Part shown: positions 1 through 64,000 of the stretch, one piece after another
Layout: each line of letters starts with the position of its first letter
Position numbering within the stretch: the first letter of the stretch is position 1
DNA from: Deltaproteobacteria bacterium
Lineage (GTDB): Bacteria > Myxococcota_A > Polyangia > HGW-17
Direction of reading: 5' to 3'
Assembly: GCA_016937155.1 (NCBI GenBank)
Contig: JAFGWM010000032.1
Location: forward strand, 107,422 to 171,421
Length of the DNA: 64,000 bases
The notes under the pieces: model-generated
The model's input: the letters and a program-made list of their open reading frames with translations, nothing else
The model's database searches: none
Told to the model about the DNA's origin: nothing
Position numbers and translations under genes: made by a program

Positions 1-1488
1 AGTATAAAGGATAATTTCGGGGTTGCTATTTCCAAATGGAGCCAGAAGTTCCATCTGATCCAGAAATTCCGGCGTAATTTCAATAAATGATGCCTCTGTA
101 TCAACTTTTAATAAAATATCCTTATCAGTATCAGTGGGCTTCAGAATTCTATCCATTTCTGTTGCAAAAGAGCCGATTTTACTTCTCTTTATTTCTATTC
201 CAGCAGCACCCTCATGACCCCCAAAGGAGATGAGCAGATCCTTTAGCTGATCAAGGGCGGCATAGATATTTGCACCACCATAACTTCTGACACTGCCCCG
301 ACCGGTATCACCATTGATAAGAGCAACTGCAGCAGCAGGTCTTTTGAATTGTTCAGCTAGTTTGGCTGCCACTATACCGACTATCCCGGGATGCCAGTCT
401 TCTCCACTGACAACAACCGGCCATCGATAGTCCAGGGAGGCAGTAGCCTGCATTGTGGCTTCTCTGAGCATTTTTTCCTGAAGTTTCTGACGGGAAACAT
501 TTATTTCTTCAAGTCGTTTGGCAATCTTCAGTGCCTTTGAATAATTGTGGGTGGTCAGCAACTCAAAGCTTATATGAGCATCTCCCATTCTTCCAGGTGC
601 ATTAAGTTTTGGGACAAGCTTAAAAATGATGCTTTTTTCACTAATCTTTTCGAGAAAGTCGATCCCACTTGCATCAGCTAATGCTTTTATAGCAGGATTC
701 ATTTTATTTCGGATGAGATTCAATCCAAATGAAGTCAGTTTTCTGTTTATTCCGTTAAGAGGAGCTACATCGGCAAGAGTTCCAAGGGATACTATATCAA
801 GATATTTTTTTACATCGGGTAATTCATGTTCACTGAAATACCCGTCAGTAAGAAGTTTACTTCTCAATGCTGCAACGAGATAAAAAGAAAGCCCCACACT
901 TGCCATGGATGTATATGAGAAATCACTGTCATGCCTCAAAGGATTTACAATTGCCACAGCCCTAGGGTAGGGAGGCGTGAGATGATGATGATCAACAATT
1001 ACTACATCAACTGAATTTTTAACTGCATGATCAATGGCTTCATAATCAGTGGAACCGACATCAATTGCTATAATAAAAGTGACTCCATTACTCAGAAATT
1101 CATCCACGTCTTTGATGGTTAGACCGTAGCCTCTTTCACGTCTTGAAATAATTGTGTGATCAGGAATACGCAGTGCCTTAAAAAATTTATGCCAGATAGA
1201 TGCACTCCCTATCCCATCGACATCATAATCCCCAAAGATACCAATTGTCCGGCCTGATACTATTTCCCCGATAATTCTCTCCATTGCAATGTCCAGATCA
1301 GGAAGTTTGTCAGGAAGTGCAATATTTTTTAAACGTGGCTGAAGAAAGTCAAGAAGAGTATCATCAGCAAGATAGCCTCTGACAGCAAGAATTCTTGCAA
1401 CAGTTGGATTGATTCCCAGTTTGTGTTCTATATCAAAAGCTGCTTCAGGGGTGGGTTCCAGTAATACTGTAGGTTTGGGGGAGATCAC
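1..1488 (-). CDS. recJ: Single-stranded-DNA-specific exonuclease RecJ. N-terminus at a GTG at 1488; C-terminus truncated by the window start.
   Basis: Reverse-strand translation reads ...LAVRGYLADDTLLDFLQPRLKNIALPDKLPDLDIAMERIIGEIVSGRTIGIFGDYDVDGIGS... and further downstream ...DLLISFGGHEGAAG... (DHH and DHHA1 GGH motifs). The frame stays open to position 1. Not in the ORF track because there is no stop inside the window. Synteny secDF-recJ as in Bacillus. Confidence 0.8.
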   Translation of the reverse strand, partial: MISPKPTVLLEPTPEAAFDIEHKLGINPTVARILAVRGYLADDTLLDFLQPRLKNIALPDKLPDLDIAMERIIGEIVSGRTIGIFGDYDVDGIGSASIWHKFFKALRIPDHTIISRRERGYGLTIKDVDEFLSNGVTFIIAIDVGSTDYEAIDHAVKNSVDVVIVDHHHLTPPYPRAVAIVNPLRHDSDFSYTSMASVGLSFYLVAALRSKLLTDGYFSEHELPDVKKYLDIVSLGTLADVAPLNGINRKLTSFGLNLIRNKMNPAIKALADASGIDFLEKISEKSIIFKLVPKLNAPGRMGDAHISFELLTTHNYSKALKIAKRLEEINVSRQKLQEKMLREATMQATASLDYRWPVVVSGEDWHPGIVGIVAAKLAEQFKRPAAAVALINGDTGRGSVRSYGGANIYAALDQLKDLLISFGGHEGAAGIEIKRSKIGSFATEMDRILKPTDTDKDILLKVDTEASFIEITPEFLDQMELLAPFGNSNPEIILYT

Positions 1489-1516
1489 TTTTCACGACAT
1501 AATCTGGGGATATTTA

Positions 1517-2947
1517 TTAGCGTTTACCGCCACGTCCGCCTTTGGGTTTACGCTTCATACGTTTTGCTTTGCGAACGGCCTGAGATTTCTGCTCTTCTTC
1601 AGTGAGCTCTTTTTCAGGTTTTTCATCATTATCGTCCTCATCCTCATCCTCATCGATAAGATAATCGTCAGGATCTTCTTCTTTTTTGCGTTCTCCAAGT
1701 CTTTCTGCAATTTCTTCAAAGGTGGCATTGAACCATAAAACCATGGGACTTGCGACCCAGATACTTGAGTATGTTCCTACAACGATGCCGATGATCATTG
1801 CGAAGGCAAAATCTCTCAATACACCAGTGGCCATAATTGCGATGGCAAGAACACTGAACAAAGTGGTTATTGAGGTAAGTGTAGTTCTTGAAAGTGTCTC
1901 GTTCAGGGAGATATTAATAACTTTCTCAAGATTTTTACTTCGTAGTTTAATAATATTTTCTCTGATACGGTCATAAACAACAATAGTATCATTAAGAGAA
2001 TAACCAACAATTGTAAGCAGAGCAGCAAGAATCGGGAGAGAAAACTCCATATAGAAGAGCGCAAAAATTCCAACTGTTATTGAAACGTCGTGAACAAGAG
2101 CAATAATAGCACCCGGAGCAAATTTAATATCAAATCTGATTACGATATAAAGAAGGATAAACCCGATTGCATAGAGGAGTGAAAGAATACCGTTTACACG
2201 AAGTCTTTTACCAACCTGAGGTCCACGACTTTCCACACTCAGAATATTTACAGGCTGTTTCATCTTTCCCGTTAATTCAGCCCCAAGTTTCTCTGAGATT
2301 GATTTGAGCGTAATGGTGTATTCATTTTTAAGGGGTGAAACGCCAGTTGTCTCAGCATAGTCCAGAAGATGTGAATGCTCTTTTTCCCAGACAGCTTTTT
2401 CTCCCTTTTTCAATTTAGATGAGTATTCAACGGATTCCTGACTGAGAGTAACATCAGGAAGTTTCGCATCAATTCCCAGTTGAGTGAAAATTGTAGAAAA
2501 ATCTTTTAAATCGACAGGTTTGAAAAAACGAACCTTTACACTGTCGCCACTTTCGGAAAATCGGACTCTGAAAAGATTTGTATTGTATTTGGCTTTGAAA
2601 CCGTTTTCTATGGCAATCTTCTTTTCATCGCTGATGGAGGAAAAACTTCTCATTCTGATGTAGTATTTCTTATTGCTTCCGAATTTAATTACATCAAAAT
2701 CCTTGTATCCCAGTGATTCCATAGCTTTTTTAACAGACTCACGGCTGGAAGATTTTTCAAGTTCCAACTGAATCTGTGTTCCACCAAGAAAATCAATACC
2801 CCAGTTGAGAATACTACCTCTTCCTGGAACAAAAAGATTACCGATTAAAATAAGAACAGTAATTCCTATAAGAGAGAATGAGATGAAGGCAGCCTTCTTT
2901 CGCATACCCATAAAGTCATACTTTGCATTTGCAAAAAAACGTATCAT
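1517..2947 (-). CDS. secF: Protein translocase subunit SecF, long form (476 aa) with an extended periplasmic domain and a charged C-terminal tail.
   Basis: SecF membrane core (..ALVHDVSITVGIFALF.., ..LNDTIVVYDRIREN..). Sits immediately downstream of secD on the same strand. C-terminal EDPDDYLIDEDEDEDDNDEKPEKE...KRMKRKPKGGRGGKR tail. Confidence 0.9.
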   Translation of the reverse strand: MIRFFANAKYDFMGMRKKAAFISFSLIGITVLILIGNLFVPGRGSILNWGIDFLGGTQIQLELEKSSSRESVKKAMESLGYKDFDVIKFGSNKKYYIRMRSFSSISDEKKIAIENGFKAKYNTNLFRVRFSESGDSVKVRFFKPVDLKDFSTIFTQLGIDAKLPDVTLSQESVEYSSKLKKGEKAVWEKEHSHLLDYAETTGVSPLKNEYTITLKSISEKLGAELTGKMKQPVNILSVESRGPQVGKRLRVNGILSLLYAIGFILLYIVIRFDIKFAPGAIIALVHDVSITVGIFALFYMEFSLPILAALLTIVGYSLNDTIVVYDRIRENIIKLRSKNLEKVINISLNETLSRTTLTSITTLFSVLAIAIMATGVLRDFAFAMIIGIVVGTYSSIWVASPMVLWFNATFEEIAERLGERKKEEDPDDYLIDEDEDEDDNDEKPEKELTEEEQKSQAVRKAKRMKRKPKGGRGGKR

Positions 2948-2960
2948 AATAGTACCCCGC

Positions 2961-4853
2961 CTAGATGCTCAGGTTTTCAATCTTCCGCTTGGAAGTAATG
3001 AAGTCATAAATAACTCTGGTAAAGAAAACACCAGTGAGGATAGAAGTAATAATTCCTATGATTAAAGTAACGGCAAAACCTTTGATAGGACCGGTACCAA
3101 ATTCATAGAGTACAACACCGGCAATAGCAGTGGTTATCTGAGAATCCATAATGGTCCAGAATGCTCTGCCGTAACCACTGTCGATGGCTGCTCTGGGATT
3201 TTTACCCGCAAGCAGTTCCTCTCTAATTCGTTCGTAGATAATAACGTTGGCATCAACTGCCATACCAAGAGTCAATACAATTCCCGCAATACCGGGAAGA
3301 GTAAGTCTGGCTTCAAATCCTGCCATGATTGCCATTATAAGAAGAACATTCAGAACCAAAGCACTGACTGCAATCACACCACTCCATCTGTAATAGAAAA
3401 TCATGAACATGACAACAAAGATTGCACCAATAACCATAGCCCAGGCACCTCTGCGGATTGCTTCCTTACCAAGACTTGGTCCAACATTGAGTTCCATTTC
3501 CTTGGTTAGAGGAGCAGGAAGTGAACCACTTCTGAGAACATCAATGAGATCGTTTACCTGCCTCAGACGATCATTGGCACCACCAAATCCGCCAACAGTA
3601 ATCTGAACATTTTCAAAGATTTTATCCTGAATAAGAGGAGCGGATTCCACCCAGTCATCAAGTTTAATAGCCATTTTCCAGCCGATGTGGGAACCCGTGA
3701 GTTCAGCAAAATATTTACCACCGGTTCTGTTGAAAGTAGCATTTACTACTGCCTGATTCTCCTGATTGTAACCGATCTGTGCGTTAATGATGTATTCACC
3801 GGTTACTTTTGTGTTTTTTTCAAGAACCATTGCTTTAAGAATGCGCTGTGATGTACGTGTACCCATTCTTGTGGTTTTAAAGTCACGTTCGTATCCAATT
3901 TCCCTTAACTTAGGCATCTGGATTCCAGCTTTTACCAGCTCTTTTCTGAACAGGCTGTCAAGTTTTTTTCTTGCCTTGATGAATTCCTGCTGCTGATCAG
4001 TGGGAAGAGATCTCGTTGGAACGTCAGCTATCAGGTAAATGACCTTGTGATCTTCACCTGATTTCCTGGCTTTGAACCGATCTTCTTCAATTCTGATACC
4101 CTTATAAGGTCCTTTTTTAACAGTGTTGGCTTTTCCAAAACCATACTTGTCACGAAGATATTTTCCGGCTTCATGCATATATTTTGTCTTGGAATCAACA
4201 ACTTTGAACTCAAGATGAGCACTTCTGGTTATGATTCTTTTTATTCTGTCCTGACTTTTCTTATCGAGTCCGGGAAGCTCAACAACAATCATGTCATCTT
4301 TGCGATAAATTTCCGGTGAAGCCACACCGAATTCATCCACACGATCTCTAATTGTTTCAACAGCTCTTGCAAGTGCTTTACTCTCAAGATCTCTTGAGTA
4401 TTTCCCATCCATATTGAAAAATACTGTGTTTCCCTTTGTTCCGGTTTTAATAAGTCTCGGATCTCGAGGATCTGTGTATCCATCAACAGCTTTATCGAGT
4501 TTTTTGCTATCAATTGATTTTTTGAAAGTGAGTTCAATCCGTGAACCTCTTACATTGATATCAAAATACTCTGATTTTGCCTTGTTTTTTTCACCATAGG
4601 CTTCCTGAAGCCTTACCTTGATATCCTCAGCAAAGTTATCAAGCTGGTTTTCTATGATAATGTCGGTGTCAATGGCATATTCCAAGTGAACACCACCAGC
4701 AAGATCAAGACCTTGAAGGACTTTTTTGGTGAAAGTCTTGTTGATAAATCCTGGCAGTTTTTTCTCACTTACAAAAGTTGGCAGAAGATAAACTGCCGAA
4801 AAAACTGCTACGAAAAGAAAGAAAAATGCTCTCCAAAACCACTTGCGTTCCAT
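2961..4853 (-). CDS. secD: Protein translocase subunit SecD (630 aa).
   Basis: SecD/SecF family 12-TM transporter signature (..GPSLGKEAIRRG.., ..LDANVIIYERIREE..). Gene order yajC-secD-secF. Confidence 0.9.
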   Translation of the reverse strand: MERKWFWRAFFFLFVAVFSAVYLLPTFVSEKKLPGFINKTFTKKVLQGLDLAGGVHLEYAIDTDIIIENQLDNFAEDIKVRLQEAYGEKNKAKSEYFDINVRGSRIELTFKKSIDSKKLDKAVDGYTDPRDPRLIKTGTKGNTVFFNMDGKYSRDLESKALARAVETIRDRVDEFGVASPEIYRKDDMIVVELPGLDKKSQDRIKRIITRSAHLEFKVVDSKTKYMHEAGKYLRDKYGFGKANTVKKGPYKGIRIEEDRFKARKSGEDHKVIYLIADVPTRSLPTDQQQEFIKARKKLDSLFRKELVKAGIQMPKLREIGYERDFKTTRMGTRTSQRILKAMVLEKNTKVTGEYIINAQIGYNQENQAVVNATFNRTGGKYFAELTGSHIGWKMAIKLDDWVESAPLIQDKIFENVQITVGGFGGANDRLRQVNDLIDVLRSGSLPAPLTKEMELNVGPSLGKEAIRRGAWAMVIGAIFVVMFMIFYYRWSGVIAVSALVLNVLLIMAIMAGFEARLTLPGIAGIVLTLGMAVDANVIIYERIREELLAGKNPRAAIDSGYGRAFWTIMDSQITTAIAGVVLYEFGTGPIKGFAVTLIIGIITSILTGVFFTRVIYDFITSKRKIENLSI

Positions 4854-4868
4854 GGTTCTAAACCCCGT

Positions 4869-5360
4869 TTATTCCTTTTTTCTGCCGCTGTCAGTGTTGC
4901 TGTCAGCACCTTTATTGTCCATCTGTTTACCCTGAATATAATGTCTCAGGACTTTAATTTTTGTTTTATCCCCTACTTCCAGGGTTACAATCCGGTCATT
5001 AATGGAAACGATTGTTCCAAGAATTCCACCGCTGGTTACTACCTTATCGCCCTTCATTAATGCGTTCAAAAGTCCCTGATGCTCTTTTTGTTTTTTCTGC
5101 TGAGGACGGATAAGGAAAAAATAAAACACAACCATCATCACAGCCAGAAGTCCGAAACTCATAAATGGATTGTCGCCTCCGCATCCACCCTGAGAGTTGC
5201 CTTTATTTTTCTGAGGAACGCCCATCGAAGTCTCAGTCTGTTTGTTCTCGGTTTGTGAATTTGAAACCGCCTGAGGTGGTTGAGCAACAGGAGTATTCAG
5301 TTGCTTTCCGCCGCTAACCTGCGGACCATCAGGGGTTTGAAACGGTATTCTAATACTCAC
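4869..5360 (-). CDS. yajC: Preprotein translocase subunit YajC with a roughly 65-aa Q/P/S/T/N-rich N-terminal extension (GTG start). The alternative conventional start is Met67, at position 5162.
   Basis: YajC core MSFGLLAVMMVVFYFFLIRPQQKK...GILGTIVSINDRIVTLEVGDKTKIKV. GGAGG sits 6 nt upstream of the GTG at 5360, which supports the long form. Confidence 0.8.
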   Translation of the reverse strand: MSIRIPFQTPDGPQVSGGKQLNTPVAQPPQAVSNSQTENKQTETSMGVPQKNKGNSQGGCGGDNPFMSFGLLAVMMVVFYFFLIRPQQKKQKEHQGLLNALMKGDKVVTSGGILGTIVSINDRIVTLEVGDKTKIKVLRHYIQGKQMDNKGADSNTDSGRKKE

Positions 5361-5553
5361 AGATTACCTCCTAAAGACAAAATGCCTCCATAAATGCCAG
5401 CCAAAAAATTGAGGCAGGTCAGCTTGGTGTATCAGAGAAGAGTAAAGAGGTCAACATTGAATCAACCAATGTGAATAACACTCTCGATTTTGTTTGCAAA
5501 CATAAAAAGTAATTTTTAAAAAGCAATATAAAAAATAACTTTTTTCATTGGAG

Positions 5554-5581
5554 TTGACTTTGTTTCAGGGTTTTTTATATT
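5554..5581 (+). promoter_or_regulatory. Candidate sigma70-type promoter for the dnaG-rpoD operon (TTGACT-16-TATATT).
   Basis: TTGACT at 5554-5559, a 16-nt spacer, then TATATT at 5576-5581, about 70 bp upstream of the dnaG start. Intergenic region between divergent yajC and dnaG. Confidence 0.35.
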
Positions 5582-5650
5582 TCCTTCCTTTAATTCAGTA
5601 TGTATTCGTCAGAAAATTTGATTTTACAGAACCTGGAAACATAATACTAC

Positions 5651-7504
5651 GTGAATGGTACAGATACTGAGTATTACAACTTCACTGGAAATATATTCAT
5701 CGGAGACATAATATTGCTTTACAGCACACAGAACCTGCATGAGATTCGACAGGCAATTAATATTGCTGATTATGTGGGGAGGATTGTTCCTCTTAGACCA
5801 TCTGGTGTGCAGCTTAAGGGCAGATGTCCCTTTCATGATGAAAAAACCCCCAGTTTTTATGTTCATCCAGACAAAAAATTCTATATCTGCTATGGCTGTG
5901 GGGCAAAAGGAGATCTTTTTGATTTTGTCATGAGGTATGATGGAATTAGTTTTGGCGATGCAGTTCGTAAACTCGCACTTGAAGCTGGAATTACTCTTGA
6001 AACTGCAGAACCGGAAAAAGAAGAAGGTCTCCGGAAAGAACAGGAATACAAAAAACATCTTTTCCATATCAACAGCTTTGTTACCGATTTTTTTGCCCAT
6101 AAACTTGAAATACCCGCTGGTGCAATTGCAAGAAATTATCTTGAATCCAGAAAAATAACCATGGAAACAGCAAGAAGATTCAGAATCGGTTATGCCATGG
6201 ATTCATGGGATTCTCTGACAATTGAGTTATCCTCTAGGGGAATGATTAAAGGTGCTTTGGAACTGGGATTGATAAAACCCGGAACTTCAGGTAACTATTA
6301 CGACTTTTTTCGACACAGACTTATGTTTCCAGTTTTGGATACCAGTGGGAGAGTTTGTGGATTTTCAGGCAGAATACTTGATTCAGAAAGAAAAGAGGGG
6401 AAATATGTAAATTCTCCTGAATCATCTGTATTTCTGAAAAGAAAAAGTTTATTTGGAATAAATCTGGCGAGGCCTGCAATTTTAAGAGAAAAATCAGTTC
6501 CGGTTCTGGTGGAAGGAAATCTTGATGTGGTCTCCTGTCATCAGGCTGGAATTAGTTCTGCAATTGCACCTCTGGGAACTGCTTTCACAGATGAACAGCT
6601 CGCTTTGATACGACGTTTTTCCAAGGAACTTCATATAATGTTTGATGGTGACATCGCTGGAAAATCTGCTGCGCTGAAAACGATTCCTCTTCTTGTATCC
6701 AGAGAAATGTCTGGACATACAGTTCTTCTTCCTGAAAAAGAGGATCCAGACAGTATAATACGGAACCATGGCAGAGATTATCTGGTTGATATTATCTCCA
6801 AAGCTCGTCCTCATATTGAAACTTATCTTGACATTACTCTCCCCGGGAGAGAAAAACCGGTTTCTGAAAGGGTAGCATCTTTAAACAATCTTGAACCATT
6901 ATGGAAAATACTCCCTGAGAACCTCAGAGATGTATACGTGGAGCATATTTCTATACTTCTTGATGTGGACATTAAAGCTGTAAAATCCTACCTTAAAAGA
7001 ATAAATGTTACCGGACCTGAAAAAAATATTATTCCAAAAACTGAAAAACTCGCTATTAAGACCCTGAACATGGAGGAGCGATCTGAGTTGACTGCGCTTA
7101 TGCATTTGTTTGCTCTGTATTTCAAGGATACAGAAAACAAACTTCCATCACTTGAAAAATCCGGTATGGAAGAAATGTTTGCAGGTAACCTTGCCAAGGA
7201 TCTTCTCAGAACTTTCATGGAGAACGGTCCCGGTATCGAAGCGGATATGGGTTCTTTTTTAGGTGACTACCTTATGGCGGAATTCAAATCTGCGAAGGAT
7301 TCTTTCAAAGACAATATTGATCTGGAAGGAGTTTTCGCTGAGATAATGAATAAAATAACAGTTTTATCACTGAGACATAGAATTAAATTACTGGATTTCC
7401 AGATTATGGATGCAAAAAAAGAGGGAGATAATAACAAGTTACATGGATTATTGAATGAAAAATTGAATTTAGAGCGACTCCGAATAAAACAGAATAACTC
7501 CTGA
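5651..7504 (+). CDS. dnaG: DNA primase DnaG (617 aa). Start codon uncertain; the true start may be an in-frame TTG near 5714.
   Basis: Zinc-ribbon CPFHDEKTPSFYVHPDKKFYICYGCGAKGD, a TOPRIM region (..VLVEGNLDVVS.., ..IMFDGDIAGKSA..) and a C-terminal helicase-interaction region. Followed directly by rpoD. Confidence 0.9.
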   Translation: MNGTDTEYYNFTGNIFIGDIILLYSTQNLHEIRQAINIADYVGRIVPLRPSGVQLKGRCPFHDEKTPSFYVHPDKKFYICYGCGAKGDLFDFVMRYDGISFGDAVRKLALEAGITLETAEPEKEEGLRKEQEYKKHLFHINSFVTDFFAHKLEIPAGAIARNYLESRKITMETARRFRIGYAMDSWDSLTIELSSRGMIKGALELGLIKPGTSGNYYDFFRHRLMFPVLDTSGRVCGFSGRILDSERKEGKYVNSPESSVFLKRKSLFGINLARPAILREKSVPVLVEGNLDVVSCHQAGISSAIAPLGTAFTDEQLALIRRFSKELHIMFDGDIAGKSAALKTIPLLVSREMSGHTVLLPEKEDPDSIIRNHGRDYLVDIISKARPHIETYLDITLPGREKPVSERVASLNNLEPLWKILPENLRDVYVEHISILLDVDIKAVKSYLKRINVTGPEKNIIPKTEKLAIKTLNMEERSELTALMHLFALYFKDTENKLPSLEKSGMEEMFAGNLAKDLLRTFMENGPGIEADMGSFLGDYLMAEFKSAKDSFKDNIDLEGVFAEIMNKITVLSLRHRIKLLDFQIMDAKKEGDNNKLHGLLNEKLNLERLRIKQNNS

Positions 7505-7517
7505 GAGGTAACGATAG

Positions 7518-9599
7518 ATGGCAGAAAAAAGTACAAAGAAGGTTCAGGAAAAATCCAGGGAACAGAAAAAAGAAACAAAGGCAGCTTCTTCCAAAAAGAA
7601 GACCTCAATTGAGAAAGCCTCAAAAAAGAAAGCTCCAACTTCTGAAAAAGAAGAAAAAGTGGAGAAAATTGAAAAACCAAAAAAGGCTGTAAAAGAGGAA
7701 AAGAAAGCTGTTAAAGTAGTTGAGAAAAAACCCCGGCGTTCTTCCAAAACTGTAAAATCAGTATCAGAAACCGAAGAGAAACCTGCGAAAAAGGGAGTTA
7801 AAAAACAGACTCCAAAAACTAAAAAAGAGGAAGTTTCTCAGCATCCTGAACCGGTTTCAGATGATAGTGATGACTTTGAAAATGATGATTTCAATGATCA
7901 ACTCATAGTAAAGGAAGCTGCTACCCAACTTTTTATGAAGAGCAAGGAAAAGGGATTTGTGACATACAAGGAATTGAATGAGATAATTCCCGAAGATATT
8001 GAAGCAGATCAACTTGATGAAATATACTCAATCTTTTCCGATGCAGGTGTAAGCGTTGTTGAGAATGAGGAAGAAAAAATATTTAATGAATCCAAGGAAA
8101 CCGAAGAAGTCAATGTGGGACACAGCAATGATCCCGTAAGAATGTATCTGAGGAAAATGGGCGAAGTTGCTCTCCTGACAAGAGAAGGGGAAGTGGATAT
8201 CGCTAAACGGATAGAAGAAGGCGAAAATCAGGTTCTCGAGGTTGTACTGAACAGCCAACTTGCTGTTCAGGAGATAATTACCCTTGGGGAACTTCTTAAA
8301 AAATCAAAAATCAGAGTGAGAGAAGTTACCAGGCGCTTTGATGATGAAGCACCCGATGCTGATGAAAATGTTCAGAAGGATTCTATTGTACGTCTTATCG
8401 AGAAGGTTAAAAAACTCAAAAAAGATATAACCCGGCTTGAAACACAAAGCAGAGGCAGAAGTAAGATAGATTTTTCAATTAAAAACATTCTTAAGAGGCG
8501 TAATCTTACTCAACTGGAAAAATCTCAACAGGAACTTTTCCAGACTCTTTGTGAACTTAAACTGACAAAAAAGCAGATTCAGACCATTGTTCAAAGGATG
8601 AAAACTTTTCTGAATCAGATTCAGGAATCTGAAAAATGCATCACTGATATGGAAAAACTTACCAGTCTTGATGTTAAGCAGATTAAATCTCTTGCCAAAT
8701 CTGCAAAAGGTCATGAAACGAAAACCCATAGATTCAGTTCTGAAAAAATTCAGGAATTTGAGCGTCGCATTCGTGAGATGCAGAAAACAATAAACAAGGT
8801 AGAAAAAGAAGCTGAATTAAGCTCAATGGAACTTCGGGATACCTACCACAAGATTAAGGCCGGAGAAATTCAGGCTGAAAATGCAAAAAGTGAACTTGTC
8901 GAGGCAAATTTAAGACTTGTTGTAAGTATCGCAAAAAAATATACAAACAGGGGTTTGCAGTTTCTTGATTTAATTCAGGAAGGCAATATCGGTCTTATGA
9001 AGGCGGTTGATAAATTTGAATATACCCGCGGTTACAAATTTTCAACCTACGCCACCTGGTGGATCAGGCAGGCAATAACCAGATCAATTGCTGATCAGGC
9101 ACGTACTATTCGTATTCCTGTTCATATGATAGAAACAATTAATAAATTGAACAGAGTTTCCAGATTACTAGTTCAGGAACTGGGGAGAGAGCCTACTCCG
9201 GAGGAAATCGCCGACAGAATGGAAATTCCTGCAGATAAGGTTCTGAAGGTTCTTAAAATAGCAAAGGAACCCATCAGTCTCGAATCACCAGTTGGAGATG
9301 AAGAAGACAGTCATCTTGGTGATTTTCTTGAGGATAAGAGTGTTATAGCTCCTCAGGATGCAGTAATTGCCAGAAGTTTGGAAGAACAAACAAGAAGAGT
9401 TCTGTCAACATTAAGTCCAAGAGAAGAAAAGGTACTCAGGATGCGTTTTGGCATTGGAGCCAGAAGCGATCATACTCTTGAAGAAGTAGGGCAGGATTTT
9501 TCTGTTACAAGAGAGCGAATTCGTCAGATTGAAGCTAAAGCTCTCCGAAAACTCAGACATCCTTCAAGAGCAAAAGTTCTTAAGGGATTTAGCGAATAG
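7518..9599 (+). CDS. rpoD: Primary sigma-70 factor RpoD (693 aa) with a roughly 110-aa lysine-rich, histone-H1-like N-terminal extension.
   Basis: Region 1.2, 2, 3 and 4 signatures: [61 protein letters not shown] and a C-terminal HTH ..[28 protein letters not shown]. The N-terminus is a run of K-rich repeats (KKxxK). Confidence 0.95.
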
Positions 9600-9642
9600 T
9601 TCCATTTATATTACAAATCCACAAAAATGAGGAAGTTATCTT

Positions 9643-10821
9643 ATGAAGAACCATGAATTTATTTCCCCCCTAAAATTGAAACCAACGGTTAAGACAGCAC
9701 TTGAAGAAAAGCTTGTGTATGCAGGAAAAGGTGTAAAATCTGTTGAAATTATTCCGGAAGAAAATTCCCGACCGCTTATCAGATTCAGTTGCGATGAATT
9801 TTCTGATGAAGAATCAATTCAGATTGAAATGGAAAAAATGATCAGAGGTTTTTCAAGGGGTTTTCTCGAGGTGGAAAAGGAAATTCTTTTCGATCAAAGA
9901 GAAAGACAGGTTCCGGGCAAAACTGATGTTTATGATGAAATGATCAGCAGGGGATGGGTTCATGAATATGAGACCGGCAGAGTTTCTCTTGATGACAAAG
10001 CAGCAGATCTGTATAACTTTTTCGATGCTGAGTTTGTCAAAATAGCCGATGGCTATGGAGCCAGACCCATTCAGTTTCCAACGCTGATAAGTATGGAAAC
10101 TCTTCGTAAAGCTGATTATTTTGCGAGTTTTCCTCATCACATAACACTGGCTACACATCTTATTGAGGATGCCGAAAAAATTACTGAATTCAGTAAAAGA
10201 TATTCTGATGAAGGTGATATGGATTTATCTGAAGTTACTGAGAAAACAGAGCATGTCTGTTCTCCGGCAGTGTGTTTTCATCTGTATCAGGCACTTGAAG
10301 GAGAAAAACTTGATGGTGTCGTCAGAAGAACAGCCATCGGACCATGTTTCAGGTATGAAAGCTCCAATATGAAAACTCTGGAAAGGTTGTGGGATTTTCA
10401 TATGAGAGAGATAATTTTTGTTGGTCCCTCATCAGAAGTGGATGAGCTTAGAAAGACTGCTATGAAACCTGTGATGGAACTGGTGGACAGGATCGGAATG
10501 AAATCTCATATTGAAACTGCCAGTGATCCGTTTTTTGTAAATAATTACAGTGGACAGACTTTTTATCAACTGAGCCATAAAACAAAATATGAACTGAGGT
10601 TGCACCTTCCGTTCAGAGAAGATCACTCTCTGGCAGCAGCTTCATTTAACTGGCATCAGACCTTTTTTGGAAACAGATTTTCCATAAGTGCCGGTGGAGA
10701 AGAAAGCGGAACCGCATGTGTAGCTTTTGGTGTTGAAAGATGGGTTTATGCATTTCTGGTTCAATTTGGAATGGATCCCGCCTATTGGCCTCAGTATGTC
10801 TTGGATAATATTCCGCGGTAA
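9643..10821 (+). CDS. SerRS-family class II aminoacyl-tRNA-synthetase-like catalytic domain without the N-terminal tRNA-binding coiled-coil arm. This is an amino-acid--carrier-protein-ligase-like paralog with a roughly 110-aa non-coiled-coil N-terminal domain.
   Basis: Class II motif-2-like ..RRTAIGPCFRYESSNMKTLERLWDFHMREIIFVG.. and motif-3-like ..GTACVAFGVERWVYAFLVQFG.. Candidate Cys/Glu/Cys zinc ligands (VCSPAVCF, PCFRYE, TACVAF), as in methanogen-type SerRS and aa:CP ligases. GGAAG RBS upstream. Confidence 0.55.
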   Translation: MKNHEFISPLKLKPTVKTALEEKLVYAGKGVKSVEIIPEENSRPLIRFSCDEFSDEESIQIEMEKMIRGFSRGFLEVEKEILFDQRERQVPGKTDVYDEMISRGWVHEYETGRVSLDDKAADLYNFFDAEFVKIADGYGARPIQFPTLISMETLRKADYFASFPHHITLATHLIEDAEKITEFSKRYSDEGDMDLSEVTEKTEHVCSPAVCFHLYQALEGEKLDGVVRRTAIGPCFRYESSNMKTLERLWDFHMREIIFVGPSSEVDELRKTAMKPVMELVDRIGMKSHIETASDPFFVNNYSGQTFYQLSHKTKYELRLHLPFREDHSLAAASFNWHQTFFGNRFSISAGGEESGTACVAFGVERWVYAFLVQFGMDPAYWPQYVLDNIPR

Positions 10822-10860
10822 AAAAATCTGTAAATAATAACAAAATAGAGAAATACGGGG

Positions 10861-11040
10861 TCAGTTATCCTCCTTCCAGATTTTAACCGTTGCATCAATT
10901 TTATCCTTGAAGTTCAATCCCTTTGTCACCATGTTCATAACGGTGGGATGACTTATTAACTTCATTACCCTTGGATCATTTACAACTCTTAAAGCTGCTG
11001 TTAAAAACTTTGATTTTACTTGTGAAAAATCCATATCCAT
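10861..11040 (-). CDS. Small hypothetical protein (59 aa), just under the 60-aa ORF-track cutoff.
   Basis: Reverse-strand ORF ATG..TGA translating MDMDFSQVKSKFLTAALRVVNDPRVMKLISHPTVMNMVTKGLNFKDKIDATVKIWKEDN. AGGAG sits 6 nt upstream of the ATG. It occupies an otherwise empty 400-bp gap. Confidence 0.4.
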   Translation of the reverse strand: MDMDFSQVKSKFLTAALRVVNDPRVMKLISHPTVMNMVTKGLNFKDKIDATVKIWKEDN

Positions 11041-11225
11041 ATCAGATCTCCTGCCACTTTATGGAAATTTTTTCCAAAATTCAGTTCAGATTCAGTAAAA
11101 TTAAGAATGGAAAACCTGTTAGTTTACAGGTGGTGTCCATAAATAAGGGATAATGTACCCATGTTTTTTTCTTAAATCCACCAAAATGATTACTTTTATG
11201 GAATAACATTGAGTAGACATCAGTT

Positions 11226-11870
11226 ATGGGTATTATCAGTTGGTTTTGTGCGTTATCAACTGTTCAGATTTATTTTCACCGGGGAGGTGATGTTTTGTTT
11301 GGCTGGAATAAAAAAGACAAATCAAGAGAGTTTGAGGAGTTGGCTATACCTGTTATGGACAGTCTTTATGGTACTGCTCTGAAGCTTACAAGAGATTCTG
11401 ATTCTGCTCAGGATCTTGTTCAGGATGCTTATCTGAAAGCTTTTAAATATTTTGATACCTTTGAAACAGGAACAAACTTTAAAGCATGGATGTTCCGAAT
11501 AATGACCCGGGTTTTTTATGATGCCTATAGAGAGAAAAAAAGGCGTGATTCCATGTATTTTCCTATAGATGAGGAAAGGCCTGTACGAGGATATGAGGAG
11601 GATGAAACTTCAGGAGAACGGAAAGTTTTTCTTGGAGAACTGGAAAAAATTATTGATGAACTTCCCCCTGATTTTAAACTTCCGGTGATATTGAGTGACA
11701 TTCATGAGTTCAGTTATCAGGAAATCGCGGATATCATAGGATGTCCGGTGGGTACAGTTATGAGCAGACTTTATAGAGGCAGAAAAAGACTGCGAGAGAT
11801 CCTTACAGAATCTGCTGGTGAAATAAATTCTGATATGGGTAAAGTTATTTCCCTTGGGAGCGTAAAATGA
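11226..11870 (+). CDS. ECF (sigma-70 family group IV) RNA polymerase sigma factor. A TTG at 11295 preceded by GGAGG is an alternative start.
   Basis: Region 2 ..AQDLVQDAYLKAFKYFDTFETGTNFKAWMFRIMTRVFYDAYR.. and region 4 ..FSYQEIADIIGCPVGTVMSRLYRGRKRLRE.. The ATGA at 11867-11870 overlaps the downstream anti-sigma gene by 4 bp. Confidence 0.85.
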   Translation: MGIISWFCALSTVQIYFHRGGDVLFGWNKKDKSREFEELAIPVMDSLYGTALKLTRDSDSAQDLVQDAYLKAFKYFDTFETGTNFKAWMFRIMTRVFYDAYREKKRRDSMYFPIDEERPVRGYEEDETSGERKVFLGELEKIIDELPPDFKLPVILSDIHEFSYQEIADIIGCPVGTVMSRLYRGRKRLREILTESAGEINSDMGKVISLGSVK

Positions 11871-12766
11871 ATTGCAGAGAAGCTGAAAAATTGATTGGTC
11901 TTTATCTGGATAATGAGTTTTCAGATGCTGACAGAATTGAAATTGATGAGCATATTTCCAGTTGTTCCAGATGCAAGTCTATTATGGAAGAGGAAACTCA
12001 GTTAAAACAGGCAATTTCTTCAATAAAACTGGAACGGGCTCCAGCAGCACTCAGATCCAGAATTCTTAGATCTCTGGAAGGCCAGAAAAGAAAAATCTGG
12101 GCTTTTACAGGTTTAAAACTAGCCGCATCTCTTGGGGTGGTTGTGTTTTCAATCATTGGGGTTTATTCACTTATCAAACCATCCATATCCAGAGATGAGA
12201 AGATATGTACCTCAACTAAAAATGATTCATTTGTTCTCGCTCAGGCATCTATGGAGAATGATACTATCCGAAGTAACAAGTTTTCCCCCAAATACAGGAA
12301 ATTAAGAAAAAGGGTTATTAATCCGAGACTTATGGAAAATCTTGTTGTCGAACACGTAAGACCTGGTCCGGTTGAAAAAAGAAGTGAGGATCCTGATCAA
12401 CTGGCAGAATGGTATCGTGGAAAAACAGGTCTTTATACTCCTCCTCCGAAATTTGCATCATGGGGAGGTGGCATGGTGGGAGGAAGACTCAGTCAGTTTG
12501 CGGGAAATGATGCCATAAAGTTGATTTATTCAATTCATGGAAGAAGAGTCACTCTTTTTATGTTCAACCCCAGAATGATGCCTGGCATTACAGAGATTAA
12601 ATCGCCTGGTATTATTACCAAACTCGATCTTGATGAAATACTTACTGAAACTCCTGGTGGAAGAACAGTTGCTGTCTTTTCTCATAATGGCACCGGATAT
12701 TCCCTTATTTCTGATCAGGAAAAAGATGTGATAGTTTCCCTCATAAAGTCCATTGCTTCCAAATAG
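11867..12766 (+). CDS. Zinc-binding (ZAS-type) transmembrane anti-sigma factor (299 aa).
   Basis: N-terminal H-x3-C-x2-C motif (IDEHISSCSRCKS) 25-35 aa from the start, one TM helix (IWAFTGLKLAASLGVVVFSIIGVYSLI) and an extracytoplasmic C-terminal domain. Translationally coupled to the ECF sigma gene. Confidence 0.7.
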   Translation: MNCREAEKLIGLYLDNEFSDADRIEIDEHISSCSRCKSIMEEETQLKQAISSIKLERAPAALRSRILRSLEGQKRKIWAFTGLKLAASLGVVVFSIIGVYSLIKPSISRDEKICTSTKNDSFVLAQASMENDTIRSNKFSPKYRKLRKRVINPRLMENLVVEHVRPGPVEKRSEDPDQLAEWYRGKTGLYTPPPKFASWGGGMVGGRLSQFAGNDAIKLIYSIHGRRVTLFMFNPRMMPGITEIKSPGIITKLDLDEILTETPGGRTVAVFSHNGTGYSLISDQEKDVIVSLIKSIASK

Positions 12767-12948
12767 GCATTTCTGCCGCTTTCAAAGGTTATTCCCTCCA
12801 GAAGTTATTTTCTTTTTCTGTTCACTACTTTTTAGGACTCTGATGTTTTTTAAGTTTACTGATTGTCTGGCACAATAGGATTATACTGTTACGCAAAGGA
12901 TTGCTCTAAAAAAGTTAAAAGTTTTAATTAAAAATTAAGTTTTCAGCC

Positions 12949-12976
12949 TTGACGCACAAAAGACTGTGATTAGTTT
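12949..12976 (+). promoter_or_regulatory. Candidate promoter upstream of dnaK (TTGACG-16-TAGTTT). No CIRCE element seen.
   Basis: TTGACG at 12949-12954 and a TAnnnT-like hexamer at 12971-12976, about 55 bp upstream of the dnaK ATG. A weak call in an AT-rich region. Confidence 0.25.
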
Positions 12977-13029
12977 CTCTGTTGTAAATGATTCGGATAT
13001 GCCTTGAGGGCAGTCCTTTGGAGGAAACT

Positions 13030-14910
13030 ATGGGAAAAATTATCGGAATAGATCTTGGAACAACAAACAGTTGTGTATCAATTATGGATGGCAGAGAACC
13101 AAAAGTTATCCCTAATGAAGAAGGTGGCAGAACAACACCCAGTGTTGTTGCTTTTGATGACAAGGGTGAGGTTCTTGTTGGTCAGATCGCCAAGAGACAG
13201 GCAATTACAAATCCGGAAAATACAGTCTACTCAATAAAGAGATTTATGGGTATGCGTTTCAATGAAATACAGAGGGAACTTCCTAAAGTTCCATATGAAG
13301 TTAAAAGTGCATCAAATGGAGATGTCCGGATTTCAATAAGAGATAAGGAATTTGCTCCACCGGAGATAAGTGCACGTATTCTGATGAAATTGAAAAAAGC
13401 TGCTGAAGAATATCTTGGTGAATCCGTAAATGAAGCTGTTATTACAGTTCCGGCATATTTCAACGATTCCCAGAGACAGGCCACAAAGGATGCTGGTAGA
13501 ATAGCAGGGCTTGATGTTAAAAGAATAGTGAATGAGCCTACTGCTGCTGCACTGGCTTATGGTCTGGATAAAGGCAAGGATCAGGTTGTGGCAGTATATG
13601 ATTTCGGTGGTGGTACTTTTGATATCAGTATTCTCGAAATCGGAGAAAATGTTGTTGAAGTAATTTCCACAAATGGAGATACCCACCTTGGTGGTGATGA
13701 TATAGACAGACTGGTTATGGAATGGCTTTTGGATGAATTCAAAAAGGATACCGGTCTTGATGTTTCCAAGGACAAAATGGTGATGCAGCGTCTGAAGGAT
13801 GCTGCCGAAAAAGCAAAAATAGAACTTTCAGGAACACAGGAAACTGAAATTAATCTTCCCTTCCTTACAATGGATGCAACCGGTCCTAAACATCTTCAGA
13901 TTAAACTTAGACGTTCCACCTTTGAACAGCTCATAGGTGATACTGTTGCAAGAACCATTGAACCATGTAAAAAAGCATTGAGTGATGCTAAAAAGAGCAA
14001 AACTCAGATTGATGAGGTTATTCTTGTTGGTGGTTCCACCAGAATACCTCTGGTTCAGGCAAAAGTTAAAGAATATTTTGAAAAAGAACCTCATAGAGGT
14101 GTTAATCCCGATGAAGTTGTAGCGATGGGTGCAGCTGTTCAAGCCGGAGTTTTAAGTGGTGAGGTGAAGGATATTCTTCTTCTTGATGTTACTCCCCTCA
14201 GTTTGGGTATCGAAACACTGGGTGGGGTAATGACAGTTCTTATCCCTCGAAATACAACGATTCCTGCAAAGAAGAGTGAGGTTTTTTCAACTGCCAGTGA
14301 TTCCCAGACAAGTGTGGAAGTTCACGTAATGCAGGGTGAAAGACCCATGGCAAAGGATAACAGAACTCTGGGAAAATTTAACCTTGATGGAATTCCTCCA
14401 GCACCAAGAGGTGTTCCCCAGATTGAAGTTACTTTTGACATAGATGCAAATGGTATTCTGAATGTCAGTGCTATGGATAAGGCCACAAACAGAAAGCAGC
14501 ACATCACAATAACCGCTTCCAGTGGATTGAGTGATGCTGAAATTGAAAACATGGTTAAGGATGCTGAGGCAAATGCATCTGAAGATGAAAAACGTCGTGA
14601 ACTGATTGATAAGCGCAATAAACTGGAAAATCTTATTTTTAGTCTTGAAAAACTTATCAAGGAAAGTGGCGACAAGATTCCTGAGGCAGAGAAGGCTAAC
14701 GTTGAAACTGAAATGAAAAATGCTAGAGAGGTAATGGATAGTGATGATATCCAGAAACTTGATGAAGCATTTGAAAAACTTAACACTGCTGCTCAGAACA
14801 TGTCAAAAACTATGTATGAAAATGTACCTGGAGCAGATCCTTCTGCCTCTTCAGGTTCTTCCAATCCTCCCAAGGATGATGTTATTGATGCTGAGTTTGA
14901 AGAAGAATAG
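13030..14910 (+). CDS. dnaK: Molecular chaperone DnaK (Hsp70). Start corrected to the internal ATG at 13030.
   Basis: [17 protein letters not shown].., [12 protein letters not shown].., [14 protein letters not shown].., and a C-terminal ..[16 protein letters not shown] sits 8 nt upstream of 13030. The track ORF begins 14 codons earlier without an RBS. Confidence 0.95.
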
Positions 14911-15042
14911 AACCAGCCACTTCAACTACCCTCTTTTTTCCTGATATTAAAAAAAATAAGAAAAATAATTCACTTCCTTTGTAAAAATCGATTTTTCGGG
15001 TAAGAATCATAGAACTGTGATTTATCAACCTGGAGGTAACTG

Positions 15043-17454
15043 ATGTCTGTAAGAATAACACCACTGATTTTGACTTTGTTACTGATTTTCAACGGGTGTG
15101 ATGATAGTTCTTCATCAAACAACTCGTTCAATAACAGCAATAATGGAACCAATAATATTGCGATAAATAACCATACAAATCCTCACTGTACTGAGGTTAC
15201 AAATACGCAGTGTAATCCCCTGCTGGATGATGATGGTGACTCAATATCCAATGGTCATGAAGGCTGTGAGTGTTCTCTTGATACAGATAATGATGGAGTT
15301 GCAGATTACCTTGATCAGGATAGTGACAATGATGGAGTTCCTGATGTTATTGAATCTGGTGATGGTGATATCAATACCGATCCTGTGGATACAGATGGTG
15401 ATGGAACACCGGATTATCTTGATCGCGACAGTGATAATGATGGAGTAATTGATGGTGAGGAAGATCGTAACGGTGACGGTAAACTGGGGGAATGTGAAGA
15501 TAACCCTCTGGTTTGCAGTGGAACCTGTGCAGATCCGGAATCTGTATGTCATGAGGAAAAAGGAATTTGCATCAATGCACAATGCCTTCAAGGTGAGACA
15601 GATCCTCATATTCAGGATACAGATGCTGATGGTATTCTGGATGGAATGGAAAGTACGTTTATCTGTAATACTGGCAGTGAAACAACAGGTGGACGCAAGT
15701 TGGTATCTTATAAAAAACATTCTTTGAACCTCTTCCAGATTGCAACAGAACTTGATAGTACCTTTACTGAAATGAATCCTTCAAATGCCGCCGGGATAGA
15801 AGGTGCTGCCGGTTTTGATCTCACTGATGCAGAAAATGCTTTTGCCGGTTTTGTTGTTTCCAGAGAACCTTCAGACAGTAATATTTATCTGGAAGTTCAG
15901 GATATAATTACAGCTCTTGGAACACTGGGTACAGTCCGTTCTATTGCTACTGGAAATGTGAATTACAGTCATACAGGTCTTGAGCAGGTGGTAAATGTTA
16001 TTGTCAGTCTTGAAATAAGTCCTGCTTCCAATCAGGGTATTCTTCGAAACAGGATAATAGCACTGCTTTTAGGAAGAGATCTTTCTGAATTTCCAAATAC
16101 AATAAATAGCCCCTTTGGAACCGACAGTACCAATAACATTATTTCATTCATGGTTCAGCGTACAAATTCAAGCCAGAGTGTTGTCATGGGTGGTGTTGCA
16201 TCCAGGTCAGACTGGGAGTCCAGAGACAATGTCAATTTCCATCTTGCTGACAGTGCTGGGGGAATGTGTCTAGCCTCTTCTTCTGATACTGTTGAAAATG
16301 AATGTGAACAGTATCTGGCGGAAGAAGCAACTGTTGATATTGTTTGGGTTATTGATGCCAGTGGTTCGATGAGTGATAATCAGTCAAAGCTTTCTTCAGC
16401 TTCCAATACATTTCTTACAGTTGCTTCACAGTATAATCTCCACTGGAGAATGTGTGTTGTTGATATGACTGAGGGAAATCCAGGAGACTGCTGCACTGGA
16501 ACTAATGAAACTGGAAACAGATGGCTTAGTAGTGGTGTGTCAGGTGATGATGAAAGATTCAGAGAGTGTCTGATGGATCCGGCTGGGTCAAACAGCAGCG
16601 ACGGTGGAATTGAAATGGGACTCTCGCAAATGCAGGATGCTGTGCAGAGTCACATGCCTCCAACACAGGATAGTGATGTTTATTACAGACCATCGGCTGC
16701 AAGAACAGTGGTTTTCATGTCCGATGAAAATGCAAATGAAGTTGATCAGCATGATATGTGTCCCGATACTCCGGGAGCTTCTGATTGCCACTATTTCTCC
16801 GGTTGTTTTGAAAGTGACATGATGGGTTGTATGAATGTTCTTACTGATACTGCAACTATGCTCCAGTGTCAGGGTTATTCCGATATGTGGAATCACAGTG
16901 AATGTGATGAAGTATACTACTGCATGGGTGCCACAAATGATGAAGCATGGGATCCTGTTGTATGTGATCCTCTTGTAAATCCTTATATACAGTTTGCTCA
17001 GGATAATGAACTTATAGCTTATGGTCTTCATGTTCTGCAGACTGATGACAATGATGCATGCAGCGATAATCCCGAAGATTCCAGTGGCTTTTCACCGCCA
17101 TATGGTTATCAGCAGGTTATTAATGCCACAGGAGGAATTCTGTCTTCACTTTGTCAGAATGATCTTACAACTACTATGCAGCTTATGATTGAAGATATGG
17201 CTGGAGCAGCAAGTCCTATTATTCTTCAGCACAGACCTATTCCTATTTCTTTGGCTGTGGCAATAGAAAGAAAGAATGCTGCTGATCCTCTTGATACCAG
17301 TTATGATGCTATTCCACGTTCGAGATCAAATGGTTTTGACTATAAGGCTTCTTCAAACAGGATAGTTCTGGTTTCACAACCGATGGATTATCCTCCATAT
17401 GAAGTGGTGGTAAGCTATACAAGATGGGTTACCTCCTACGCTCCACCAGACTAG
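15043..17454 (+). CDS. Secreted lipoprotein (803 aa) with thrombospondin-type-3-like Ca-binding Asp repeats, a Cys-rich region and a von Willebrand factor A domain.
   Basis: Signal peptide plus lipobox (LLLIFNGC). Repeated DxDxDGxxDxxD units ([25 protein letters not shown]...[26 protein letters not shown]). A MIDAS-like [17 protein letters not shown]. Many Cys residues. Confidence 0.7.
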
Positions 17455-17522
17455 AATCAGAGTTTTTTTCTGCCCCTTTTTTTCCCCATTATTGAAATCA
17501 ATAAAAATAATTAATCTTACAG

Positions 17523-17699
17523 CTATTTTTCAGGAGAAGGATCTGTTTCCACAGCTGGAGCTTTTTCAGGCCAGAATACCTGTATTGTTATGCTTATGAA
17601 AATCCAGAAAGCAAAAGCAGCACTGAGCCCATAAATTATATATTTCACAAGCTTCCTGTAAAATGAAAAATCCTCTTGAGTATTCAGTTCTTCAGCCAT
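17523..17699 (-). CDS. Possible small membrane protein (58 aa).
   Basis: Reverse-strand ORF MAEELNTQEDFSFYRKLVKYIIYGLSAAFAFWIFISITIQVFWPEKAPAVETDPSPEK with one hydrophobic helix. Only a weak AGGGAA-like RBS. In the gap between a convergent gene pair. Confidence 0.25.
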   Translation of the reverse strand: MAEELNTQEDFSFYRKLVKYIIYGLSAAFAFWIFISITIQVFWPEKAPAVETDPSPEK

Positions 17700-17804
17700 A
17701 ATTCATGTTCCCTGAACGTGGTTAAAACTCTGAAAACATATCCTACACTGCTTTTTTTTCAATATAAACTGAAACAGAAATAAAAAATTGAAGAAAATAT
17801 CAGT

Positions 17805-19727
17805 ATGAGTGGAATTTTATCCTATCTAATTCTTGCGGCAATCGGGGGTTTTTATTTCAGTATCTGCTACATCAGTGCACTGTTTTTACTTCCGGCATTT
17901 ATATTTATAAAAAGACACTCTGGTAAACTACTTGTAATCCTGGGATTTTTAGTGGGATTTTCATTTTTTCATCTGTGGTGGTGGCACCTTGAAGTATTTG
18001 AACAATCAAATGCTGTAATTCTCCGTTGCAGTAAGGATAAAAATAAACTTACTGCAATCACCAGAACAGGTATCAAAACTTTTAAGGCTGACTTTTGTAT
18101 TTCATCTATGATGAAAGTAAATCTGAGTAATTCCGTTGATTATAAAAACGTATATCATCATAAATCCAGAGTTCATCCTGTGAAATCCATGTATACGGGT
18201 CAACGACCATTTCTGAGAACTGAACTGATGTTCCGTAGACTTGGGCTTTCTCATGTTTTCGCTGTAAGTGGTTTACATGTGGGTGTTCTCAGTGCACTTG
18301 CGATGCTTGTATCAGGACTGATTTTTAATATTTTAAATAAAATTAAAAGATTTCAGAAAAAAACTATAACAGTTGTTACTGTTCTACCCCTGATTTGGAT
18401 ATATGTATTTTACACCGGAAAGGCATGGGGAAGTATTCGTGCCGGGATAATGAGTAGCCTTTTTATTATCTTTAAAAAATCATTAGGATATGGAACAATC
18501 GGAGAGTTTTATTTTGTTGCACTTGGGACGGTATTTTTTATTTCTCCGTGGTCATTGATGCTTCCAGGGGTTCAACTGAGTTTTGCAGCAGTTGGTATTA
18601 TTATCCTTGTTATGGGTGTCAGTGGTGATAACAAAATGAAATATTTACTTGTCTGCTCAGGAGCCAGTATTACAAGTACACTTATTGTATTCGTTCATTT
18701 CAACACTGTTTCACCAATGTCTCTTTGGGTAAATATTGTATTTTTACCTGTTTTCACAGCAGTGTTTATTCCAGTTTCCATTGTTCTTGCACCATTTTCA
18801 TACTGGCTTCCTCTTCCCATGGAATTACTGAAAGCTTTTTATAATCAGTTTGAAAAAATACCTAACTGGATATTATGGAAAACAGAAAATATATCAATGG
18901 ATTATGGTTTTTTGCTATGGTTGTTTTCAGTGGTTTCTGTATCAATATCTTCATGTTTTAGAGGTGTGATAAGAATCAGGTTACTGGTAATTTCATTTCT
19001 TGCTTTTGTGGTGATAGCAATAAACTTGTCAAATGGGAAAAATGAAGAGACGCTTATTACTTTTTATGCGTCAAACCATGGAGAATCAATACTTTTAAAA
19101 AGAGGAAACATCAGTCTTTTGATTGATCCCGGAAATAAAAAAGCCGGTTATGATCTCATGCAAAAAGGAGTAACTACTCTTGATGCAGTATTTATAACCC
19201 ATTATCACAGTGATCATTATCGTGATTTTCTATGGTATTGCCAAAATTTTTATATAAAGAATGTTTTTGATAACGGTGAACTGGATGACAGGGAAAATAT
19301 ACGAAAAGAATGTCCTTCGGTTAATTTCAGGCATGGAAATGGTTTTCTGAAATTTGGCAGAATCTCTATAGAGGCGTTTTCTCCGGTTTCTAAAAATTCC
19401 TATAGTAGCTCACTGTTTTCAACAAACAATTCTTCTATGGTTTTATTGATTAGAGTAACAGACAAAACAATTCTTCTAATGGGTGACATAAAAATTGAAG
19501 GTGAAGGTGAGTTCTTAAAAATTTACCCGGAATTAAAGGTTGACCTTCTGAAATCAGGTCATCACGGAAGAAAAAGTTCACTGGGCAGGGTATTCAGAAA
19601 TAGAGTAAAATGGAAAACTAGGGTGATACTGAACAATCCCGATAAACCTCAGGGAATACAGCAGGAAAAGACTAAAGAAGGAATGGATATATTTATAAAA
19701 AGAGACAAATTATTGTTTAGAATGTGA
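17805..19727 (+). CDS. comEC: DNA internalization-related competence protein ComEC/Rec2 (membrane competence domain plus a C-terminal metallo-beta-lactamase domain).
   Basis: ..HVFAVSGLHVGVLSA.. competence motif, multiple TM helices, and a C-terminal HxHxDH motif (ITHYHSDHYRDF) followed by ..GDIKIEGEGEFL..SGHHG.. Confidence 0.75.
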   Translation: MSGILSYLILAAIGGFYFSICYISALFLLPAFIFIKRHSGKLLVILGFLVGFSFFHLWWWHLEVFEQSNAVILRCSKDKNKLTAITRTGIKTFKADFCISSMMKVNLSNSVDYKNVYHHKSRVHPVKSMYTGQRPFLRTELMFRRLGLSHVFAVSGLHVGVLSALAMLVSGLIFNILNKIKRFQKKTITVVTVLPLIWIYVFYTGKAWGSIRAGIMSSLFIIFKKSLGYGTIGEFYFVALGTVFFISPWSLMLPGVQLSFAAVGIIILVMGVSGDNKMKYLLVCSGASITSTLIVFVHFNTVSPMSLWVNIVFLPVFTAVFIPVSIVLAPFSYWLPLPMELLKAFYNQFEKIPNWILWKTENISMDYGFLLWLFSVVSVSISSCFRGVIRIRLLVISFLAFVVIAINLSNGKNEETLITFYASNHGESILLKRGNISLLIDPGNKKAGYDLMQKGVTTLDAVFITHYHSDHYRDFLWYCQNFYIKNVFDNGELDDRENIRKECPSVNFRHGNGFLKFGRISIEAFSPVSKNSYSSSLFSTNNSSMVLLIRVTDKTILLMGDIKIEGEGEFLKIYPELKVDLLKSGHHGRKSSLGRVFRNRVKWKTRVILNNPDKPQGIQQEKTKEGMDIFIKRDKLLFRM

Positions 19728-19734
19728 GGCAAAT

Positions 19735-21036
19735 ATGTTTTATTTTTTTGGATTATTGAAAATACTCTCATCTGTAATTTCCGGACATGACTATTTTGTA
19801 CATATCCCTGGACTGGATGCTGAACTGCTAAAAAGATCAACCTTTGAAAGTATACAGGTAGTGGATTCTCCATATGAGAATTCTGTAAATGATTTTACAT
19901 CTGTAATTTCCGGAACATCGGAAAACTGTATTTACAGTTCGGTAGTGATTCAAAAAGGAATTAAACGAAAGGATGTAGATTCTAAACCCTGTGTTAAAGG
20001 TAAAAAATACAGTAAATTTAATGTTTGTGGTTTGGGTAAAAATTTTATCAAACATTTTGAAGGAGGAATTTCCCAGTCTTCGCGTTTGAAATATGATGGT
20101 TACATAAAACTGAAAGAAAAGGATCCTCTGGTAATAAAATTCAGGGTAAAGCATGGAGAAAGATCATTAAAAGTAGCTGTGAATCCTTTGGAAAAGGCAG
20201 TAAAACTTAACTTTACATCAAAAATTGAAGTATTGGATGGTTTGGACTGGAGTGAAATCCAAAATCAGGTGTTTGTGGAAAACAGCGGTAAAATGTTCAG
20301 GTTCCATTATGGAGGAAAATTCTTTTATATATATATATACTATATTGAATCAGTTGATAATTTTCATCTTTTCAATATTGCAGTATCTTTTTCGGGGAAA
20401 TGGATTTCTTCCGGTTTTGAAAGATTAAAGCGATTTGATATTTCACAGAAAATATTCTTCAGAAGAAGTATGGAGATAATCAGATTAAAACTTGGATATA
20501 TTTTGAATACTGAATTAAAAAATACCGGATTGTATGTGGGAGAATATGAGTTGATTCTTAAATACTTTCAGCAAAATCCGGAAGAAATAAAATTGCTGCA
20601 GGAAATACAGAACGAACTTGTATCTGAAATTGAAAGATTCAGAAGAGTTATGATATTTAAAGGAAAAAAGTTTTTTTTGGGTGGCAGCAGGATCACTCTT
20701 TCAAATGGAGTTTGTATACCATACCCTGATTTAGAAAACGCCAAAATATCAGTAGTTTTAAAAAATCATAATGAGATTATGATTTACTGTTCAGGAAGTT
20801 GTCCTGCAGATGAATATCTGCAAAGAAATAAAATTGTTGAAATGTATACAAAAAAAATTTCGGAGATAAATGGATTTAAAGTGATTACACCCCCTGGCAT
20901 GTATTTTGGTCAATGTTATGCAAATGGAAAAACAGTTATGTCATGCAGAAAAACAAAAGTTCTCTTTGCAGGAATCGAAGTGCAGCTTCAAAACATTTTT
21001 GAGAGTTATTTTTTGTTCAATCAGAGTATTTACTGA
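19735..21036 (+). CDS. Hypothetical protein (433 aa) with no recognisable domain. Contains an in-frame (TA)7 repeat.
   Basis: Long ORF 8 bp downstream of comEC on the same strand, with codon composition like its neighbours. I recognise no motif. Confidence 0.45.
   Translation: MFYFFGLLKILSSVISGHDYFVHIPGLDAELLKRSTFESIQVVDSPYENSVNDFTSVISGTSENCIYSSVVIQKGIKRKDVDSKPCVKGKKYSKFNVCGLGKNFIKHFEGGISQSSRLKYDGYIKLKEKDPLVIKFRVKHGERSLKVAVNPLEKAVKLNFTSKIEVLDGLDWSEIQNQVFVENSGKMFRFHYGGKFFYIYIYYIESVDNFHLFNIAVSFSGKWISSGFERLKRFDISQKIFFRRSMEIIRLKLGYILNTELKNTGLYVGEYELILKYFQQNPEEIKLLQEIQNELVSEIERFRRVMIFKGKKFFLGGSRITLSNGVCIPYPDLENAKISVVLKNHNEIMIYCSGSCPADEYLQRNKIVEMYTKKISEINGFKVITPPGMYFGQCYANGKTVMSCRKTKVLFAGIEVQLQNIFESYFLFNQSIY
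20326..20339 (+). repeat. (TA)7 dinucleotide microsatellite inside the 19735-21036 CDS (encodes FYIYIYYI).
   Basis: tatatatatatata, read directly from the sequence. Confidence 0.9.
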
Positions 21037-21171
21037 TGGTTTAATGGTTTGTGTCATGATACATATTTACTACGGGTTTTATTGTTAAGATTTTAACCTG
21101 TAAAATTTACTCACTTTCAGTTTTTTCCCTGGAATAAATGTGGGAGTTACTGATTCAGAGGGAGATGTTTA

Positions 21172-21693
21172 ATGTGCACTAAAGACCTTAGAATCATTAA
21201 GAGATATCCAAACAGAAAACTTTACGACACAACAGATTCCACATATATCACTCTGAAGGAAATCGGTGAACTTGTTAAAAACGGGGAAATGGTTCAGATT
21301 ATTGAAAATTCTTCGGGTGAGGATCTGACCCATGATTTTCTTCTTCAGATCATCAGAAATCAGGAAAAAAAATGGAAAATATTTCCTTTAAAGAGTCTTG
21401 TGGAGCTTATTCGCTCTCAGGCGAATTCAACTAATGAAATTGTAAATTCAGTCAAGAGAGAAGTTGACCAGAAAGTCAATGATTTTCCAAAAATGAATGA
21501 TCTGCGTGAAAAAATTGATATGTATCAGGTTAAATTTGAAGAATGGCAAAAAAACGTTGAGATGCAGATCCATTCCATAATTGAATTTCCTGGAGCTCTT
21601 ATTTCCAAGGAAGTAGAGATACTTAGGGACAGGCTGATCAAACTTGAACAAAAAGTTTCTGATCTGAAATCAAAACTGGATAAAAAAGACTGA
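21172..21693 (+). CDS. PhaR-like polyhydroxyalkanoate synthesis repressor family regulator (173 aa).
   Basis: N-terminal PHB-accumulation-regulator DNA-binding motif IIKRYPNRKLYDTTDSTYITLKEIGELVKNGEMVQIIENSSGEDLTHDFLLQIIRNQE, followed by a coiled-coil C-terminus. Confidence 0.65.
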   Translation: MCTKDLRIIKRYPNRKLYDTTDSTYITLKEIGELVKNGEMVQIIENSSGEDLTHDFLLQIIRNQEKKWKIFPLKSLVELIRSQANSTNEIVNSVKREVDQKVNDFPKMNDLREKIDMYQVKFEEWQKNVEMQIHSIIEFPGALISKEVEILRDRLIKLEQKVSDLKSKLDKKD

Positions 21694-21784
21694 TGATTTT
21701 CCGAAATAAAGAAATAAATTTCTAATCTAAGTTTACAATTGAAATGCGGTGCAACATTTTTTATATTCAATGGTCTAACAACCA

Positions 21785-22990
21785 ATGATGGTAAATATGA
21801 AGTTATCCAAATATATGAGAAACATTGAGCATGCATTTTTTAAAATGAAGATAAATGATGTGGAAAATCCACATAGAAATCACCCTCTTCATGACAGTGC
21901 AACGGTTTTTTCCTATGAACAGGAAAGATTTCATATTGCTGTTACATTTGACGGTGTCAGTGAGTCCAGAGAAAAGGATCGGGATCTTGTAAATATCAGC
22001 AGAGAGCTGGAATGGGATATTGAAGCTTTTTGCAGAAAAACATCTCCGGAAGATATTCATGATATTGCAGACTGGTTTAAGGAAAATGTGGAAAATGAGA
22101 AATACAAAAACCTTGGTGCTACAACGATTAGTCTTCTGAGATATGATTTTTTAACGAATACAGTTGATGGTATATGCGTAGGTGATTCTCCAGCTCTACT
22201 TTGCAGAAGTGTAAATAAAAACGGTGGTGAAATAATTGAAGCTCAGATACTGAGTGCTTTTCATAGTGTTGCAAACGATCCTGGTATTATAACAAGGCAA
22301 TGGAGATATGGTCAGCCTCTTGAGTTGACAGTATTTTCCACTCCCGCTCCGGATGAATTTGAAAGTCTTTTTCTGGTAACTCTCAGTGATGGCTATGGTA
22401 AATTATCTGATTCAGATGTTGTAAGATTTGTGGACGATGATCTGCAGGATTCTATGGTGTCAATGTTTTATCCTGATTTTGCCAGGGTTTATCTTCCGGA
22501 AAAGATAACTTCAAAATTTCCCCACCTGATTGTTGATTCTGAAGGTAGTGTATCTTTTTCTCAGGTCAGTTGTGATTCTGAAATCAGAAGCTATCTATCT
22601 GAAATATATGGTGAATTAACACTGGAAGAGAAAAGAAAAGCAGCAATGGTGGATCTTGATACTGCTGCTCTTTATGATTTATATAAAAATCCATCTGATT
22701 TTAGAACACCGGATGGCAGTGATGCAGATGCAGTTCTTTCAAGATCTCATCCATCACTTGCCTGGATGCTTGGAGCCCCATACAATGATGCTAAGGATGA
22801 ATCAGGTCTTGATGATTACCTTAGAGAATACATTATAGCTGAATTATTTGTAGTTTCCATGCTGGAAGAGCTTTATTTTGAAACAGGTGATTCTCAATGC
22901 AGTCTACAAAAAAAATTGAAAAATTTTTTTGATAGTCTTGATCCTGTAGGTGATGATTTTAGTGTAGCACTTATGAAAATAAGCAGGTAA
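21785..22990 (+). CDS. PP2C-family (SpoIIE-like) serine/threonine phosphatase domain protein with a roughly 150-aa C-terminal region of unknown function.
   Basis: PP2C-like motifs FHIAVTFDGVSESRE (DGxxG region), GATTISLL, ICVGDSPALL and LVTLSDGYGKLSD, in the expected order. Confidence 0.5.
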   Translation: MMVNMKLSKYMRNIEHAFFKMKINDVENPHRNHPLHDSATVFSYEQERFHIAVTFDGVSESREKDRDLVNISRELEWDIEAFCRKTSPEDIHDIADWFKENVENEKYKNLGATTISLLRYDFLTNTVDGICVGDSPALLCRSVNKNGGEIIEAQILSAFHSVANDPGIITRQWRYGQPLELTVFSTPAPDEFESLFLVTLSDGYGKLSDSDVVRFVDDDLQDSMVSMFYPDFARVYLPEKITSKFPHLIVDSEGSVSFSQVSCDSEIRSYLSEIYGELTLEEKRKAAMVDLDTAALYDLYKNPSDFRTPDGSDADAVLSRSHPSLAWMLGAPYNDAKDESGLDDYLREYIIAELFVVSMLEELYFETGDSQCSLQKKLKNFFDSLDPVGDDFSVALMKISR

Positions 22991-23141
22991 TTCCTTTTTT
23001 TCAAAAATACTCAACTTTAGAAGATAAAATAAATTATATTTTGCTTTTTTCGCCATTTTTTTATACAGATTACCTGAGATTTGACTGACTTGAATAAAAT
23101 TTAATGTTATTCAGTTGAGATGTTGAGAGGAGTTTACAGTA

Positions 23142-23678
23142 TTGAGCATTATTACAGGAAAAGGTGATTCAGGAATGACCTCAATCCTTGGTGGTGTTAA
23201 ATTACCTAAAAGTCATATCAGGCTTGAAACAATAGGTACTGTGGATGAGCTTTCTTCATTGCTGGGTTTTGTCAGAAATTCAGTGGATGAGGATGATAAC
23301 CAGCTTTTAATTAGAATTCAAAGGGATCTTTTCAGAATAAACACTGAACTTGCAATTGATCGTGCTCTGGATATGGAGCTTGTCTTTATCGGACCGGCAG
23401 ATGTAGCACGCGTGGAAAATCATGCTATTGCACTGGAAGATGCTGGGTTCAACCCTGGTGAACTTATTGTTCCTGGGGGTGGGAATGATACAAGTTCTCT
23501 TTTGGATCTTTCAAGAACTGTATGCCGCAGAGGAGAAAGAAGGGTTGTAAGCCTTTTTTCAAAAAGTAAACCACTGGATGGTGACACCTCTATTCTTAAA
23601 TATCTAAACAGGCTGAGTGATTTACTATTTTTAATGGCAAGGAAATACGAAACCGGGCGAACTCCTGTTTCAGAATAA
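23142..23678 (+). CDS. PduO-type ATP:cob(I)alamin adenosyltransferase (TTG start).
   Basis: MSIITGKGDSGMTSILGGVKLPKSHIRLETIGTVDELSSLLGF matches the Cob_adeno_trans N-terminal signature. Length is 178 aa. Confidence 0.8.
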   Translation: MSIITGKGDSGMTSILGGVKLPKSHIRLETIGTVDELSSLLGFVRNSVDEDDNQLLIRIQRDLFRINTELAIDRALDMELVFIGPADVARVENHAIALEDAGFNPGELIVPGGGNDTSSLLDLSRTVCRRGERRVVSLFSKSKPLDGDTSILKYLNRLSDLLFLMARKYETGRTPVSE

Positions 23679-23693
23679 TAATAATGGTGACTG

Positions 23694-24548
23694 ATGAACA
23701 GTAGATATAAGTATCTGGTACCGAATTTAATAACTCTTACAAGTCTTTCCATGGGAGTTATTGCAATTTTTCAGACATTGAAGGGAAATATTCACACTGC
23801 CGCCTGGCTGGGTTTTTTGAGTATGCTTCTTGATAGATTTGATGGGATGACAGCAAGAAAAATAGGGGCCAGTTCAAGTTTTGGGCTTGAAATAGACTCT
23901 CTCGCCGATGTTGTTGCCTTTGGTATAACTCCGGCTGTTATTTTATATGCTGTGTTATCCATGTATAGTCCTCATTTCAGGGATGGTATAGGAGAATATA
24001 TTCCACTTGCAGTTGGGGTTTTCTGGGCCGTTGCCTCATGTCTGAGACTTGCAAAATACAATATTGTTGCTCAGGCAGGTGAGTTTGATGATATTTTTCA
24101 GGGATTTCCAATGCCTATAGCGTCAGGTCTTATTTTGTCTCCTGTGCTTTTTCTTTTAAAGTATGTCCCTTCCAGTGGGTATGGATTTACTTTTTATGAT
24201 AAAAGAATCATGGGTACCCTTGAAATGAACTCGGGTCACTGGCTTTTTACGGTTCTTGCGGTATGGGCTGTGATAATTGCTGTGGGAATGCTTTCCTCCC
24301 TAAAGGTACCAAAACTCAAACCACCAGCAATAAAATGGCAGAGAAGGTATTTACTGATTCATGCTTTAACAATCTATTTCATGATTGTTATAAGAGCATG
24401 GCCCGAATTTCTCTTTTTATCCGGTCTCGAATTTGTAATTCTGAGTATAGTTTTCCATCTTAAAGATCCGGAAGCCAGAAAATGTCGGTATATACCGATG
24501 CTGGACGTAATGTCCTGGAAGATAGATACCAAGAAATCCGAAGACTGA
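23694..24548 (+). CDS. pssA: CDP-alcohol phosphatidyltransferase, probably CDP-diacylglycerol--serine O-phosphatidyltransferase (PssA).
   Basis: D-x2-DG-x2-AR...G-x3-D-x3-D motif (DRFDGMTARKIGASSSFGLEIDSLADVV) and multiple TM helices. Confidence 0.7.
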   Translation: MNSRYKYLVPNLITLTSLSMGVIAIFQTLKGNIHTAAWLGFLSMLLDRFDGMTARKIGASSSFGLEIDSLADVVAFGITPAVILYAVLSMYSPHFRDGIGEYIPLAVGVFWAVASCLRLAKYNIVAQAGEFDDIFQGFPMPIASGLILSPVLFLLKYVPSSGYGFTFYDKRIMGTLEMNSGHWLFTVLAVWAVIIAVGMLSSLKVPKLKPPAIKWQRRYLLIHALTIYFMIVIRAWPEFLFLSGLEFVILSIVFHLKDPEARKCRYIPMLDVMSWKIDTKKSED

Positions 24549-24624
24549 AATAACATTCTTATTAATATCCAGAAATTCAAGTAACGGTTAAAACTGACGA
24601 TGTCTGTATTGTGGAGGTTTTACT

Positions 24625-24894
24625 GTGAATACTGTATACTCAAATGCGCTTACAGGTCTTGCCCGGGCGGGTATGACAATGTATGCCGCGTCTTCAAATA
24701 TAAGCAGATCAATAGTTGATGATGCAAAAGCTCTTGAAGTTGCGGGTGATAAACTTGCATTGAGTTCGGATACTATCGACCTCTCCCGTGAAGCTGTTGC
24801 AATGATGCAGGCTGAAAATTTTCATGCTGCACAGATTCCGGTTATTAAAACCGCTGATGAAATGACCCGCTCTCTTTTAGATATTCTGGCCTGA
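24625..24894 (+). CDS. Small hypothetical protein (89 aa, GTG start).
   Basis: GGAGG sits 8 nt upstream of the GTG. Local GC is higher than the neighbours. No motif recognised. The 3' end overlaps the convergent PrsW-like gene by 18 nt. Confidence 0.4.
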   Translation: MNTVYSNALTGLARAGMTMYAASSNISRSIVDDAKALEVAGDKLALSSDTIDLSREAVAMMQAENFHAAQIPVIKTADEMTRSLLDILA

Positions 24895-26184
24895 TTTTTT
24901 ATTCGAAAAGAGTGATATTCCCCAGATTAGTAATCCTGAAATTGTCATAACTATAAGAGTTATAAAACCATTAAGATCGAATTTACTGTCCTTGAGAAAG
25001 GTACCGGCAAATCCAAATCCTGAAAATAGTGTCAGAAGAAATCCGGAAAACAATCCAACACGGTTTTTAACGGTCCTGGAAAGATGTAATTTACGATTTC
25101 GAAACATACCCTTTTTGAAGGAAAACAGTCCGTTTATCACAATAAAGAAGCCAGTAATTATATAAGAAAGAGAAGAGTAAAACGTCATTTTTTCACCAAC
25201 AGGTGGAAAAGCCTCAGGAACAGCCCCCACTGAGGTGATAAATCCTCCGATGATTACCATTGAAATACCCAAAAAGGCATATAAAAAGCCAACAAATCCC
25301 CTTGTCTTTCTTGTTTCAGATGATGAAATTTTTTCCTGCAATTCACTGCTGAACGTGAAATTGTTTTCAAAGCTTTCCAGTTGATCCTGGTTCTGGGGTT
25401 CATCCTTTAAGAGCTTAATAATCTGGGGAAGAACAGATTCAGTCAATACACCCTTTGGAATAGCCGACTTCAGCTTTTCCAGAGAAATTCCATAAAAATG
25501 AGCCATATATTTTACATTGTTTTTCTCCAGAGATTTTAAAAGAATTATTCCCATAATTATAGTAAAGACAAGTGTTCCAGCAAAAACAGCTACACCAACT
25601 TCATCCCCAGTCCGATCAGCAAAAAACGCTCCGAAATCATAGAATCCATGCAATGCTGCCGGAATAAGGTATGCCAAACCAAACCATAACACTGGTGATG
25701 TTCTGGTAAACCGGGCTCTTCCAATAAAATAGCCCATAATAACACCGCAGAAAATATGAAGAGGTATAGCTGTAACTGCTCTTATTATTGCGATGTTTAA
25801 TCCCCCCTGACCCACATACAAAAAGTTTTCAAGTGTGGCGAAACCAAGGCTTGATGCAGCCCCGTATACAATGCCGTCATAAGGTTCATCAAAAGCAATA
25901 TTTCCGTAAGCAATAAGCATCACAACTGACATTTTGAAGAATTCTTCAGGAAATGCAGCCTGGATGAATGCAGTGTAGAGGCTTCCTTCAATAGCATCAG
26001 CAGGTACAGCAAAGAAATTGTTAAGCAGCATAACAAAAAGAAATACCGGGATAGCACTTAATGCTCCCCCAAGGGCAACTTTTGTTATCAGCGATTTAGG
26101 TTCAGGATGTTCATCGTGAGTGTATATGTAAAGAAATAAAAGTATACTTGGCAGTACAGTAACTGCAATTGTAATATAATTCAT
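24877..26184 (-). CDS. PrsW-family intramembrane metalloprotease homolog (435 aa) with a C-terminal membrane extension.
   Basis: EExxK (..FPEEFFKMS..), FxxxH-like (..GFATLENFLY..HIFCG..) and HxxYD (ALHGFYDFG) motifs spread across multiple TM helices. The last gene downstream of ptsI on the same strand. Confidence 0.55.
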   Translation of the reverse strand: MNYITIAVTVLPSILLFLYIYTHDEHPEPKSLITKVALGGALSAIPVFLFVMLLNNFFAVPADAIEGSLYTAFIQAAFPEEFFKMSVVMLIAYGNIAFDEPYDGIVYGAASSLGFATLENFLYVGQGGLNIAIIRAVTAIPLHIFCGVIMGYFIGRARFTRTSPVLWFGLAYLIPAALHGFYDFGAFFADRTGDEVGVAVFAGTLVFTIIMGIILLKSLEKNNVKYMAHFYGISLEKLKSAIPKGVLTESVLPQIIKLLKDEPQNQDQLESFENNFTFSSELQEKISSSETRKTRGFVGFLYAFLGISMVIIGGFITSVGAVPEAFPPVGEKMTFYSSLSYIITGFFIVINGLFSFKKGMFRNRKLHLSRTVKNRVGLFSGFLLTLFSGFGFAGTFLKDSKFDLNGFITLIVMTISGLLIWGISLFSNKKSGQNI

Positions 26185-26187
26185 TTG

Positions 26188-27975
26188 CTATATTTCCTCA
26201 TCCTCTTCAGATAAAGACCAGATTTCCTCCTGTAGTCCATTTTTCATGCTTGTCCTGAATAATTCTTCTATTTCCCTATGATTTTTCATATTGAGGGCTT
26301 TGAGTGCAAGTTCCTCAAGCTCGGATATTGCAACTGAACGGATAAGCTTTTTTATATGAGGAATGAATGCCGGCGGCATTGAAAAAATTCGCAATCCAAA
26401 CCCCAGAAGAATTAGAACACCTATTGGTATTGTTGCCATATCACCGCATATACTGACATCAATTCCAGCTTTTTTACCCTCAGTTATGCAAAAGTGTATC
26501 ATTCTCAAAACCCCAGGATGAAGAGGTCTGTATAAATATGCGATATTATCATTGGCTCTATCAACTGCCAGCGAATACTGAATAAGATCATTACTTCCTA
26601 TTGAAAAGAAGTCAGCTTCTTTGGCCAGAATATCACTAATCATGCAACTGGAAGGAAGCTCCATCATTGTTCCGATTTCAATATTATCCGGTACTTCATG
26701 ACCTTCTGCAGTGAGCTCTTCACTGCATTCCCAAAACACATCCTTTGCTTCACTAAGTTCATCCAAACATGAAATCAGTGGAAACATGATCTTAAGAGGA
26801 ATATCAGGAAAATTGCAGTGAGCTCTCAGAATGCCCCGAATCTGAGATTTAAGTAATTTCCGCGATTTCAACGCAAGCCTGATAGATCTCAAGCCCAGTG
26901 CCGGATTTGCCTCCTGAGAAAAACTGCCTTCAATGGGAAATTTATCCCCCCCCAGATCAAACGTTCTTATGGTAACAGGACCGGATTTCCACCCTGAAAA
27001 AAGGTTTATAGTGTCTGAGTAATGAAGTTCCTCACTGAATGAGTCCTTTTGATTGGAAAGAAAGAGGAATTCCGTCCTATATAGTCCGATGCCTTCCGCC
27101 CCATGAGAGAGTGCTTTGGCTGATTCTTCTGAAAAATCAATATTTGCGTATATTGAAATCGGTATTCCATCAGTTGTTTCAGCTTTAGTATGACTTTCAC
27201 TTATAAGGGTTTGTTCTATGGCGTAAATACGCTGCATGTTTTTACGATGCTGTTTTACACGCATGACATCAGGATTGATAATTACCTCTCCAGTGTTTCC
27301 GTTCACCAGAATAAGATCACCATTTTTCACGGTGTCCAGAATACCCTTTGCACTGACCACCGTAGGTATTTCAAAAGCCTTTGCGATGATTACAGTATGT
27401 GAGGTTGATCCGCCGTGTTCTGTGACTATTGAGGAAATCGCATTTCTTCCAAGTTGAATAGTTTCAACCGGACTTAATTCACTGGCTACAACGATAGCAT
27501 CAACCGGAGGATTAAAACTCTGGCAATCCTGTCCCGACATGTTTCGTAAAAGTCGATAAGTTATAAATCGAAGATCATTCAGCCGTTCATTAAGATATTC
27601 GTTTTCTTCTCTGAGAAAGATTTGCTCCCACTTTTCCAGAATTCTATCAATAGCCCATTCCGCGTTAATCAATTCTGATTTGATGGTTTTGGTGACATCT
27701 TTTCTTAGTTCATCATCCTTGAGCATCATCCGGTGAGCTTCAAGAATATGTCCTGGATCTCTATATTCCTCTCCTATCCTGTCTCTCACCTGATCTATCT
27801 GCTGAGCACTTTTCTCAACTGCTATATTAAATCTTTGAATTTCCAGTGGAACTTCTGTTTCATCAATGGCACGTTTTGTTACAGATATATCTTTTTGCTG
27901 CACAATGTAGGCTCTTCCAATGGACAAGCCCGGGACAACACCTTTGCCTGAGATGAAAATATTCTGTTCACTCAT
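26188..27975 (-). CDS. ptsI: Phosphoenolpyruvate--protein phosphotransferase (PTS Enzyme I).
   Basis: Phosphohistidine region ..GGSTSHTVIIAKAFEIPTVVSAKG.. and the C-terminal PEP-utilising domain (..IGSNDLIQYSLAVDR..). Starts 4 bp inside the ptsH stop. Confidence 0.9.
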   Translation of the reverse strand: MSEQNIFISGKGVVPGLSIGRAYIVQQKDISVTKRAIDETEVPLEIQRFNIAVEKSAQQIDQVRDRIGEEYRDPGHILEAHRMMLKDDELRKDVTKTIKSELINAEWAIDRILEKWEQIFLREENEYLNERLNDLRFITYRLLRNMSGQDCQSFNPPVDAIVVASELSPVETIQLGRNAISSIVTEHGGSTSHTVIIAKAFEIPTVVSAKGILDTVKNGDLILVNGNTGEVIINPDVMRVKQHRKNMQRIYAIEQTLISESHTKAETTDGIPISIYANIDFSEESAKALSHGAEGIGLYRTEFLFLSNQKDSFSEELHYSDTINLFSGWKSGPVTIRTFDLGGDKFPIEGSFSQEANPALGLRSIRLALKSRKLLKSQIRGILRAHCNFPDIPLKIMFPLISCLDELSEAKDVFWECSEELTAEGHEVPDNIEIGTMMELPSSCMISDILAKEADFFSIGSNDLIQYSLAVDRANDNIAYLYRPLHPGVLRMIHFCITEGKKAGIDVSICGDMATIPIGVLILLGFGLRIFSMPPAFIPHIKKLIRSVAISELEELALKALNMKNHREIEELFRTSMKNGLQEEIWSLSEEDEEI

Positions 27976-28283
27976 TTTTTTGGAACCTGCTCATCAAATC
28001 CGGTCTCAATAAGTTCTGAAAGTTCATCGACAGCCTGTTGTGAATCAATACCTGTGGCCCTTATTATGAGTCGGCATCCTTTATATGCAAGCAGTCCCAA
28101 AAGTCCCATGATACTTTTTCCGTTTGCAACGTAGTCATTGAAAATAATTTCAATTTCACTTTCAAATTTACTGCTTTTTTCAACAAACATCTTGGCAGGT
28201 CTGGTATGCAGACCCTGCTCATTGATTAACTCCACTTCTTTTTTATGAGTTTTAGGCAACTTAAATCTCCATTTAGTTATCAA
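27972..28283 (-). CDS. ptsH: Phosphocarrier protein HPr. The TTG at 28283 is doubtful; a better start is the TTG at 28259, which has a GGAG upstream.
   Basis: Active-site His in ..GLHTRPAKMF.. and regulatory Ser in ..GKSIMGLLGL.. Confidence 0.85.
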   Translation of the reverse strand: MITKWRFKLPKTHKKEVELINEQGLHTRPAKMFVEKSSKFESEIEIIFNDYVANGKSIMGLLGLLAYKGCRLIIRATGIDSQQAVDELSELIETGFDEQVPKK

Positions 28284-29128
28284 TATGTTCTTATATCACG
28301 GTGCTGTACCGTAATTTTATAGCCAAGTTTTCTTAGAGTTAAAGCTGATTTTTCAACTATATAAACACTTCTGTGTTTACCTCCTGTACAGCCTATACTG
28401 CAGGTAAGATAGCTCTTTCCTTCTTTCTCATAAAGAGGAATGAGATATTTAAGAAAATCCTCAAATCTGCTATAAAATTCCCGGAATTCATCTTTATTTT
28501 CAAGATAAGTCTGAATCTTATGGTCAACCCCTGTATATTCTCTCAATTCAGAAACGAAATATGGATTGGGAAGAAATCTCACATCCAGAAGAATATCACT
28601 TTCCATGGGAACTCCTCTGGAAAAACCGAAAGACATCAGTTTTATCATCAGACGTGGTTTTTCATAGTTACTGAATATGCCGAAAATTTTACTTCTTAAT
28701 TCATGGACAGTCAGATCAGATGTATCAATCACAGTTGAAACATCATCACGGAGTGTGTTAAGTAAGTTTATTTCATTTTCAATTGTTGAAATCAGTGTAT
28801 CTCCACCAAGAGGGTGAGGTCTTCTGGATGCCTTGAATCTGTTAAGAAGAATTTCATTATCAGCTTCAAGAAAAAGAATTTCCACAGTATGATTTTTTTT
28901 ATTAAGAGTTTCTTTTACTTCTGACCAGTGATCAAGAAAATCAGCATTTCTGATATCGATAGCAATGGCGACTTTGTCAAAATGACCTTTTTCATCCATT
29001 AGTTTAACAAAACCGTCAGTCAAAGGGACGGGTAAATTATCCACAGCAAAAAATCCGAGATCCTCCAGAGAATGCAATACGACAGTTTTACCTGCTCCGC
29101 TGAGTCCTGTTACTATAACAAGTTTCAT
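28280..29128 (-). CDS. rapZ: RNase adapter protein RapZ (YvcJ/YhbJ-family P-loop protein).
   Basis: MKLVIVTGLSGAGKTVVLHSLEDLGFFAVDNLP.. Walker A, and a C-terminal ..GCTGGKHRSV.. motif. Conserved position between hprK and ptsH. Confidence 0.85.
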   Translation of the reverse strand: MKLVIVTGLSGAGKTVVLHSLEDLGFFAVDNLPVPLTDGFVKLMDEKGHFDKVAIAIDIRNADFLDHWSEVKETLNKKNHTVEILFLEADNEILLNRFKASRRPHPLGGDTLISTIENEINLLNTLRDDVSTVIDTSDLTVHELRSKIFGIFSNYEKPRLMIKLMSFGFSRGVPMESDILLDVRFLPNPYFVSELREYTGVDHKIQTYLENKDEFREFYSRFEDFLKYLIPLYEKEGKSYLTCSIGCTGGKHRSVYIVEKSALTLRKLGYKITVQHRDIRTY

Positions 29129-29131
29129 GAT

Positions 29132-30100
29132 TTATTCGACATCCTCTTCAATGATCATCTCACTGCACTGGTTATGAAGCGCCTGATTGAGTTTATTCTG
29201 GAATAATTCAAAACTGTTTATCCCTCTTTGTTTGAGCAACTGATCCCTTGCTGCCACCTCAATAATTGTACCAAGAGATCTTCCTGGTCTGACTGGTAGT
29301 ATAACCAGTGGAAGTGTAATACCAAGAATTTCTTCCGAATGATCATCATTTCCCAGCCTGTCATACTCTTTATGACCATCCCATTCTTCAAGCTGAATTA
29401 CAATTTCAATTTTTTTCTTGTCTCTTACACTTGCAGGTCCGAAAAGATCAGGAATGTTAATTATCCCCAGTCCTCTGATTTCCATATGATGTTTTATTAC
29501 CGGAATACCTCTTCCGTCAAGAACATCAGGGTGATGCTTAAGTATTTCAACAGTGTCATCTGCAACAAGTCGGTGTCCCCGGGTTATAAGTTCCAGAGCC
29601 GCCTCACTTTTTCCAATACCGCTGGGACCTGTCAGAAGTACTCCTATTCCGAGGACTTCCACAAGTACACCATGAATTCTGGTTATTTCTCTGGTGTGTT
29701 CATCAATGAAAAGATCAAGATTATCAAGGAAATCTCCTGTTCTCAGACCTGATGAAAGAACAGGAATATTGTTATCTCTCGCCATTTTCAGAAGTATTTC
29801 AGGTACTCCCTGATTTTTTGTGACAATTATACATGCTGGTTCAGTTTCCACCAGAAGCCTGCAGGCACTTTCCAGTAGAGCATTATTCAGATTTTCAAGA
29901 TATGAAATTTCAGTGAATCCAAGGATAACAATACCATTTTGGTATTTATCCTTAACATCAACACCTGTAAGCATCAGGCCAGCTTTAAAATATCTTGAAG
30001 AGGAGAGATCCTGCCATAAACCTTCTGAGCCCTCAAGAAGACAAATTTTCAGTGATTCACTTCCATGATCAAGTAGTTCTTTGACTGTTAATCTGCTCAT
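29132..30100 (-). CDS. hprK: HPr kinase/phosphorylase.
   Basis: ..HGVLVEVLGIGVLLTGPSGIGKSEAALELITRGHRLVADDTVE.. Walker A and the HprK signature. First gene of the hprK-rapZ-ptsH-ptsI operon. Confidence 0.9.
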   Translation of the reverse strand: MSRLTVKELLDHGSESLKICLLEGSEGLWQDLSSSRYFKAGLMLTGVDVKDKYQNGIVILGFTEISYLENLNNALLESACRLLVETEPACIIVTKNQGVPEILLKMARDNNIPVLSSGLRTGDFLDNLDLFIDEHTREITRIHGVLVEVLGIGVLLTGPSGIGKSEAALELITRGHRLVADDTVEILKHHPDVLDGRGIPVIKHHMEIRGLGIINIPDLFGPASVRDKKKIEIVIQLEEWDGHKEYDRLGNDDHSEEILGITLPLVILPVRPGRSLGTIIEVAARDQLLKQRGINSFELFQNKLNQALHNQCSEMIIEEDVE

Positions 30101-30172
30101 TAAAAACTCCAGTTTGATATTAATGTATCATTGTCCCCGGGGAAAATAAATGGGTAACTTGTGTTTTGGAAT

Positions 30173-30205
30173 TTGACATTTATACCACATTGTAGTACAT
30201 TGTAG
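30173..30205 (+). promoter_or_regulatory. Candidate sigma70-type promoter (TTGACA-17-TACATT) overlapping a tandem 9-nt direct repeat (ACATTGTAG-t-ACATTGTAG), upstream of the PilZ gene.
   Basis: TTGACA at 30173-30178 and TACATT at 30196-30201. The direct repeats at 30187-30195 and 30197-30205 have a 10-bp periodicity. Confidence 0.35.
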
Positions 30206-30209
30206 GTAA

Positions 30210-30584
30210 ATGAGGTTGAGTATGAGTGATAAAATGCTGAGTCAATTTCCATTTGATAGAAGAAAAGAAAAAAGAATTCCGATAGTAGTCAGTGTTATTG
30301 AGCGAAATTCCTCCGGAAAAATAATTTGTCTGGCAACGGATATCAGTTTTTCCGGGATGGCTTTGAAAAGAGCAGGAGATAGTCTTCACGAAAACAGAGT
30401 TGTTTTGGAATTTTCACTTCCTGGAATAGGAGATGTGTTAAAAATTCCTTCAACTCTGATAAGGGTTGATGAAAATGAAGGAACAAAACAGCAAAGTGTT
30501 GCAGTTTTCGATTGTGTTCCCTCTTATCTGAAAGAGTGGATTGATACTTTTTCGAGATTTTCCGGAATTGCCTATATGACATGA
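30210..30584 (+). CDS. PilZ-domain (c-di-GMP-binding) protein. The likely start is the ATG at 30222, which has a GAGG RBS.
   Basis: RxxxR motif (DRRKEKR) near the N-terminus and a DxSxxG motif (DISFSGMAL). Confidence 0.55.
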   Translation: MRLSMSDKMLSQFPFDRRKEKRIPIVVSVIERNSSGKIICLATDISFSGMALKRAGDSLHENRVVLEFSLPGIGDVLKIPSTLIRVDENEGTKQQSVAVFDCVPSYLKEWIDTFSRFSGIAYMT

Positions 30585-30696
30585 TGTGTTTGGTGTTTTG
30601 ACTTTTCTTTTTAAAATTCAGTTTGATAATTTTTAAGAAATGGTGTTTAAAATGGTTTGCACAGTGTGCTGTGTATAACCCTCAGGAGGAGAAAGA

Positions 30697-31809
30697 ATGT
30701 TTCAAAAATCAAGGATATTGTCTGTAGCAGCTCTTTTACTCATGACCTTTATTTTTGCATCAGGCTGCAAAAAGAAGACACCCATAGCAAAAGAGGGTGA
30801 AAAATGCGGAAAAGATATTAAATGTGTAAAAGGCACGAAATGTTATTACGGAGTTTGTGAAGACTTGAGCGGTAATAACCCCGATTGCCAGTTTTTAGGG
30901 AAAGCTTCCAAGGCAATTATGGAGAGTAATCCCAAGGAACTACTCAAGGGAAAGAATTTTGACTATGATATTGATACTATTACAGCTATTCCCAGTGCGG
31001 CAGCAACCATATATAAAGCATTCGGTAATGGATTAAGCAAAACTCAGTGTAAAAGAATAACTCAGTGTGAACTTCCTAAACTTGGTGTTGGATACAGTTG
31101 GTACTGGACCAGATCTGTTTTCAATGAAACAAAGAAGGCTCCAGCGAATGCGAAAAAATTATCGGCGGATGCAGTTGAAATAATCAGTGTATCAGCTGAA
31201 CAGGCATCCATGGGTGAAGATCCCAAGATGTTCCCGCCCATTAAAATAAAACAGATGCAGCAGCATCGTATTGGTTGTCGTGCCAAAGTTAAAGTTCGTG
31301 TTAAAGAAGAATTTGCAGGATTTGTTACTTTCCATTTCTGGAAAAATAAAAACTGTAAATTTGTTGAAGCTGAAAAAGGAGTAAAAGACTCAAAAGCAGG
31401 CTTTAAATGTGATGGTGTTGAAAAACTTTCTCATCCCTACTACACATATACAACTTATCTTTATCCCTTCAAAAGCAATCAACTGGCAAAGGATAAAAAA
31501 TCAAAGGAGAAGGTAACTTATCTGACTGGAAATCCTGGAACCTATCTTATTGATGTATGGGCATATAATCCGATTGATGAAAACAAGTTTGGTGAACACA
31601 AACAGTTTGATTCTGAGGAAGTTATGAAGAAATATCCTGATCTTATCTACTGTCCCAAATACAGAACTGACCCCTTTAACAATGGTTGTGGATGTATTGG
31701 CTTTGCTAAAAATAAGGTAACAGTAACTGTAGATCCCGATCCTTTCTATCTTCCTCTTGATGAAGATAAATGTGCAAAAATGGCTCCTCAGAAGACTGAA
31801 TCGAAATAG
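30697..31809 (+). CDS. Cys-rich secreted lipoprotein, hypothetical (370 aa).
   Basis: Signal peptide plus lipobox (FASGC). Many Cys residues in the mature part. GGAGGAG RBS. No recognised domain. Confidence 0.5.
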   Translation: MFQKSRILSVAALLLMTFIFASGCKKKTPIAKEGEKCGKDIKCVKGTKCYYGVCEDLSGNNPDCQFLGKASKAIMESNPKELLKGKNFDYDIDTITAIPSAAATIYKAFGNGLSKTQCKRITQCELPKLGVGYSWYWTRSVFNETKKAPANAKKLSADAVEIISVSAEQASMGEDPKMFPPIKIKQMQQHRIGCRAKVKVRVKEEFAGFVTFHFWKNKNCKFVEAEKGVKDSKAGFKCDGVEKLSHPYYTYTTYLYPFKSNQLAKDKKSKEKVTYLTGNPGTYLIDVWAYNPIDENKFGEHKQFDSEEVMKKYPDLIYCPKYRTDPFNNGCGCIGFAKNKVTVTVDPDPFYLPLDEDKCAKMAPQKTESK

Positions 31810-31828
31810 TATACAGTATTGTCCGGCA

Positions 31829-33241
31829 TCAGTCGGAATAAAGAGTATTCAGTAAAAAATGTGAAAATTCGGGGTAGCTGCAGTATGCCTGCAGGAGTTC
31901 AATATGAAATGAATTTTTCATATTTATAATGAGTTTATTATATTTATCCGGGGGTTTACCGGTTATTCGTCCATCCCTTGTCTGGTAATAGTAAGGATTT
32001 CCATCATCAGGGAGGATTTCACCGGAAATAACCTGAATATTTTTAATATTTTTAATTTTCAGATTGTTATTTACCCAAGTCTCATATTTATTCCAGACAG
32101 GGTTAAATTCTTTCATTCTCAGTGTGTAAAAATTCAGTTTTTCAGGAAGAATCAGTTGGTATTCTTCAGATATTTTGCAGACGTTTCTGAGAATATCCAC
32201 CATGTGAGGAGATATAAAACTAATATTTATTCCATGGGTTGAAGGATTATCAACAGTGGCAAATTCCAGTTGTTTTTTGAGACATACTGAAATCTTTTGG
32301 GTGTTTCCCAATGACATTGGTATGAGTTGCTGTCTTTTAAGGTCATTAATATATCCGGCTTCTGTAAGTTTTATAAGATAAAAAAATGACGTTTTGTAGG
32401 ATTCTATACTTGAAATATTTTTGCTGAAACCAGACATTTGATGGAGAAATGATTCAATAAAATCATCAATAAAGTGCTGGAGTTCATTTTTAAGAGTATT
32501 TATTTCGATTGCAGAATCCATGGGTTTATCTGAAAAGAATCGGGATTTATCTATAGTTATCTCAAGATAGGGATAGACACTGCGGACTCTTTTCATAAAC
32601 ACACTGTTACACCTGAATCTTATCCATGTTTCCGGATTTGATTTTAAAGTAACTGATACATGATAGTTACTGTCAGTGTACGTTTTCCGGAGAAAGTTAA
32701 TTTCGTTTCTCAGGTGGGGTGAAATATGAACGCCGTTTAGATACACCGGTGTTTTAGAATATCCAAAATATGTTGATAAAAAATTCTGTAATTCCTCACG
32801 GGAAAAATCAATTTTTGCCCTCTCAATAATCAGGGTTACCATTGTACCATCATGGTCGTGGTTATTCTCTGAAACTGTCCAGTGAAAATCGCTGTAAATA
32901 TTAAGAGTTAGAGAAGTATCCAGATATCTTGTATTTAAAATCAACTGTTTGAAGGGGGTAATAAGGATATTAAAAAAACCATATCCATCACCATCACACA
33001 TAAAACTTTTTTCAAAAGGTAGGGATTCTTCTGAATCCAGAAGAAGTCTTTTGATATTTTCAAGAGATATACCGGTTCCGTAATCCGAGACGGATACAAT
33101 TATCAACTCAGGAGTGAAATCAACTTCAACATCTACCCTCTGGGAAAAGGATTTACATCCATTTAATACAAGATGTTTTATGAAATCCATATGTTCAGTA
33201 CTTTTTTTCTTTGAAATATTTTCAGAAGAAAATTTATTCAT
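31829..33241 (-). CDS. Hypothetical protein with an N-terminal GHKL/HATPase_c-like ATP-binding fold (470 aa). Gene 4 of the four-gene operon.
   Basis: N-box-like ..KHLVLNGCKS.., G1-box-like ..IIVSVSDYGTGISLENIKRL.. and G2-box-like ..CDGDGYGFF.., in Bergerat-fold order. The start overlaps the upstream gene's stop by 8 nt. Confidence 0.45.
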   Translation of the reverse strand: MNKFSSENISKKKSTEHMDFIKHLVLNGCKSFSQRVDVEVDFTPELIIVSVSDYGTGISLENIKRLLLDSEESLPFEKSFMCDGDGYGFFNILITPFKQLILNTRYLDTSLTLNIYSDFHWTVSENNHDHDGTMVTLIIERAKIDFSREELQNFLSTYFGYSKTPVYLNGVHISPHLRNEINFLRKTYTDSNYHVSVTLKSNPETWIRFRCNSVFMKRVRSVYPYLEITIDKSRFFSDKPMDSAIEINTLKNELQHFIDDFIESFLHQMSGFSKNISSIESYKTSFFYLIKLTEAGYINDLKRQQLIPMSLGNTQKISVCLKKQLEFATVDNPSTHGINISFISPHMVDILRNVCKISEEYQLILPEKLNFYTLRMKEFNPVWNKYETWVNNNLKIKNIKNIQVISGEILPDDGNPYYYQTRDGRITGKPPDKYNKLIINMKNSFHIELLQAYCSYPEFSHFLLNTLYSD

Positions 33242-34877
33242 ATCCTTCTTCCATCAGAAGTTTTCGTGCATTCAGTTCAATAATAATCTGCTCCTTCATG
33301 AAATTTGTTTTTTCCTGGATTTCATGCTCACCAGCCAGAACCTTAAACTGATAAAATGATGATAATTCATCAGAAACTATTTTCTCGTCGATTTTTATTC
33401 GGTTTTCTCTGACCAGGGCCACTCTCTGATCATAACTTGATTTAAAAAATCCATCAGGCCAGTCGAAATCCTCCATAGTTCCAATAAGTCTTCTGCAAAT
33501 ATTTGCAACATCTCTACCGGAAAGACTGTATTCAATACACTGTTTTCCTATTTTATCCCATGATTCATCACTCAATTGCAGAGAAGGGAAATATTCCTTT
33601 CCAAGTAAAATGTCTCTTATCAGATAAATATAGTCTTCAGGAGTTTCAGGGCCTTTGACAGTATGGGGTGATTGAGAAAGACGTGAAATTGTAGCCTCAT
33701 CCATTTGCATATAATTAGCATCACAGATAAGAGCCCATTGTCCATTGAAGGGAAGGACAGTCCCATCAAAAAGACCAAATGCTGTTCCCAGAATACTTTT
33801 TTCTTCTTCTCTGAGTTCACCGGATGATCTTGACGAAAAAGCAGTATCAATATCCGGCCAGTAGTAAATGACAACTCCGTTGTAATCACGAAGTTGACTT
33901 TCAAAACGTTCAAGAAGTGCAGTGGCGCTTGCATTCTGGTAACTGCTGGCCCAGTCAGTTCTTCTGATGGTTACAAATCTGCTTTCCAGACCTGCTTCAT
34001 CAGCCTTTTCCAGAAGGTAATTCCCCAGAGCATTTGCAGTGACTGTTTTTCCGCAACCTGGTCTGCCAAGTCCGAAAAGTATCTGATTAAATTTTTTAGG
34101 ATTTTTTCCAGTTGAAGGATCAAATCCTGTAAGGTCTCTAACCAGTTTTACTCCAGCATCCAGATATTCTCTGTTTCCAATGATATCAGTTATTGCCACA
34201 TTGAGTATATTCTCAGAACCTGAAATTTTATGCACTGTTGAAAATGGAGTGAAACAGTAATCTTCATAGTCTATTTTCAATTCCTTTAACTTGCGGTTTG
34301 AAGAAATGTTCCTGGGATCTCCTGATATCAACTCAATGCTGTCAGATAGAAGATGAAAATATCCACATACGGCTTTTTCCATCTCATATATGTTCGAAAT
34401 TCTGTCCTTTTTTAAAAATAAAACCAGATCTTTACATATTGAGGAGTGTATTTCATTGTTACCGAACAACTCTTTTACTTCTGCCGGTTTAAATGTATTT
34501 TTTGTCCTGACTGAAAACCGGGTTATTTCATCAAGTTTATTACTGCCCCATCTTGATGAACAGCCTATTCCAAATAATATACTGCTCCAGGTTTTTTCTC
34601 CTGAATAATCATCCGCAAAAGAAATCAGGGTGCTGGTGATTGCCAAAATTCTTTCTATAATACCAATAAGCTGCAGAGTATGTTCTCCAGTACCCCATGG
34701 ACTTTTTTCAATCTCATTGAATATCCTGTTTAACCCTGATTCTTTTATTGCATCCCGGACTTCATCAATGATTATTTCGAGATGCTCATCTTTTATTTGA
34801 TAATGGTGTGAAATCATGTTTCCCCTGTGAGTGGATAATATGACAATGCGGGAATTCCTTATGGAAATGTCTTTCAA
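33234..34877 (-). CDS. P-loop NTPase (547 aa, Walker A in the middle). Gene 3 of the four-gene operon. The start is either 34877 or the internal ATG at 34817; both overlap gene 2.
   Basis: Walker A ..LFGLGRPGCGKTVTANALG.. and a candidate Walker B ..GVVIYYWPDIDTAF.. The roughly 260-aa N-terminal region is unknown. Confidence 0.5.
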   Translation of the reverse strand: MKDISIRNSRIVILSTHRGNMISHHYQIKDEHLEIIIDEVRDAIKESGLNRIFNEIEKSPWGTGEHTLQLIGIIERILAITSTLISFADDYSGEKTWSSILFGIGCSSRWGSNKLDEITRFSVRTKNTFKPAEVKELFGNNEIHSSICKDLVLFLKKDRISNIYEMEKAVCGYFHLLSDSIELISGDPRNISSNRKLKELKIDYEDYCFTPFSTVHKISGSENILNVAITDIIGNREYLDAGVKLVRDLTGFDPSTGKNPKKFNQILFGLGRPGCGKTVTANALGNYLLEKADEAGLESRFVTIRRTDWASSYQNASATALLERFESQLRDYNGVVIYYWPDIDTAFSSRSSGELREEEKSILGTAFGLFDGTVLPFNGQWALICDANYMQMDEATISRLSQSPHTVKGPETPEDYIYLIRDILLGKEYFPSLQLSDESWDKIGKQCIEYSLSGRDVANICRRLIGTMEDFDWPDGFFKSSYDQRVALVRENRIKIDEKIVSDELSSFYQFKVLAGEHEIQEKTNFMKEQIIIELNARKLLMEEGYE

Positions 34878-35751
34878 ATGTCATATTATCATTTCCAGTT
34901 ATGCTTAATCTTCGTTCATTGAAAAGAGCATAATTTTTCAACTTACGCTCCTGTCTGAAAATTTCCTGGGTTGATTTTGAATAATATTCGTCAGAATTGT
35001 GAATAAATGGATCCCTTAAAATATTATTTTTTTGATCCTTTATAGCCATTTCCAATGGTAAGTGCAGAACTGAAAGTTTTTCTGTGTTACCAAATTCGTA
35101 ATCTGATATTCTCATGTTTTCATCTGTAAGGGGACCGATCTGAGCTCTGGAAATTTGTTTTACTTTAAAATTATCGTTTGCTCCCAGGGAAAGCATGGCT
35201 ATTTCACTGTTTCCCTGACAGGAAATACAGATGATATTCTTAAGGTTTTCTGATGGAATCAATATATCACAATTGGAAAAGTAATGAGAATTACAGGGAA
35301 GTTCCATACTCACTGTATATCTTGTGTAAAGTTCATGTGAAAGACTGTACCTGTCAAGTATCACCAATATTTCAACAACAAATTTTGTAGTGTTCCTGAT
35401 GGGTATCAATTCAAAATTTAACCTGGAGGGAATATCCAGAGAAAGAAGTCCCGATACAAAACTGTCACTCCTCCAGTGGTCAGGAAAAGTTCCTGATTGA
35501 AAACCAGAGTTGAAAGTAGATTTGTAATTATTTAATCTTGTAACTTCTTTACCTGATGGAAGATTCGATTTTGAGTCAAAAGAAATTATAGAGTTATCAA
35601 ATGAACTGTTATCCAGTAATAGGATTTCAAGCATATTCAAAAAGCGGATAATTTCAGGGTAATATCTGCTGAGTTTTAAATTTTCAGTGAGACGGTATAA
35701 CACAGATAGATGATTTTTTTTTTTCTGACTTTCAAGTGTCAGTAGCGACAT
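34786..35751 (-). CDS. Hypothetical protein (321 aa). Gene 2 of the four-gene operon. Carries an A11 tract at codons 9-13.
   Basis: The ATG lies 1 nt after the gene 1 stop. No recognised motif. N-terminus MSLLTLESQKKKNH is encoded by cag-A11-t. Confidence 0.45.
   Translation of the reverse strand: MSLLTLESQKKKNHLSVLYRLTENLKLSRYYPEIIRFLNMLEILLLDNSSFDNSIISFDSKSNLPSGKEVTRLNNYKSTFNSGFQSGTFPDHWRSDSFVSGLLSLDIPSRLNFELIPIRNTTKFVVEILVILDRYSLSHELYTRYTVSMELPCNSHYFSNCDILIPSENLKNIICISCQGNSEIAMLSLGANDNFKVKQISRAQIGPLTDENMRISDYEFGNTEKLSVLHLPLEMAIKDQKNNILRDPFIHNSDEYYSKSTQEIFRQERKLKNYALFNERRLSITGNDNMTFERHFHKEFPHCHIIHSQGKHDFTPLSNKR
35714..35724 (-). repeat. Homopolymeric A11 (T11 on the plus strand) within the first 13 codons of the 34786-35751 gene. 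The longest mononucleotide run I found in the window.
   Basis: Plus strand reads gatga-ttttttttttt-ctgac. Other A/T runs in the window are 10 or fewer. Confidence 0.9.
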
Positions 35752-35752
35752 T

Positions 35753-36829
35753 TCAGATGGCTTCCTCAGTTTCAGATTTGGATTTTTCCATTTTTACTTT
35801 TTCAATAATCTGCTCAAGCTGTTGTTTTCTCAGTTGACGCTCCTGAGCAAGATTGTTTTCAACGACATCTTCTGTCTGCTGATCATAAACTCTCATATTA
35901 TCAGTTATACTTTCAACATTTTTAGTGAGAAACAGAGATGTTTCTGATGCTATCTGAGCAACTTTACTCATATTATCCTTAAGGGTTTCCATAGATTGAG
36001 TCAGTTCCAGAGTAAGTTCTCCTGCTTCCGCAAGTGTTGCAATTGCTGTTACATGCTGTCTGAGTTCATCAAGAACCATTTCAGCAGTTTCGCGAATTAT
36101 AGTCATATTGCCGTGAAGATTTACGCTTATTTCCAGAAAGTTACTATTCATCCTGATGATACTCTGAAGTCTGTCCTGAGCATTATTGAAAAGTCTGAGA
36201 CGCTGGCCATTTTCCCAGATTAGATTTTCAAGTTTTCCAATCTCAAGATCCAGAGCACGAAATTCTTCAGAATTTTTATCATCAATAGTTTCGGTTTCAG
36301 CCTTTATTTCAGCAAGATGATTCTGAAGATCCTCGATCAGAGTGAATGTTAATTTTCTGTTTTTAGCTGCATCAAGAAGTTTTTCACGGAGTATCTCCTG
36401 ATCCTGCCGAAGACTTTTCATAGCCTCCTCAACTTTTTTAAGATAAGTGTCTACTTCTCTGGTTCTTTTATCAGCTGATTCAACTCTTTCCTCCAGAAGA
36501 TCTCCTAGAGGTTTTTCTCTGAATGGTCTGCCTACAAGTGGAATCTTTCCCAGAATACCTCTGAATCCTCTGGAAACAGATCCTTTCTTTCCAGAGGTCA
36601 TGGTTCTGATTTCATCCATCATTGTTCTCTGTTTTGCGAGTTCTTCATTCATCTCACCGGCGAGTTTATCATGTTCATTTTTTAAGGATTTTAGATCACT
36701 AACATGATTTTCATGTCTGTTTCTATAGGTTGATACAAGATCTTTGACACCTTCTCTGGTATAGTTTTTTCCATCATATTCCACAGTTTTCTTTTCAAAT
36801 TCAGCTGTTTTGTCCTGAATGGTGCTCAT
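35753..36829 (-). CDS. Coiled-coil protein (358 aa), tentatively TelA (toxic anion resistance)-like. Gene 1 of the four-gene operon.
   Basis: Predicted helical, heptad-rich sequence along its whole length (..LAEIKAETETIDDKNSEEFRALDLEIGKLENLIWENGQRL..TLAEAGELTLELTQSMETLKDNMSKV..). The TelA assignment is from recollection of the overall architecture, not a motif match. Confidence 0.4.
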   Translation of the reverse strand: MSTIQDKTAEFEKKTVEYDGKNYTREGVKDLVSTYRNRHENHVSDLKSLKNEHDKLAGEMNEELAKQRTMMDEIRTMTSGKKGSVSRGFRGILGKIPLVGRPFREKPLGDLLEERVESADKRTREVDTYLKKVEEAMKSLRQDQEILREKLLDAAKNRKLTFTLIEDLQNHLAEIKAETETIDDKNSEEFRALDLEIGKLENLIWENGQRLRLFNNAQDRLQSIIRMNSNFLEISVNLHGNMTIIRETAEMVLDELRQHVTAIATLAEAGELTLELTQSMETLKDNMSKVAQIASETSLFLTKNVESITDNMRVYDQQTEDVVENNLAQERQLRKQQLEQIIEKVKMEKSKSETEEAI

Positions 36830-36917
36830 GTTTATATCTCCTTATAAATCAGTAATACGGATTTAATGAAAAAACAACTTATCAGTCAATAACTGTTGAA
36901 TAAAATATATGGAATCT

Positions 36918-36934
36918 ATGGTTTTCAGAACCAT
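36918..36934. promoter_or_regulatory. Inverted repeat ATGGTT-ttcag-AACCAT, a candidate operator, followed by a perfect TTGACA hexamer. Lies between the four-gene operon and the divergent ArsR-family gene.
   Basis: The 6-bp arms are perfect reverse complements. TTGACA is at 36935-36940. Roughly 20-50 bp upstream of the arsR-like start. Confidence 0.3.
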
Positions 36935-36952
36935 TGACAAAACAGTTTTTCA

Positions 36953-37270
36953 ATGGCTCCATATGTACAAGGAAATTATAAAATGAGTAATTTTGATTAT
37001 CTGGACTCCCAGTCTGCTGTTTTTAAGGCTCTTGGACATTCAGTAAGGTTGTATATTGTGATTCTTCTGAATGAAAAAGACTACTGTGTGCAGGAGATAA
37101 CTGAAAAAATTGGGTATGACATATCTACCATCTCAAGACATCTAACCATTCTTAAATCAACAGGAATTGTTGAATCCCGAAAAGAAGGAAATTGTATTTA
37201 CTATAGTCTGAAGGCACACTGTGTAATAGGTTTTTTAAAGTGTTTGTCAGGAATTGCCATGGACAGATAA
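36953..37270 (+). CDS. ArsR/SmtB-family HTH transcriptional regulator. The likely true start is the ATG at 36983.
   Basis: ..AVFKALGHSVRLYIVILLNEKDYCVQEITEKIGYDISTISRHLTILKSTGIVESRKEGNCIYYSL.. is the canonical ArsR winged-helix pattern. Confidence 0.7.
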   Translation: MAPYVQGNYKMSNFDYLDSQSAVFKALGHSVRLYIVILLNEKDYCVQEITEKIGYDISTISRHLTILKSTGIVESRKEGNCIYYSLKAHCVIGFLKCLSGIAMDR

Positions 37271-37465
37271 TTTTTTTAATGCTCATGTTATGCTTCAGGT
37301 TATGAAAATTTCAAAAAAAGGAATAAAAATAAGCAATGCAGGTGTGTTTGTGAATTATAAAAAGTCAATAAAATCAATTATGGGTAGAAAATACCCATGT
37401 TTTTGGGGTAATTTTTCCCAAAAAGGAATGATTTTCAGCTTGAGTATATAAAATTACTTTGTTAC

Positions 37466-37954
37466 GTGAATTATATCGAGAGAGGTTTCACAATGAACGC
37501 AGAATTTGCAATTGTTGACAGTATTGTTGAACAGACTGGAAAGGGTCAGGAAATGGCTATCCCGATACTCCAGAAAATTCAGGAGCATTTCAGATATCTA
37601 CCCATGGGTGCTCTGGAAAGAGTGTGTGAGGTTTCTGATATTACCCCTTCCCAGTTATATGGTGTAGCCACCTTCTACAGCCAGTTCAGGCTGCAGCCGG
37701 TTGGAGATATAATTATCAAGGTGTGTCATGGTACAGCATGCCATGTTGGTGGTGCCAAGACTCTTACTGAGACACTTGAAGATCATTTTGGTGTCAAGGA
37801 CGGAGAGACTACTCCTGATATGAAGTTTACTATCGAAAGTGTTGCGTGTGTGGGTTGTTGCTCTTTGGCCCCTGTTGTGGTGGTTGGAAGTGATACTTTC
37901 GGAAAACTGACGCCTAAAAAACTAGTTGAAACAATTGAAAAATATATAGAATAA
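37466..37954 (+). CDS. NuoE/HndA-like [2Fe-2S] thioredoxin-fold subunit (NADH dehydrogenase 24 kDa family). The likely start is the ATG at 37493.
   Basis: Cys motifs ..CHGTACHVGGA.. and ..CVGCCSLAPVVVVG.. Confidence 0.85.
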   Translation: MNYIERGFTMNAEFAIVDSIVEQTGKGQEMAIPILQKIQEHFRYLPMGALERVCEVSDITPSQLYGVATFYSQFRLQPVGDIIIKVCHGTACHVGGAKTLTETLEDHFGVKDGETTPDMKFTIESVACVGCCSLAPVVVVGSDTFGKLTPKKLVETIEKYIE

Positions 37955-37976
37955 TTAAAACTTCTGGAGGTAACCC

Positions 37977-39773
37977 ATGGTCCAACCGAAAATAAACAGT
38001 CCCAAAATAGTGGTGGGGCTCGGAACCTGCGGAATTGCTGCCGGTGCTGAGAACATATATAACGTCCTGAAAAGAAATTTGGATGAGAACCCTGAAATAA
38101 AAATAGAACTTGCCATTACCGGTTGCAACGGAATGTGTCACCGGGAGCCATTGGTGGAATTCCATGATGCCAATGGAAATAAATTCCTTTATGGTGATCT
38201 TACTGAAAAAAAAGTGCAACTGGTTTTTGATAATCATTTTGTTTCAGGAAAAGTAATGGATAAGTTTCTTCTGCATGAAGAAAATCCGGAAACAAAAGCA
38301 GGCAAATATCTACACAAACAGAGAAGAATAGTACTGAGAAACTGCGGTATTATTGATCCTGAGTCGATTGAACAGTACATTGACAATGGTGGTTACGAAG
38401 GTTTAAAAAAAGCTATTGAAAAAGGCAGTGACTGGATAATTGATGAGGTTAAACAATCCGGATTAAGAGGTCGTGGTGGTGCAGGGTTTTCCACAGGTCT
38501 GAAGTGGATGTTTACAAAAAATGAAAACAGAGAAAAAAAATATCTGGTCTGCAATGCTGATGAGGGAGATCCCGGTGCTTTCATGGACAGAAGTGTACTT
38601 GAAGGAGATCCCCACAGTGTGATTGAAGGAATGGCCATATGCGCTGTGGCAACTGGAGCAAACTTTGGATATATTTACTGTAGAGCCGAATATCCCCTCG
38701 CAGTAAAAAGATTGAAGCATGCGATAAGTCAGGCGGAAGAAAGGAATATTCTCGGAGAAAATATTTTTGGTTCCGGTCATTCCTTGAAATTGAAGGTAAA
38801 AGAAGGAGCAGGGGCTTTTGTGTGTGGAGAAGAAACGGCTCTTATGGCCTCTATTGAAGGTAAAAGAGGTATGCCAAGACCAAGACCTCCATTTCCTGCT
38901 CAGAGTGGATTATGGGGAAATCCCACAAATATCAACAATGTTGAGACCTTTGCTAATATACCATGGATTATTTCAAACGGTGGAAGCGAATATGCCAGTG
39001 TGGGAACAGAAAAGAGTAAGGGCTCAAAAGTGTTCGCACTTGCAGGAAAAGTAGCCCGTGGGGGACTGGTTGAAGTTCCAATGGGTATGACGATCAGGGA
39101 AGTGGTTGAGGATATAGCAGGAGGCTCCAGTACAGGCAGACCTATTAAAGCTGTCCAGATGGGTGGACCAAGTGGTGGCTGTATTCCTGCTGATCTTTTT
39201 GATACCAGAATTGATTATGATGAGGTAAATAAAACCGGTGCTATTATGGGAAGCGGCGGTATGGTTGTTATGGATGAGACAACCTGTATGGTTGATGTAA
39301 GTAAATTCTTCCTGAATTTCACTAAGAATGAGAGTTGTGGAAAATGTACTTTCTGCAGGATAGGAACAACCAGAATGCTTGAAATTCTGGAGCGCATCAC
39401 AGCAGGCAAAGCAGTGATGGAAGATCTTGACATGCTGGAAGAACTTTCTCACAAGATTAAAACAACAAGTCTGTGTGGTCTCGGGCAGACTGCACCTAAC
39501 CCGGTTCTCACAACCCTGAAGTATTTCAGACATGAATATGAAGCTCATATCAAGGAACACAAGTGTCCTGCAGGTGTTTGTAAAGATCTTACCACCTTTG
39601 AAATTAACAGTGAAAAATGTACCGGATGTAATGCATGCCTTATTAACTGTCCTGTGAAAGCTATTGAGGGTGAGAGGGGTCGTGCAGGAACTTTTTCCAT
39701 TATGCAGGATTCGTGTATTAAATGCGGTGTCTGTAGAGACGTATGCCGATTTGATGCTGTTTTTACAAGATAG
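37977..39773 (+). CDS. NuoF/HndC-like NADH-binding flavoprotein subunit with an N-terminal HndB-like 2Fe-2S domain and C-terminal 2x[4Fe-4S] ferredoxin domain.
   Basis: ..[16 protein letters not shown].. (FMN/NADH site), ..[13 protein letters not shown].. (N3 cluster), C-terminal ..[12 protein letters not shown].. and ..[11 protein letters not shown].., and an N-terminal ..[19 protein letters not shown].. Confidence 0.9.
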
Positions 39774-39792
39774 AGAATGCTGGAGGTAAACT

Positions 39793-41886
39793 GTGGATAA
39801 TAAAATTACTGTAATAATTGATGGAACAGAAATTCAGGCTGAGCCAGGATCCACCGTTCTTCAGGCAGCCAGAAGTGCCGGAATAAATATTCCAACTTTT
39901 TGTTATCTTGAAAGAATGGAGCCTTTTGCATCCTGTTTTATGTGCGTAGTAAGAATCAAAGGCGGAAGAGATAATCTGGTTCCTTCATGTTCAACTCCTG
40001 TTTTCAACGGAATGGAGGTTGAAACTCAGACGGAAGAAATATTAAATGCACGACGTGCTGCTCTGGAACTTATGCTTTCTGATCACACAGGTGATTGCTT
40101 TGCTCCATGTCATAGTGAGTGTCCCACGGGAGTTGATATTCCCGGGTTCATTAATGCTCTGCAAATAAAAGACAATGAAAAAGCCATTAGCATTATAAAA
40201 GAATCACTTCCCATACCGGGTTGTCTTGGTAGAGTTTGTCCCGCTCCATGTGAGTCTGCATGTAGAAGAACTCTGGTGGACGAAAGTGTTTCCATAATGT
40301 CCCTGAAGAGATATGCAGCTGATGAAGACATGAAGAAAGATGAAAAGCACAGATATTTTCCTGAGATGGCTTCACCAAGCGGGAAGAGTGTTGCAGTTGT
40401 TGGAGCCGGTCCTGCCGGGATAAGTGCTGCCTATTTCTCAAAAATACTTGGACACGAAGTTGATGTATTTGATTCTCATGCAGCTCCTGGTGGTATGATC
40501 AGATACGGAATTCCATCATACAGATTACCCAGAAATGTAATTGATTCCGAAGTTGATGTTCTTGTTAGAATGGGTATTAACTTCAACTATGGAAAAACAA
40601 TGGGCTCAAACTTCACTCTTGATGAGCTCCGTGAAAAATATGATGCAGTATTTCTTGGTCTTGGAGCTCAGGATGCTTCTCCAATGAGGGTTGACGGTGA
40701 AGATGCTGAAGGAGTGTTCAGTGCAATTAAGTTTCTTGAAGAAGTTTCAGCTGGAACCAGAACCGGAATCGGAAAAAAAGTAATGATTGTGGGTGGTGGT
40801 AACAGTGCTATTGACGCTGCCAGAACGGCTGTAAGACTTGATGCAGAAGAATCAGTAATATATTATCGCCGTACACGTGAGGAAATGCCGGCTTTTGATT
40901 TTGAAATCGATGAAGCTATTGATGACGGGGTCAAAATGGAATTTCTTAGTGCTCCTGTTAAAATTCAGCGCCAGGGTGAAAAACTTGCTGTCAGTTGTAT
41001 CAGGATGGAACTGGGTGAACCGGATTCAAGTGGACGAAGACGACCTGTACCCGTTGAAGGTTCAGAACATACAGTTTTTGTCGATGCTGTAATAGCTGCT
41101 ATTGGTCAAAAAGTTGCCCGAAAAGGAATAGAAGGAACTGAACTGGAGCTTTCAAAATGGGGTACTATTGAGGTTGATAATAATACCCTCATGACAAGTA
41201 TTCCTGGTGTATTCTCTGGTGGTGACAGTGTTCTTGGTCCAGACATTGCTGTTCGAGCAAGTGGAATGGGAAAACTTGCTGCTGTTTCTATGAATCAATA
41301 TCTTAATAATCTCCCTGTTACAGGCAGCAAAAAGCTTTTCAAGGTTGTAATGGGTGGTCTGGAAGATATCCAAAAGGCGGTATATGAAAGATTTGAAGAA
41401 TCTCCAAGGGCAAAGATGGCTCATATTGAGTCTTCTGTGGCTATAAAATCCTTTGATGAAGTCAGTCTTGGTTTTACAGCCCGTCAGGTTGAAGAAGAAA
41501 CAGCAAGATGTATGGAGTGTGGATGCCGCGCTGCAGACAGCTGTAAGCTTCGTGAATATTCAGAGGAGTTTTCGGTAAGAGATGACTATTTTGCTACTGA
41601 AACAAAAAGACCTGTCTATTATGATGACTCACATAAGGACATTATTCTGGAGTCAAATAAGTGTATTACCTGTGGAAACTGTGTGAGAATATGTGAAGAA
41701 GATCGTAAGTGTTATGCTCTGGCATTTGAAAAGCGTGGTTTTCAGACAGTTATTCGTCCTCCTCTTCAGAAAAAACTATCTGAAACTTCATGTGATGGCT
41801 GTGGAAAATGTGTTGATGACTGCCCAACAGGCGCTCTCAGTTATAAAACAGCACCTGTCTGGACTGAAGTTATTAGAAAAATCTAA
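39793..41886 (+). CDS. Fusion protein: an N-terminal NuoG-like 2Fe-2S/4Fe-4S ferredoxin module joined to a GltD-like (glutamate synthase small-subunit family) FAD/NAD(P)H oxidoreductase, with C-terminal Cys clusters. Probable third subunit of an Nfn/Bfu-like NADH-ferredoxin-NADP(H) oxidoreductase.
   Basis: N-terminal ..IDGTEIQAEPGSTVLQAARSAGINIPTFCY..ASCFMCVV.. A dinucleotide-binding ..VAVVGAGPAGISAAYF..HAAPGGMIRYGIPSYRLP.., a second ..VMIVGGGNSAIDAA.., then ..CMECGCRAADSC.. and ..CITCGNC..CDGCGKCVDDCP. GTG start with a GGAGG RBS. Confidence 0.75.
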   Translation: MDNKITVIIDGTEIQAEPGSTVLQAARSAGINIPTFCYLERMEPFASCFMCVVRIKGGRDNLVPSCSTPVFNGMEVETQTEEILNARRAALELMLSDHTGDCFAPCHSECPTGVDIPGFINALQIKDNEKAISIIKESLPIPGCLGRVCPAPCESACRRTLVDESVSIMSLKRYAADEDMKKDEKHRYFPEMASPSGKSVAVVGAGPAGISAAYFSKILGHEVDVFDSHAAPGGMIRYGIPSYRLPRNVIDSEVDVLVRMGINFNYGKTMGSNFTLDELREKYDAVFLGLGAQDASPMRVDGEDAEGVFSAIKFLEEVSAGTRTGIGKKVMIVGGGNSAIDAARTAVRLDAEESVIYYRRTREEMPAFDFEIDEAIDDGVKMEFLSAPVKIQRQGEKLAVSCIRMELGEPDSSGRRRPVPVEGSEHTVFVDAVIAAIGQKVARKGIEGTELELSKWGTIEVDNNTLMTSIPGVFSGGDSVLGPDIAVRASGMGKLAAVSMNQYLNNLPVTGSKKLFKVVMGGLEDIQKAVYERFEESPRAKMAHIESSVAIKSFDEVSLGFTARQVEEETARCMECGCRAADSCKLREYSEEFSVRDDYFATETKRPVYYDDSHKDIILESNKCITCGNCVRICEEDRKCYALAFEKRGFQTVIRPPLQKKLSETSCDGCGKCVDDCPTGALSYKTAPVWTEVIRKI

Positions 41887-41952
41887 ATATAATTAGAAAA
41901 ATTTAGGTTATTTACTCACCCTTATTCTGTTTTAATAAAAAATTTAGGAACC

Positions 41953-41983
41953 GGTTTTAGTTAAAACCTTGTAATTTTTTTTT
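41953..41983 (+). terminator. Weak intrinsic-terminator-like element or operator palindrome (GGTTTTAGTTAAAACC followed by a T-rich run) after the flavin oxidoreductase operon.
   Basis: 16-nt palindrome at 41953-41968, then ttgtaattttttttt. The stem is AT-rich, so stability is low. Confidence 0.25.
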
Positions 41984-42021
41984 CAGGTTATAACTAGAAA
42001 CCGTTATATTTTACGGGAAGG

Positions 42022-42864
42022 ATGGAAAACAAAGTGAGTATTTTTCTTCAGACTGCAATGGGGCCTATTTTTCCATATCTGAAAGCTGGTCCCTGGAAAT
42101 TTGGACCATTCGTGATTCATATGTTTGGTCTTCTGGTTGGTATTGCAATTTTAGTGGGTGTATTTATGACCAACCGGAGGGGATTTCAGAAAAATTTGAA
42201 TCCTCTTTATACTTCAGAAATGGTAATAGCCGGAATTATCGGGCTGTTTGTTGTATCTCATATATTTGCAATTGTTTTTTATTATCCGGAGCGGATTCTA
42301 AAAGAACCTCTTGTATTGTTTAAACTATGGGATGGAATGGCCAGCTTTGGTGGTCTGATAGGTCTTTTTCTGGGAATTTTTCTTTATTTAAGATATCGAA
42401 AACAGCCATTTTGGCCTTATGCGGATACAATTTTATGGGGCGGGATACATGCATGGGTGTTTGGACGCATGGGATGCAGTTTTGCTCATGATCACCCTGG
42501 AACTTTCACCTCCAGCTGGTTTAGTGTAAGGTGGCCTGTAAATCATCCTGATCAGATATTTAATCCCGATATGCTTCCTGGTCGGCATGATCTTGGTTTA
42601 TATGAATTTTTCTATACATTTATTATTCTGGGAGTTTTATATCTTACTGCACGCAAAAACGATCCTTTCCCCGGCTTTACATCCAGTATCATTTTTATGC
42701 TTTATGGTCCTGTTAGGTTTATGATGGATTTTGTCAGAACTACTGATCTTACATTTTTTTACTTAACAGCCGGTCAGTATGTTGCAATAATGATATCTGT
42801 TTTTGGTGTTTTTCTTTTTTTCAGAAACCGGAAAATTCATATCAACGGAGGCGTTGTTGGATGA
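42022..42864 (+). CDS. lgt: Prolipoprotein diacylglyceryl transferase (Lgt)-like membrane protein.
   Basis: Seven or more TM helices, an N-terminal ..GPIFPYLKAGPW.. and a ..WVFGRMGCSFAHDHPG.. region resembling the Lgt signature (GRLGCF/NGC). Length 280 aa. The call is by resemblance only. Confidence 0.55.
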   Translation: MENKVSIFLQTAMGPIFPYLKAGPWKFGPFVIHMFGLLVGIAILVGVFMTNRRGFQKNLNPLYTSEMVIAGIIGLFVVSHIFAIVFYYPERILKEPLVLFKLWDGMASFGGLIGLFLGIFLYLRYRKQPFWPYADTILWGGIHAWVFGRMGCSFAHDHPGTFTSSWFSVRWPVNHPDQIFNPDMLPGRHDLGLYEFFYTFIILGVLYLTARKNDPFPGFTSSIIFMLYGPVRFMMDFVRTTDLTFFYLTAGQYVAIMISVFGVFLFFRNRKIHINGGVVG

Positions 42865-43742
42865 AAAAGAAATCTGTCATAATTTTTATTTCTTTGATTT
42901 TTCTTTCCTGTGGGAAATCAGATAAACCTTCAGATAAAAAACTAGTGATTCCTGATAATCTTCCTGAAGGTGATAAAAAACCGAAAAAGGTTAATCTGAA
43001 AAGTTCAAAAGCAGGACAAAGACTTTTACCAAGACTAAAATTAAAAAAGGCTGAACTGGCTCTTTCAAAGGGTCAGTATTCAGAGGCACTGGGTTTATAT
43101 GATGAACTTTTGAAGTTATCAAGTCTTGGTGCTGAAAGCAGATCCCAGCTGTTTGCAGGAAGAGCTGAAGCTCTTTTTTACCTTAAAAAGTATGAGGATT
43201 CCATTGCTGCCTGGGAGAAGGTGCTTGCAATACGTAAAGATGATCCTTTTCCTCTTCATAATATCGCACTGGTATACAGAGAAGCTGGAAAATTAAAAAA
43301 AGCTGTCAGATTTCTTGAGGACTGTCTGAAGAAAGATCCTATGATGATAATTGCCAGAATTGATCTTATTGATATTTTAAAATCCACAGGTGCTGACCAG
43401 AAAGAACTGATAAATCAAGTGCAGCTTCTTGATAAAGCACGGGAAAATATTAATTCATTACTTAAAAAATCCAAGGATTCAGCGGAAATAGTAAAATATT
43501 TAAATATTCTTCAGGAAATTCCTGGTGAAAGAGTTGAACTGTCTATTTTAAAGAGACTTATGGATAGCAAATCCAGTTTTGTGAGGGAAAAAACAGCTTA
43601 TCATATTATGAATCATCAGGATGGGAAGAATTTGCTTTCCGGATATATTGAGAAAGAAAAAGACGAAAAATTAAAGAAAAAATTTGAGAAAATACTGAAA
43701 GAAACCGCTTCTGATAAAAAAAATCCTGCAGTGAAAAAATAA
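42861..43742 (+). CDS. TPR-repeat lipoprotein (293 aa).
   Basis: Signal peptide plus lipobox (IFLSCG). TPR-like repeats (..YSEALGLYDELLKL.., ..YEDSIAAWEKVLAI.., ..LHNIALVYREAGKLKKAVRFLEDCLKKDP..). ATGA overlap with lgt. Confidence 0.6.
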   Translation: MKKKSVIIFISLIFLSCGKSDKPSDKKLVIPDNLPEGDKKPKKVNLKSSKAGQRLLPRLKLKKAELALSKGQYSEALGLYDELLKLSSLGAESRSQLFAGRAEALFYLKKYEDSIAAWEKVLAIRKDDPFPLHNIALVYREAGKLKKAVRFLEDCLKKDPMMIIARIDLIDILKSTGADQKELINQVQLLDKARENINSLLKKSKDSAEIVKYLNILQEIPGERVELSILKRLMDSKSSFVREKTAYHIMNHQDGKNLLSGYIEKEKDEKLKKKFEKILKETASDKKNPAVKK

Positions 43743-43754
43743 CGGGACGGATTA

Positions 43755-44483
43755 ATGGAACCAAAATCCAGCGAAAGGGATAAAAATCCACTAATTTTAA
43801 AAACACATGAAATCTCAAAAGTTTTTGGCAAAGTTCAAGCTTTACATCAGTGCTCTTTTAAAATTTATTCCGGAGAAATTACCGGCCTTATTGGAGAAAA
43901 CGGCGCGGGCAAAACAACATGTCTGAGAATTATTTCCGGAACTCTCATTCCTACATCCGGAAATGTTCAGTTTGGAAACAGTTTAATGTATCCAGAGCCT
44001 CGCCATCAGAGGGAAAAAATTGGCTATCTTCCAGAAGGAAATCCTTTGCCTCAGGATCTGAGGGTTACTGAATATTTAAAATTTCAAAAATCCATGAAGT
44101 CATTATCCTCATCAGATCTCGAAGAAGTTATCCATTTGATGGAACTGGGAAATGTACTTAAAAAATTTATTGGAGATCTTTCCACTGGTTTCAGACAGCG
44201 TGTGGGTCTTGGTTGTGCATTTATGGGCTGGCCACGATTGATAATTCTTGATGAGCCATCAAGAGGGCTGGATCCTATTCAAAGGGAAGGTTTGAGAAAA
44301 ATAATTAAAACAGCCAGTGGAAGAAGTGCAGTTATTGTTTCAACCCATGGTCTTGATGAACTTGAAAGAATTACCAGCAGATTTATTTTTCTGAAAAATG
44401 GTCATCTGATTCATGACGGTGAAACCCCAGACGCAGAAATATCCCTTCTGGATTATTTTTTATCAATTAAGGGTAAGGAATAA
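43755..44483 (+). CDS. ABC transporter ATP-binding protein (GldA-like).
   Basis: Walker A GENGAGKTT, signature LSTGFRQRVGL and Walker B ILDEPSRGLD. Confidence 0.85.
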   Translation: MEPKSSERDKNPLILKTHEISKVFGKVQALHQCSFKIYSGEITGLIGENGAGKTTCLRIISGTLIPTSGNVQFGNSLMYPEPRHQREKIGYLPEGNPLPQDLRVTEYLKFQKSMKSLSSSDLEEVIHLMELGNVLKKFIGDLSTGFRQRVGLGCAFMGWPRLIILDEPSRGLDPIQREGLRKIIKTASGRSAVIVSTHGLDELERITSRFIFLKNGHLIHDGETPDAEISLLDYFLSIKGKE

Positions 44484-44489
44484 CCGGAT

Positions 44490-46625
44490 ATGATATATTT
44501 AGTCAGGCTTTTTAAACATGAAGTTTCCCTGATATTTAAAAGTCCCGGATATTATTTTGTTGCAGCACTGTTTTTATTTTATCAGGGTATAATTTTTTCG
44601 CTTACGTTATCATTAAGGCATCACCCCCTTTCTCCTCCCGGACCTATGTTTGCTCCCTGGTTTGCAGGTCCATTCTGGTTCTGGCCATTGTTGATTCTGG
44701 TAGTTGTTGAATTATCACATAATTCCATATCCGGTGAGAGGCAGCAGGGAACAATGGATGTTCTTTTATCAACCGGTGCTTCCTCTGGCATGATTATTCT
44801 ATCAAAGTATCTTGCTCTGCTTACAGCGTTTATTTTTCTATGGATAACCACAGTTCCTCTTGTCATTCTTTTTCTTCTCTACCTGCCTCAGGATATCAAA
44901 ATAAGGATGTGGCCAGTTTATACAGGTTATCTTGGTTCAGTATGTATTGGAGGAACAGGTCTCGCCATAGGTATGCTTTTTTCTACAATAACCAAAGATA
45001 CCCGATTGAGTGCCATGTTCACCTTTATGGTACTTTTTTTACTTGTTTTAGTTAAAATAATAATTCATCCGGGTCTGGGTATTGTGGAGTCTTCTTTTCT
45101 GAGAGAAATTGCAAAATTTAATTTCCTTGATTTTATGGAAAATTTTGCAAGAGGAAAAATTGTAATAAACCATATTATAACTATCCTGATAATTATAGTT
45201 GGGTCTCTTGGTATAAGTTCCATTATTCTTGGAAAAAATCAGACAAGAAAAATAGGATATAAATTTGTCACATTAGGTCTGGTGGTTCTTCTTATTGCTG
45301 AGTCAGGTATTTTATATGGGAAAAATCAGAAATATTTCAATGAAAAATCTACTATTCATCCAGTTTTAAGACAAAGAATTTCACAACTTGACGATGAACT
45401 AAAAATATATATTTTTGCCAAGGGTCCTTCTTCAAGCCTTTATTTTCATCCAATTCCTTTTTTGGAATCAGCTCTGGAGAATATTTCTTCTCATTCAGGA
45501 AAAGTGATATGGGAACGTCCGGAAATTACATCTTCAAATAAAAAACTGTTCCATCTGGCCAGACTTTTTTCTCTTGATGTAAACAGGATAAGAAATGATG
45601 CAACAGCCCTTTCAGAAGGTGTAATGGTTGTAGCTTATGGTGATGATTTCAGGAATATTAAACTTTCTTCAATTTTTACAGCTGATGTAAGGGATGGAAG
45701 AATCAGTTTTTCTGGTATGAGACTTGAAGCTGAACTTTCAAGTGCAATATCAACTCTAATAAGTCCTTCAAAAAAAAGAATCTGTTTTTCAACAGGACAT
45801 GAGGAAAAATCTATTCTTGACAGTTCTCCTTCAGGTTTTTCCAGAATCAGCATATTTTTAAAAAGGGTTGGCTATAGTGTTGAAGCTTTGCCTCCTGTTA
45901 TAAAGCCACCTGACTCCAGATGTGCACTTCTGATTATCAGTGCTCCGGAAAAAGATTTTCTGCCATCTGAAATTGAAAATCTTAATAAATGGATTATATC
46001 CGGTGGGCAAACCATCGTAATGACTGCTCCCCAGACTGTAAAACTAAAAAATTTCTGGAGATGGCTCAATTCTGCTGGAGTTACAGTATCAGGATATTTT
46101 GTAGGGGATAAAAAATTCAGTGTGGGAAAAAGTCAGGGAACAGTATGGGCAGGTAAACCTGATGTTTCCACAGGTTTATCATCAGGAAGACTTATTTTGC
46201 AGACACCTCTACAGATTGTATGTGAAAATAACTGTGAATCCCTGATTGAAACTTCGTCTGCGGGGTATTTATACAAGCTTGATTCTAGTAAATATGAAAC
46301 TGCAAAAGGTGTTTTTACAACAGCAGTTGTGAAAAAGTTTTCAGAATCCAGACTTACAGTACTTGGTTTTTACACTCCCTGGACAAATAATTTTATTTCA
46401 GTTACAGGTGAATCAAGAGATAATTCACTGGATTTTTTAGAAGGAATTATTAAACGAAGTTTCAATGAGGAACGGGAAAATATTTCTTCAACTAAAATAG
46501 TTCACCATCACCTGACTCTCAGGGCATCAGAGATTTCTTCAATTCAATACTTTGCGCTTTTAATCAATCCTTTACTGATGCTGTTTTTCGGGATCTGGAT
46601 TGTTTTGAGGAGACGACGATTTTGA
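44490..46625 (+). CDS. ABC-2 type permease (GldF-like, roughly the first 240 aa) fused to a large GldG-like extracytoplasmic domain with a C-terminal TM anchor.
   Basis: N-terminal 6-TM ABC-2 permease pattern, then a roughly 450-aa soluble region, then a terminal TM ..YFALLINPLLMLFFGIWIVLRRRRF. Directly downstream of the ABC ATPase. Confidence 0.6.
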   Translation: MIYLVRLFKHEVSLIFKSPGYYFVAALFLFYQGIIFSLTLSLRHHPLSPPGPMFAPWFAGPFWFWPLLILVVVELSHNSISGERQQGTMDVLLSTGASSGMIILSKYLALLTAFIFLWITTVPLVILFLLYLPQDIKIRMWPVYTGYLGSVCIGGTGLAIGMLFSTITKDTRLSAMFTFMVLFLLVLVKIIIHPGLGIVESSFLREIAKFNFLDFMENFARGKIVINHIITILIIIVGSLGISSIILGKNQTRKIGYKFVTLGLVVLLIAESGILYGKNQKYFNEKSTIHPVLRQRISQLDDELKIYIFAKGPSSSLYFHPIPFLESALENISSHSGKVIWERPEITSSNKKLFHLARLFSLDVNRIRNDATALSEGVMVVAYGDDFRNIKLSSIFTADVRDGRISFSGMRLEAELSSAISTLISPSKKRICFSTGHEEKSILDSSPSGFSRISIFLKRVGYSVEALPPVIKPPDSRCALLIISAPEKDFLPSEIENLNKWIISGGQTIVMTAPQTVKLKNFWRWLNSAGVTVSGYFVGDKKFSVGKSQGTVWAGKPDVSTGLSSGRLILQTPLQIVCENNCESLIETSSAGYLYKLDSSKYETAKGVFTTAVVKKFSESRLTVLGFYTPWTNNFISVTGESRDNSLDFLEGIIKRSFNEERENISSTKIVHHHLTLRASEISSIQYFALLINPLLMLFFGIWIVLRRRRF

Positions 46626-48691
46626 AAAAGGAAAATCAGTTAAAATTAAGTTCAACCCTGATATCTCCTCAGGAGAAACTGGTAAGTCCGGTAAGAATAA
46701 TTCTCGCTGCTGCAGTGTTTGTGATAACTCTGATTATTATTTTTTCGGGATCTGAACAAAAATCTACGGGAATAAAAATTTTTTCGGGAATTGAAAAAAT
46801 AAATGCTCTGGAATTTCAAAGTGATAATAAAAAATATAAAATCATCAAAAGAAAAAATTTACACTGGGTTGTAAGTAATTGGAAATCATATGATGTTGAA
46901 GCACTCGATGAACATATTGTTGAGTATTTTTTAAAACTTTCCAGATTAAAGGGACATTTGCATTCAGGTAGCAGTGGAAAAAAATGTTTCACTCTAAAAT
47001 TTTTCATCAAAAATCTATCGAAAAATGTTGATTTTTCGCAAGAAAACAGGGACCTCATTATTTCAACAGAAGGTAAAAATTTTATAATAAAAAATCACGA
47101 TTGTATGTCTTATTTATTAAAGGTTGAAAATATTGCGGATAAATCTGTTTTGAAAAATGCGGGTATAATAAAAAAACTGGTTTTGAATGTTGCTACTGCA
47201 GCTGGAAACAGAAATTATAGCGTATACAGAAAAAGTAATCTCTGGACAATTGGTGAAAAAAAAACAATACCGGTAAAAACAGAATTTATTGAAAAATACA
47301 TAAAAAATCTAAAGAATATTTCCTTCACTGAATTTCTTGATGAAAAAAAAATCAGGACAAAAAAGATTCTTTCCTTTGAAACAGAGAACAATATGAACTG
47401 GGAACTATTCGAGGGCAATAGCAAGAGTTGTCAGGTGGGAGAGATGATTCTCTCATTATCTGTAAATTCCAGTGATAAAGGTTCAGGATGTGTTTCTAAA
47501 ACTATTTTCAATTCAATAAAGGTGGATCTTCCTTCAATTATGGAAGATGCTCTTATTCCTGGTGGTACAAAAAACCAATGGAAAAAACTTGTTTTTTCAA
47601 GAGGTAACAGCAGTTATACTCTTACTGAGAAGGACAGAAAGTGGGATCTCAGAGCAGGTGGTAAGATTTACCCAGGAGACTTCATTTCAATAGAAGAATG
47701 GCTTGCCAGACTGAAAAAAATCAGAATTATAGCACCTGAAAAACCGTTATCATGTGAACCTTCATGGAATATTCTGCTAAACGGAACCAAATATGACTGG
47801 AAACTTGAAGGTTGTTCTGATGAAAGCGGATTTTATATAGTGCGAAACAGTGAATATGAAAGTGTGAAGGTTAATATCAGAGAGAAATTTCTTTTTGAAT
47901 TTTTATGGAATCATTTTGTTTCAAGGGATCTTCTTGATGACTCTCCTCTCGCCAGTGTTGAAAGAAAATTTAAAATAAAGAAGGAAAAATATATACTTAC
48001 AGAAAGAGGAAAGATTTCAATAGAGTCTCCTCTGGATGTTCCTTTTGAAAAAGAAAAACTCACCGAAAAAATAAGCAGACTGAAAAATTTAAGGGCTGAA
48101 GGTTTTTTGGATAAAAAACCAGTAGAAGAACTATCCAGTGATTATATTCTAATTCTTAAGTATCATTCTGGAAAAAAACTTAAGATAGAGTTTTTTAATA
48201 AAGGATTGTATTGTTTTATAAATAAAAAATGGTTCAAAATGAAGGGAGAGGACAAATTCTGGATATATACTCCATGGTGTTCTGAAAAAATTATTCCATG
48301 GAAAGTCAGTGAAACAGTAAAACTGATATTTTCTAAAAACAATAAAATAACAGAAAGTTATCAAAATACTGGAACTCACTGGATTCATGTATCATCGGGA
48401 AAAACTAAAATCATTACTTCAGATGCTATGGATATCAATCTTAAAAGGCTTTCAGGAATGTTTACATCATTAATGGTTGAAAAATATACAGGTAAATTCA
48501 GTGGTGAATATGCGCTGGATCTTTTTTCTCCATCGGGGCTTCATTTTAAAATTTATCTTAATTCTGATTCTTCAGGTCGCATAGATTTACAGAACCCAAC
48601 ATATGGAATAAAATACTCTTTTAAAGTAACAGAAAGAAATAAAAATTTTATTACTGAAAAATTATTACCCCAATCAGGGAAGATTCCCTGA
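46622..48691 (+). CDS. N-terminally membrane-anchored hypothetical protein (689 aa). Its position after the GldFG-like genes suggests the DUF4340-type partner.
   Basis: A single N-terminal TM (..RIILAAAVFVITLIIIFSG..). K/N-rich low-complexity body. ATGA-type overlap with the upstream gene. The DUF4340 assignment is contextual only. Confidence 0.4.
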   Translation: MKKENQLKLSSTLISPQEKLVSPVRIILAAAVFVITLIIIFSGSEQKSTGIKIFSGIEKINALEFQSDNKKYKIIKRKNLHWVVSNWKSYDVEALDEHIVEYFLKLSRLKGHLHSGSSGKKCFTLKFFIKNLSKNVDFSQENRDLIISTEGKNFIIKNHDCMSYLLKVENIADKSVLKNAGIIKKLVLNVATAAGNRNYSVYRKSNLWTIGEKKTIPVKTEFIEKYIKNLKNISFTEFLDEKKIRTKKILSFETENNMNWELFEGNSKSCQVGEMILSLSVNSSDKGSGCVSKTIFNSIKVDLPSIMEDALIPGGTKNQWKKLVFSRGNSSYTLTEKDRKWDLRAGGKIYPGDFISIEEWLARLKKIRIIAPEKPLSCEPSWNILLNGTKYDWKLEGCSDESGFYIVRNSEYESVKVNIREKFLFEFLWNHFVSRDLLDDSPLASVERKFKIKKEKYILTERGKISIESPLDVPFEKEKLTEKISRLKNLRAEGFLDKKPVEELSSDYILILKYHSGKKLKIEFFNKGLYCFINKKWFKMKGEDKFWIYTPWCSEKIIPWKVSETVKLIFSKNNKITESYQNTGTHWIHVSSGKTKIITSDAMDINLKRLSGMFTSLMVEKYTGKFSGEYALDLFSPSGLHFKIYLNSDSSGRIDLQNPTYGIKYSFKVTERNKNFITEKLLPQSGKIP

Positions 48692-49594
48692 AAAGAAAAG
48701 GTTTATTTCATCAGGATTTATTCCGGATGCATCTGGTATTTGAATTCCGAATTCCCTGAAAAATGTTCGTTGCTGTTTTACATATTTTATATGACTGTTT
48801 GCAATTTCATCTTCCAGTTTATCCCGGGATATTTTACCGCTTAAGAACATTAGAACCTGTTTGTAACCAACGCTTTGCATGGATCTCAGGTCTGGGGAAT
48901 ATCCCATATCAAGAAGTCCTTGAACTTCATCGACAAAACCTTCATTCAGCATTTCTTTAACTCGTTTGTGTATTCTTTTTTCAAGAACTTCTTTTCCTGG
49001 ATCCAGGACATATGTAAATGTTTTGCAATATGGTGGGGTTTTACGGTGCTTTTCATGATGCGTGCTTATGGGTATATTTGTCAGATAATATACCTCCAGA
49101 GCTCTGATAAGCCTCACATGATCATTCTGATTAAGTCGTTTAGCTGTATCGGGATCCACCTGAAACAGTGTCTGATGGAGATAACCAGGATTTTTGCTTT
49201 CGATGTTTTTTAGATCTTCTCTAAGATTTTGATCTGCTGAAGGACCATTAAAGAGTCCGTTTACGAGACTTTTTATGTACAGCCCTGTTCCACCACAGAT
49301 TACAACATTTTTTCCACGTTTTATAATATCATCAAATTGTTGACGGGCCATTTCGCTGTATCTGCCTCCGGAAAAGATTTCATCCGGTTGGGCTACGTCA
49401 ATCATATGATGAGGTACAGTCTGCTGTTCCTCTCTGGTGGGTTTTGCGCTACCAATATTTAAATATTTAAATATCTGGACGCTGTCTGCATTTATAATTT
49501 CACTGTTTGTCATTGTGGCAAGATCAATAGCCAGAGATGTTTTTCCGGATGCTGTGGGACCACACACAACGATGGCTTTTTTTTGTGACACCAT
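48674..49594 (-). CDS. miaA: tRNA dimethylallyltransferase MiaA.
   Basis: ..AIVVCGPTASGKTSLAIDLA.. P-loop, and ..ADSVQIFKYLNIGSAKPT...HHMID.. IPP-transferase signature. Confidence 0.9.
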   Translation of the reverse strand: MVSQKKAIVVCGPTASGKTSLAIDLATMTNSEIINADSVQIFKYLNIGSAKPTREEQQTVPHHMIDVAQPDEIFSGGRYSEMARQQFDDIIKRGKNVVICGGTGLYIKSLVNGLFNGPSADQNLREDLKNIESKNPGYLHQTLFQVDPDTAKRLNQNDHVRLIRALEVYYLTNIPISTHHEKHRKTPPYCKTFTYVLDPGKEVLEKRIHKRVKEMLNEGFVDEVQGLLDMGYSPDLRSMQSVGYKQVLMFLSGKISRDKLEDEIANSHIKYVKQQRTFFREFGIQIPDASGINPDEINLFFSGNLP

Positions 49595-49606
49595 TTCCTC
49601 TTAGGG

Positions 49607-50701
49607 TCAGGTTTGTTTTTTATTGACTGCAGGTACAACACAGTCTCTTCCACCTGCCTTAGCCCTATATAATGCTTCATCAGCTTTTTTCAACAATTCA
49701 TCTCCAGTTGAAGCATCATGAGGGAATGTTGCTACGCCAATACTGATACTCAGGTGTCCCAGAGGTTGTTCTCTGGCTCCCGGGACGTCAAGCAGTGAAA
49801 TACCCTGTCTAAGCCTCTCTGCCCTTATAAGTGCCCCATCTTTACTGGTCTGAGGAAGGATCAGAACAAATTCTTCTCCACCGTATCTGCCGATAATATC
49901 AGATTTTCTTGAAGGGGAAATATCATGGCTTCCATCTATCAGAAATGCTGATACTGATTTCAGCACAATATCACCTACATCATGACCATGGCGGTCATTA
50001 TAAAGTTTGAAATGGTCAATATCTGTAAAAATTATAGAAACTTCGCTTTCATATCTGATGCAGCGTGCTATTTCTTCTTCCAGCCTTGATTTTATAGTCA
50101 CATGATTATAAAGCCCAGTCAGGCCATCCCTTATTGCTGCTTTTTGAAGTTCAGCATTGGCACTTTCCAGCTGTCTCAGGGCATCCAGCAGTTCCTGTGT
50201 TCTTTCATCCAGACTTTTCCGGAGAAGTTCTCTGTGTTTTTTCAGATCATCATTTGCACTGACCAGAGATTTGTTTGCATATTTAAGTTCGAGGAGAAGA
50301 ATTTCATTTTTTCTCTCGAGATCTGTCATCTGGTTCATCTGGTGCAGAATTGCTGTAAGTTCATTAATATCCCATGGCTTTTTGATAAAATAGTTTATCG
50401 AGCCTATGTTTACTGCCTGCATAGCCATTTCACCGTCACTGTTTCCAGTCATCAGAATTCTTTTGGCCTGAGGTGCAATTTTTTTTGTTTGAGTAAACAG
50501 TTCAATTCCATTTATTCCCCCAGGCATAAACATATCGCTGATGATGATTTTTACATCTATGCCACTTCTGATTTTTTGAAGAGCTTCCTCTCCTGATGAG
50601 GCCTCATGAATTTCATAATCGTCAAAAAGAGCACGCCGAATGGATGCCCTAATGTTAGCTTCATCATCTACAACCAGAAGTCCGGGAATAGTATCAGTCA
50701 T
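49607..50701 (-). CDS. Response regulator with a REC receiver domain and a GGDEF diguanylate cyclase domain.
   Basis: An N-terminal receiver (..LLVVDDEANIR.., ..IIISDMFMPG..), a coiled-coil linker and a GGEEF active site (..GRYGGEEFVLIL..). Confidence 0.85.
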   Translation of the reverse strand: MTDTIPGLLVVDDEANIRASIRRALFDDYEIHEASSGEEALQKIRSGIDVKIIISDMFMPGGINGIELFTQTKKIAPQAKRILMTGNSDGEMAMQAVNIGSINYFIKKPWDINELTAILHQMNQMTDLERKNEILLLELKYANKSLVSANDDLKKHRELLRKSLDERTQELLDALRQLESANAELQKAAIRDGLTGLYNHVTIKSRLEEEIARCIRYESEVSIIFTDIDHFKLYNDRHGHDVGDIVLKSVSAFLIDGSHDISPSRKSDIIGRYGGEEFVLILPQTSKDGALIRAERLRQGISLLDVPGAREQPLGHLSISIGVATFPHDASTGDELLKKADEALYRAKAGGRDCVVPAVNKKQT

Positions 50702-50889
50702 TGGATCCTCAAAATAGTTACTCTTGTACCCTCTCGAGTATTACTATCGGTTTATTCTCTAAGAGTTTAACTGAATTCGGAAAAATGTTCGTATTTAAAC
50801 GTATTAAATCAGATCATCAACTTGAAAAATAATTCTCAGGTAGTATTTTGAAAAGAGGATATGTATTATCCAGCTTTAAGGAGGATTAA

Positions 50890-51135
50890 ATGAAAAAGTT
50901 AACAGTTATGGTTTTTTTACTGGCTTTCTCAGGATGTGCCGCAAGGCAAACAAAAACACAACCTGTGGCTGGGGCTTCCGCTGATTCAACATCAAATATG
51001 ACTTCAACGGAGACCGGAAAAGCTGAAGAGCCGGCTGCCAGTCCAGGAAGAAAAATGATCATTGAAAAAGAAAAACCGGAAAATAGAACTAGTGGCCATA
51101 GAAATGACACTGAAGGTACAGAAGAGATGCAATGA
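50890..51135 (+). CDS. Small lipoprotein (81 aa) with a conserved C-terminal RTSGHRNDTEGTEEMQ tail.
   Basis: Signal peptide plus lipobox (LAFSGC). GGAGG RBS. ATGA overlap with the paralogous downstream gene. Confidence 0.5.
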   Translation: MKKLTVMVFLLAFSGCAARQTKTQPVAGASADSTSNMTSTETGKAEEPAASPGRKMIIEKEKPENRTSGHRNDTEGTEEMQ

Positions 51136-51650
51136 AAAATTATTTAACAGTAATTCTGATTTTAATGCTGAGTTATTCGGGGTGTTCCAAAAAGGGTGAT
51201 CCTGAAAATGAAAAGAGCAGTGAAATAAAGAAGGTTCCGCAAAAGAAGGAAAATACTCCATCTGAGAAGAAACTTCATGAAAGACCTACTGATAAGGAAG
51301 AGACCAAATCCCTTGAAGATCCATCTGCTGTAATGGAGGCTCCTGGTGGAAAGTTAACGGATACCATAAAAGCAACTGGTGCAGGTGATTCAACTGCTGT
51401 AAAACAAATGAATCTGAGAAGTTTTAAGAAAAAGGAAGACAAGAAAAAACCAAAGATTCCGGGAAGAAACGGAGTATCAGGATTGGATATCCGTCCGGTA
51501 CTTAAAAGGCCACCTTCCAGAAGTGATGCAGACCAGTCTAGGGATAGTACCGTAAAAAAAATAAAGAAAATAACCGGAAAAGGCAAGGGTGATTATAGAA
51601 CAAGTGGGCATCGTAATGATATGGAGGGTACTGAAGAAATTCAGGATTGA
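51132..51650 (+). CDS. Lipoprotein (172 aa), low-complexity and K/E-rich, with the same C-terminal RTSGHRNDMEGTEEIQ tail.
   Basis: Signal peptide plus lipobox (LSYSGC). C-terminal 15 aa nearly identical to the upstream gene's. Confidence 0.5.
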   Translation: MKNYLTVILILMLSYSGCSKKGDPENEKSSEIKKVPQKKENTPSEKKLHERPTDKEETKSLEDPSAVMEAPGGKLTDTIKATGAGDSTAVKQMNLRSFKKKEDKKKPKIPGRNGVSGLDIRPVLKRPPSRSDADQSRDSTVKKIKKITGKGKGDYRTSGHRNDMEGTEEIQD

Positions 51651-53839
51651 CCGGTTAATCTCTCATAAAGAAAAGTATTGCGATGTTTTTTTAAATAGTT
51701 GGATATAGCCATGCCCATTGCTTTTTGAGTTCCCACCATAACCACCAGTTTTCTTGCTCTGGTAACTGCTGTATAAATGAGATTTCTCTGGAGCATAACG
51801 GCATGTTGGGTGTGAATTGGCATTACAACAGCACCATATTCACTACCCTGACTTTTATGTATGCTTACTGCATAGGCAAGTGACATTTCAGACAGCTTTT
51901 TCTCTGGAATTTGTACACTTTTTTCATCAAAATCAACAGTCAGTGAGTTATCGTCATCATTGATTTCACTGATTGTTCCAATATCACCATTAAAAATTCC
52001 AAGATCATAATTGTTTCTGAGTTGAATTATTCGATCTCCCTTTATATATTTTTTATCTCCTCTTGTAATAAAATCCGGACTTTTATTGAGAGCTTTCTGA
52101 AGTTCAGTGTTAAGATTTTCAGTTCCCAAAACACCCTTATGCATAGGAGATAATACCTGAATATCTGTAAAAGGGCTTAATCCATAGGAATCGGGTATTC
52201 GTTCAGAAACAAGTTGAATTATTATTTTAAGTACATCGTTTGGATCTTCCTTATTGATAAAGAACAGATCACCATTGTTTCCCTTTCCGGAAATTATTTC
52301 CATTCCGGTATTTATGTTATGAGCACTTTGTACAATATTACTTTCCATAGCCTGACGGTATATTGTGGAAAGAGTTATTACATTGAATATTCCCGATCTA
52401 ATAAGATCCTCAAGAACGCTTCCTGGTCCTACCGAGGGAAGTTGATCCTTATCTCCCACCAGAATCAGAGAAGTTTTATCAGTCAGAGCCATGGACAGGT
52501 GATACATCAATGGAAGATCCACCATGGAAACCTCATCAATTACAATAAAATTTGCATCCAGTGGATTTTTTTCGTTTTTTCCCCAGAAATTTTTTCCAGG
52601 CTGATAATCAAGGAGGCGATGAATAGTTCTAGCTTCGAGACCGGTGGCCTGTGAAAGTCTTTTTGCTGCTCTTCCGGTTGGGGCTGCAAGTTCAATTGAA
52701 AAACCGTCATTAATTACATTTTCACAGATAGCTTTCACAAGGGTTGTTTTCCCTGTTCCCGGCCCACCAGTTATAATAGTTATTCCCCCTTTGAGGGCAT
52801 TTCGAACGGCTTCAATCTGAAGAACATCAAGTTCTATATTCTGATGTTCAAACATAATCCGGTAAATTTCATCTGGCTTTTTATGGATTACTCCACCGGT
52901 TGTTTCTTTTAGTTTTTTCAGTTTTTTAGCGAGCTGGGTTTCGCAGTAGTGTAATCTCTTTTGGTAGATCATTTCACCCTGGACAATTACAAGCTCTTTT
53001 GCAGTTAATGAATTTACTATTGCCGAAAAATTCAGATCCTGAATATCAGTGTAGTTTCGGCACAGTTCCCTGAAGTCTTCCATGTTGAGAAAGATATGGC
53101 CGGCTGATTCACTTTCCCGAAGTATATACATTGCGGCGGCTTCCAGTCTGAATGGACTGTCTGGCTTAAATCCCATTTTAAGTGCAATCCGATCAGCGGT
53201 ATGAAAACCAATCCCCCATATTTCATCTGCAAGTCTGTAGGGATTTTCAGTGACTTTGTCCTTTGTTGTATCCTGATATTCCTGATAGATTTTCATGGAG
53301 GTTCCGACACCTACTCCGAGGCTTTGGAGCCATACCATTGTCGAAGCCATTTTTTTTCTTTTATTGAAACTCTCGGAAATAATTTTATATTTCTTTTTCC
53401 CGATACCATCGATTTCCATTAATCTTTCTGGTGAATTTTCTATAACACTTAGAGTTGTAGAACCAAAGTAGTTAACAATTTTTTCAGCGGTTGATATTCC
53501 AATGCCATTAACAAGACCGCTCCCGAGAAATCGGATTGTACCTTCAATGGAAGCTGGTTCGGATAACATCAAAGTTTCAATTCTTAACTGAAGACCAAAG
53601 CGGCTGTCATTTTCCCAGATTCCGCTGCAGCATACCCAGTCTCCAGGGTTAATCTCACCGGTGATACCAACACAATTAATAGTATTGTCGTCTCCTTCCG
53701 GTCTGAATCTGAAAACAGAATAGCCATTATTTTCATTATGAAATCTGATTGATACAATTTCACCTGAATAACTGGAGTTTTTCCCATTAAGATTGGGATT
53801 TATCAAATCCAGTTTCCCGACGCCATAGCGTTTGTCCAA
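51641..53839 (-). CDS. recD2: RecD2-like SF1B ATP-dependent DNA helicase (RecD/TraA family).
   Basis: Walker A ..ITGGPGTGKTTLVKAI.., ..FIVIDEVSMVD.. (motif II), ..LILVGDKDQLPSVGPG.., ..STIYRQ.. and a C-terminal ..TAVTRARK... Length 732 aa. Confidence 0.85.
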   Translation of the reverse strand: MDKRYGVGKLDLINPNLNGKNSSYSGEIVSIRFHNENNGYSVFRFRPEGDDNTINCVGITGEINPGDWVCCSGIWENDSRFGLQLRIETLMLSEPASIEGTIRFLGSGLVNGIGISTAEKIVNYFGSTTLSVIENSPERLMEIDGIGKKKYKIISESFNKRKKMASTMVWLQSLGVGVGTSMKIYQEYQDTTKDKVTENPYRLADEIWGIGFHTADRIALKMGFKPDSPFRLEAAAMYILRESESAGHIFLNMEDFRELCRNYTDIQDLNFSAIVNSLTAKELVIVQGEMIYQKRLHYCETQLAKKLKKLKETTGGVIHKKPDEIYRIMFEHQNIELDVLQIEAVRNALKGGITIITGGPGTGKTTLVKAICENVINDGFSIELAAPTGRAAKRLSQATGLEARTIHRLLDYQPGKNFWGKNEKNPLDANFIVIDEVSMVDLPLMYHLSMALTDKTSLILVGDKDQLPSVGPGSVLEDLIRSGIFNVITLSTIYRQAMESNIVQSAHNINTGMEIISGKGNNGDLFFINKEDPNDVLKIIIQLVSERIPDSYGLSPFTDIQVLSPMHKGVLGTENLNTELQKALNKSPDFITRGDKKYIKGDRIIQLRNNYDLGIFNGDIGTISEINDDDNSLTVDFDEKSVQIPEKKLSEMSLAYAVSIHKSQGSEYGAVVMPIHTQHAVMLQRNLIYTAVTRARKLVVMVGTQKAMGMAISNYLKKHRNTFLYERLTGQS

Positions 53840-53962
53840 TTTGCAGCTCCATTCACCATGCAGTTGATATTAACATCACTTTGTTATACAACAACGGTGG
53901 ATATATAAAAGATGTTGTATCAATTTATGTAATTGTTATCCTAAAAAAACAGGGTTTATTGA

Positions 53963-54520
53963 ATGGACGGGCTTCTGAAATATAAAAAAATTGAAATACT
54001 ACCTGGCGAAATATGTGGTGTGATCAGTGATACTCACAGTACTTTTTTGCCTGAAGAAGTGGTAAGAAATCTGAGAAATTATTTTCACAGTGTAAAATAT
54101 TTATTACATTTAGGAGATGTAACTCATCCAGGTGTGATTAACGATCTGGAGGCTGACGGTTTTAGTGTAATTTCTGTTTTAGGTAATAATGACAGATTGT
54201 TAAGCACCCCAAGTGTTGTTGTACTTGAGGGGGGTGGATATAAAGTTGGCATGGTTCATGGAGGAGGTGGGGGATATGGAGATGTTGAAAAGAGATGTCT
54301 TCGGATTATAAGATCCGTGTTTACTGATAATCTTGATGGAGTGCTGTTCGGACATATCCACATTCCAGTGGATAAGATCATAAACGGAATTCGTTTTATG
54401 AATCCCGGTTCGCTGATATTTCCGAGACATGATCCGGATGAAAAATACCCGGCGATACCCCATGCCGCATTTTTCAGTTTCGGAAAAGACGGGCCGGAAT
54501 TTGAAATTTTTTCGTTTTAG
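53963..54520 (+). CDS. YfcE-like calcineurin-like metallophosphoesterase.
   Basis: ..GVISDTHS.., ..LHLGDVTHPG.., ..GNND.. and ..GHIHIPV.. motifs. Confidence 0.7.
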   Translation: MDGLLKYKKIEILPGEICGVISDTHSTFLPEEVVRNLRNYFHSVKYLLHLGDVTHPGVINDLEADGFSVISVLGNNDRLLSTPSVVVLEGGGYKVGMVHGGGGGYGDVEKRCLRIIRSVFTDNLDGVLFGHIHIPVDKIINGIRFMNPGSLIFPRHDPDEKYPAIPHAAFFSFGKDGPEFEIFSF

Positions 54521-54752
54521 TACCGGATAATCCGATGTGATGTTTTCATGATGGATTATTTTTTGCCGGTTATATTTCTGGTGATTTATTTTCTGATGTG
54601 GTTATACCTGAAGATAGAATCCGGGAATTTTAATTGGAGAATAAAAAATTTTTTTTAATTAATTTTGAATCATGCTTGAATACTTACGTATCTCAGCATA
54701 TAACTTGTTCATGAATTTTTGAAAACATGAAAACCAAATGGAAGGAGTTGAC

Positions 54753-55160
54753 ATGAGGAAATTAGTTACATTTATGAGTGTTGTTGCTCTGAGCGCTGCT
54801 ACAATGCTGTCTGGTTGTGTTGTAAGTGCACGTCCGGCAACAGTTAGTTACAGCTACGGTGGATGGAATGCACAGTATTACAATGGAGCTCTTGTATACT
54901 ACGATACAATGGGAAGACCATATTACTACACCAGTGGCGTCAGGTATTATGTACCTGCAACATGGTATGGTTATTCCAGACTTGTTAACCACTACAGAGT
55001 CCACAGAAGTGCATACCTCAGATGGCATACCAGATATCACAGACCACGTCATTTCAGATATCGTCGCAGAGCTACAGTTCGTACCAGAGGCCGTGTTGTA
55101 AGAAGAACAACACACAGAAGACGTACTGTAAGAAGAGTAAGAGCACGCAGAAGAAGATAA
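54753..55160 (+). CDS. Small lipoprotein with a Tyr/Trp/Gly-rich middle and an extreme poly-arginine C-terminal tail. The start is taken at the ATG at 54753 (GGAGG RBS), not the track's 54738.
   Basis: MRKLVTFMSVVALSAATMLSGC lipobox, then ..YYNGALVYYDTMGRPYYYTSGVRYYVPATWYGY.., then ..RYRRRATVRTRGRVVRRTTHRRRTVRRVRARRRR. Local GC is elevated. Confidence 0.5.
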   Translation: MRKLVTFMSVVALSAATMLSGCVVSARPATVSYSYGGWNAQYYNGALVYYDTMGRPYYYTSGVRYYVPATWYGYSRLVNHYRVHRSAYLRWHTRYHRPRHFRYRRRATVRTRGRVVRRTTHRRRTVRRVRARRRR

Positions 55161-55416
55161 TCTTCTTAATCCCATCCAATTTACCATTTCTGCTAATCCA
55201 ATAATCTTTAATTAGGGTTTTTTCAACCGACGGATTTTTGTTTCAAAAAAAGATCTGTATTGTCGATTTATTCTAAAATGTAAAAAGATGGCAGGAGAAA
55301 TCATTCATAAAGGGTGATTCAAAAAAATTTTTTTCTAAAAAAAGTTAATACTTGCAAATTATCCGGTGATGTTGGATACCACACAGTATCAGATGGCGTA
55401 CCGTCCGGAGATTAGA

Positions 55417-55860
55417 ATGAACCTGAAAAAGATTTTAAAGAAATCAAATATATGTATTGACCTGAAAAGTACGGACAAGAAGTCTGTGATCAGTGAGATG
55501 CTGGATATTATTATCAGCAATGGAATAGTGAAGGATCCTGAGGGTGCACTTAAAGCTCTTTATGAACGTGAAGAAAAAATGTCCACCGGTATGGAAATGG
55601 GTATTGCGATTCCTCACGCTAGAACTGATGCTGTATCAGAGCTTCAGATAGCTGTTGGAATCAGTAGAAAAGGTGTAGATTTTGAAGCTCTGGACGGGGA
55701 ACCATCAAGGATAATAATTATGACATTGTCTCCTACCGCCAGAAGTGGTCCCCATATTCAGTTCATTGCTGCAATCAGCAACATTCTTTCAGATTTTAAC
55801 AAAAGAGAAGGTCTGATTAAGGCAGCGACTGTTGAGGAAGCATTAAAAATTCTCATTTGA
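55417..55860 (+). CDS. ptsN: PTS EIIA of the fructose/nitrogen type (PtsN-like). Start corrected to the internal ATG.
   Basis: MNLKKILKKSNICIDL.. and the active-site His in ..GIAIPHARTD.. Length about 148 aa. Confidence 0.75.
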   Translation: MNLKKILKKSNICIDLKSTDKKSVISEMLDIIISNGIVKDPEGALKALYEREEKMSTGMEMGIAIPHARTDAVSELQIAVGISRKGVDFEALDGEPSRIIIMTLSPTARSGPHIQFIAAISNILSDFNKREGLIKAATVEEALKILI

Positions 55861-55885
55861 ACTTCATTTTCCGGGAGGTTCCAGA

Positions 55886-57508
55886 ATGACACATCAGATG
55901 ACCAGACTGGTTCTTCAGTTGGCCGTAATAGTTATTGCTGCAAAGATAATAGGACAGATTTTTGAGAGGTACCTGAAGCAACCCAGAGTTTTGGGTGAGC
56001 TGGCCACAGGTATCCTGATTGGCCCTTACATGCTTGGGCAGTTTAGTATCTCCATATTAAACGGGCCACTTTTTCCCATACCCCCAGGAAGTACATTACC
56101 TGTGAGTCCCGAACTTTATGGGTTTGCAGTTATAGCTTCGATAATACTGCTTTTTCTGGCAGGACTGGAAACAGATCTCTCCACATTTTTACGGTTTGCG
56201 GTGACAGGTACTGCAGTAGGTTTTGGTGGAGTTATTGTTAGTTTTTTAATTGGAGCAGCTCTTACATGGATTTTTATTCCAGGAGTTTCTTCCCTTGTTC
56301 ATCCAACAGCACTGTTTATGGGAACACTGGCAACTGCAACCAGTGTGGGTATTACGGCCAGAATTTTATCGGAAAAAAAGAAAATGTCTTCACCTGAAGG
56401 TGTAACAATTCTGGCAGGGGCAGTATTGGATGATGTTGTGGGTATTGTTGTTCTTGCAGTGGTTGTAGGTATTGTGAAAGTTGAAAAAGCTGGAGGAAGC
56501 CTTGAATGGGGCAGAATAGGTCTTATTGCCGGTAAGGCATTTGGATTCTGGCTTTTATGTACAGTTGTAGGTATTCTGGTTGCTCCAAAAATCAGCAAGT
56601 CTTTAAAATGGTTTAAGAAAGCTGATGCAATTGCCGGGATGAGTCTGGGTTTGGCACTTGTTCTGGCAGGATTGAGTGAAACAGCTGGACTGGCAATGAT
56701 TATAGGTGCCTATATAACAGGTCTTTCCCTTTCCAGAACAGATATAGCATCTCTTATTGAAGAAAAGATGACAGGAATTTATGATTTTTTTGTACCTATT
56801 TTCTTCTGTGTTATGGGAATGATGGTTAATTTCAGTGCAATGAAAGGCATGCTGGTTTTTGGGCTTATTTATACTCTTGGTGCAATAGCCGGAAAGATTT
56901 TTGGATGTGGTATTCCAGCTTTATTCATGGGATTTAACTTACGGGGAGCATATAGAATTGGTGCCGGGATGCTTCCAAGGGGTGAGGTTACTCTGATTGT
57001 TGCCGGAGTTGGTCTCTCAACCGGGGCCATAGGACAGGATCTTTTTGGTGTTGCCATTATGACTCTTTTAATTGCAAGTGTAGTTGCTCCACCGGTTCTT
57101 GTTTCAAGTTTTTCGGGTGGTGATGGATTAAAATCCACTCTCAGGAATGCAAAGAAGGACGAGCAGATCAGTTTTGATATTGATTTGAAAAATGAAACTA
57201 TGGCAGAGTTTATGGCTTCCAGAATACAGACTGCATTTGTGAATGAAGAGTTTTATGTACACAGGCTTCACAGTCACTGGCCACCACTTTACAGGATAAG
57301 GAAAGAGGATATTCTGATAAACATGGTGGTAAACGGAACCAGACTGGAATTTCAGACAAGTCCAGGTAACTCGCAACTGGTAAAACTTATGGTTTTTGAA
57401 GAGATTCTTTCAATGAAGGATTTACTTGATTCTTTTGAGGATCTTAAAACCAGTGAAAATATGGGCACTGAACTTTTATCAGGTCTTTTTGGTTCAATTC
57501 GTCCTTAA
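55886..57508 (+). CDS. Monovalent cation:proton antiporter (CPA2/Kef-type Na+/H+ exchanger family) with a C-terminal soluble domain.
   Basis: ..LGELATGILIGP.. N-terminal exchanger signature, 12-13 TM helices, and a roughly 130-aa C-terminal hydrophilic region. Confidence 0.8.
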   Translation: MTHQMTRLVLQLAVIVIAAKIIGQIFERYLKQPRVLGELATGILIGPYMLGQFSISILNGPLFPIPPGSTLPVSPELYGFAVIASIILLFLAGLETDLSTFLRFAVTGTAVGFGGVIVSFLIGAALTWIFIPGVSSLVHPTALFMGTLATATSVGITARILSEKKKMSSPEGVTILAGAVLDDVVGIVVLAVVVGIVKVEKAGGSLEWGRIGLIAGKAFGFWLLCTVVGILVAPKISKSLKWFKKADAIAGMSLGLALVLAGLSETAGLAMIIGAYITGLSLSRTDIASLIEEKMTGIYDFFVPIFFCVMGMMVNFSAMKGMLVFGLIYTLGAIAGKIFGCGIPALFMGFNLRGAYRIGAGMLPRGEVTLIVAGVGLSTGAIGQDLFGVAIMTLLIASVVAPPVLVSSFSGGDGLKSTLRNAKKDEQISFDIDLKNETMAEFMASRIQTAFVNEEFYVHRLHSHWPPLYRIRKEDILINMVVNGTRLEFQTSPGNSQLVKLMVFEEILSMKDLLDSFEDLKTSENMGTELLSGLFGSIRP

Positions 57509-57568
57509 AGGGATGAAAATTTTTGAGTAGCGAATATCAGAGGGATACCCTCAAATAAGGAGAAAATA

Positions 57569-57889
57569 ATGATAGTTGTTTCAACAGAAACTGTTCCAGG
57601 TTACCGGATTACTGAAGTCAAAGGAATCGTACAGGGAAATACCGTAAGGGCAAAACATGTTGGGCGTGATATCGCAGCCGGATTCAAAAATCTTGTTGGT
57701 GGTGAGTTAAAGGGATATACGGAACTATTGACTGAAGCCAGAAGAGAAGCTCTTGAAAGAATGCTTTCCCAGGCATCTGAACTGGGTGCTAATGCTGTGG
57801 TTAATCTTCGTTTTGCCACCAGTATGATATCAGCTGGTGCTGCAGAAATGATGGCATATGGTACAGCGGTTGTAATGGTTCAGGAGTAA
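57569..57889 (+). CDS. YbjQ/UPF0145 (DUF74) family protein.
   Basis: ..GYRITEVKGIVQGNTVRAKHVGRDIAAGFKNLVGGELKGYTELLTEARREALERM..GANAVVNLRF.. matches the YbjQ pattern. Confidence 0.7.
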   Translation: MIVVSTETVPGYRITEVKGIVQGNTVRAKHVGRDIAAGFKNLVGGELKGYTELLTEARREALERMLSQASELGANAVVNLRFATSMISAGAAEMMAYGTAVVMVQE

Positions 57890-57892
57890 AAG

Positions 57893-58342
57893 ATGGAAGA
57901 ACTGGAATTATTAATTTATTTCAGTGGATTCATATTTCTGTTCCTTCTTGGTCTTATTGTTGGTGGCAGAAATGAAAAGAATCATCTGAAAAAACTTGAT
58001 ATTGAAGAAAAGGAACTTGAGGACATACACTGTTCGGATATTAAATCTTTTCCTGAAGGTGTAAAGCCTGGTTCCACCATAACAGCTGTTTCTGCACAGG
58101 TTGTTATAGCGAACGATTATTTTAAAACACTGGCGGGAAGTCTAAGAAATATTTTTGGTGGTGAGGTTAAAAGTTATGAACTTCTGATTCGCAGAGGGCG
58201 CAGAGAAGCTGTTGTGAGGCTAAAAAAGGAAGCTAGAGAGCTTGGCCTTGATACCATCTGCAATATAAGATTTGAGACTTCCAATATTTCCAATGGTGCA
58301 GAGGTACTGGTTTATGGTACTGCATACGAAAGAAATACATGA
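57893..58342 (+). CDS. Membrane-anchored YbjQ/UPF0145-like protein.
   Basis: An N-terminal TM (LIYFSGFIFLFLLGLIVGG), then ..AGSLRNIFGGEVKSYELLIRRGRREAVVRLKKEARELGLDTICNIRFE.. Confidence 0.6.
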   Translation: MEELELLIYFSGFIFLFLLGLIVGGRNEKNHLKKLDIEEKELEDIHCSDIKSFPEGVKPGSTITAVSAQVVIANDYFKTLAGSLRNIFGGEVKSYELLIRRGRREAVVRLKKEARELGLDTICNIRFETSNISNGAEVLVYGTAYERNT

Positions 58343-59091
58343 AAAAGGTTCCGGATCAAGACAGCGTATTTAATGAGCCTCATATGACCGGAAAACCATT
58401 TGTTCCGGATCCGTCTGAAAAAATTGAATTAGTGGAAAACAGGGACGATTGTGAATTATCTGAGCAGTCTGTATGGGAAGAACCCAATTTCAATGGCGAG
58501 CTGGCTGTAATGCCTCAAGGGGCTAAAACATACGAGTCATGGTTTAAGGCTGGTATTGCCTCCACATCATACAGAAAATCAATTCTGATAACTGTCATGG
58601 TTGCTCTCAGTGCAGGTCCGTGGGCTATAATTGGAGCATTTGCCGGTTTTTCCAGTTACAGTGCCTTTCAGTTTATAAACCTTGTACTTTTTGGCCCTCT
58701 TATGGAAGAAGTGCTGAAAACGGGTGCTCTTTTCTGGGTTGTTGAAAAGAGGCCATTTTTCTTTAAAAGCAAATATCAGATTATTTTTGCAGCGATGATG
58801 GGTGGTCTTATATTTGGAGTAATTGAGAATGTTGTTTACCTTAAAATATATATAGATCAACCAACTGAAAGTATTATCAGGCTAAGATGGATTGTCTGTA
58901 CATCACTGCATACAGGATGCAGTATAATAGCCGGGCTGGGAATTGGACGAATGTGGAAGAGTGCAATGGGAGATTATCATAAACCGGATTTTTCTCTCTG
59001 GTTTCCGTATCTGTTCACAGCTGTTTCAGTTCATGGAGTATACAATGGTTCTGTATTGTTACTGGAGTTGGGGAAAAAATATTTATTTTAA
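58339..59091 (+). CDS. Multi-pass membrane protein, a putative PrsW-family/CPBP-like intramembrane protease.
   Basis: EExxK (..PLMEEVLKTG..) in a TM helix and His-containing ..TSLHTGCS.. and ..SVHGVYNGS.. motifs in later helices. The start overlaps the upstream ybjQ-like gene by 4 bp. Confidence 0.4.
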   Translation: MKKVPDQDSVFNEPHMTGKPFVPDPSEKIELVENRDDCELSEQSVWEEPNFNGELAVMPQGAKTYESWFKAGIASTSYRKSILITVMVALSAGPWAIIGAFAGFSSYSAFQFINLVLFGPLMEEVLKTGALFWVVEKRPFFFKSKYQIIFAAMMGGLIFGVIENVVYLKIYIDQPTESIIRLRWIVCTSLHTGCSIIAGLGIGRMWKSAMGDYHKPDFSLWFPYLFTAVSVHGVYNGSVLLLELGKKYLF

Positions 59092-59102
59092 TCAGGAAAA
59101 AA

Positions 59103-59984
59103 ATGTCAGTAAGATTGTTGATGATTTTTACATTGTTCATAGTTTCATGTGAGTCCAATAATTCAAAAAGCTGTTCAGAAGGCGGCAGTCTCACTTTTAC
59201 TACTTTCAACATTCAGTTTCTTTCAGGGACTGTTGATTCAGGTGAAGTTCCAAGAAGTCTGGAGGATTATGTTGCTATAAATACTCTCCTTGAGTCAACT
59301 GATGCAGATCTGATAACACTGCAGGAAATAGGAGCACTATCTGCTCTGGAGCTTATTACTGAAGATTCTTCAAAATCATGGGGTTATGAAATAGCTATAA
59401 GTGGAGGATCACAGCATGTGGCTATGCTCTATAATACAGAAAAAATTGTTGCAGTTGATAATGTTCATGAACTTACAGTCTCTGATGGTTTGACTCTGGA
59501 TTACTGGAGTGGTGTCAGGTATCCTCTGTATGCAGAGCTTACAACAAAATGGGGGACAGAAATAACTGTAATTGCACTGCATCTTAAAGCTGGTATAGAT
59601 GAATCAGGTGTTTTGCAGAGAGCCAATCAGGTTAATGATATCGTCGAATTTATTTCCGGACTCGGAGAAAGAAATATTATTATAGCTGGAGATCTCAATG
59701 AAACATTTGATGGTATAAGTGAATTTGGAGATACACTGCAGCTTCTTGAAGATGATAACTCCGGTGGGCAGTTTCTGACTTCAGAAATTTCTGAACAGTA
59801 TACATCACTTGAATTTCAGGACCTGATTGATCACATCTGGGTTTCTGATTCCATGTATGAGTTTTATTCAACTGATACAGTGCATGTTCTTCCATTTGAT
59901 ACGGATGCTGAATTTGATAATTTTATCATTAGTGATCATCGACCTGTGGTTGCAGTTTTTGATTTTCCATCGACTTGCAAATAA
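59103..59984 (+). CDS. Endonuclease/exonuclease/phosphatase (EEP) family lipoprotein.
   Basis: Lipobox (FIVSCE). ..FTTFNIQFL.., ..LITLQEIG.., ..IIAGDLNE.. and ..SDHRPVVAVF.. catalytic motifs. Confidence 0.7.
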   Translation: MSVRLLMIFTLFIVSCESNNSKSCSEGGSLTFTTFNIQFLSGTVDSGEVPRSLEDYVAINTLLESTDADLITLQEIGALSALELITEDSSKSWGYEIAISGGSQHVAMLYNTEKIVAVDNVHELTVSDGLTLDYWSGVRYPLYAELTTKWGTEITVIALHLKAGIDESGVLQRANQVNDIVEFISGLGERNIIIAGDLNETFDGISEFGDTLQLLEDDNSGGQFLTSEISEQYTSLEFQDLIDHIWVSDSMYEFYSTDTVHVLPFDTDAEFDNFIISDHRPVVAVFDFPSTCK

Positions 59985-60141
59985 ATTTTATTGAATCGTA
60001 CCGAATTTGTTTTAAATTCAGTGGACGTTTGGGTAAAAATGCCCCAATTTTAGGATGAATTGTGAAAAAAAATACATGATTAGCTCTTTTTACTTGAAAG
60101 AGATGATTTAATTTCTTATCTGAAGTGGGGAGGAGGAACAA

Positions 60142-60720
60142 ATGCAATATCTCCTTTTAGCAATAAATTCAGTTTTTATCGGAAATCTTATTCTCAGTAA
60201 ATTTCTCGGAATATGCCCGTTTTTAGGGGTGTCGAGAAAAGTGTCAACAGCACTGGGAATGTCAATGGCTGTCCTTTTCGTAATGACGATGGCCTCGACT
60301 GTAACCTGGGTTCTGTTTTACACACTCCTGGAACCGTTTGGTCTTGAGTATCTTCGAACCATTGTGTTTATTCTGGTTATAGCTTCCCTTGTTCAGTTGA
60401 CCGAGATGGCAATACAGAAAATTTCCCCTGCACTTTATGAGGCTCTGGGTATTTATCTTCCTCTCATCACTACCAACTGTGCGATTTTAGGTGTTGCCAT
60501 TGATACCATTGAAAAAGGGTATAACTTTGTAGGGATGCTTGTTTATGCAGTATTTGGAGCAATTGGTTTCGCTCTGGCACTTTTATTATTTGCCGGACTG
60601 AGAGAGAGACTTGAGACTTCCGATGTTCCGGATGCGTTTAAAGGTGCAGCATCTTCACTGATTGTTGCTGGAATTCTGTCCCTCGCTTTCATGGGATTTT
60701 CAGGGCTGGTACCGGGGTAA
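60142..60720 (+). CDS. rnfA: Rnf electron transport complex subunit A.
   Basis: ..NLILSKFLGICPFLGVS.. RnfA/NqrE signature and a 6-TM, 192-aa architecture. GGAGGAGG RBS. Confidence 0.9.
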   Translation: MQYLLLAINSVFIGNLILSKFLGICPFLGVSRKVSTALGMSMAVLFVMTMASTVTWVLFYTLLEPFGLEYLRTIVFILVIASLVQLTEMAIQKISPALYEALGIYLPLITTNCAILGVAIDTIEKGYNFVGMLVYAVFGAIGFALALLLFAGLRERLETSDVPDAFKGAASSLIVAGILSLAFMGFSGLVPG

Positions 60721-60724
60721 TATT

Positions 60725-61705
60725 ATGAGTGAAATTTTAACTGCAATACTAGTACTTACAGGCGTTGGCCTCGCAGCGGGTCTTTTACTTTCTTACTTTT
60801 CAAGGGTATTTTATGTTGAGGAGGACCCCCGCATAGATCTCGTGGAAGAAGCCCTTCCAGGTGCAAATTGCGGGGCTTGTGGTATGGCGGGTTGTCGTGA
60901 TTATGCAAAGGCTGTGGCAACAAGTCAGGATGTCCCCGGGTGTCCTGTTGGAGGACCTGAGACCGCTGTCAAGATAGCTGAAATAATGGGCAGTGAAGCA
61001 TCTGAAGTTGAAAAAATGGTAGCTCTGGTAAAGTGTGCCGGTACAATGGAGAGAACTACCAGAAGAGGTGAACTGGTCGGTATTTCAGATTGTAGAAGTG
61101 CTTCCCTTATAGGTGGAAATAAAGAATGCAGGTATGGGTGCCTTGGTTATGGTGACTGTATGTCAGTCTGCCCGGTAAATGCAATAAAGATATATTCAGG
61201 AAATATTGCAGTGGTGGATCCTGATGTATGTATAGGCTGTGGTTTATGTGTAAAAGCATGTCCACTTGGCATTATTGATATGGTTCCTGCATCAAGAACG
61301 ATGCATGTACTTTGTTCATCAAAGGATGCAGGAGCTCAGGTCAAAAAGGCCTGCCAGGTTGGATGTATAGGCTGTAAAATTTGTTCCAGAAAAGACTCTT
61401 CATTTCAGATTGAAGATAATCTGGCAGTTTTTACAGGAACTGAAGGAAATGCAGATGCTCCATTTGTGTGCCCGAATGATGTGATTGTTGACACCAGAGT
61501 TTATAGTGTTCTTTCATTTGTTGAGAGTGAAAAAGCCAGAGAACACTTCACTAATGCAAAGGAAAAATTTAAAACTCTTGAGCGTGAAGAGCGTGCCAGA
61601 ATAGCAGCGGAAAAAAAGGCTGCGTTGGAAAAGGCAAAAAACTCTGAGAAAAAAGATGATGAAAAAATAAAGAAATCTGCTGAAAAGCAGTCAAGGGAGG
61701 ATTGA
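60725..61705 (+). CDS. rnfB: Rnf complex subunit B with a K/E-rich C-terminal tail. Start corrected to the internal ATG at 60725.
   Basis: MSEILTAILVLTGVGLAAG.. N-terminal TM, ..CGACGMAGCRDYA.. and multiple CxxCxxCxxxCP ferredoxin motifs. Confidence 0.85.
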   Translation: MSEILTAILVLTGVGLAAGLLLSYFSRVFYVEEDPRIDLVEEALPGANCGACGMAGCRDYAKAVATSQDVPGCPVGGPETAVKIAEIMGSEASEVEKMVALVKCAGTMERTTRRGELVGISDCRSASLIGGNKECRYGCLGYGDCMSVCPVNAIKIYSGNIAVVDPDVCIGCGLCVKACPLGIIDMVPASRTMHVLCSSKDAGAQVKKACQVGCIGCKICSRKDSSFQIEDNLAVFTGTEGNADAPFVCPNDVIVDTRVYSVLSFVESEKAREHFTNAKEKFKTLEREERARIAAEKKAALEKAKNSEKKDDEKIKKSAEKQSRED

Positions 61706-61706
61706 A

Positions 61707-63035
61707 TTGTCCGGAATTAAATCATTTAATGGTGGAATTCATCCTGCATACAACAAGGATTTGACCAGTGGTTCTGAAACAGTTTTAATGCCGGCTCCGG
61801 AACGACTTGTTGTTCCTGTTGGCCAGCATATCGGTGCTCCGGCAAATCCCGTTGTCAAAAAGGGTGATATAGTAAAATTAGGGCAAATGATAGCAGAGCC
61901 TGGTGGTTTTGTTTCCAGTCCGGTTCATTCTCCAGTCAGCGGAAAAGTTATATCTGTACAGCCTGAGGAACATCCTATGGGAAGCAGGATCATGGCTATC
62001 ACCATTGAAAACGATGGTGAAGATACAATGGTGGAGCATCAGACAATTTCTGAACCATTGGAAAAAGATCCTGATGAGCTAAAGGAAATTGTAAAAAATT
62101 CCGGTATTGTCGGTATGGGCGGTGCTACGTTCCCATCCCATGTAAAACTTTCACCTCCTGCGGACAAGCCTATTGATTTTATTATTCTCAACGGTGCTGA
62201 ATGTGAGCCCTATCTGACTGCGGATCACAGGCTTATGCTGGAAAATCCCGAATCAATAGTATCAGGACTTGAAATTATCAGTCATATCACTGGGGTTAAA
62301 AAGCTTTATATTGGTATTGAAATAAACAAACCGGATGCCATAAAAAAAATCACAAAGGCTCTTGGTAAAAAGGGAACAGTTGTTCCTCTTGCAGTAAAGT
62401 ATCCTCAGGGTGCTGAAAAGCAGTTGATAAAAGCGGTTACCGGGCGGGAAGTTCCCCCAAAACATCTTCCCATGGAAGTCGGAGCAATAGTTTTTAATGT
62501 AGCTACGGCACATGCAATAAATAAGGCTGTGACTGAGGGAATTCCATTGTTTGAGAGGATTGTCACAGTTACCGGCCATGGTGTGCAAAAACCCGGAAAT
62601 TTTCTTGTCCGTACGGGGACAATGGTAAGTGAGGTAGTTGATTTCAGCGGTGGGTACACTGATGATGCAGCACAACTCATTTTGGGTGGTCCCATGATGG
62701 GTAAAAGTAGTGCCACTGACGGTGTTCCGGTTATTAAAGGAACAGGTGGAATTCTTGTTCTCCCATCGGCTGAGATGCTTACGGATGCCTGGGGACCATG
62801 TATCAGATGTGGTATGTGTCTGAGGGCATGCCCCAATCAACAGAATCCACAATTGCTTGGAAATCTAATTGAAAAGGGTCTTTTTGATAAGATTACTGAA
62901 GATAAACTGGAGGAAATTGTACTGGATGACTGTTTTGAATGTGGCAGCTGTACTTTCGTATGTCCGGCTAACAGACCTATTGTTCAGTTTTTCCATATGG
63001 CAAAAGCTTATTTCAGAGCACAGAAGAGAAAATAA
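61707..63035 (+). CDS. rnfC: Rnf complex subunit C (TTG start with a GGGAGG RBS).
   Basis: ..GIVGMGGATFPSHVKL.. and the NADH/FMN-binding RnfC core, with C-terminal ..CIRCGMCLRACP.. and ..CFECGSCTFVCP.. Confidence 0.9.
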   Translation: MSGIKSFNGGIHPAYNKDLTSGSETVLMPAPERLVVPVGQHIGAPANPVVKKGDIVKLGQMIAEPGGFVSSPVHSPVSGKVISVQPEEHPMGSRIMAITIENDGEDTMVEHQTISEPLEKDPDELKEIVKNSGIVGMGGATFPSHVKLSPPADKPIDFIILNGAECEPYLTADHRLMLENPESIVSGLEIISHITGVKKLYIGIEINKPDAIKKITKALGKKGTVVPLAVKYPQGAEKQLIKAVTGREVPPKHLPMEVGAIVFNVATAHAINKAVTEGIPLFERIVTVTGHGVQKPGNFLVRTGTMVSEVVDFSGGYTDDAAQLILGGPMMGKSSATDGVPVIKGTGGILVLPSAEMLTDAWGPCIRCGMCLRACPNQQNPQLLGNLIEKGLFDKITEDKLEEIVLDDCFECGSCTFVCPANRPIVQFFHMAKAYFRAQKRK

Positions 63036-63037
63036 TC

Positions 63038-64000
63038 ATGGAAACGAGATCCTTTAAAGTAAGTTACTCCCCCCATGTTCATAATGGTGCCAGTGTTCAC
63101 AAAATTATGTGGAATGTATTTCTGGCACTGGTTCCGGCAACTGCAGTGAGTGTTTATGCATTCGGTATAAATGCAGTCCGGGTGCTGTTTGTCAGTACTT
63201 TTTTTGCAATATTTTTTGAAGCTTTGGCTCTTCTTATGAGAAAGAGAGACTGGAAACAGTGTTTTGATGGCAGTGCTGCTTTAAGTGGTTTGCTTCTTGG
63301 TCTGACTCTTCCTCCGGGGATATCCACTCCCATAATAATGATTGGCTCTTTTGTTGCCATTATTGTTGCCAAACAGGTATTTGGTGGCATCGGTTCCAAT
63401 CCTTTCAATCCTGCACTCACTGGACGAGTATTTTTACTGATTGCATTTACCGAACCAATGACCACATGGCCTCTTCCAAGAGGTATTGAACAGGCAAAAA
63501 ACTACCTTGGTTTGGCTACTACTAAAACAGCAGATGCAATAACTGCAGCTACACCGCTTGCAGCCATAAAGGAACATGCATCAAAGGCAATGCCCAATGT
63601 CAGTCTAAATGATCTTTTCTTTGGGCTTCATACCCCTGGTTCAATAGGTGAAATCAGTGTTCTGGCGCTACTGATAGGGGCAGCTTGGCTTCTTTATAAA
63701 AAAATTATCACCTGGCATATTCCTGTTTCAACAATATTGACAGTTTTCGTTATAGCAACAATTACCCACTTTTTGAGTCCAGCTAAGTATCCCCATCCAT
63801 TTTTTCATATGTTTGCAGGGGGACTTATAATCGGTGCATTTTTTATGGCAACGGATTATGTTACTGCACCTATATGGCCTATGGGAAAGTTGATTTTTGG
63901 AATTGGTGTGGGATTACTTACCATTGTAATCAGGCTATGGGGGGGGTACCCTGAAGGTATTTCCTTTGCTATTCTAATCATGAATGCAACAACGCCTCTG
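63038..64000 (+). CDS. rnfD: Rnf complex subunit D, truncated by the window end.
   Basis: METRSFKVSYSPHVHNGASVHKIMWNVFLALVPA.. and, near the window end, ..GGYPEGISFAILIMNATTP.. The frame is open to position 64000. Not in the ORF track because no stop lies inside the window. Confidence 0.85.
   Translation, partial: METRSFKVSYSPHVHNGASVHKIMWNVFLALVPATAVSVYAFGINAVRVLFVSTFFAIFFEALALLMRKRDWKQCFDGSAALSGLLLGLTLPPGISTPIIMIGSFVAIIVAKQVFGGIGSNPFNPALTGRVFLLIAFTEPMTTWPLPRGIEQAKNYLGLATTKTADAITAATPLAAIKEHASKAMPNVSLNDLFFGLHTPGSIGEISVLALLIGAAWLLYKKIITWHIPVSTILTVFVIATITHFLSPAKYPHPFFHMFAGGLIIGAFFMATDYVTAPIWPMGKLIFGIGVGLLTIVIRLWGGYPEGISFAILIMNATTPL

Follow-up and report, generated by a model that had tools for sequence, protein, structure and literature searches.

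Bacterial-type SerRS binds the long variable arm of tRNA-Ser through an N-terminal coiled-coil arm. What might a SerRS-like protein do that has no such arm, and no carrier protein gene beside it? The gene raising this question lies in a 64-kb stretch of DNA that was analysed as a whole (the window), and its product corresponds to JXR95_05770, a MAG protein at NCBI from a 'Deltaproteobacteria bacterium' that is annotated as hypothetical (100% match). The original prediction had read it as a class II catalytic core of the SerRS lineage with candidate Cys/Glu/Cys zinc ligands of the methanogen type, resembling the enzymes that load amino acids onto carrier proteins. Such aa:[carrier protein] ligases (Bll0957, Bll6282 and Atu2573) were reportedly described by Mocibob et al. 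in 2010 and 2013. These enzymes attach Gly or Ala as a thioester to the Ppant arm of carrier proteins whose genes share their operon (PMC5370406, PMC9437257).

The assignment of the product to the class II aaRS is far beyond chance. It matches the Pfam domain tRNA-synt_2b above the gathering score (E 7.9e-8), the NCBIfam model for aa:[ACP] ligases, NF005479 (E 3.7e-41), and that for methanogen-type SerRS, NF002120 (E 3.9e-36). The best match in a search of PDB sequences was Bradyrhizobium Bll0957 (3mey, E 4e-30), and the SerRS of M. kandleri (3w3s) was also found (E 7e-25). Bll0957 and methanogen SerRS structures were again retrieved when the AF2 model of the product (pLDDT 86.5, pTM 0.86) was submitted to Foldseek, with E-values from 5e-24, for the top match, a methanogen-type SerRS, to 1e-21; the TM-score normalised to Bll0957 was 0.79. 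The product therefore has the class II core of the methanogen-type SerRS lineage and is closest to the aa:carrier-protein ligases, so that profile searches and structure prediction both bear out what had been read from the sequence. The match to NF005479, at 141.1 bits, nevertheless falls far below the curated equivalog cut-off of 357, and those to the methanogen-type SerRS models NF002120 and TIGR00415 (124.7 and 106.3 bits) are far under their cut-offs of 611 and 489.55.

Table 1. Features of the ligase-like gene, its product and its surroundings (positions in the window).
Feature	Position	Strand	Remarks
rpoD, 693 aa	7518..9599	+	Context; directly upstream of the ligase gene
Shine-Dalgarno-like GAGGAAG	9629..9635	+	7 nt upstream of the ATG
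aa:carrier-protein-ligase-like SerRS paralog	9643..10821	+	Complete ORF, ATG start, 392 aa + stop
Family-specific N-terminal domain, residues 1-87	9643..9903	+	Predicted ferredoxin-like fold (AF2)
Class II aaRS catalytic core, residues 88-392	9904..10818	+	Homolog of the aa:CP ligases and of the methanogen-type SerRS catalytic domain
Pro146, putative motif 1 proline (IQFPTLIS)	10078..10080	+	Invariant in 25 members
Cys211, candidate first zinc ligand (SPAVCF)	10273..10275	+	Aligns with Cys of SPAACY in Bll0957; invariant in 25 members
Motif 2, residues 234-259, PCFRYESSNMKTLERLWDFHMREIIF	10342..10419	+	Includes Arg237 and candidate second zinc ligand Glu239; aligned to CFRRE of Bll0957
Motif 3, residues 356-367, GTACVAFGVERW	10708..10743	+	Includes candidate third zinc ligand Cys359 and Arg366; aligned to TGCVAFGMDR of Bll0957
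59-aa ORF	10861..11040	-	Convergent with the ligase gene; conserved; no Pfam match
ECF sigma factor (214 aa) and zf-HC2 anti-sigma factor (299 aa)	11226..12766	+	Context

Residues 88-388 of the product align with positions 14-313 of the 318 in NF005479, while the alignment to Bll0957 covers residues 139-388 and that to 3w3s residues 84-390. Two of the peptides quoted in the original prediction map to motifs 2 and 3, and the other to residues 29-53. The segments SPAVC211F, FRYE239S and TAC359VAFG match SPAACY, FRRE and TGCVAFG of Bll0957 column for column, and the Bll0957 residues aligned with Cys211, Glu239 and Cys359 are presumably the zinc ligands of its published structure. Pro146 we take to be the motif 1 proline of the class II aaRS. 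Among 25 diverse family members with 36-74% identity, neither the motif 1-3 residues nor the zinc triad varies; the invariant positions include F236, R237 and E239 in motif 2 and C359, G363, E365 and R366 in motif 3. The alignment and the invariance are consistent with the zinc ligands first proposed, and the best explanation of these sequence features is that the enzyme would be catalytically intact and of the zinc-dependent adenylating type. The core, motifs 1-3 and the Cys/Glu/Cys site are shared with the aa:CP ligases, which like the product have no tRNA-binding domain. The same zinc triad and a homologous catalytic domain are found in methanogen-type SerRS (M. barkeri, 2cim, and M. kandleri, 3w3s), but the product lacks their N-terminal tRNA-binding domain of about 170 aa (PF18490) and is some 120-150 aa shorter.

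A search for homologs detected 723 at E <= 0.001, those listed being about 390 aa long. They come from Myxococcota and Anaerolineales, and their names are absent or "SerRS"; the family is misnamed, some databases calling its members 'seryl-tRNA synthetase' and others 'hypothetical'. In a rough NJ tree the family lies beside Bll0957, with 31-35% identity in the core, and SerRS forms the outgroup at 24-26%. The best explanation is that these proteins are a hitherto undescribed family, sister to the amino acid:[carrier protein] ligases. The window gene leads to a sister family that is large, unannotated and marked by an N-terminal domain of its own.

That domain sets the product apart from the single-domain aa:CP ligases of about 318 aa. 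A non-coiled-coil domain of roughly 110 aa had been proposed at the N-terminus; such a domain is present, but it spans about 87 aa, because residues 88-388 already align to the NF005479 model. Nor is it unique to this protein, as had been thought, since it is conserved across the family. In the AF2 model its elements are beta1 (residues 2-7), alpha1 (14-26), beta2 (31-37), beta3 (45-50), alpha2 (56-71) and beta4 (81-85). As predicted, the tRNA-binding arm is missing: unlike bacterial-type SerRS, with its antiparallel coiled coil, the model has no long helical hairpin and the product has no Pfam match to Seryl_tRNA_N. The isolated domain had no match among PDB sequences and only generic weak ones in Foldseek (E >= 0.01). 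Searched against 1.84 billion representatives it gave 125 matches, found only in the ligase family. Twelve of these sequences were read, chosen from roughly 80 that were less than full length together with those in which the domain lay at an odd position. They proved to be family fragments or, once (P0137), a frameshifted read-through from the upstream carrier gene, and the remaining short matches all carry the domain at the N-terminus; no other architecture was seen. The suggestion that the domain might be a fused acceptor was rejected. Its predicted fold, beta-alpha-beta-beta-alpha-beta, differs from the four-helix bundle expected of a carrier protein, neither a Ser nor a Cys is conserved in it, and a separate PP-binding carrier is encoded next door in relatives that share the domain. 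A role in specificity or docking is possible. The 87-aa domain, with its predicted ferredoxin-like fold, is a hallmark of the family; it is not a tRNA-binding arm and not a fused acceptor either.

In most of the family, as with the characterised ligases, a PP-binding carrier is encoded beside the enzyme. In 67 of 80 species-level genome loci the PP-binding carrier gene ends at or overlaps the start of the ligase gene; two further Chloroflexota loci (L073 and L077) were left unassessed, the contig ending about 135 nt before the ligase gene or truncating its 5' end. All Anaerolineales-type loci with enough upstream DNA have a PP-binding gene of about 80 aa directly upstream, and these loci sit inside NeuB/CMP-sugar (nonulosonic-acid) clusters. 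In clade B a divergent 85-aa carrier protein (PP-binding, E 0.003) is encoded two genes upstream of the ligase. Among the nearest outgroups of the clade to which the window gene belongs, one has an overlapping 84-aa PP-binding gene (P0016), another has two PP-binding genes (P0020) and a third an ACPS phosphopantetheinyl transferase directly downstream (P0024). In some Myxococcota the ligase is found in phospholipid-head-group clusters with a PPTase and a membrane protein that is possibly DltB-like. A membrane protein adjoins the ligase/carrier pair in two distant relatives (L094 and L095), where the sole PDB matches to a membrane protein were DltB, though these were weak and not significant (E 0.14-0.16, from a two-sequence profile). 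These contexts suggest physiological roles for the family that can be tested.

The Myxococcota clade of the window gene, clade C, is the only part of the family without a nearby carrier protein or PPTase linkage, unlike nearly all of its relatives. That no obvious ACP lies nearby held throughout the window: a carrier-protein HMM run against all six frames gave a best E-value of 2.2, and no carrier was found there with the clade A HMM, a broad HMM, a PROSITE-like regex or Pfam searches of the large and mid-sized ORFs. The window also yielded no PPTase or carrier-using enzyme, no other serS and no DltB-like membrane protein of the L094/L095 type. Within 7-8 kb on either side of about 12 clade C loci no carrier, PPTase or carrier-using enzyme was found, and no neighbouring gene family was common to clade C and the carrier-linked clades. 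When the family carrier profile was run against 5.8 billion proteins in a word-seeded search, the contigs of clade C ligases were absent among the matches listed. Clade C, a conserved orphan, is the natural place to ask whether such an enzyme uses a distal or general carrier, or a different acceptor.

It would seem most likely, on balance, that the enzyme adenylates a small amino acid and joins it by a thioester bond to a carrier protein whose gene lies elsewhere in the genome. In favour of this are the similarity to Bll0957 and methanogen SerRS, the invariant motif and zinc-triad residues, the carrier linkage of relatives and the conservation within clade C; the failure to find a carrier around the clade C genes and the low NF005479 score count against it. 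A small amino acid would be bound through the Cys211/Glu239/Cys359 site; Gly, Ala or Ser are the candidates suggested by family precedent. The aminoacyl-adenylate would be formed with ATP, using the arginines of motifs 2 and 3, and the aminoacyl group would then pass to the phosphopantetheine thiol of the small carrier protein. The functional analogy is with DltA and DltC, where an adenylating enzyme also loads an amino acid onto a small carrier for envelope modification, although DltA belongs to the ANL superfamily and is not a class II aaRS homolog.

The main rival to a distal carrier, which we consider possible but distinctly less probable, is that adenylation was kept while the dedicated carrier was lost, the acceptor now being the housekeeping ACP, CoA or another small thiol, or else an amine or hydroxyl group of a metabolite, lipid or protein. 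Every carrier-linked context has been lost in clade C, whose neighbours are variable and of a housekeeping type (rpoD, dnaK, LigT, an ABC permease), yet the protein is strongly conserved: identity is 66% in the core and 47% in the N-domain, and 145 of its 392 positions do not vary. Characterised aa:CP ligases, moreover, can aminoacylate CoA and cysteine in free form as well when assayed in vitro (PMC5370406). The one core substitution fixed in the clade, W337, falls in the conserved active-site strand SFN[W/Y]H, which might hint at a changed acceptor. The clade-specific fixed substitutions, however, number only three (K13, F70 and W337) and none is at a catalytic residue; so small a number speaks against remodelling of the acceptor site. 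Carrier proteins are also small, and their genes often lie apart from those of the partner enzymes, and the neighbours that are conserved point to no alternative acceptor. A broader version of this proposal is more speculative still. In it the clade C enzyme would be a constitutive aminoacyl-transferase, freed from a dedicated carrier, co-transcribed with rpoD and acting on a new acceptor (a housekeeping ACP, CoA or another thiol, or an envelope lipid or protein), while the family at large would supply aminoacyl-S-carrier for nonulosonic-acid glycans in Anaerolineales and, via DltB-like membrane proteins, for envelope lipids in other Myxococcota. If true, the carrier-free transferase would be a new activity for an aaRS paralog, and the aminoacylation of glycans and lipids would be the first physiological roles for aa:CP ligases.

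It is much less probable that the protein is a non-catalytic regulatory paralog, comparable to HisZ or SLIMP, which binds an amino acid or a partner and uses an ACT-like N-domain as a possible sensor. The topology of the N-domain is common to ACT-type ligand-binding domains, and in two genomes the gene directly follows rpoD with no terminator between them, which might hint at a regulatory role. The domain, however, matches neither ACT nor any other ligand-binding domain specifically, the linkage to rpoD is missing in most members of the clade, and the arginines of motifs 2 and 3, the zinc triad and the proline of motif 1 are all invariant, as would not be expected in a degenerate regulatory paralog.

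Least probable of all is a minimal tRNA-charging enzyme, SerRS or another aaRS, with the ferredoxin-like domain replacing the tRNA-binding arm: ferredoxin-like and RRM-like folds can bind RNA, ribosomal protein S6 and an RRM are among the weak Foldseek matches of the N-domain, and relatives carry the SerRS name in some source databases, but the N-domain is neutral to acidic (mean net charge -1.6), relatives with the same domain adjoin carrier proteins rather than translation genes, and the family groups with Bll0957, outside SerRS, whose models it matches only far below their cut-offs. The Foldseek alignments of the full model are longer to methanogen SerRS (about 390-436 columns) than to Bll0957 (312), though this is not enough to claim homology of the N-domain. 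That the domain is a relic of the tRNA-binding domain of methanogen SerRS found no support: no SerRS N-terminal domain was matched by Pfam at E <= 1, the core alone being hit, hhalign against the methanogen SerRS N-domain gave a probability of 0.2%, and SerRS was absent from the top 50 Foldseek matches of the isolated domain.

The ligase gene is probably co-transcribed with rpoD, from whose stop codon it is separated by 43 nt with no terminator-like site, and the orthologous rpoD-ligase arrangement occurs in L002 (Sigma70 Pfam domains). The location between rpoD and an ECF sigma module is as first described in the window, but it is not conserved across the clade and so gives no clue to function. 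The 59-aa ORF had been judged not to be a carrier, and nothing carrier-like was found in it; as a partner of the ligase it was rejected, being also missing beside the closest ortholog (L010). Copies with 51-61% identity occur at four other loci (L016, L092, L011 and L017), and the ORF travels with the ECF sigma module. In the high-GC subclade an unrelated, lipoprotein-like ORF of 71 aa takes its place.

The protein encoded by the ligase gene, identical (100%) to a hypothetical protein from an NCBI MAG named 'Deltaproteobacteria bacterium' (P0001), contains a class II core that matches Pfam tRNA-synt_2b above the gathering score (E 7.9e-8). Amongst the NCBIfam models it matches the amino acid--[acyl-carrier-protein] ligase NF005479 (E 3.7e-41, with model positions 14-313 of 318 aligned to residues 88-388) and the methanogen-type SerRS (E 3.9e-36), though the scores of 141 and 125 are far under the respective curated cut-offs of 357 and 611. 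The closest solved relative in a PDB sequence search is the Bradyrhizobium glycine:[carrier protein] ligase Bll0957 (E 4e-30), with the type-2 SerRS of M. kandleri (E 7e-25) and M. barkeri (E 3e-14) also matching. A confident AlphaFold2 model (25 input homologues, pLDDT 86.5, pTM 0.86) ranked 3w3s (E 5e-24) and Bll0957 (E 8e-23; TM 0.79 normalised to Bll0957) first in Foldseek, followed by bacterial and eukaryotic SerRS at ~1e-13. [quoted passage not shown] The Cys/Glu/Cys zinc ligands it proposed also hold up: the strings containing Cys211, Glu239 and Cys359 align with SPAACY, FRRE and TGCVAFG of Bll0957, and the three residues are unchanged in all 25 family members compared. P146 of motif 1, F236-R237 of motif 2 and G363-E365-R366 of motif 3 are invariant in the same 25 and, with both sets of residues conserved, the enzyme looks catalytically intact.

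Homologues numbered 723 in a search of 5.8 billion proteins. The 120 listed are nearly all of 386-419 aa with a query coverage of 93-99%, and come from Myxococcota and, predominantly, Anaerolineales (Chloroflexota); family proteins are named 'hypothetical protein' by NCBI and 'seryl-tRNA synthetase' by JGI. A rough neighbour-joining tree built on the core puts the family beside Bll0957 (31-35% identity) with methanogen SerRS as the outgroup (24-26%). We treat it as a putative sister family of the characterised aa:CP ligases, a topology that is provisional because the method is distance-based and only a fragment of Bll0957 was used. The converse label is found on P0338 from Methanobrevibacter cuticularis: NCBI calls this 530-aa protein 'amino acid--[acyl-carrier-protein] ligase 1', yet it is a complete methanogen-type SerRS that includes the tRNA-binding domain PF18490. 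The name seems to be a mistake in annotation and the reverse of the 'seryl-tRNA synthetase' naming of the window's family.

Gene context was investigated at 80 species-level genome loci, and 15 more obtained through exact-protein look-up, using carrier-protein HMMs made in this analysis. Clade A, whose ligases share 35-42% identity with the window protein, comprises Anaerolineales and a single Acidobacteria MAG. Here a PP-binding carrier gene of ~80 aa with the motif WDSMGH ends at or overlaps the ligase start, as seen at 67 of the 80 genome loci; two Chloroflexota loci, L073 and L077, are not assessable because the contig begins ~135 nt upstream of the ligase or truncates its 5' end. The pair is clustered with CTP_transf_3 (CMP-sugar synthetase type), NeuB, a 508-aa Capsule_synth-like protein, a methyltransferase, GNAT, an Antibiotic_NAT-type acyltransferase, a DUF4910/M28 protein, GT2 and a sulfotransferase. 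This looks like a nonulosonic-acid glycan pathway, from which we infer that the aminoacyl-S-carrier protein may donate its aminoacyl group to a sugar, possibly as a decoration of the glycan. Clade B (P0014 and P0074, 39-42% identical to the window protein) has the gene order 85-aa ORF, divergent 85-aa carrier protein, 262-aa Cys-rich protein, ligase and 184-aa secreted protein. Its carrier reads GYIPSMQL, with PSM replacing DSL, and gives a PP-binding E of 0.003, under threshold. The Cys-rich protein (CWETCDGFCC...) has no Pfam match.

Three outgroups lie closest to clade C: P0016, P0020 and P0024. In P0016 (locus L094) the ligase overlaps an 84-aa PP-binding gene, with a 600-aa membrane protein next in order, and the surrounding genes (LPG_synthase_TM, three or four CDP-alcohol phosphatidyltransferases, a nucleotidyltransferase, methyltransferases) suggest that the cluster may modify a phospholipid head group. 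P0020 is accompanied by two PP-binding genes, an AMP-binding enzyme, asparagine synthase, GNAT and a hexapeptide acyltransferase. P0024 has a gene for an ACPS phosphopantetheinyl transferase immediately downstream and, on the upstream side, a carrier-like ORF of 66 aa and a membrane protein of 374 aa. The 374-aa and 600-aa proteins, which have no Pfam match, are homologous to one another (E 1e-11 to 1e-13). Their only membrane-protein match in the PDB is DltB (MBOAT), and this is weak (E 6-9 with a single sequence, 0.14-0.16 with a two-sequence profile); at the position of its catalytic His motif FWNRWH the L094 and L095 proteins have WWRRYN and YWNRFQ, respectively. One possibility, a lead rather than a result, is an aminoacyl-transfer system resembling Dlt in which the ligase is of aaRS type.

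Clade C consists of the window and ~12 loci from Myxococcota MAGs, 58-75% identical. No carrier protein was found by the HMMs within +-7-8 kb of the ligase at any of these loci, and none of the 115 matches to the family carrier-protein profile in the 5.8-billion-protein collection is on a contig with a clade C ligase. Six-frame scanning of the 64-kb window with a broad carrier HMM (best E 2.2) and a phosphopantetheine-site pattern search found no carrier protein, and Pfam on the large and mid-sized ORFs gave no PPTase, PP-binding protein or further SerRS-like gene; the original remark that no obvious ACP lies near the ligase holds in these searches. Upstream of the ligase are rpoD (window, L002/L010), LigT (L090), an ABC permease (L091) or a 490-aa secreted protein (L004, L011, L019, L092). 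Downstream are the 59-aa ORF and an ECF sigma/anti-sigma pair (window, L004/L017, L011, L016, L092) or, at the remaining loci, other genes, and no neighbour family is common to clade C and the carrier-linked clades. In the window the ligase ORF lies 43 nt from the rpoD stop codon, with no terminator-like site found in the gap; the position 3' of rpoD is probably an operon accident in two genomes and no functional clue. The clade C ligases have a mean core identity of 66%, 145 invariant positions and only three clade-specific fixed substitutions (K13, F70, W337), and as judged from the alignment their catalytic apparatus is unchanged.

The relatives are the best guide to the chemistry of the family. 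A carrier-protein or PPTase linkage is present in every clade but C, and the catalytic apparatus of clade C is unchanged. The most economical reading would be transfer of a small amino acid, for which Gly, Ala and Ser are the precedents (PMC9437257, PMC5370406), to the phosphopantetheine arm of a carrier protein, and on balance we lean towards the window enzyme still doing this with a carrier encoded elsewhere. The main rival is a switch of acceptor in clade C, whether to CoA, a housekeeping ACP or some other thiol, or to a nucleophile that is not a thiol. Characterised aa:CP ligases aminoacylate CoA and cysteine in vitro (PMC5370406), and an altered partnership would fit the fact that all of the context is lost, though we regard such a change as rather doubtful. 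A purely regulatory enzyme, with zinc-ligand and motif residues invariant, would seem very unlikely. The window enzyme is predicted to work like an aa:CP ligase. It differs from the curated family (NF005479) in its score below the cut-off, in an N-domain added to the single-domain architecture and in having no adjacent carrier gene. Neither the N-domain-bearing subfamily nor a physiological role for aa:CP ligases is described in the literature examined; according to a review (PMC9437257) this role 'remains unknown'. Taken alone, the window gene is an orphan; the family around it supplies contexts in which this little-understood class of aaRS paralogues can be tested.

The N-domain, residues 1-87, is the part outside the aa:CP-ligase model, which already covers the protein from residue 88, and is thus shorter than the ~110 aa first estimated. 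Its secondary-structure elements in the full-length model run beta1(2-7)-alpha1(14-26)-beta2(31-37)-beta3(45-50)-alpha2(56-71)-beta4(81-85), a modelled topology that is ferredoxin-like, and the isolated domain (pLDDT 83) has the same elements except beta4. It had been thought unique to this protein, but its profile retrieved 125 from 1.84 billion representative proteins, all with the domain N-terminal in this family or fragments, 12 being examined over their whole length. The sole apparent carrier protein-N-domain fusion among the 12 (P0137) arises from a frameshift, the upstream carrier gene being read through. The profile had no significant match in PDB sequences (best E 0.036), and Foldseek gave weak generic alpha+beta matches (E at least 0.01) to permuted ribosomal protein S6, RNA polymerase subunit L/Rpb11 and HMA and RRM domains. 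The charge is neutral to acidic (mean net -1.6), and no Ser or Cys is conserved. Together the fold, profiles, architecture and residues point to a family-specific domain; a carrier domain is ruled out by the ferredoxin-like fold and lack of a conserved Ser or Cys. When its profile was set against that of the tRNA-binding N-terminal region from eight methanogen SerRS, each carrying PF18490, the probability was 0.2%, and neither this, the PDB profile search nor Foldseek supports tRNA binding by the domain; that the enzyme charges tRNA is extremely unlikely. Our guess is a role in docking or specificity.

Features of the window and of related loci
Feature	Location	Strand	Remarks
Ligase ORF	9643-10821	+	ATG start, 392 aa
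Shine-Dalgarno-like GAGGAAG	7 nt 5' of ligase ATG	+	9629-9635
59-aa ORF (MDMDFSQVKSKFL...VNDPRVMK...)	10861-11040	-	conserved; no Pfam match
803-aa protein	15043-17454	+	N-terminal Asp-rich DxDxDG-type repeat run; no Pfam match
Nitrogen-PTS-like regulatory genes	26188-30100	-	PtsI (Enzyme I), RapZ, HPr kinase, EIIA-2 protein; second stretch 55366-55860 (+)
Multi-pass membrane proteins beside ligase/carrier pairs	L094 5053-6855; L095 5857-6981		mutually homologous
Clade A cluster	L008 1-17182		conserved in ~55 further Anaerolineales loci (L020-L089)
Clade B operon	L006 6605-9816		also L018, L030; all genes 69-77% identical between two MAGs
P0016 lipid-type neighbours	L094 87-3393 and 8716-10756

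Copies of the 59-aa ORF, 51-61% identical, occur at five related MAG loci, always divergent from an ECF sigma/zf-HC2 anti-sigma pair, for which it is a candidate small partner or regulator. Counterparts of the 803-aa protein (802-804 aa) are found downstream of dnaK in L004 and L092, with size and position kept. The G+C content of the genome, ~38%, is low and unusual for a Myxococcota-type genome.

Follow-up and report, generated by a model that had tools for sequence, protein, structure and literature searches.

The described proteins closest to the products of the four-gene operon (g1–g4) reported here are the classical AAA+ ATPases, the Hsp90-type proteins, and the ClyA family of toxins. 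The operon lies in the window, that is, the whole 64,000-nucleotide stretch of DNA that was analyzed. Classical AAA+ ATPases (FtsH/FtsHi, Cdc48/p97, Mpa/ARC, Rix7/NVL, Msp1, NSF-D2, Vps4, and spastin) resemble g3 in having a single AAA module with the motif GxPGCGKT. On the contrary, g3 differs from all of them in its Walker B (YWPDID) and pore loop 1 (YQN), as well as in a unique helical N-domain of ~180 residues and a C-terminal helix of ~50 residues, and it carries no protease, MIT, or double-psi-barrel domain. Hsp90/HtpG/TRAP1 and sacsin share with g4 a Bergerat N-terminal domain with the N-box and the G1, G2, and DGT motifs. Compared with Hsp90, g4 has no convincing middle or C-terminal domain and its C-terminal ~300 residues are family-specific. 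The members of the ClyA family (ClyA, XaxA/YaxA, AhlB/C, SmhB, NheA, Hbl-B, and Cry6Aa) are similar to g1 in length (~350 aa) and, as far as the moderate-confidence model of g1 goes, perhaps in their elongated, antiparallel helical bundle, but g1 has neither sequence similarity nor a significant fold match to them, lacks the hydrophobic head/beta-tongue and a partner toxin subunit, and is, in contrast to ClyA-type toxins, very strongly conserved across phyla.

As whole systems, Vps4/ESCRT-III and NSF/alpha-SNAP/SNARE are the nearest analogues, in that a classical-clade AAA+ ATPase comes with a helical-bundle protein and a candidate adaptor and would, by the proposed logic, take helical assemblies apart at the expense of ATP. 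The analogy is a putative, functional one: g1 has no homology to ESCRT-III or SNAREs, nor g2 to SNAP, and MIT and NSF-N domains are absent. In agreement with the first-pass annotation, no named system for g1–g4 was retrieved from PADLOC, Pfam, NCBIfam, or the literature searched. In detail, the sole match of the window proteins in PADLOC-DB v2 was one to mad8, confined to the P-loop (E 0.005), and the orthologs matched TmtA or MzaB over no more than ~90 aa, within the GHKL segment.

Gene content, order, and flanks of the operon

The four ORFs were all found on the minus strand, with the positions and lengths given by the first-pass annotation in the ORF list. The first gene, g1 (35753–36829), encodes a helical protein of 358 aa and is followed by g2 (34786–35751; 321 aa), the AAA+ gene g3 (33234–34817 after correction of its start; 527 aa), and the GHKL gene g4 (31829–33241; 470 aa). 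These are real genes, since each has homologs and all four are already called in GenBank (MBN2723588-85). An SD-like motif precedes each start and all products are predicted to be soluble.

The longest ORF of g3 spans 33234–34877 (547 aa) and begins with a TTG at 34877, which has no Shine–Dalgarno sequence. The ATG at 34817 is preceded by AGGGGA and agrees with the N-termini of 36 g3 homologs and with the NCBI call, and it is therefore almost certainly the true start. As a result, the g2/g3 overlap is 32 nt and not the 92 nt initially reported from the wrong start codon, and the other junctions of that description stand: g1 and g2 are 1 nt apart, and g3 and g4 overlap by 8 nt.

The order g1-g2-g3 is kept in every nonredundant locus with g1 and enough contig (16 loci). 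These loci span Myxococcota, Vulcanimicrobiota, and other lineages, and thus several bacterial phyla, with myxobacteria being many of the carriers. In most loci g4 comes next after g3, but it is decayed in some and missing from one lineage. The proposal of a single co-linear unit is hence borne out by the recurrence of g1-g2-g3(-g4) in many genomes of more than one phylum, and as judged from sequence comparison g1–g4 form a real conserved operon. Four loci (L007–L010) contain g2-g3-g4 without an adjacent g1. In 23 nonredundant Nannocystaceae/Polyangia loci and one Eremiobacterota locus, g3 is found with none of g1, g2, and g4 nearby, an indication that g3 does not need its partners next to it or can act on different clients. 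The genes also differ in rate, with g2 and g4 evolving much faster than g1 and g3.

Upstream of g1, a divergent ArsR gene (36953–37270, plus strand) is present, as first described, across a spacer of 123 bp (36830–36952, no strand assigned; sequence read directly), which comprises the leader and promoter region of g1 and is common to arsR. The spacer holds the palindrome ATGGTTTTCAGAACCAT at 36918–36934 and promoter-like hexamers on both strands, their frequency being no higher than chance, and it contains no Rfam element. Local control of the operon by ArsR, as had been suggested, finds no sign in the comparison: an ArsR-like ORF is absent from all 53 related loci checked, including the closest relative, which has the same flank. 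In L001, for instance, NuoE and g1 adjoin as they do in the window, and no ArsR gene is present.

The flanking genes are housekeeping and syntenic. The arrangement TPR-Lgt-GltD-NuoF-NuoE-g1 is common to the window and L001, and partly to L013, L015, and L016; in all five the NuoE-NuoF-GltD-like genes are divergent neighbors of g1. The PTS genes proposed to border the other side are roughly confirmed as HprK, RapZ, and PtsI, which are separated from the operon by a lipoprotein-like ORF and a PilZ gene. Elsewhere, the neighbors are rluB-dnaG-rpoD (L005, L052, L058, and L059) or enolase (L003), and the operon of L052 also adjoins mreB-mreC-PBP2. No tRNAs, integrases, or bounding repeats were found around the operon, and searches of plasmids, phages, and viral contigs (IMG/VR) gave no homologs of its genes. 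The idea of an inserted accessory module or a defence island is accordingly not supported, as the housekeeping flank is shared with relatives and nothing mobile accompanies the genes; from its genomic context, the operon is chromosomal and inherited vertically.

Characteristics of the four proteins

The g3 protein consists of an N-terminal helical domain (~1–180), an AAA core (~215–450), and a long C-terminal helix (478–526). It passes the Pfam AAA cutoff, and the Walker A GRPGCGKT noticed at first sight proved to be invariant in the family. The Walker A P-loop, the sensor-1 Asn, the SRH Arg, and the SGRD lid motif are all in place and assign g3 to the classical clade of AAA+ ATPases as a divergent member. 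Its Walker B is noncanonical: the invariant YWPDIDTAF..R aligns with FIDEIDAL..R in such a way that Pro stands for the canonical Asp and Asp for the canonical Glu, and so departs from hhhhDE. Without the canonical Asp-Glu pair, g3 may not hydrolyze ATP or thread substrates robustly. The sequence of pore loop 1 is YQN instead of aromatic-hydrophobic-Gly. Across phyla the AAA core retains 53–71% identity and the N-domain 9–32%, the latter aligning most poorly in the clade where g1 and g2 have been lost as neighbors. The family profile matched no PDB chain at E<=1e-3 and g3 gave no match to the MIT domain; its similarity to Vps4 does not exceed that to FtsH, p97, or Mpa.

In g4 of the window, the boxes HLVLNGC, SDYGTGIS, and GDGYGFF, recognized by eye as Bergerat N, G1, and G2, align with ELVxNxxD, DYGxGM, and GxGFA of the relatives, and D53, G57, and G88 are (nearly) invariant. 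Alone, the protein scores under the Pfam cutoff (18.8 vs. 26.4 bits). The family profile, on the other hand, matches ~135 residues of the N-domain of HtpG/TRAP1 (E=3e-11), 9 of 17 members carry HATPase_c_3 (best 4e-10), and the L052 ortholog passes HATPase_c_3 (46.6 bits; cutoff 25), SACS, and NF047352. By these profile matches, g4 is a real GHKL protein of the Hsp90/sacsin-like type. The MutL/MORC affinity first supposed for it is not supported, as the profile matches MutL chains far less well (E~3e-5) than HtpG/TRAP1 (3e-11) and MutL models reach 18–30 bits with cutoffs of 180 or more. Orthology with HtpG was rejected (NF003555, 33 bits vs. a cutoff of 371; NF010683 of the HSP90 family, 39 vs. 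455), and the Hsp90 middle-domain stretch scores 7.8 bits only.

Four residues ahead of the N-box Asn, g4 of the window has His (KHLVLN) and its closest relative has Gln in place of the catalytic Glu, which is kept in P0140, P0142, P0143, and L052. The window protein, in which the N-box Asp is also changed to Lys, may bind ATP but is unlikely to hydrolyze it. In the Haliangium/Kofleriaceae clade both the N-box and G1 are lost. The gene evolves fast, and only 6 relatives were found among 1.84 billion representatives.

The slowest-evolving and most conserved member of the operon is g1, which carries invariant polar motifs and surpasses the ATPases of the operon in conservation. Its conserved inter-helix loop (residues 79–107) is basic (8 K/R), rich in Gly and Pro, and not hydrophobic. 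The model is a long helical bundle predicted with moderate confidence (pLDDT 69). By two fold-search methods the nearest natural folds are ClyA-type toxins, without significance (E>=4e-3 in Foldseek, TM<=0.58, from this model of pLDDT 69); nothing was found by Foldseek at E<=1e-3 and no ClyA-family chain is similar in sequence. The hydropathy of g1 reveals neither a hydrophobic head nor a beta-tongue, the highest Kyte–Doolittle mean over 19 residues being 0.75. The TelA/KlaA-like character initially ascribed to g1 is not supported at the profile level, where TelA (PF05816) gave no match at E<=10 to the window protein or any of 15 relatives. Similarly, a relation to ESCRT-III/PspA/Vipp1 was rejected: the same 16 members have no Snf7 or PspA_IM30 match in Pfam at E<=10, and no chain of ESCRT-III, PspA, or Vipp1 was found with g1 profiles in the PDB at E<=10 or by fold.

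Orthologs of g2 occupy the same position, between g1 and g3, in 18 operon loci. The orphan protein has the invariant residues R134, E183, G206, P207, P232, and D247. A profile of 13 sequences matched nothing in PDB or Pfam, and hhalign gave no homology to g3 or g4.

Proposed role of the operon and alternative readings

The sequence data establish the fold-level identities of the genes, their conserved order, their vertical inheritance, and their differences in rate; how the proteins relate to each other, in which direction they act, and what they do in the cell is inferred as follows. The reading we tentatively prefer, with somewhat less than even confidence, is that the operon encodes a dedicated cytoplasmic, ATP-driven machine for protein remodeling, in which g3 would remodel assemblies of g1, g2 serving as the adaptor and g4 in an accessory role. 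As a hexamer-type, substrate-threading classical AAA+ ATPase, g3 would recognize its partner proteins through its fast-evolving helical N-domain and would switch the oligomeric or conformational state of g1, the working part or client. The g2 protein would be the obligatory adaptor linking the two, and g4 a dispensable Hsp90/sacsin-like GHKL clamp which may hold or mature the client. Such logic would parallel Vps4/ESCRT-III or NSF/SNAP/SNARE, with homology to neither. In favor of remodeling are the order g1-g2-g3 and the close packing of the genes, the contrast in g3 between a conserved core and a variable N-domain, the Hsp90/sacsin-like nature of g4, the high conservation of g1, the syntenic housekeeping flanks and the lack of homologs in mobile elements, and the predicted solubility of all four proteins. 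The Walker B of g3, the loci with g3 alone, the absence of an adjacent g1 in L007–L010, and the pLDDT of g1 count against remodeling.

An unlikely, more far-reaching version is that of an ancient machine in which the AAA+ ATPase and the sacsin/Hsp90-like clamp control the assembly of a helical protein of ClyA topology at the cytoplasmic membrane. If true, AAA-powered remodeling of helical polymers would have a third, independent solution besides ESCRT-III/Vps4 and SNARE/NSF, and g1 would be a cytoplasmic housekeeping relative of a pore-forming-toxin fold.

Alternatively, the operon could be a regulated conflict system, membrane-permeabilizing or of the abortive-infection type, with g1 as a ClyA-like pore effector held inactive in the cytoplasm, g2 and g4 sensing an invader, and g3 releasing or activating g1. 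The much faster evolution of g2 and g4 is the pattern expected of sensors, the ATP-binding segment of the GHKL domain of g4 is common to the defence proteins TmtA and MzaB, and many carriers belong to the myxobacteria, a group rich in conflict systems (Kaur et al. 2020, PMC7159879). Nevertheless, the hydropathy of g1, its nonsignificant fold matches and lack of sequence similarity to the ClyA family, and the absence of a PADLOC system match make this improbable. In addition, synteny of the locus with housekeeping genes extends over deep lineages, plasmids, phages, and viral contigs lack it, and entire clades have a decayed g4 or do without one.

Equally doubtful is a specialized chaperone set (an AAA+ unfoldase, an Hsp90-like protein, and two cofactors) with its client outside the operon, candidates being the neighboring NuoE/NuoF/GltD-like flavoprotein complex and the envelope or cell-shape machinery. 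The NuoE-NuoF-GltD-like genes beside g1 and the mreB-mreC-PBP2 genes of L052 would supply such clients, the many genomes with g3 alone fit a general remodeler, and dedicated AAA+ chaperones have a precedent in SpoVK, which acts on MurG (PMC10659427). The neighbors vary between phyla, though, from rluB-dnaG-rpoD to enolase, and there is therefore no universal external partner; moreover, g1 is always first in the operon and exceeds the ATPases in conservation, and neither is usual in a simple cofactor.

A strictly homologous bacterial ESCRT-III/Vps4- or PspA-type pair for membrane remodeling, or a TelA-type stress module, is very improbable. In outline, the combination of a helical hairpin protein with a classical-clade AAA ATPase agrees with such a pair, and associations of PspA/Snf7 with AAA+ proteins have been described (Ravi et al. 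2024, PMC11237479), but the family and PDB searches with g1 and the lack in g3 of both an MIT match and a preference for Vps4 largely refute it at the level of homology. Finally, that the four genes are mere syntenic neighbors with no joint function is hardly credible: g4 or g1 can be missing from the cluster and g3 is often alone, but no locus was found to have g1 without g2 directly after it, and the order, with genes that overlap or nearly abut, is maintained between phyla and between proteins of ~35% identity, even though the flanks differ.

Gene Models and Conservation of the Gene Order

The four minus-strand ORFs of the candidate operon are all real genes already present in GenBank (MBN2723588-85; the contig is 299,738 bp long and comes from a MAG with the label 'Deltaproteobacteria bacterium'), and their coordinates and lengths match those of the first-pass annotation. 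In transcription order they are g1 (35753-36829, 358 aa), g2 (34786-35751, 321 aa), g3 (33234-34877, 547 aa if the longest ORF is taken) and g4 (31829-33241, 470 aa). GenBank calls g1 and g2 hypothetical, g3 an 'AAA family ATPase' (527 aa), and g4 an 'ATP-binding protein'. The start of g1 has a strong AAGGAG Shine-Dalgarno sequence. Only the start of g3 was corrected. Its TTG at 34877 is without a ribosome-binding site, and the ATG at 34817 has AGGGGA just upstream and coincides both with the start called by NCBI and with where 36 aligned homologs begin. Because all three favor the ATG, g3 is placed at 33234-34817 (527 aa), and the overlap of g2 and g3, initially given as 92 nt, is reduced to 32 nt. 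The remaining spacing stands: g1 and g2 are 1 nt apart, and g3 and g4 overlap by 8 nt.

The four genes, first taken as one unit from their spacing, co-occur elsewhere in the same order, in many neighborhoods of g3 homologs. Screening the GTDB species representatives yielded 43 Myxococcota loci. Nine further loci came from metagenomes, with g1 as the seed, and in each of these g1 is followed by g2 and then by g3 wherever the contig allows. Among the related loci (numbered with the prefix L), the order g1-g2-g3-g4 is found in the Myxococcota (L001, L003, L011, and L013-L017) and also in L052, whose upstream flank rluB-dnaG-rpoD is the same as in the Vulcanimicrobiota locus L005. Both L005 and L053 carry g1-g2-g3 without g4.

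Out of 47 non-redundant g3 loci, 11 show the full four-gene architecture. Four (L007-L010) have g2-g3-g4 with unrelated genes upstream and no adjacent g1, three have g1-g2-g3 with g4 absent, and in two more with g1-g2-g3 the contig ends before the position of g4. The gene g3 is alone in 23 loci, and four contigs are too short to be classified. In a rough NJ tree nearly all solo g3 loci fall in one Nannocystaceae/Polyangia branch, with the Eremiobacterota locus L051 located outside it. Homologs of g3 with g1, g2, and g4 missing from the vicinity are those of L018-L049 (Nannocystis, Enhygromyxa, and Polyangia MAGs), L050, and L051, and the N-terminal domain of the solo type is barely alignable to that of the operon type (~10% identity). 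No fifth gene family common to the loci was found. The genes g1-g4 are co-linear and tightly coupled, and the operon they form is inherited vertically.

The Four Proteins

The g3 protein is a classical-clade AAA+ ATPase with an unusual Walker B. It scores above the Pfam AAA cutoff (28.1 vs. 21.2 bits), and it belongs to a large family with over 490 full-length members, 530-590 aa in size. In an alignment of 37 sequences, the Walker A GxPGCGKT, the sensor-1 CDAN, the SRH arginine, the SGRD lid motif, and a pore-loop-like SSYQNAS are invariant. Equally invariant in all 37 aligned homologs is YWPDIDTAF..R (g3 residues 315-330), at the site where classical AAA proteins have hhhhDEIDAL..R; Pro is aligned to the Asp position and Asp to that of the catalytic Glu. 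With Pro-Asp invariably replacing the Asp-Glu of Walker B, nature offers an experiment in how AAA+ proteins catalyze. The AF2 model (pLDDT 81) predicts an N-terminal helical domain (~1-180), an AAA core with lid (~215-450), and a C-terminal helix of ~50 residues. The family is so divergent that its profile matches no PDB chain at E<=1e-3. Across phyla, the AAA core retains 53-71% identity, whereas the N-domain retains only 9-32%.

The slowest-evolving member of the operon is g1, a highly constrained protein predicted to be a soluble helical bundle, with 17 close relatives and cross-phylum orthologs at 33-38% identity. Identities to the window proteins were taken from BLAST, or from family alignments where BLAST gave no alignment. 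In L001 they are 71% for g1, 50% for g3, 29% for g2, and 26% for g4; in L003, 51%, 39%, 18%, and 16%, respectively; and in L005, 38%, 36%, and 22%, with g4 absent. At 38% and about 55% identity across phyla, g1 and the AAA core of g3 are among the most constrained sequences at the locus. The polar motifs NLHxNM, VLDELR, SxTSLxLTxNV, and YD are invariant in g1, and residues 79-107 form a conserved basic Gly/Pro loop.

The likeness of g1 to TelA/KlaA, suggested at first reading, was rejected, as none of 16 g1 members matches TelA, PspA_IM30, or Snf7 of Pfam at E<=10. Profiles of g1 found no meaningful relative in the PDB. In its AF2 model (pLDDT 69, pTM 0.53), long helices run antiparallel in a bundle. 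Two fold-search methods rank the ClyA family nearest to this model, without significance; in Foldseek its members (AhlC, SmhB, ClyA, XaxA, YaxA, AhlB, NheA, and Hbl-B) match at E>=4e-3 and TM<=0.58. The defining feature of this toxin family is a membrane-insertion element. There is no hydrophobic segment in g1 (maximum Kyte-Doolittle 0.75 over 19 residues), and therefore this element is missing. The ClyA-like topology of the predicted model is taken as a lead and not as family membership.

Between g1 and g3 lies g2, an obligatory orphan gene. Even as a profile of 13 sequences, it has no match in Pfam, NCBIfam, PADLOC, or the PDB. Neither g1 nor g2 is assigned to a family in Pfam, NCBIfam, or the PDB. 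A hidden homology of g2 with g3 or g4 was rejected by hhalign (probability <1%).

The g4 protein is nearly an orphan: a word-indexed search returned only itself, an exhaustive phmmer search of 1.84 billion representatives returned six relatives, and the window copy alone is below the HATPase_c threshold (18.8 vs. 26.4 bits). These relatives were aligned with the genes that follow g3 at related loci (17 sequences in all). Several of the aligned members have the canonical GHKL motifs ELVxNxxD, DYGxGM, GxGFA, and DGT, and nine of the 17 match HATPase_c_3. Searched with the family profile, the N-domains of HtpG, TRAP1, and Hsp90 reach E~3e-11, and MutL reaches only ~3e-5. The ortholog of L052 scores above the curated thresholds for HATPase_c_3, SACS, and HATPase_c, and also above that for the NCBIfam 'sacsin N-terminal ATP-binding-like domain'. 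On the basis of these motifs, profile scores, and cutoffs, the Bergerat fold first recognized by eye is upheld, and its predicted affinity is to Hsp90/sacsin and not to histidine kinases or to MutL/MORC, the likeness originally suggested. With 33 bits against the HtpG cutoff of 371, g4 is no ortholog of HtpG. The window copy has His for the catalytic Glu and Lys for the N-box Asp, and the Haliangium/Kofleriaceae clade has lost the N-box and G1; in some lineages g4 is dispensable or decaying.

A Possible Remodeling Machine

The ATPase domains of g3 and g4 are of known superfamilies. In the literature searched, including PMC11237479 and PMC7159879, we found no description of the g1-g4 gene set, nor of a conserved operon in which a classical AAA+ motor is paired with a GHKL protein resembling Hsp90/sacsin. 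We rate the locus as a putative AAA+-centered remodeling module; as an uncharacterized operon of multiple phyla it is well supported. In the leading reading, at low to moderate confidence, g3 would be the motor, its variable N-domain would read g1 either directly or via g2, g1 would be the client or effector and undergo a switch of its assembly state, and g4 would serve as an accessory clamp. By analogy, the proposed logic would be that of Vps4/ESCRT-III and NSF/SNAP/SNARE, although the operon is without homology to either. Should the proteins interact, they would offer a tractable bacterial model for the cooperation of an AAA+ motor with an Hsp90-like protein, for the function of sacsin-type ATP-binding domains, and for a cytoplasmic protein of ClyA-like topology.

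It is unlikely that the genes encode a pore-forming conflict system. The ClyA-like ranking of g1 and the fast evolution of g2 and g4 would fit such a system, but the hydrophobic element is missing from g1, the synteny is with housekeeping genes, and PADLOC and mobile-element signals are lacking. For the window proteins and their orthologs, the PADLOC matches were confined to the level of a GHKL or P-loop domain. Homologs of g3 and g1 were found neither in 72,556 plasmids (tblastn) nor, with alignments, in IMG/VR, and those of g3 were absent from 50,697 phage records (tblastn). Defense-system membership and association with mobile elements were both rejected, and the locus is no longer framed as a defense module.

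A chaperone set acting on an external client is improbable to a similar degree. Strict homology to ESCRT, PspA, or TelA is less probable still; for ESCRT-III/PspA with Vps4 there is no profile or fold match, so that only the analogy is retained, and the PspA-AAA+ contexts of Ravi et al. 2024 (PMC11237479) differ from the g1-g4 gene set. Mere synteny of the four genes is also highly improbable.

Flanking Genes

The flanks of related operons are housekeeping and lineage-specific. TPR-Lgt-GltD-NuoF-NuoE adjoins g1 in the window and L001, rluB-dnaG-rpoD in L005, L052, L058, and L059, and enolase in L003. A trio of NuoE-like, NuoF-like, and GltD-like flavoprotein genes (window 37466-41886, plus strand; L001:1405-5877; also L013, L015, and L016) is divergent from g1 in five Myxococcota loci, between which the identity of g1 is only ~50%. 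This is deep synteny, and the trio is possibly linked to g1 in function.

There is no tRNA at the locus and no bounding repeat, the repeats present being short and attributable to chance, and the GC content is only slightly below that of the neighbors. The Rfam scan of the operon and its leader gave nothing, and the promoter and terminator scans were no better than shuffled sequence.

An ArsR/SmtB metalloregulator gene (36953-37270, plus strand; NF033788, 79 bits) separates g1 from the NuoE/NuoF/GltD-like operon and is co-directional with the latter. It had been regarded as controlling g1-g4; it is found in the window genome only (0/53 related loci) and was thus rejected as a partner of the operon. 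The earlier framing of the locus by defense, ArsR, TelA, and MORC finds no support. A 17-nt palindrome (ATGGTTTTCAGAACCAT, 36918-36934), ~19 nt upstream of the ArsR ATG, may be the operator of ArsR itself.

Elsewhere in the window, three ORFs (19735-21036, 433 aa; 21785-22990, 401 aa; 46622-48691, 689 aa) have no Pfam match at 1e-5. Convergent with g4 is a Cys-rich, lipoprotein-like ORF of 370 aa (30697-31809, plus strand), with a signal-peptide-like N-terminus followed by Cys and no Pfam or NCBIfam family. A stand-alone PilZ-domain protein of 124 aa (30210-30584, plus strand) is encoded between HprK and this ORF. In the 7.6-Mb genome of L053, two genes downstream of g3, there is an unusual low-complexity ORF (10247-11131, plus strand, 294 aa), which consists almost wholly of Met/Gly/Asn/Pro repeats (MGGMGGMNPMGG).
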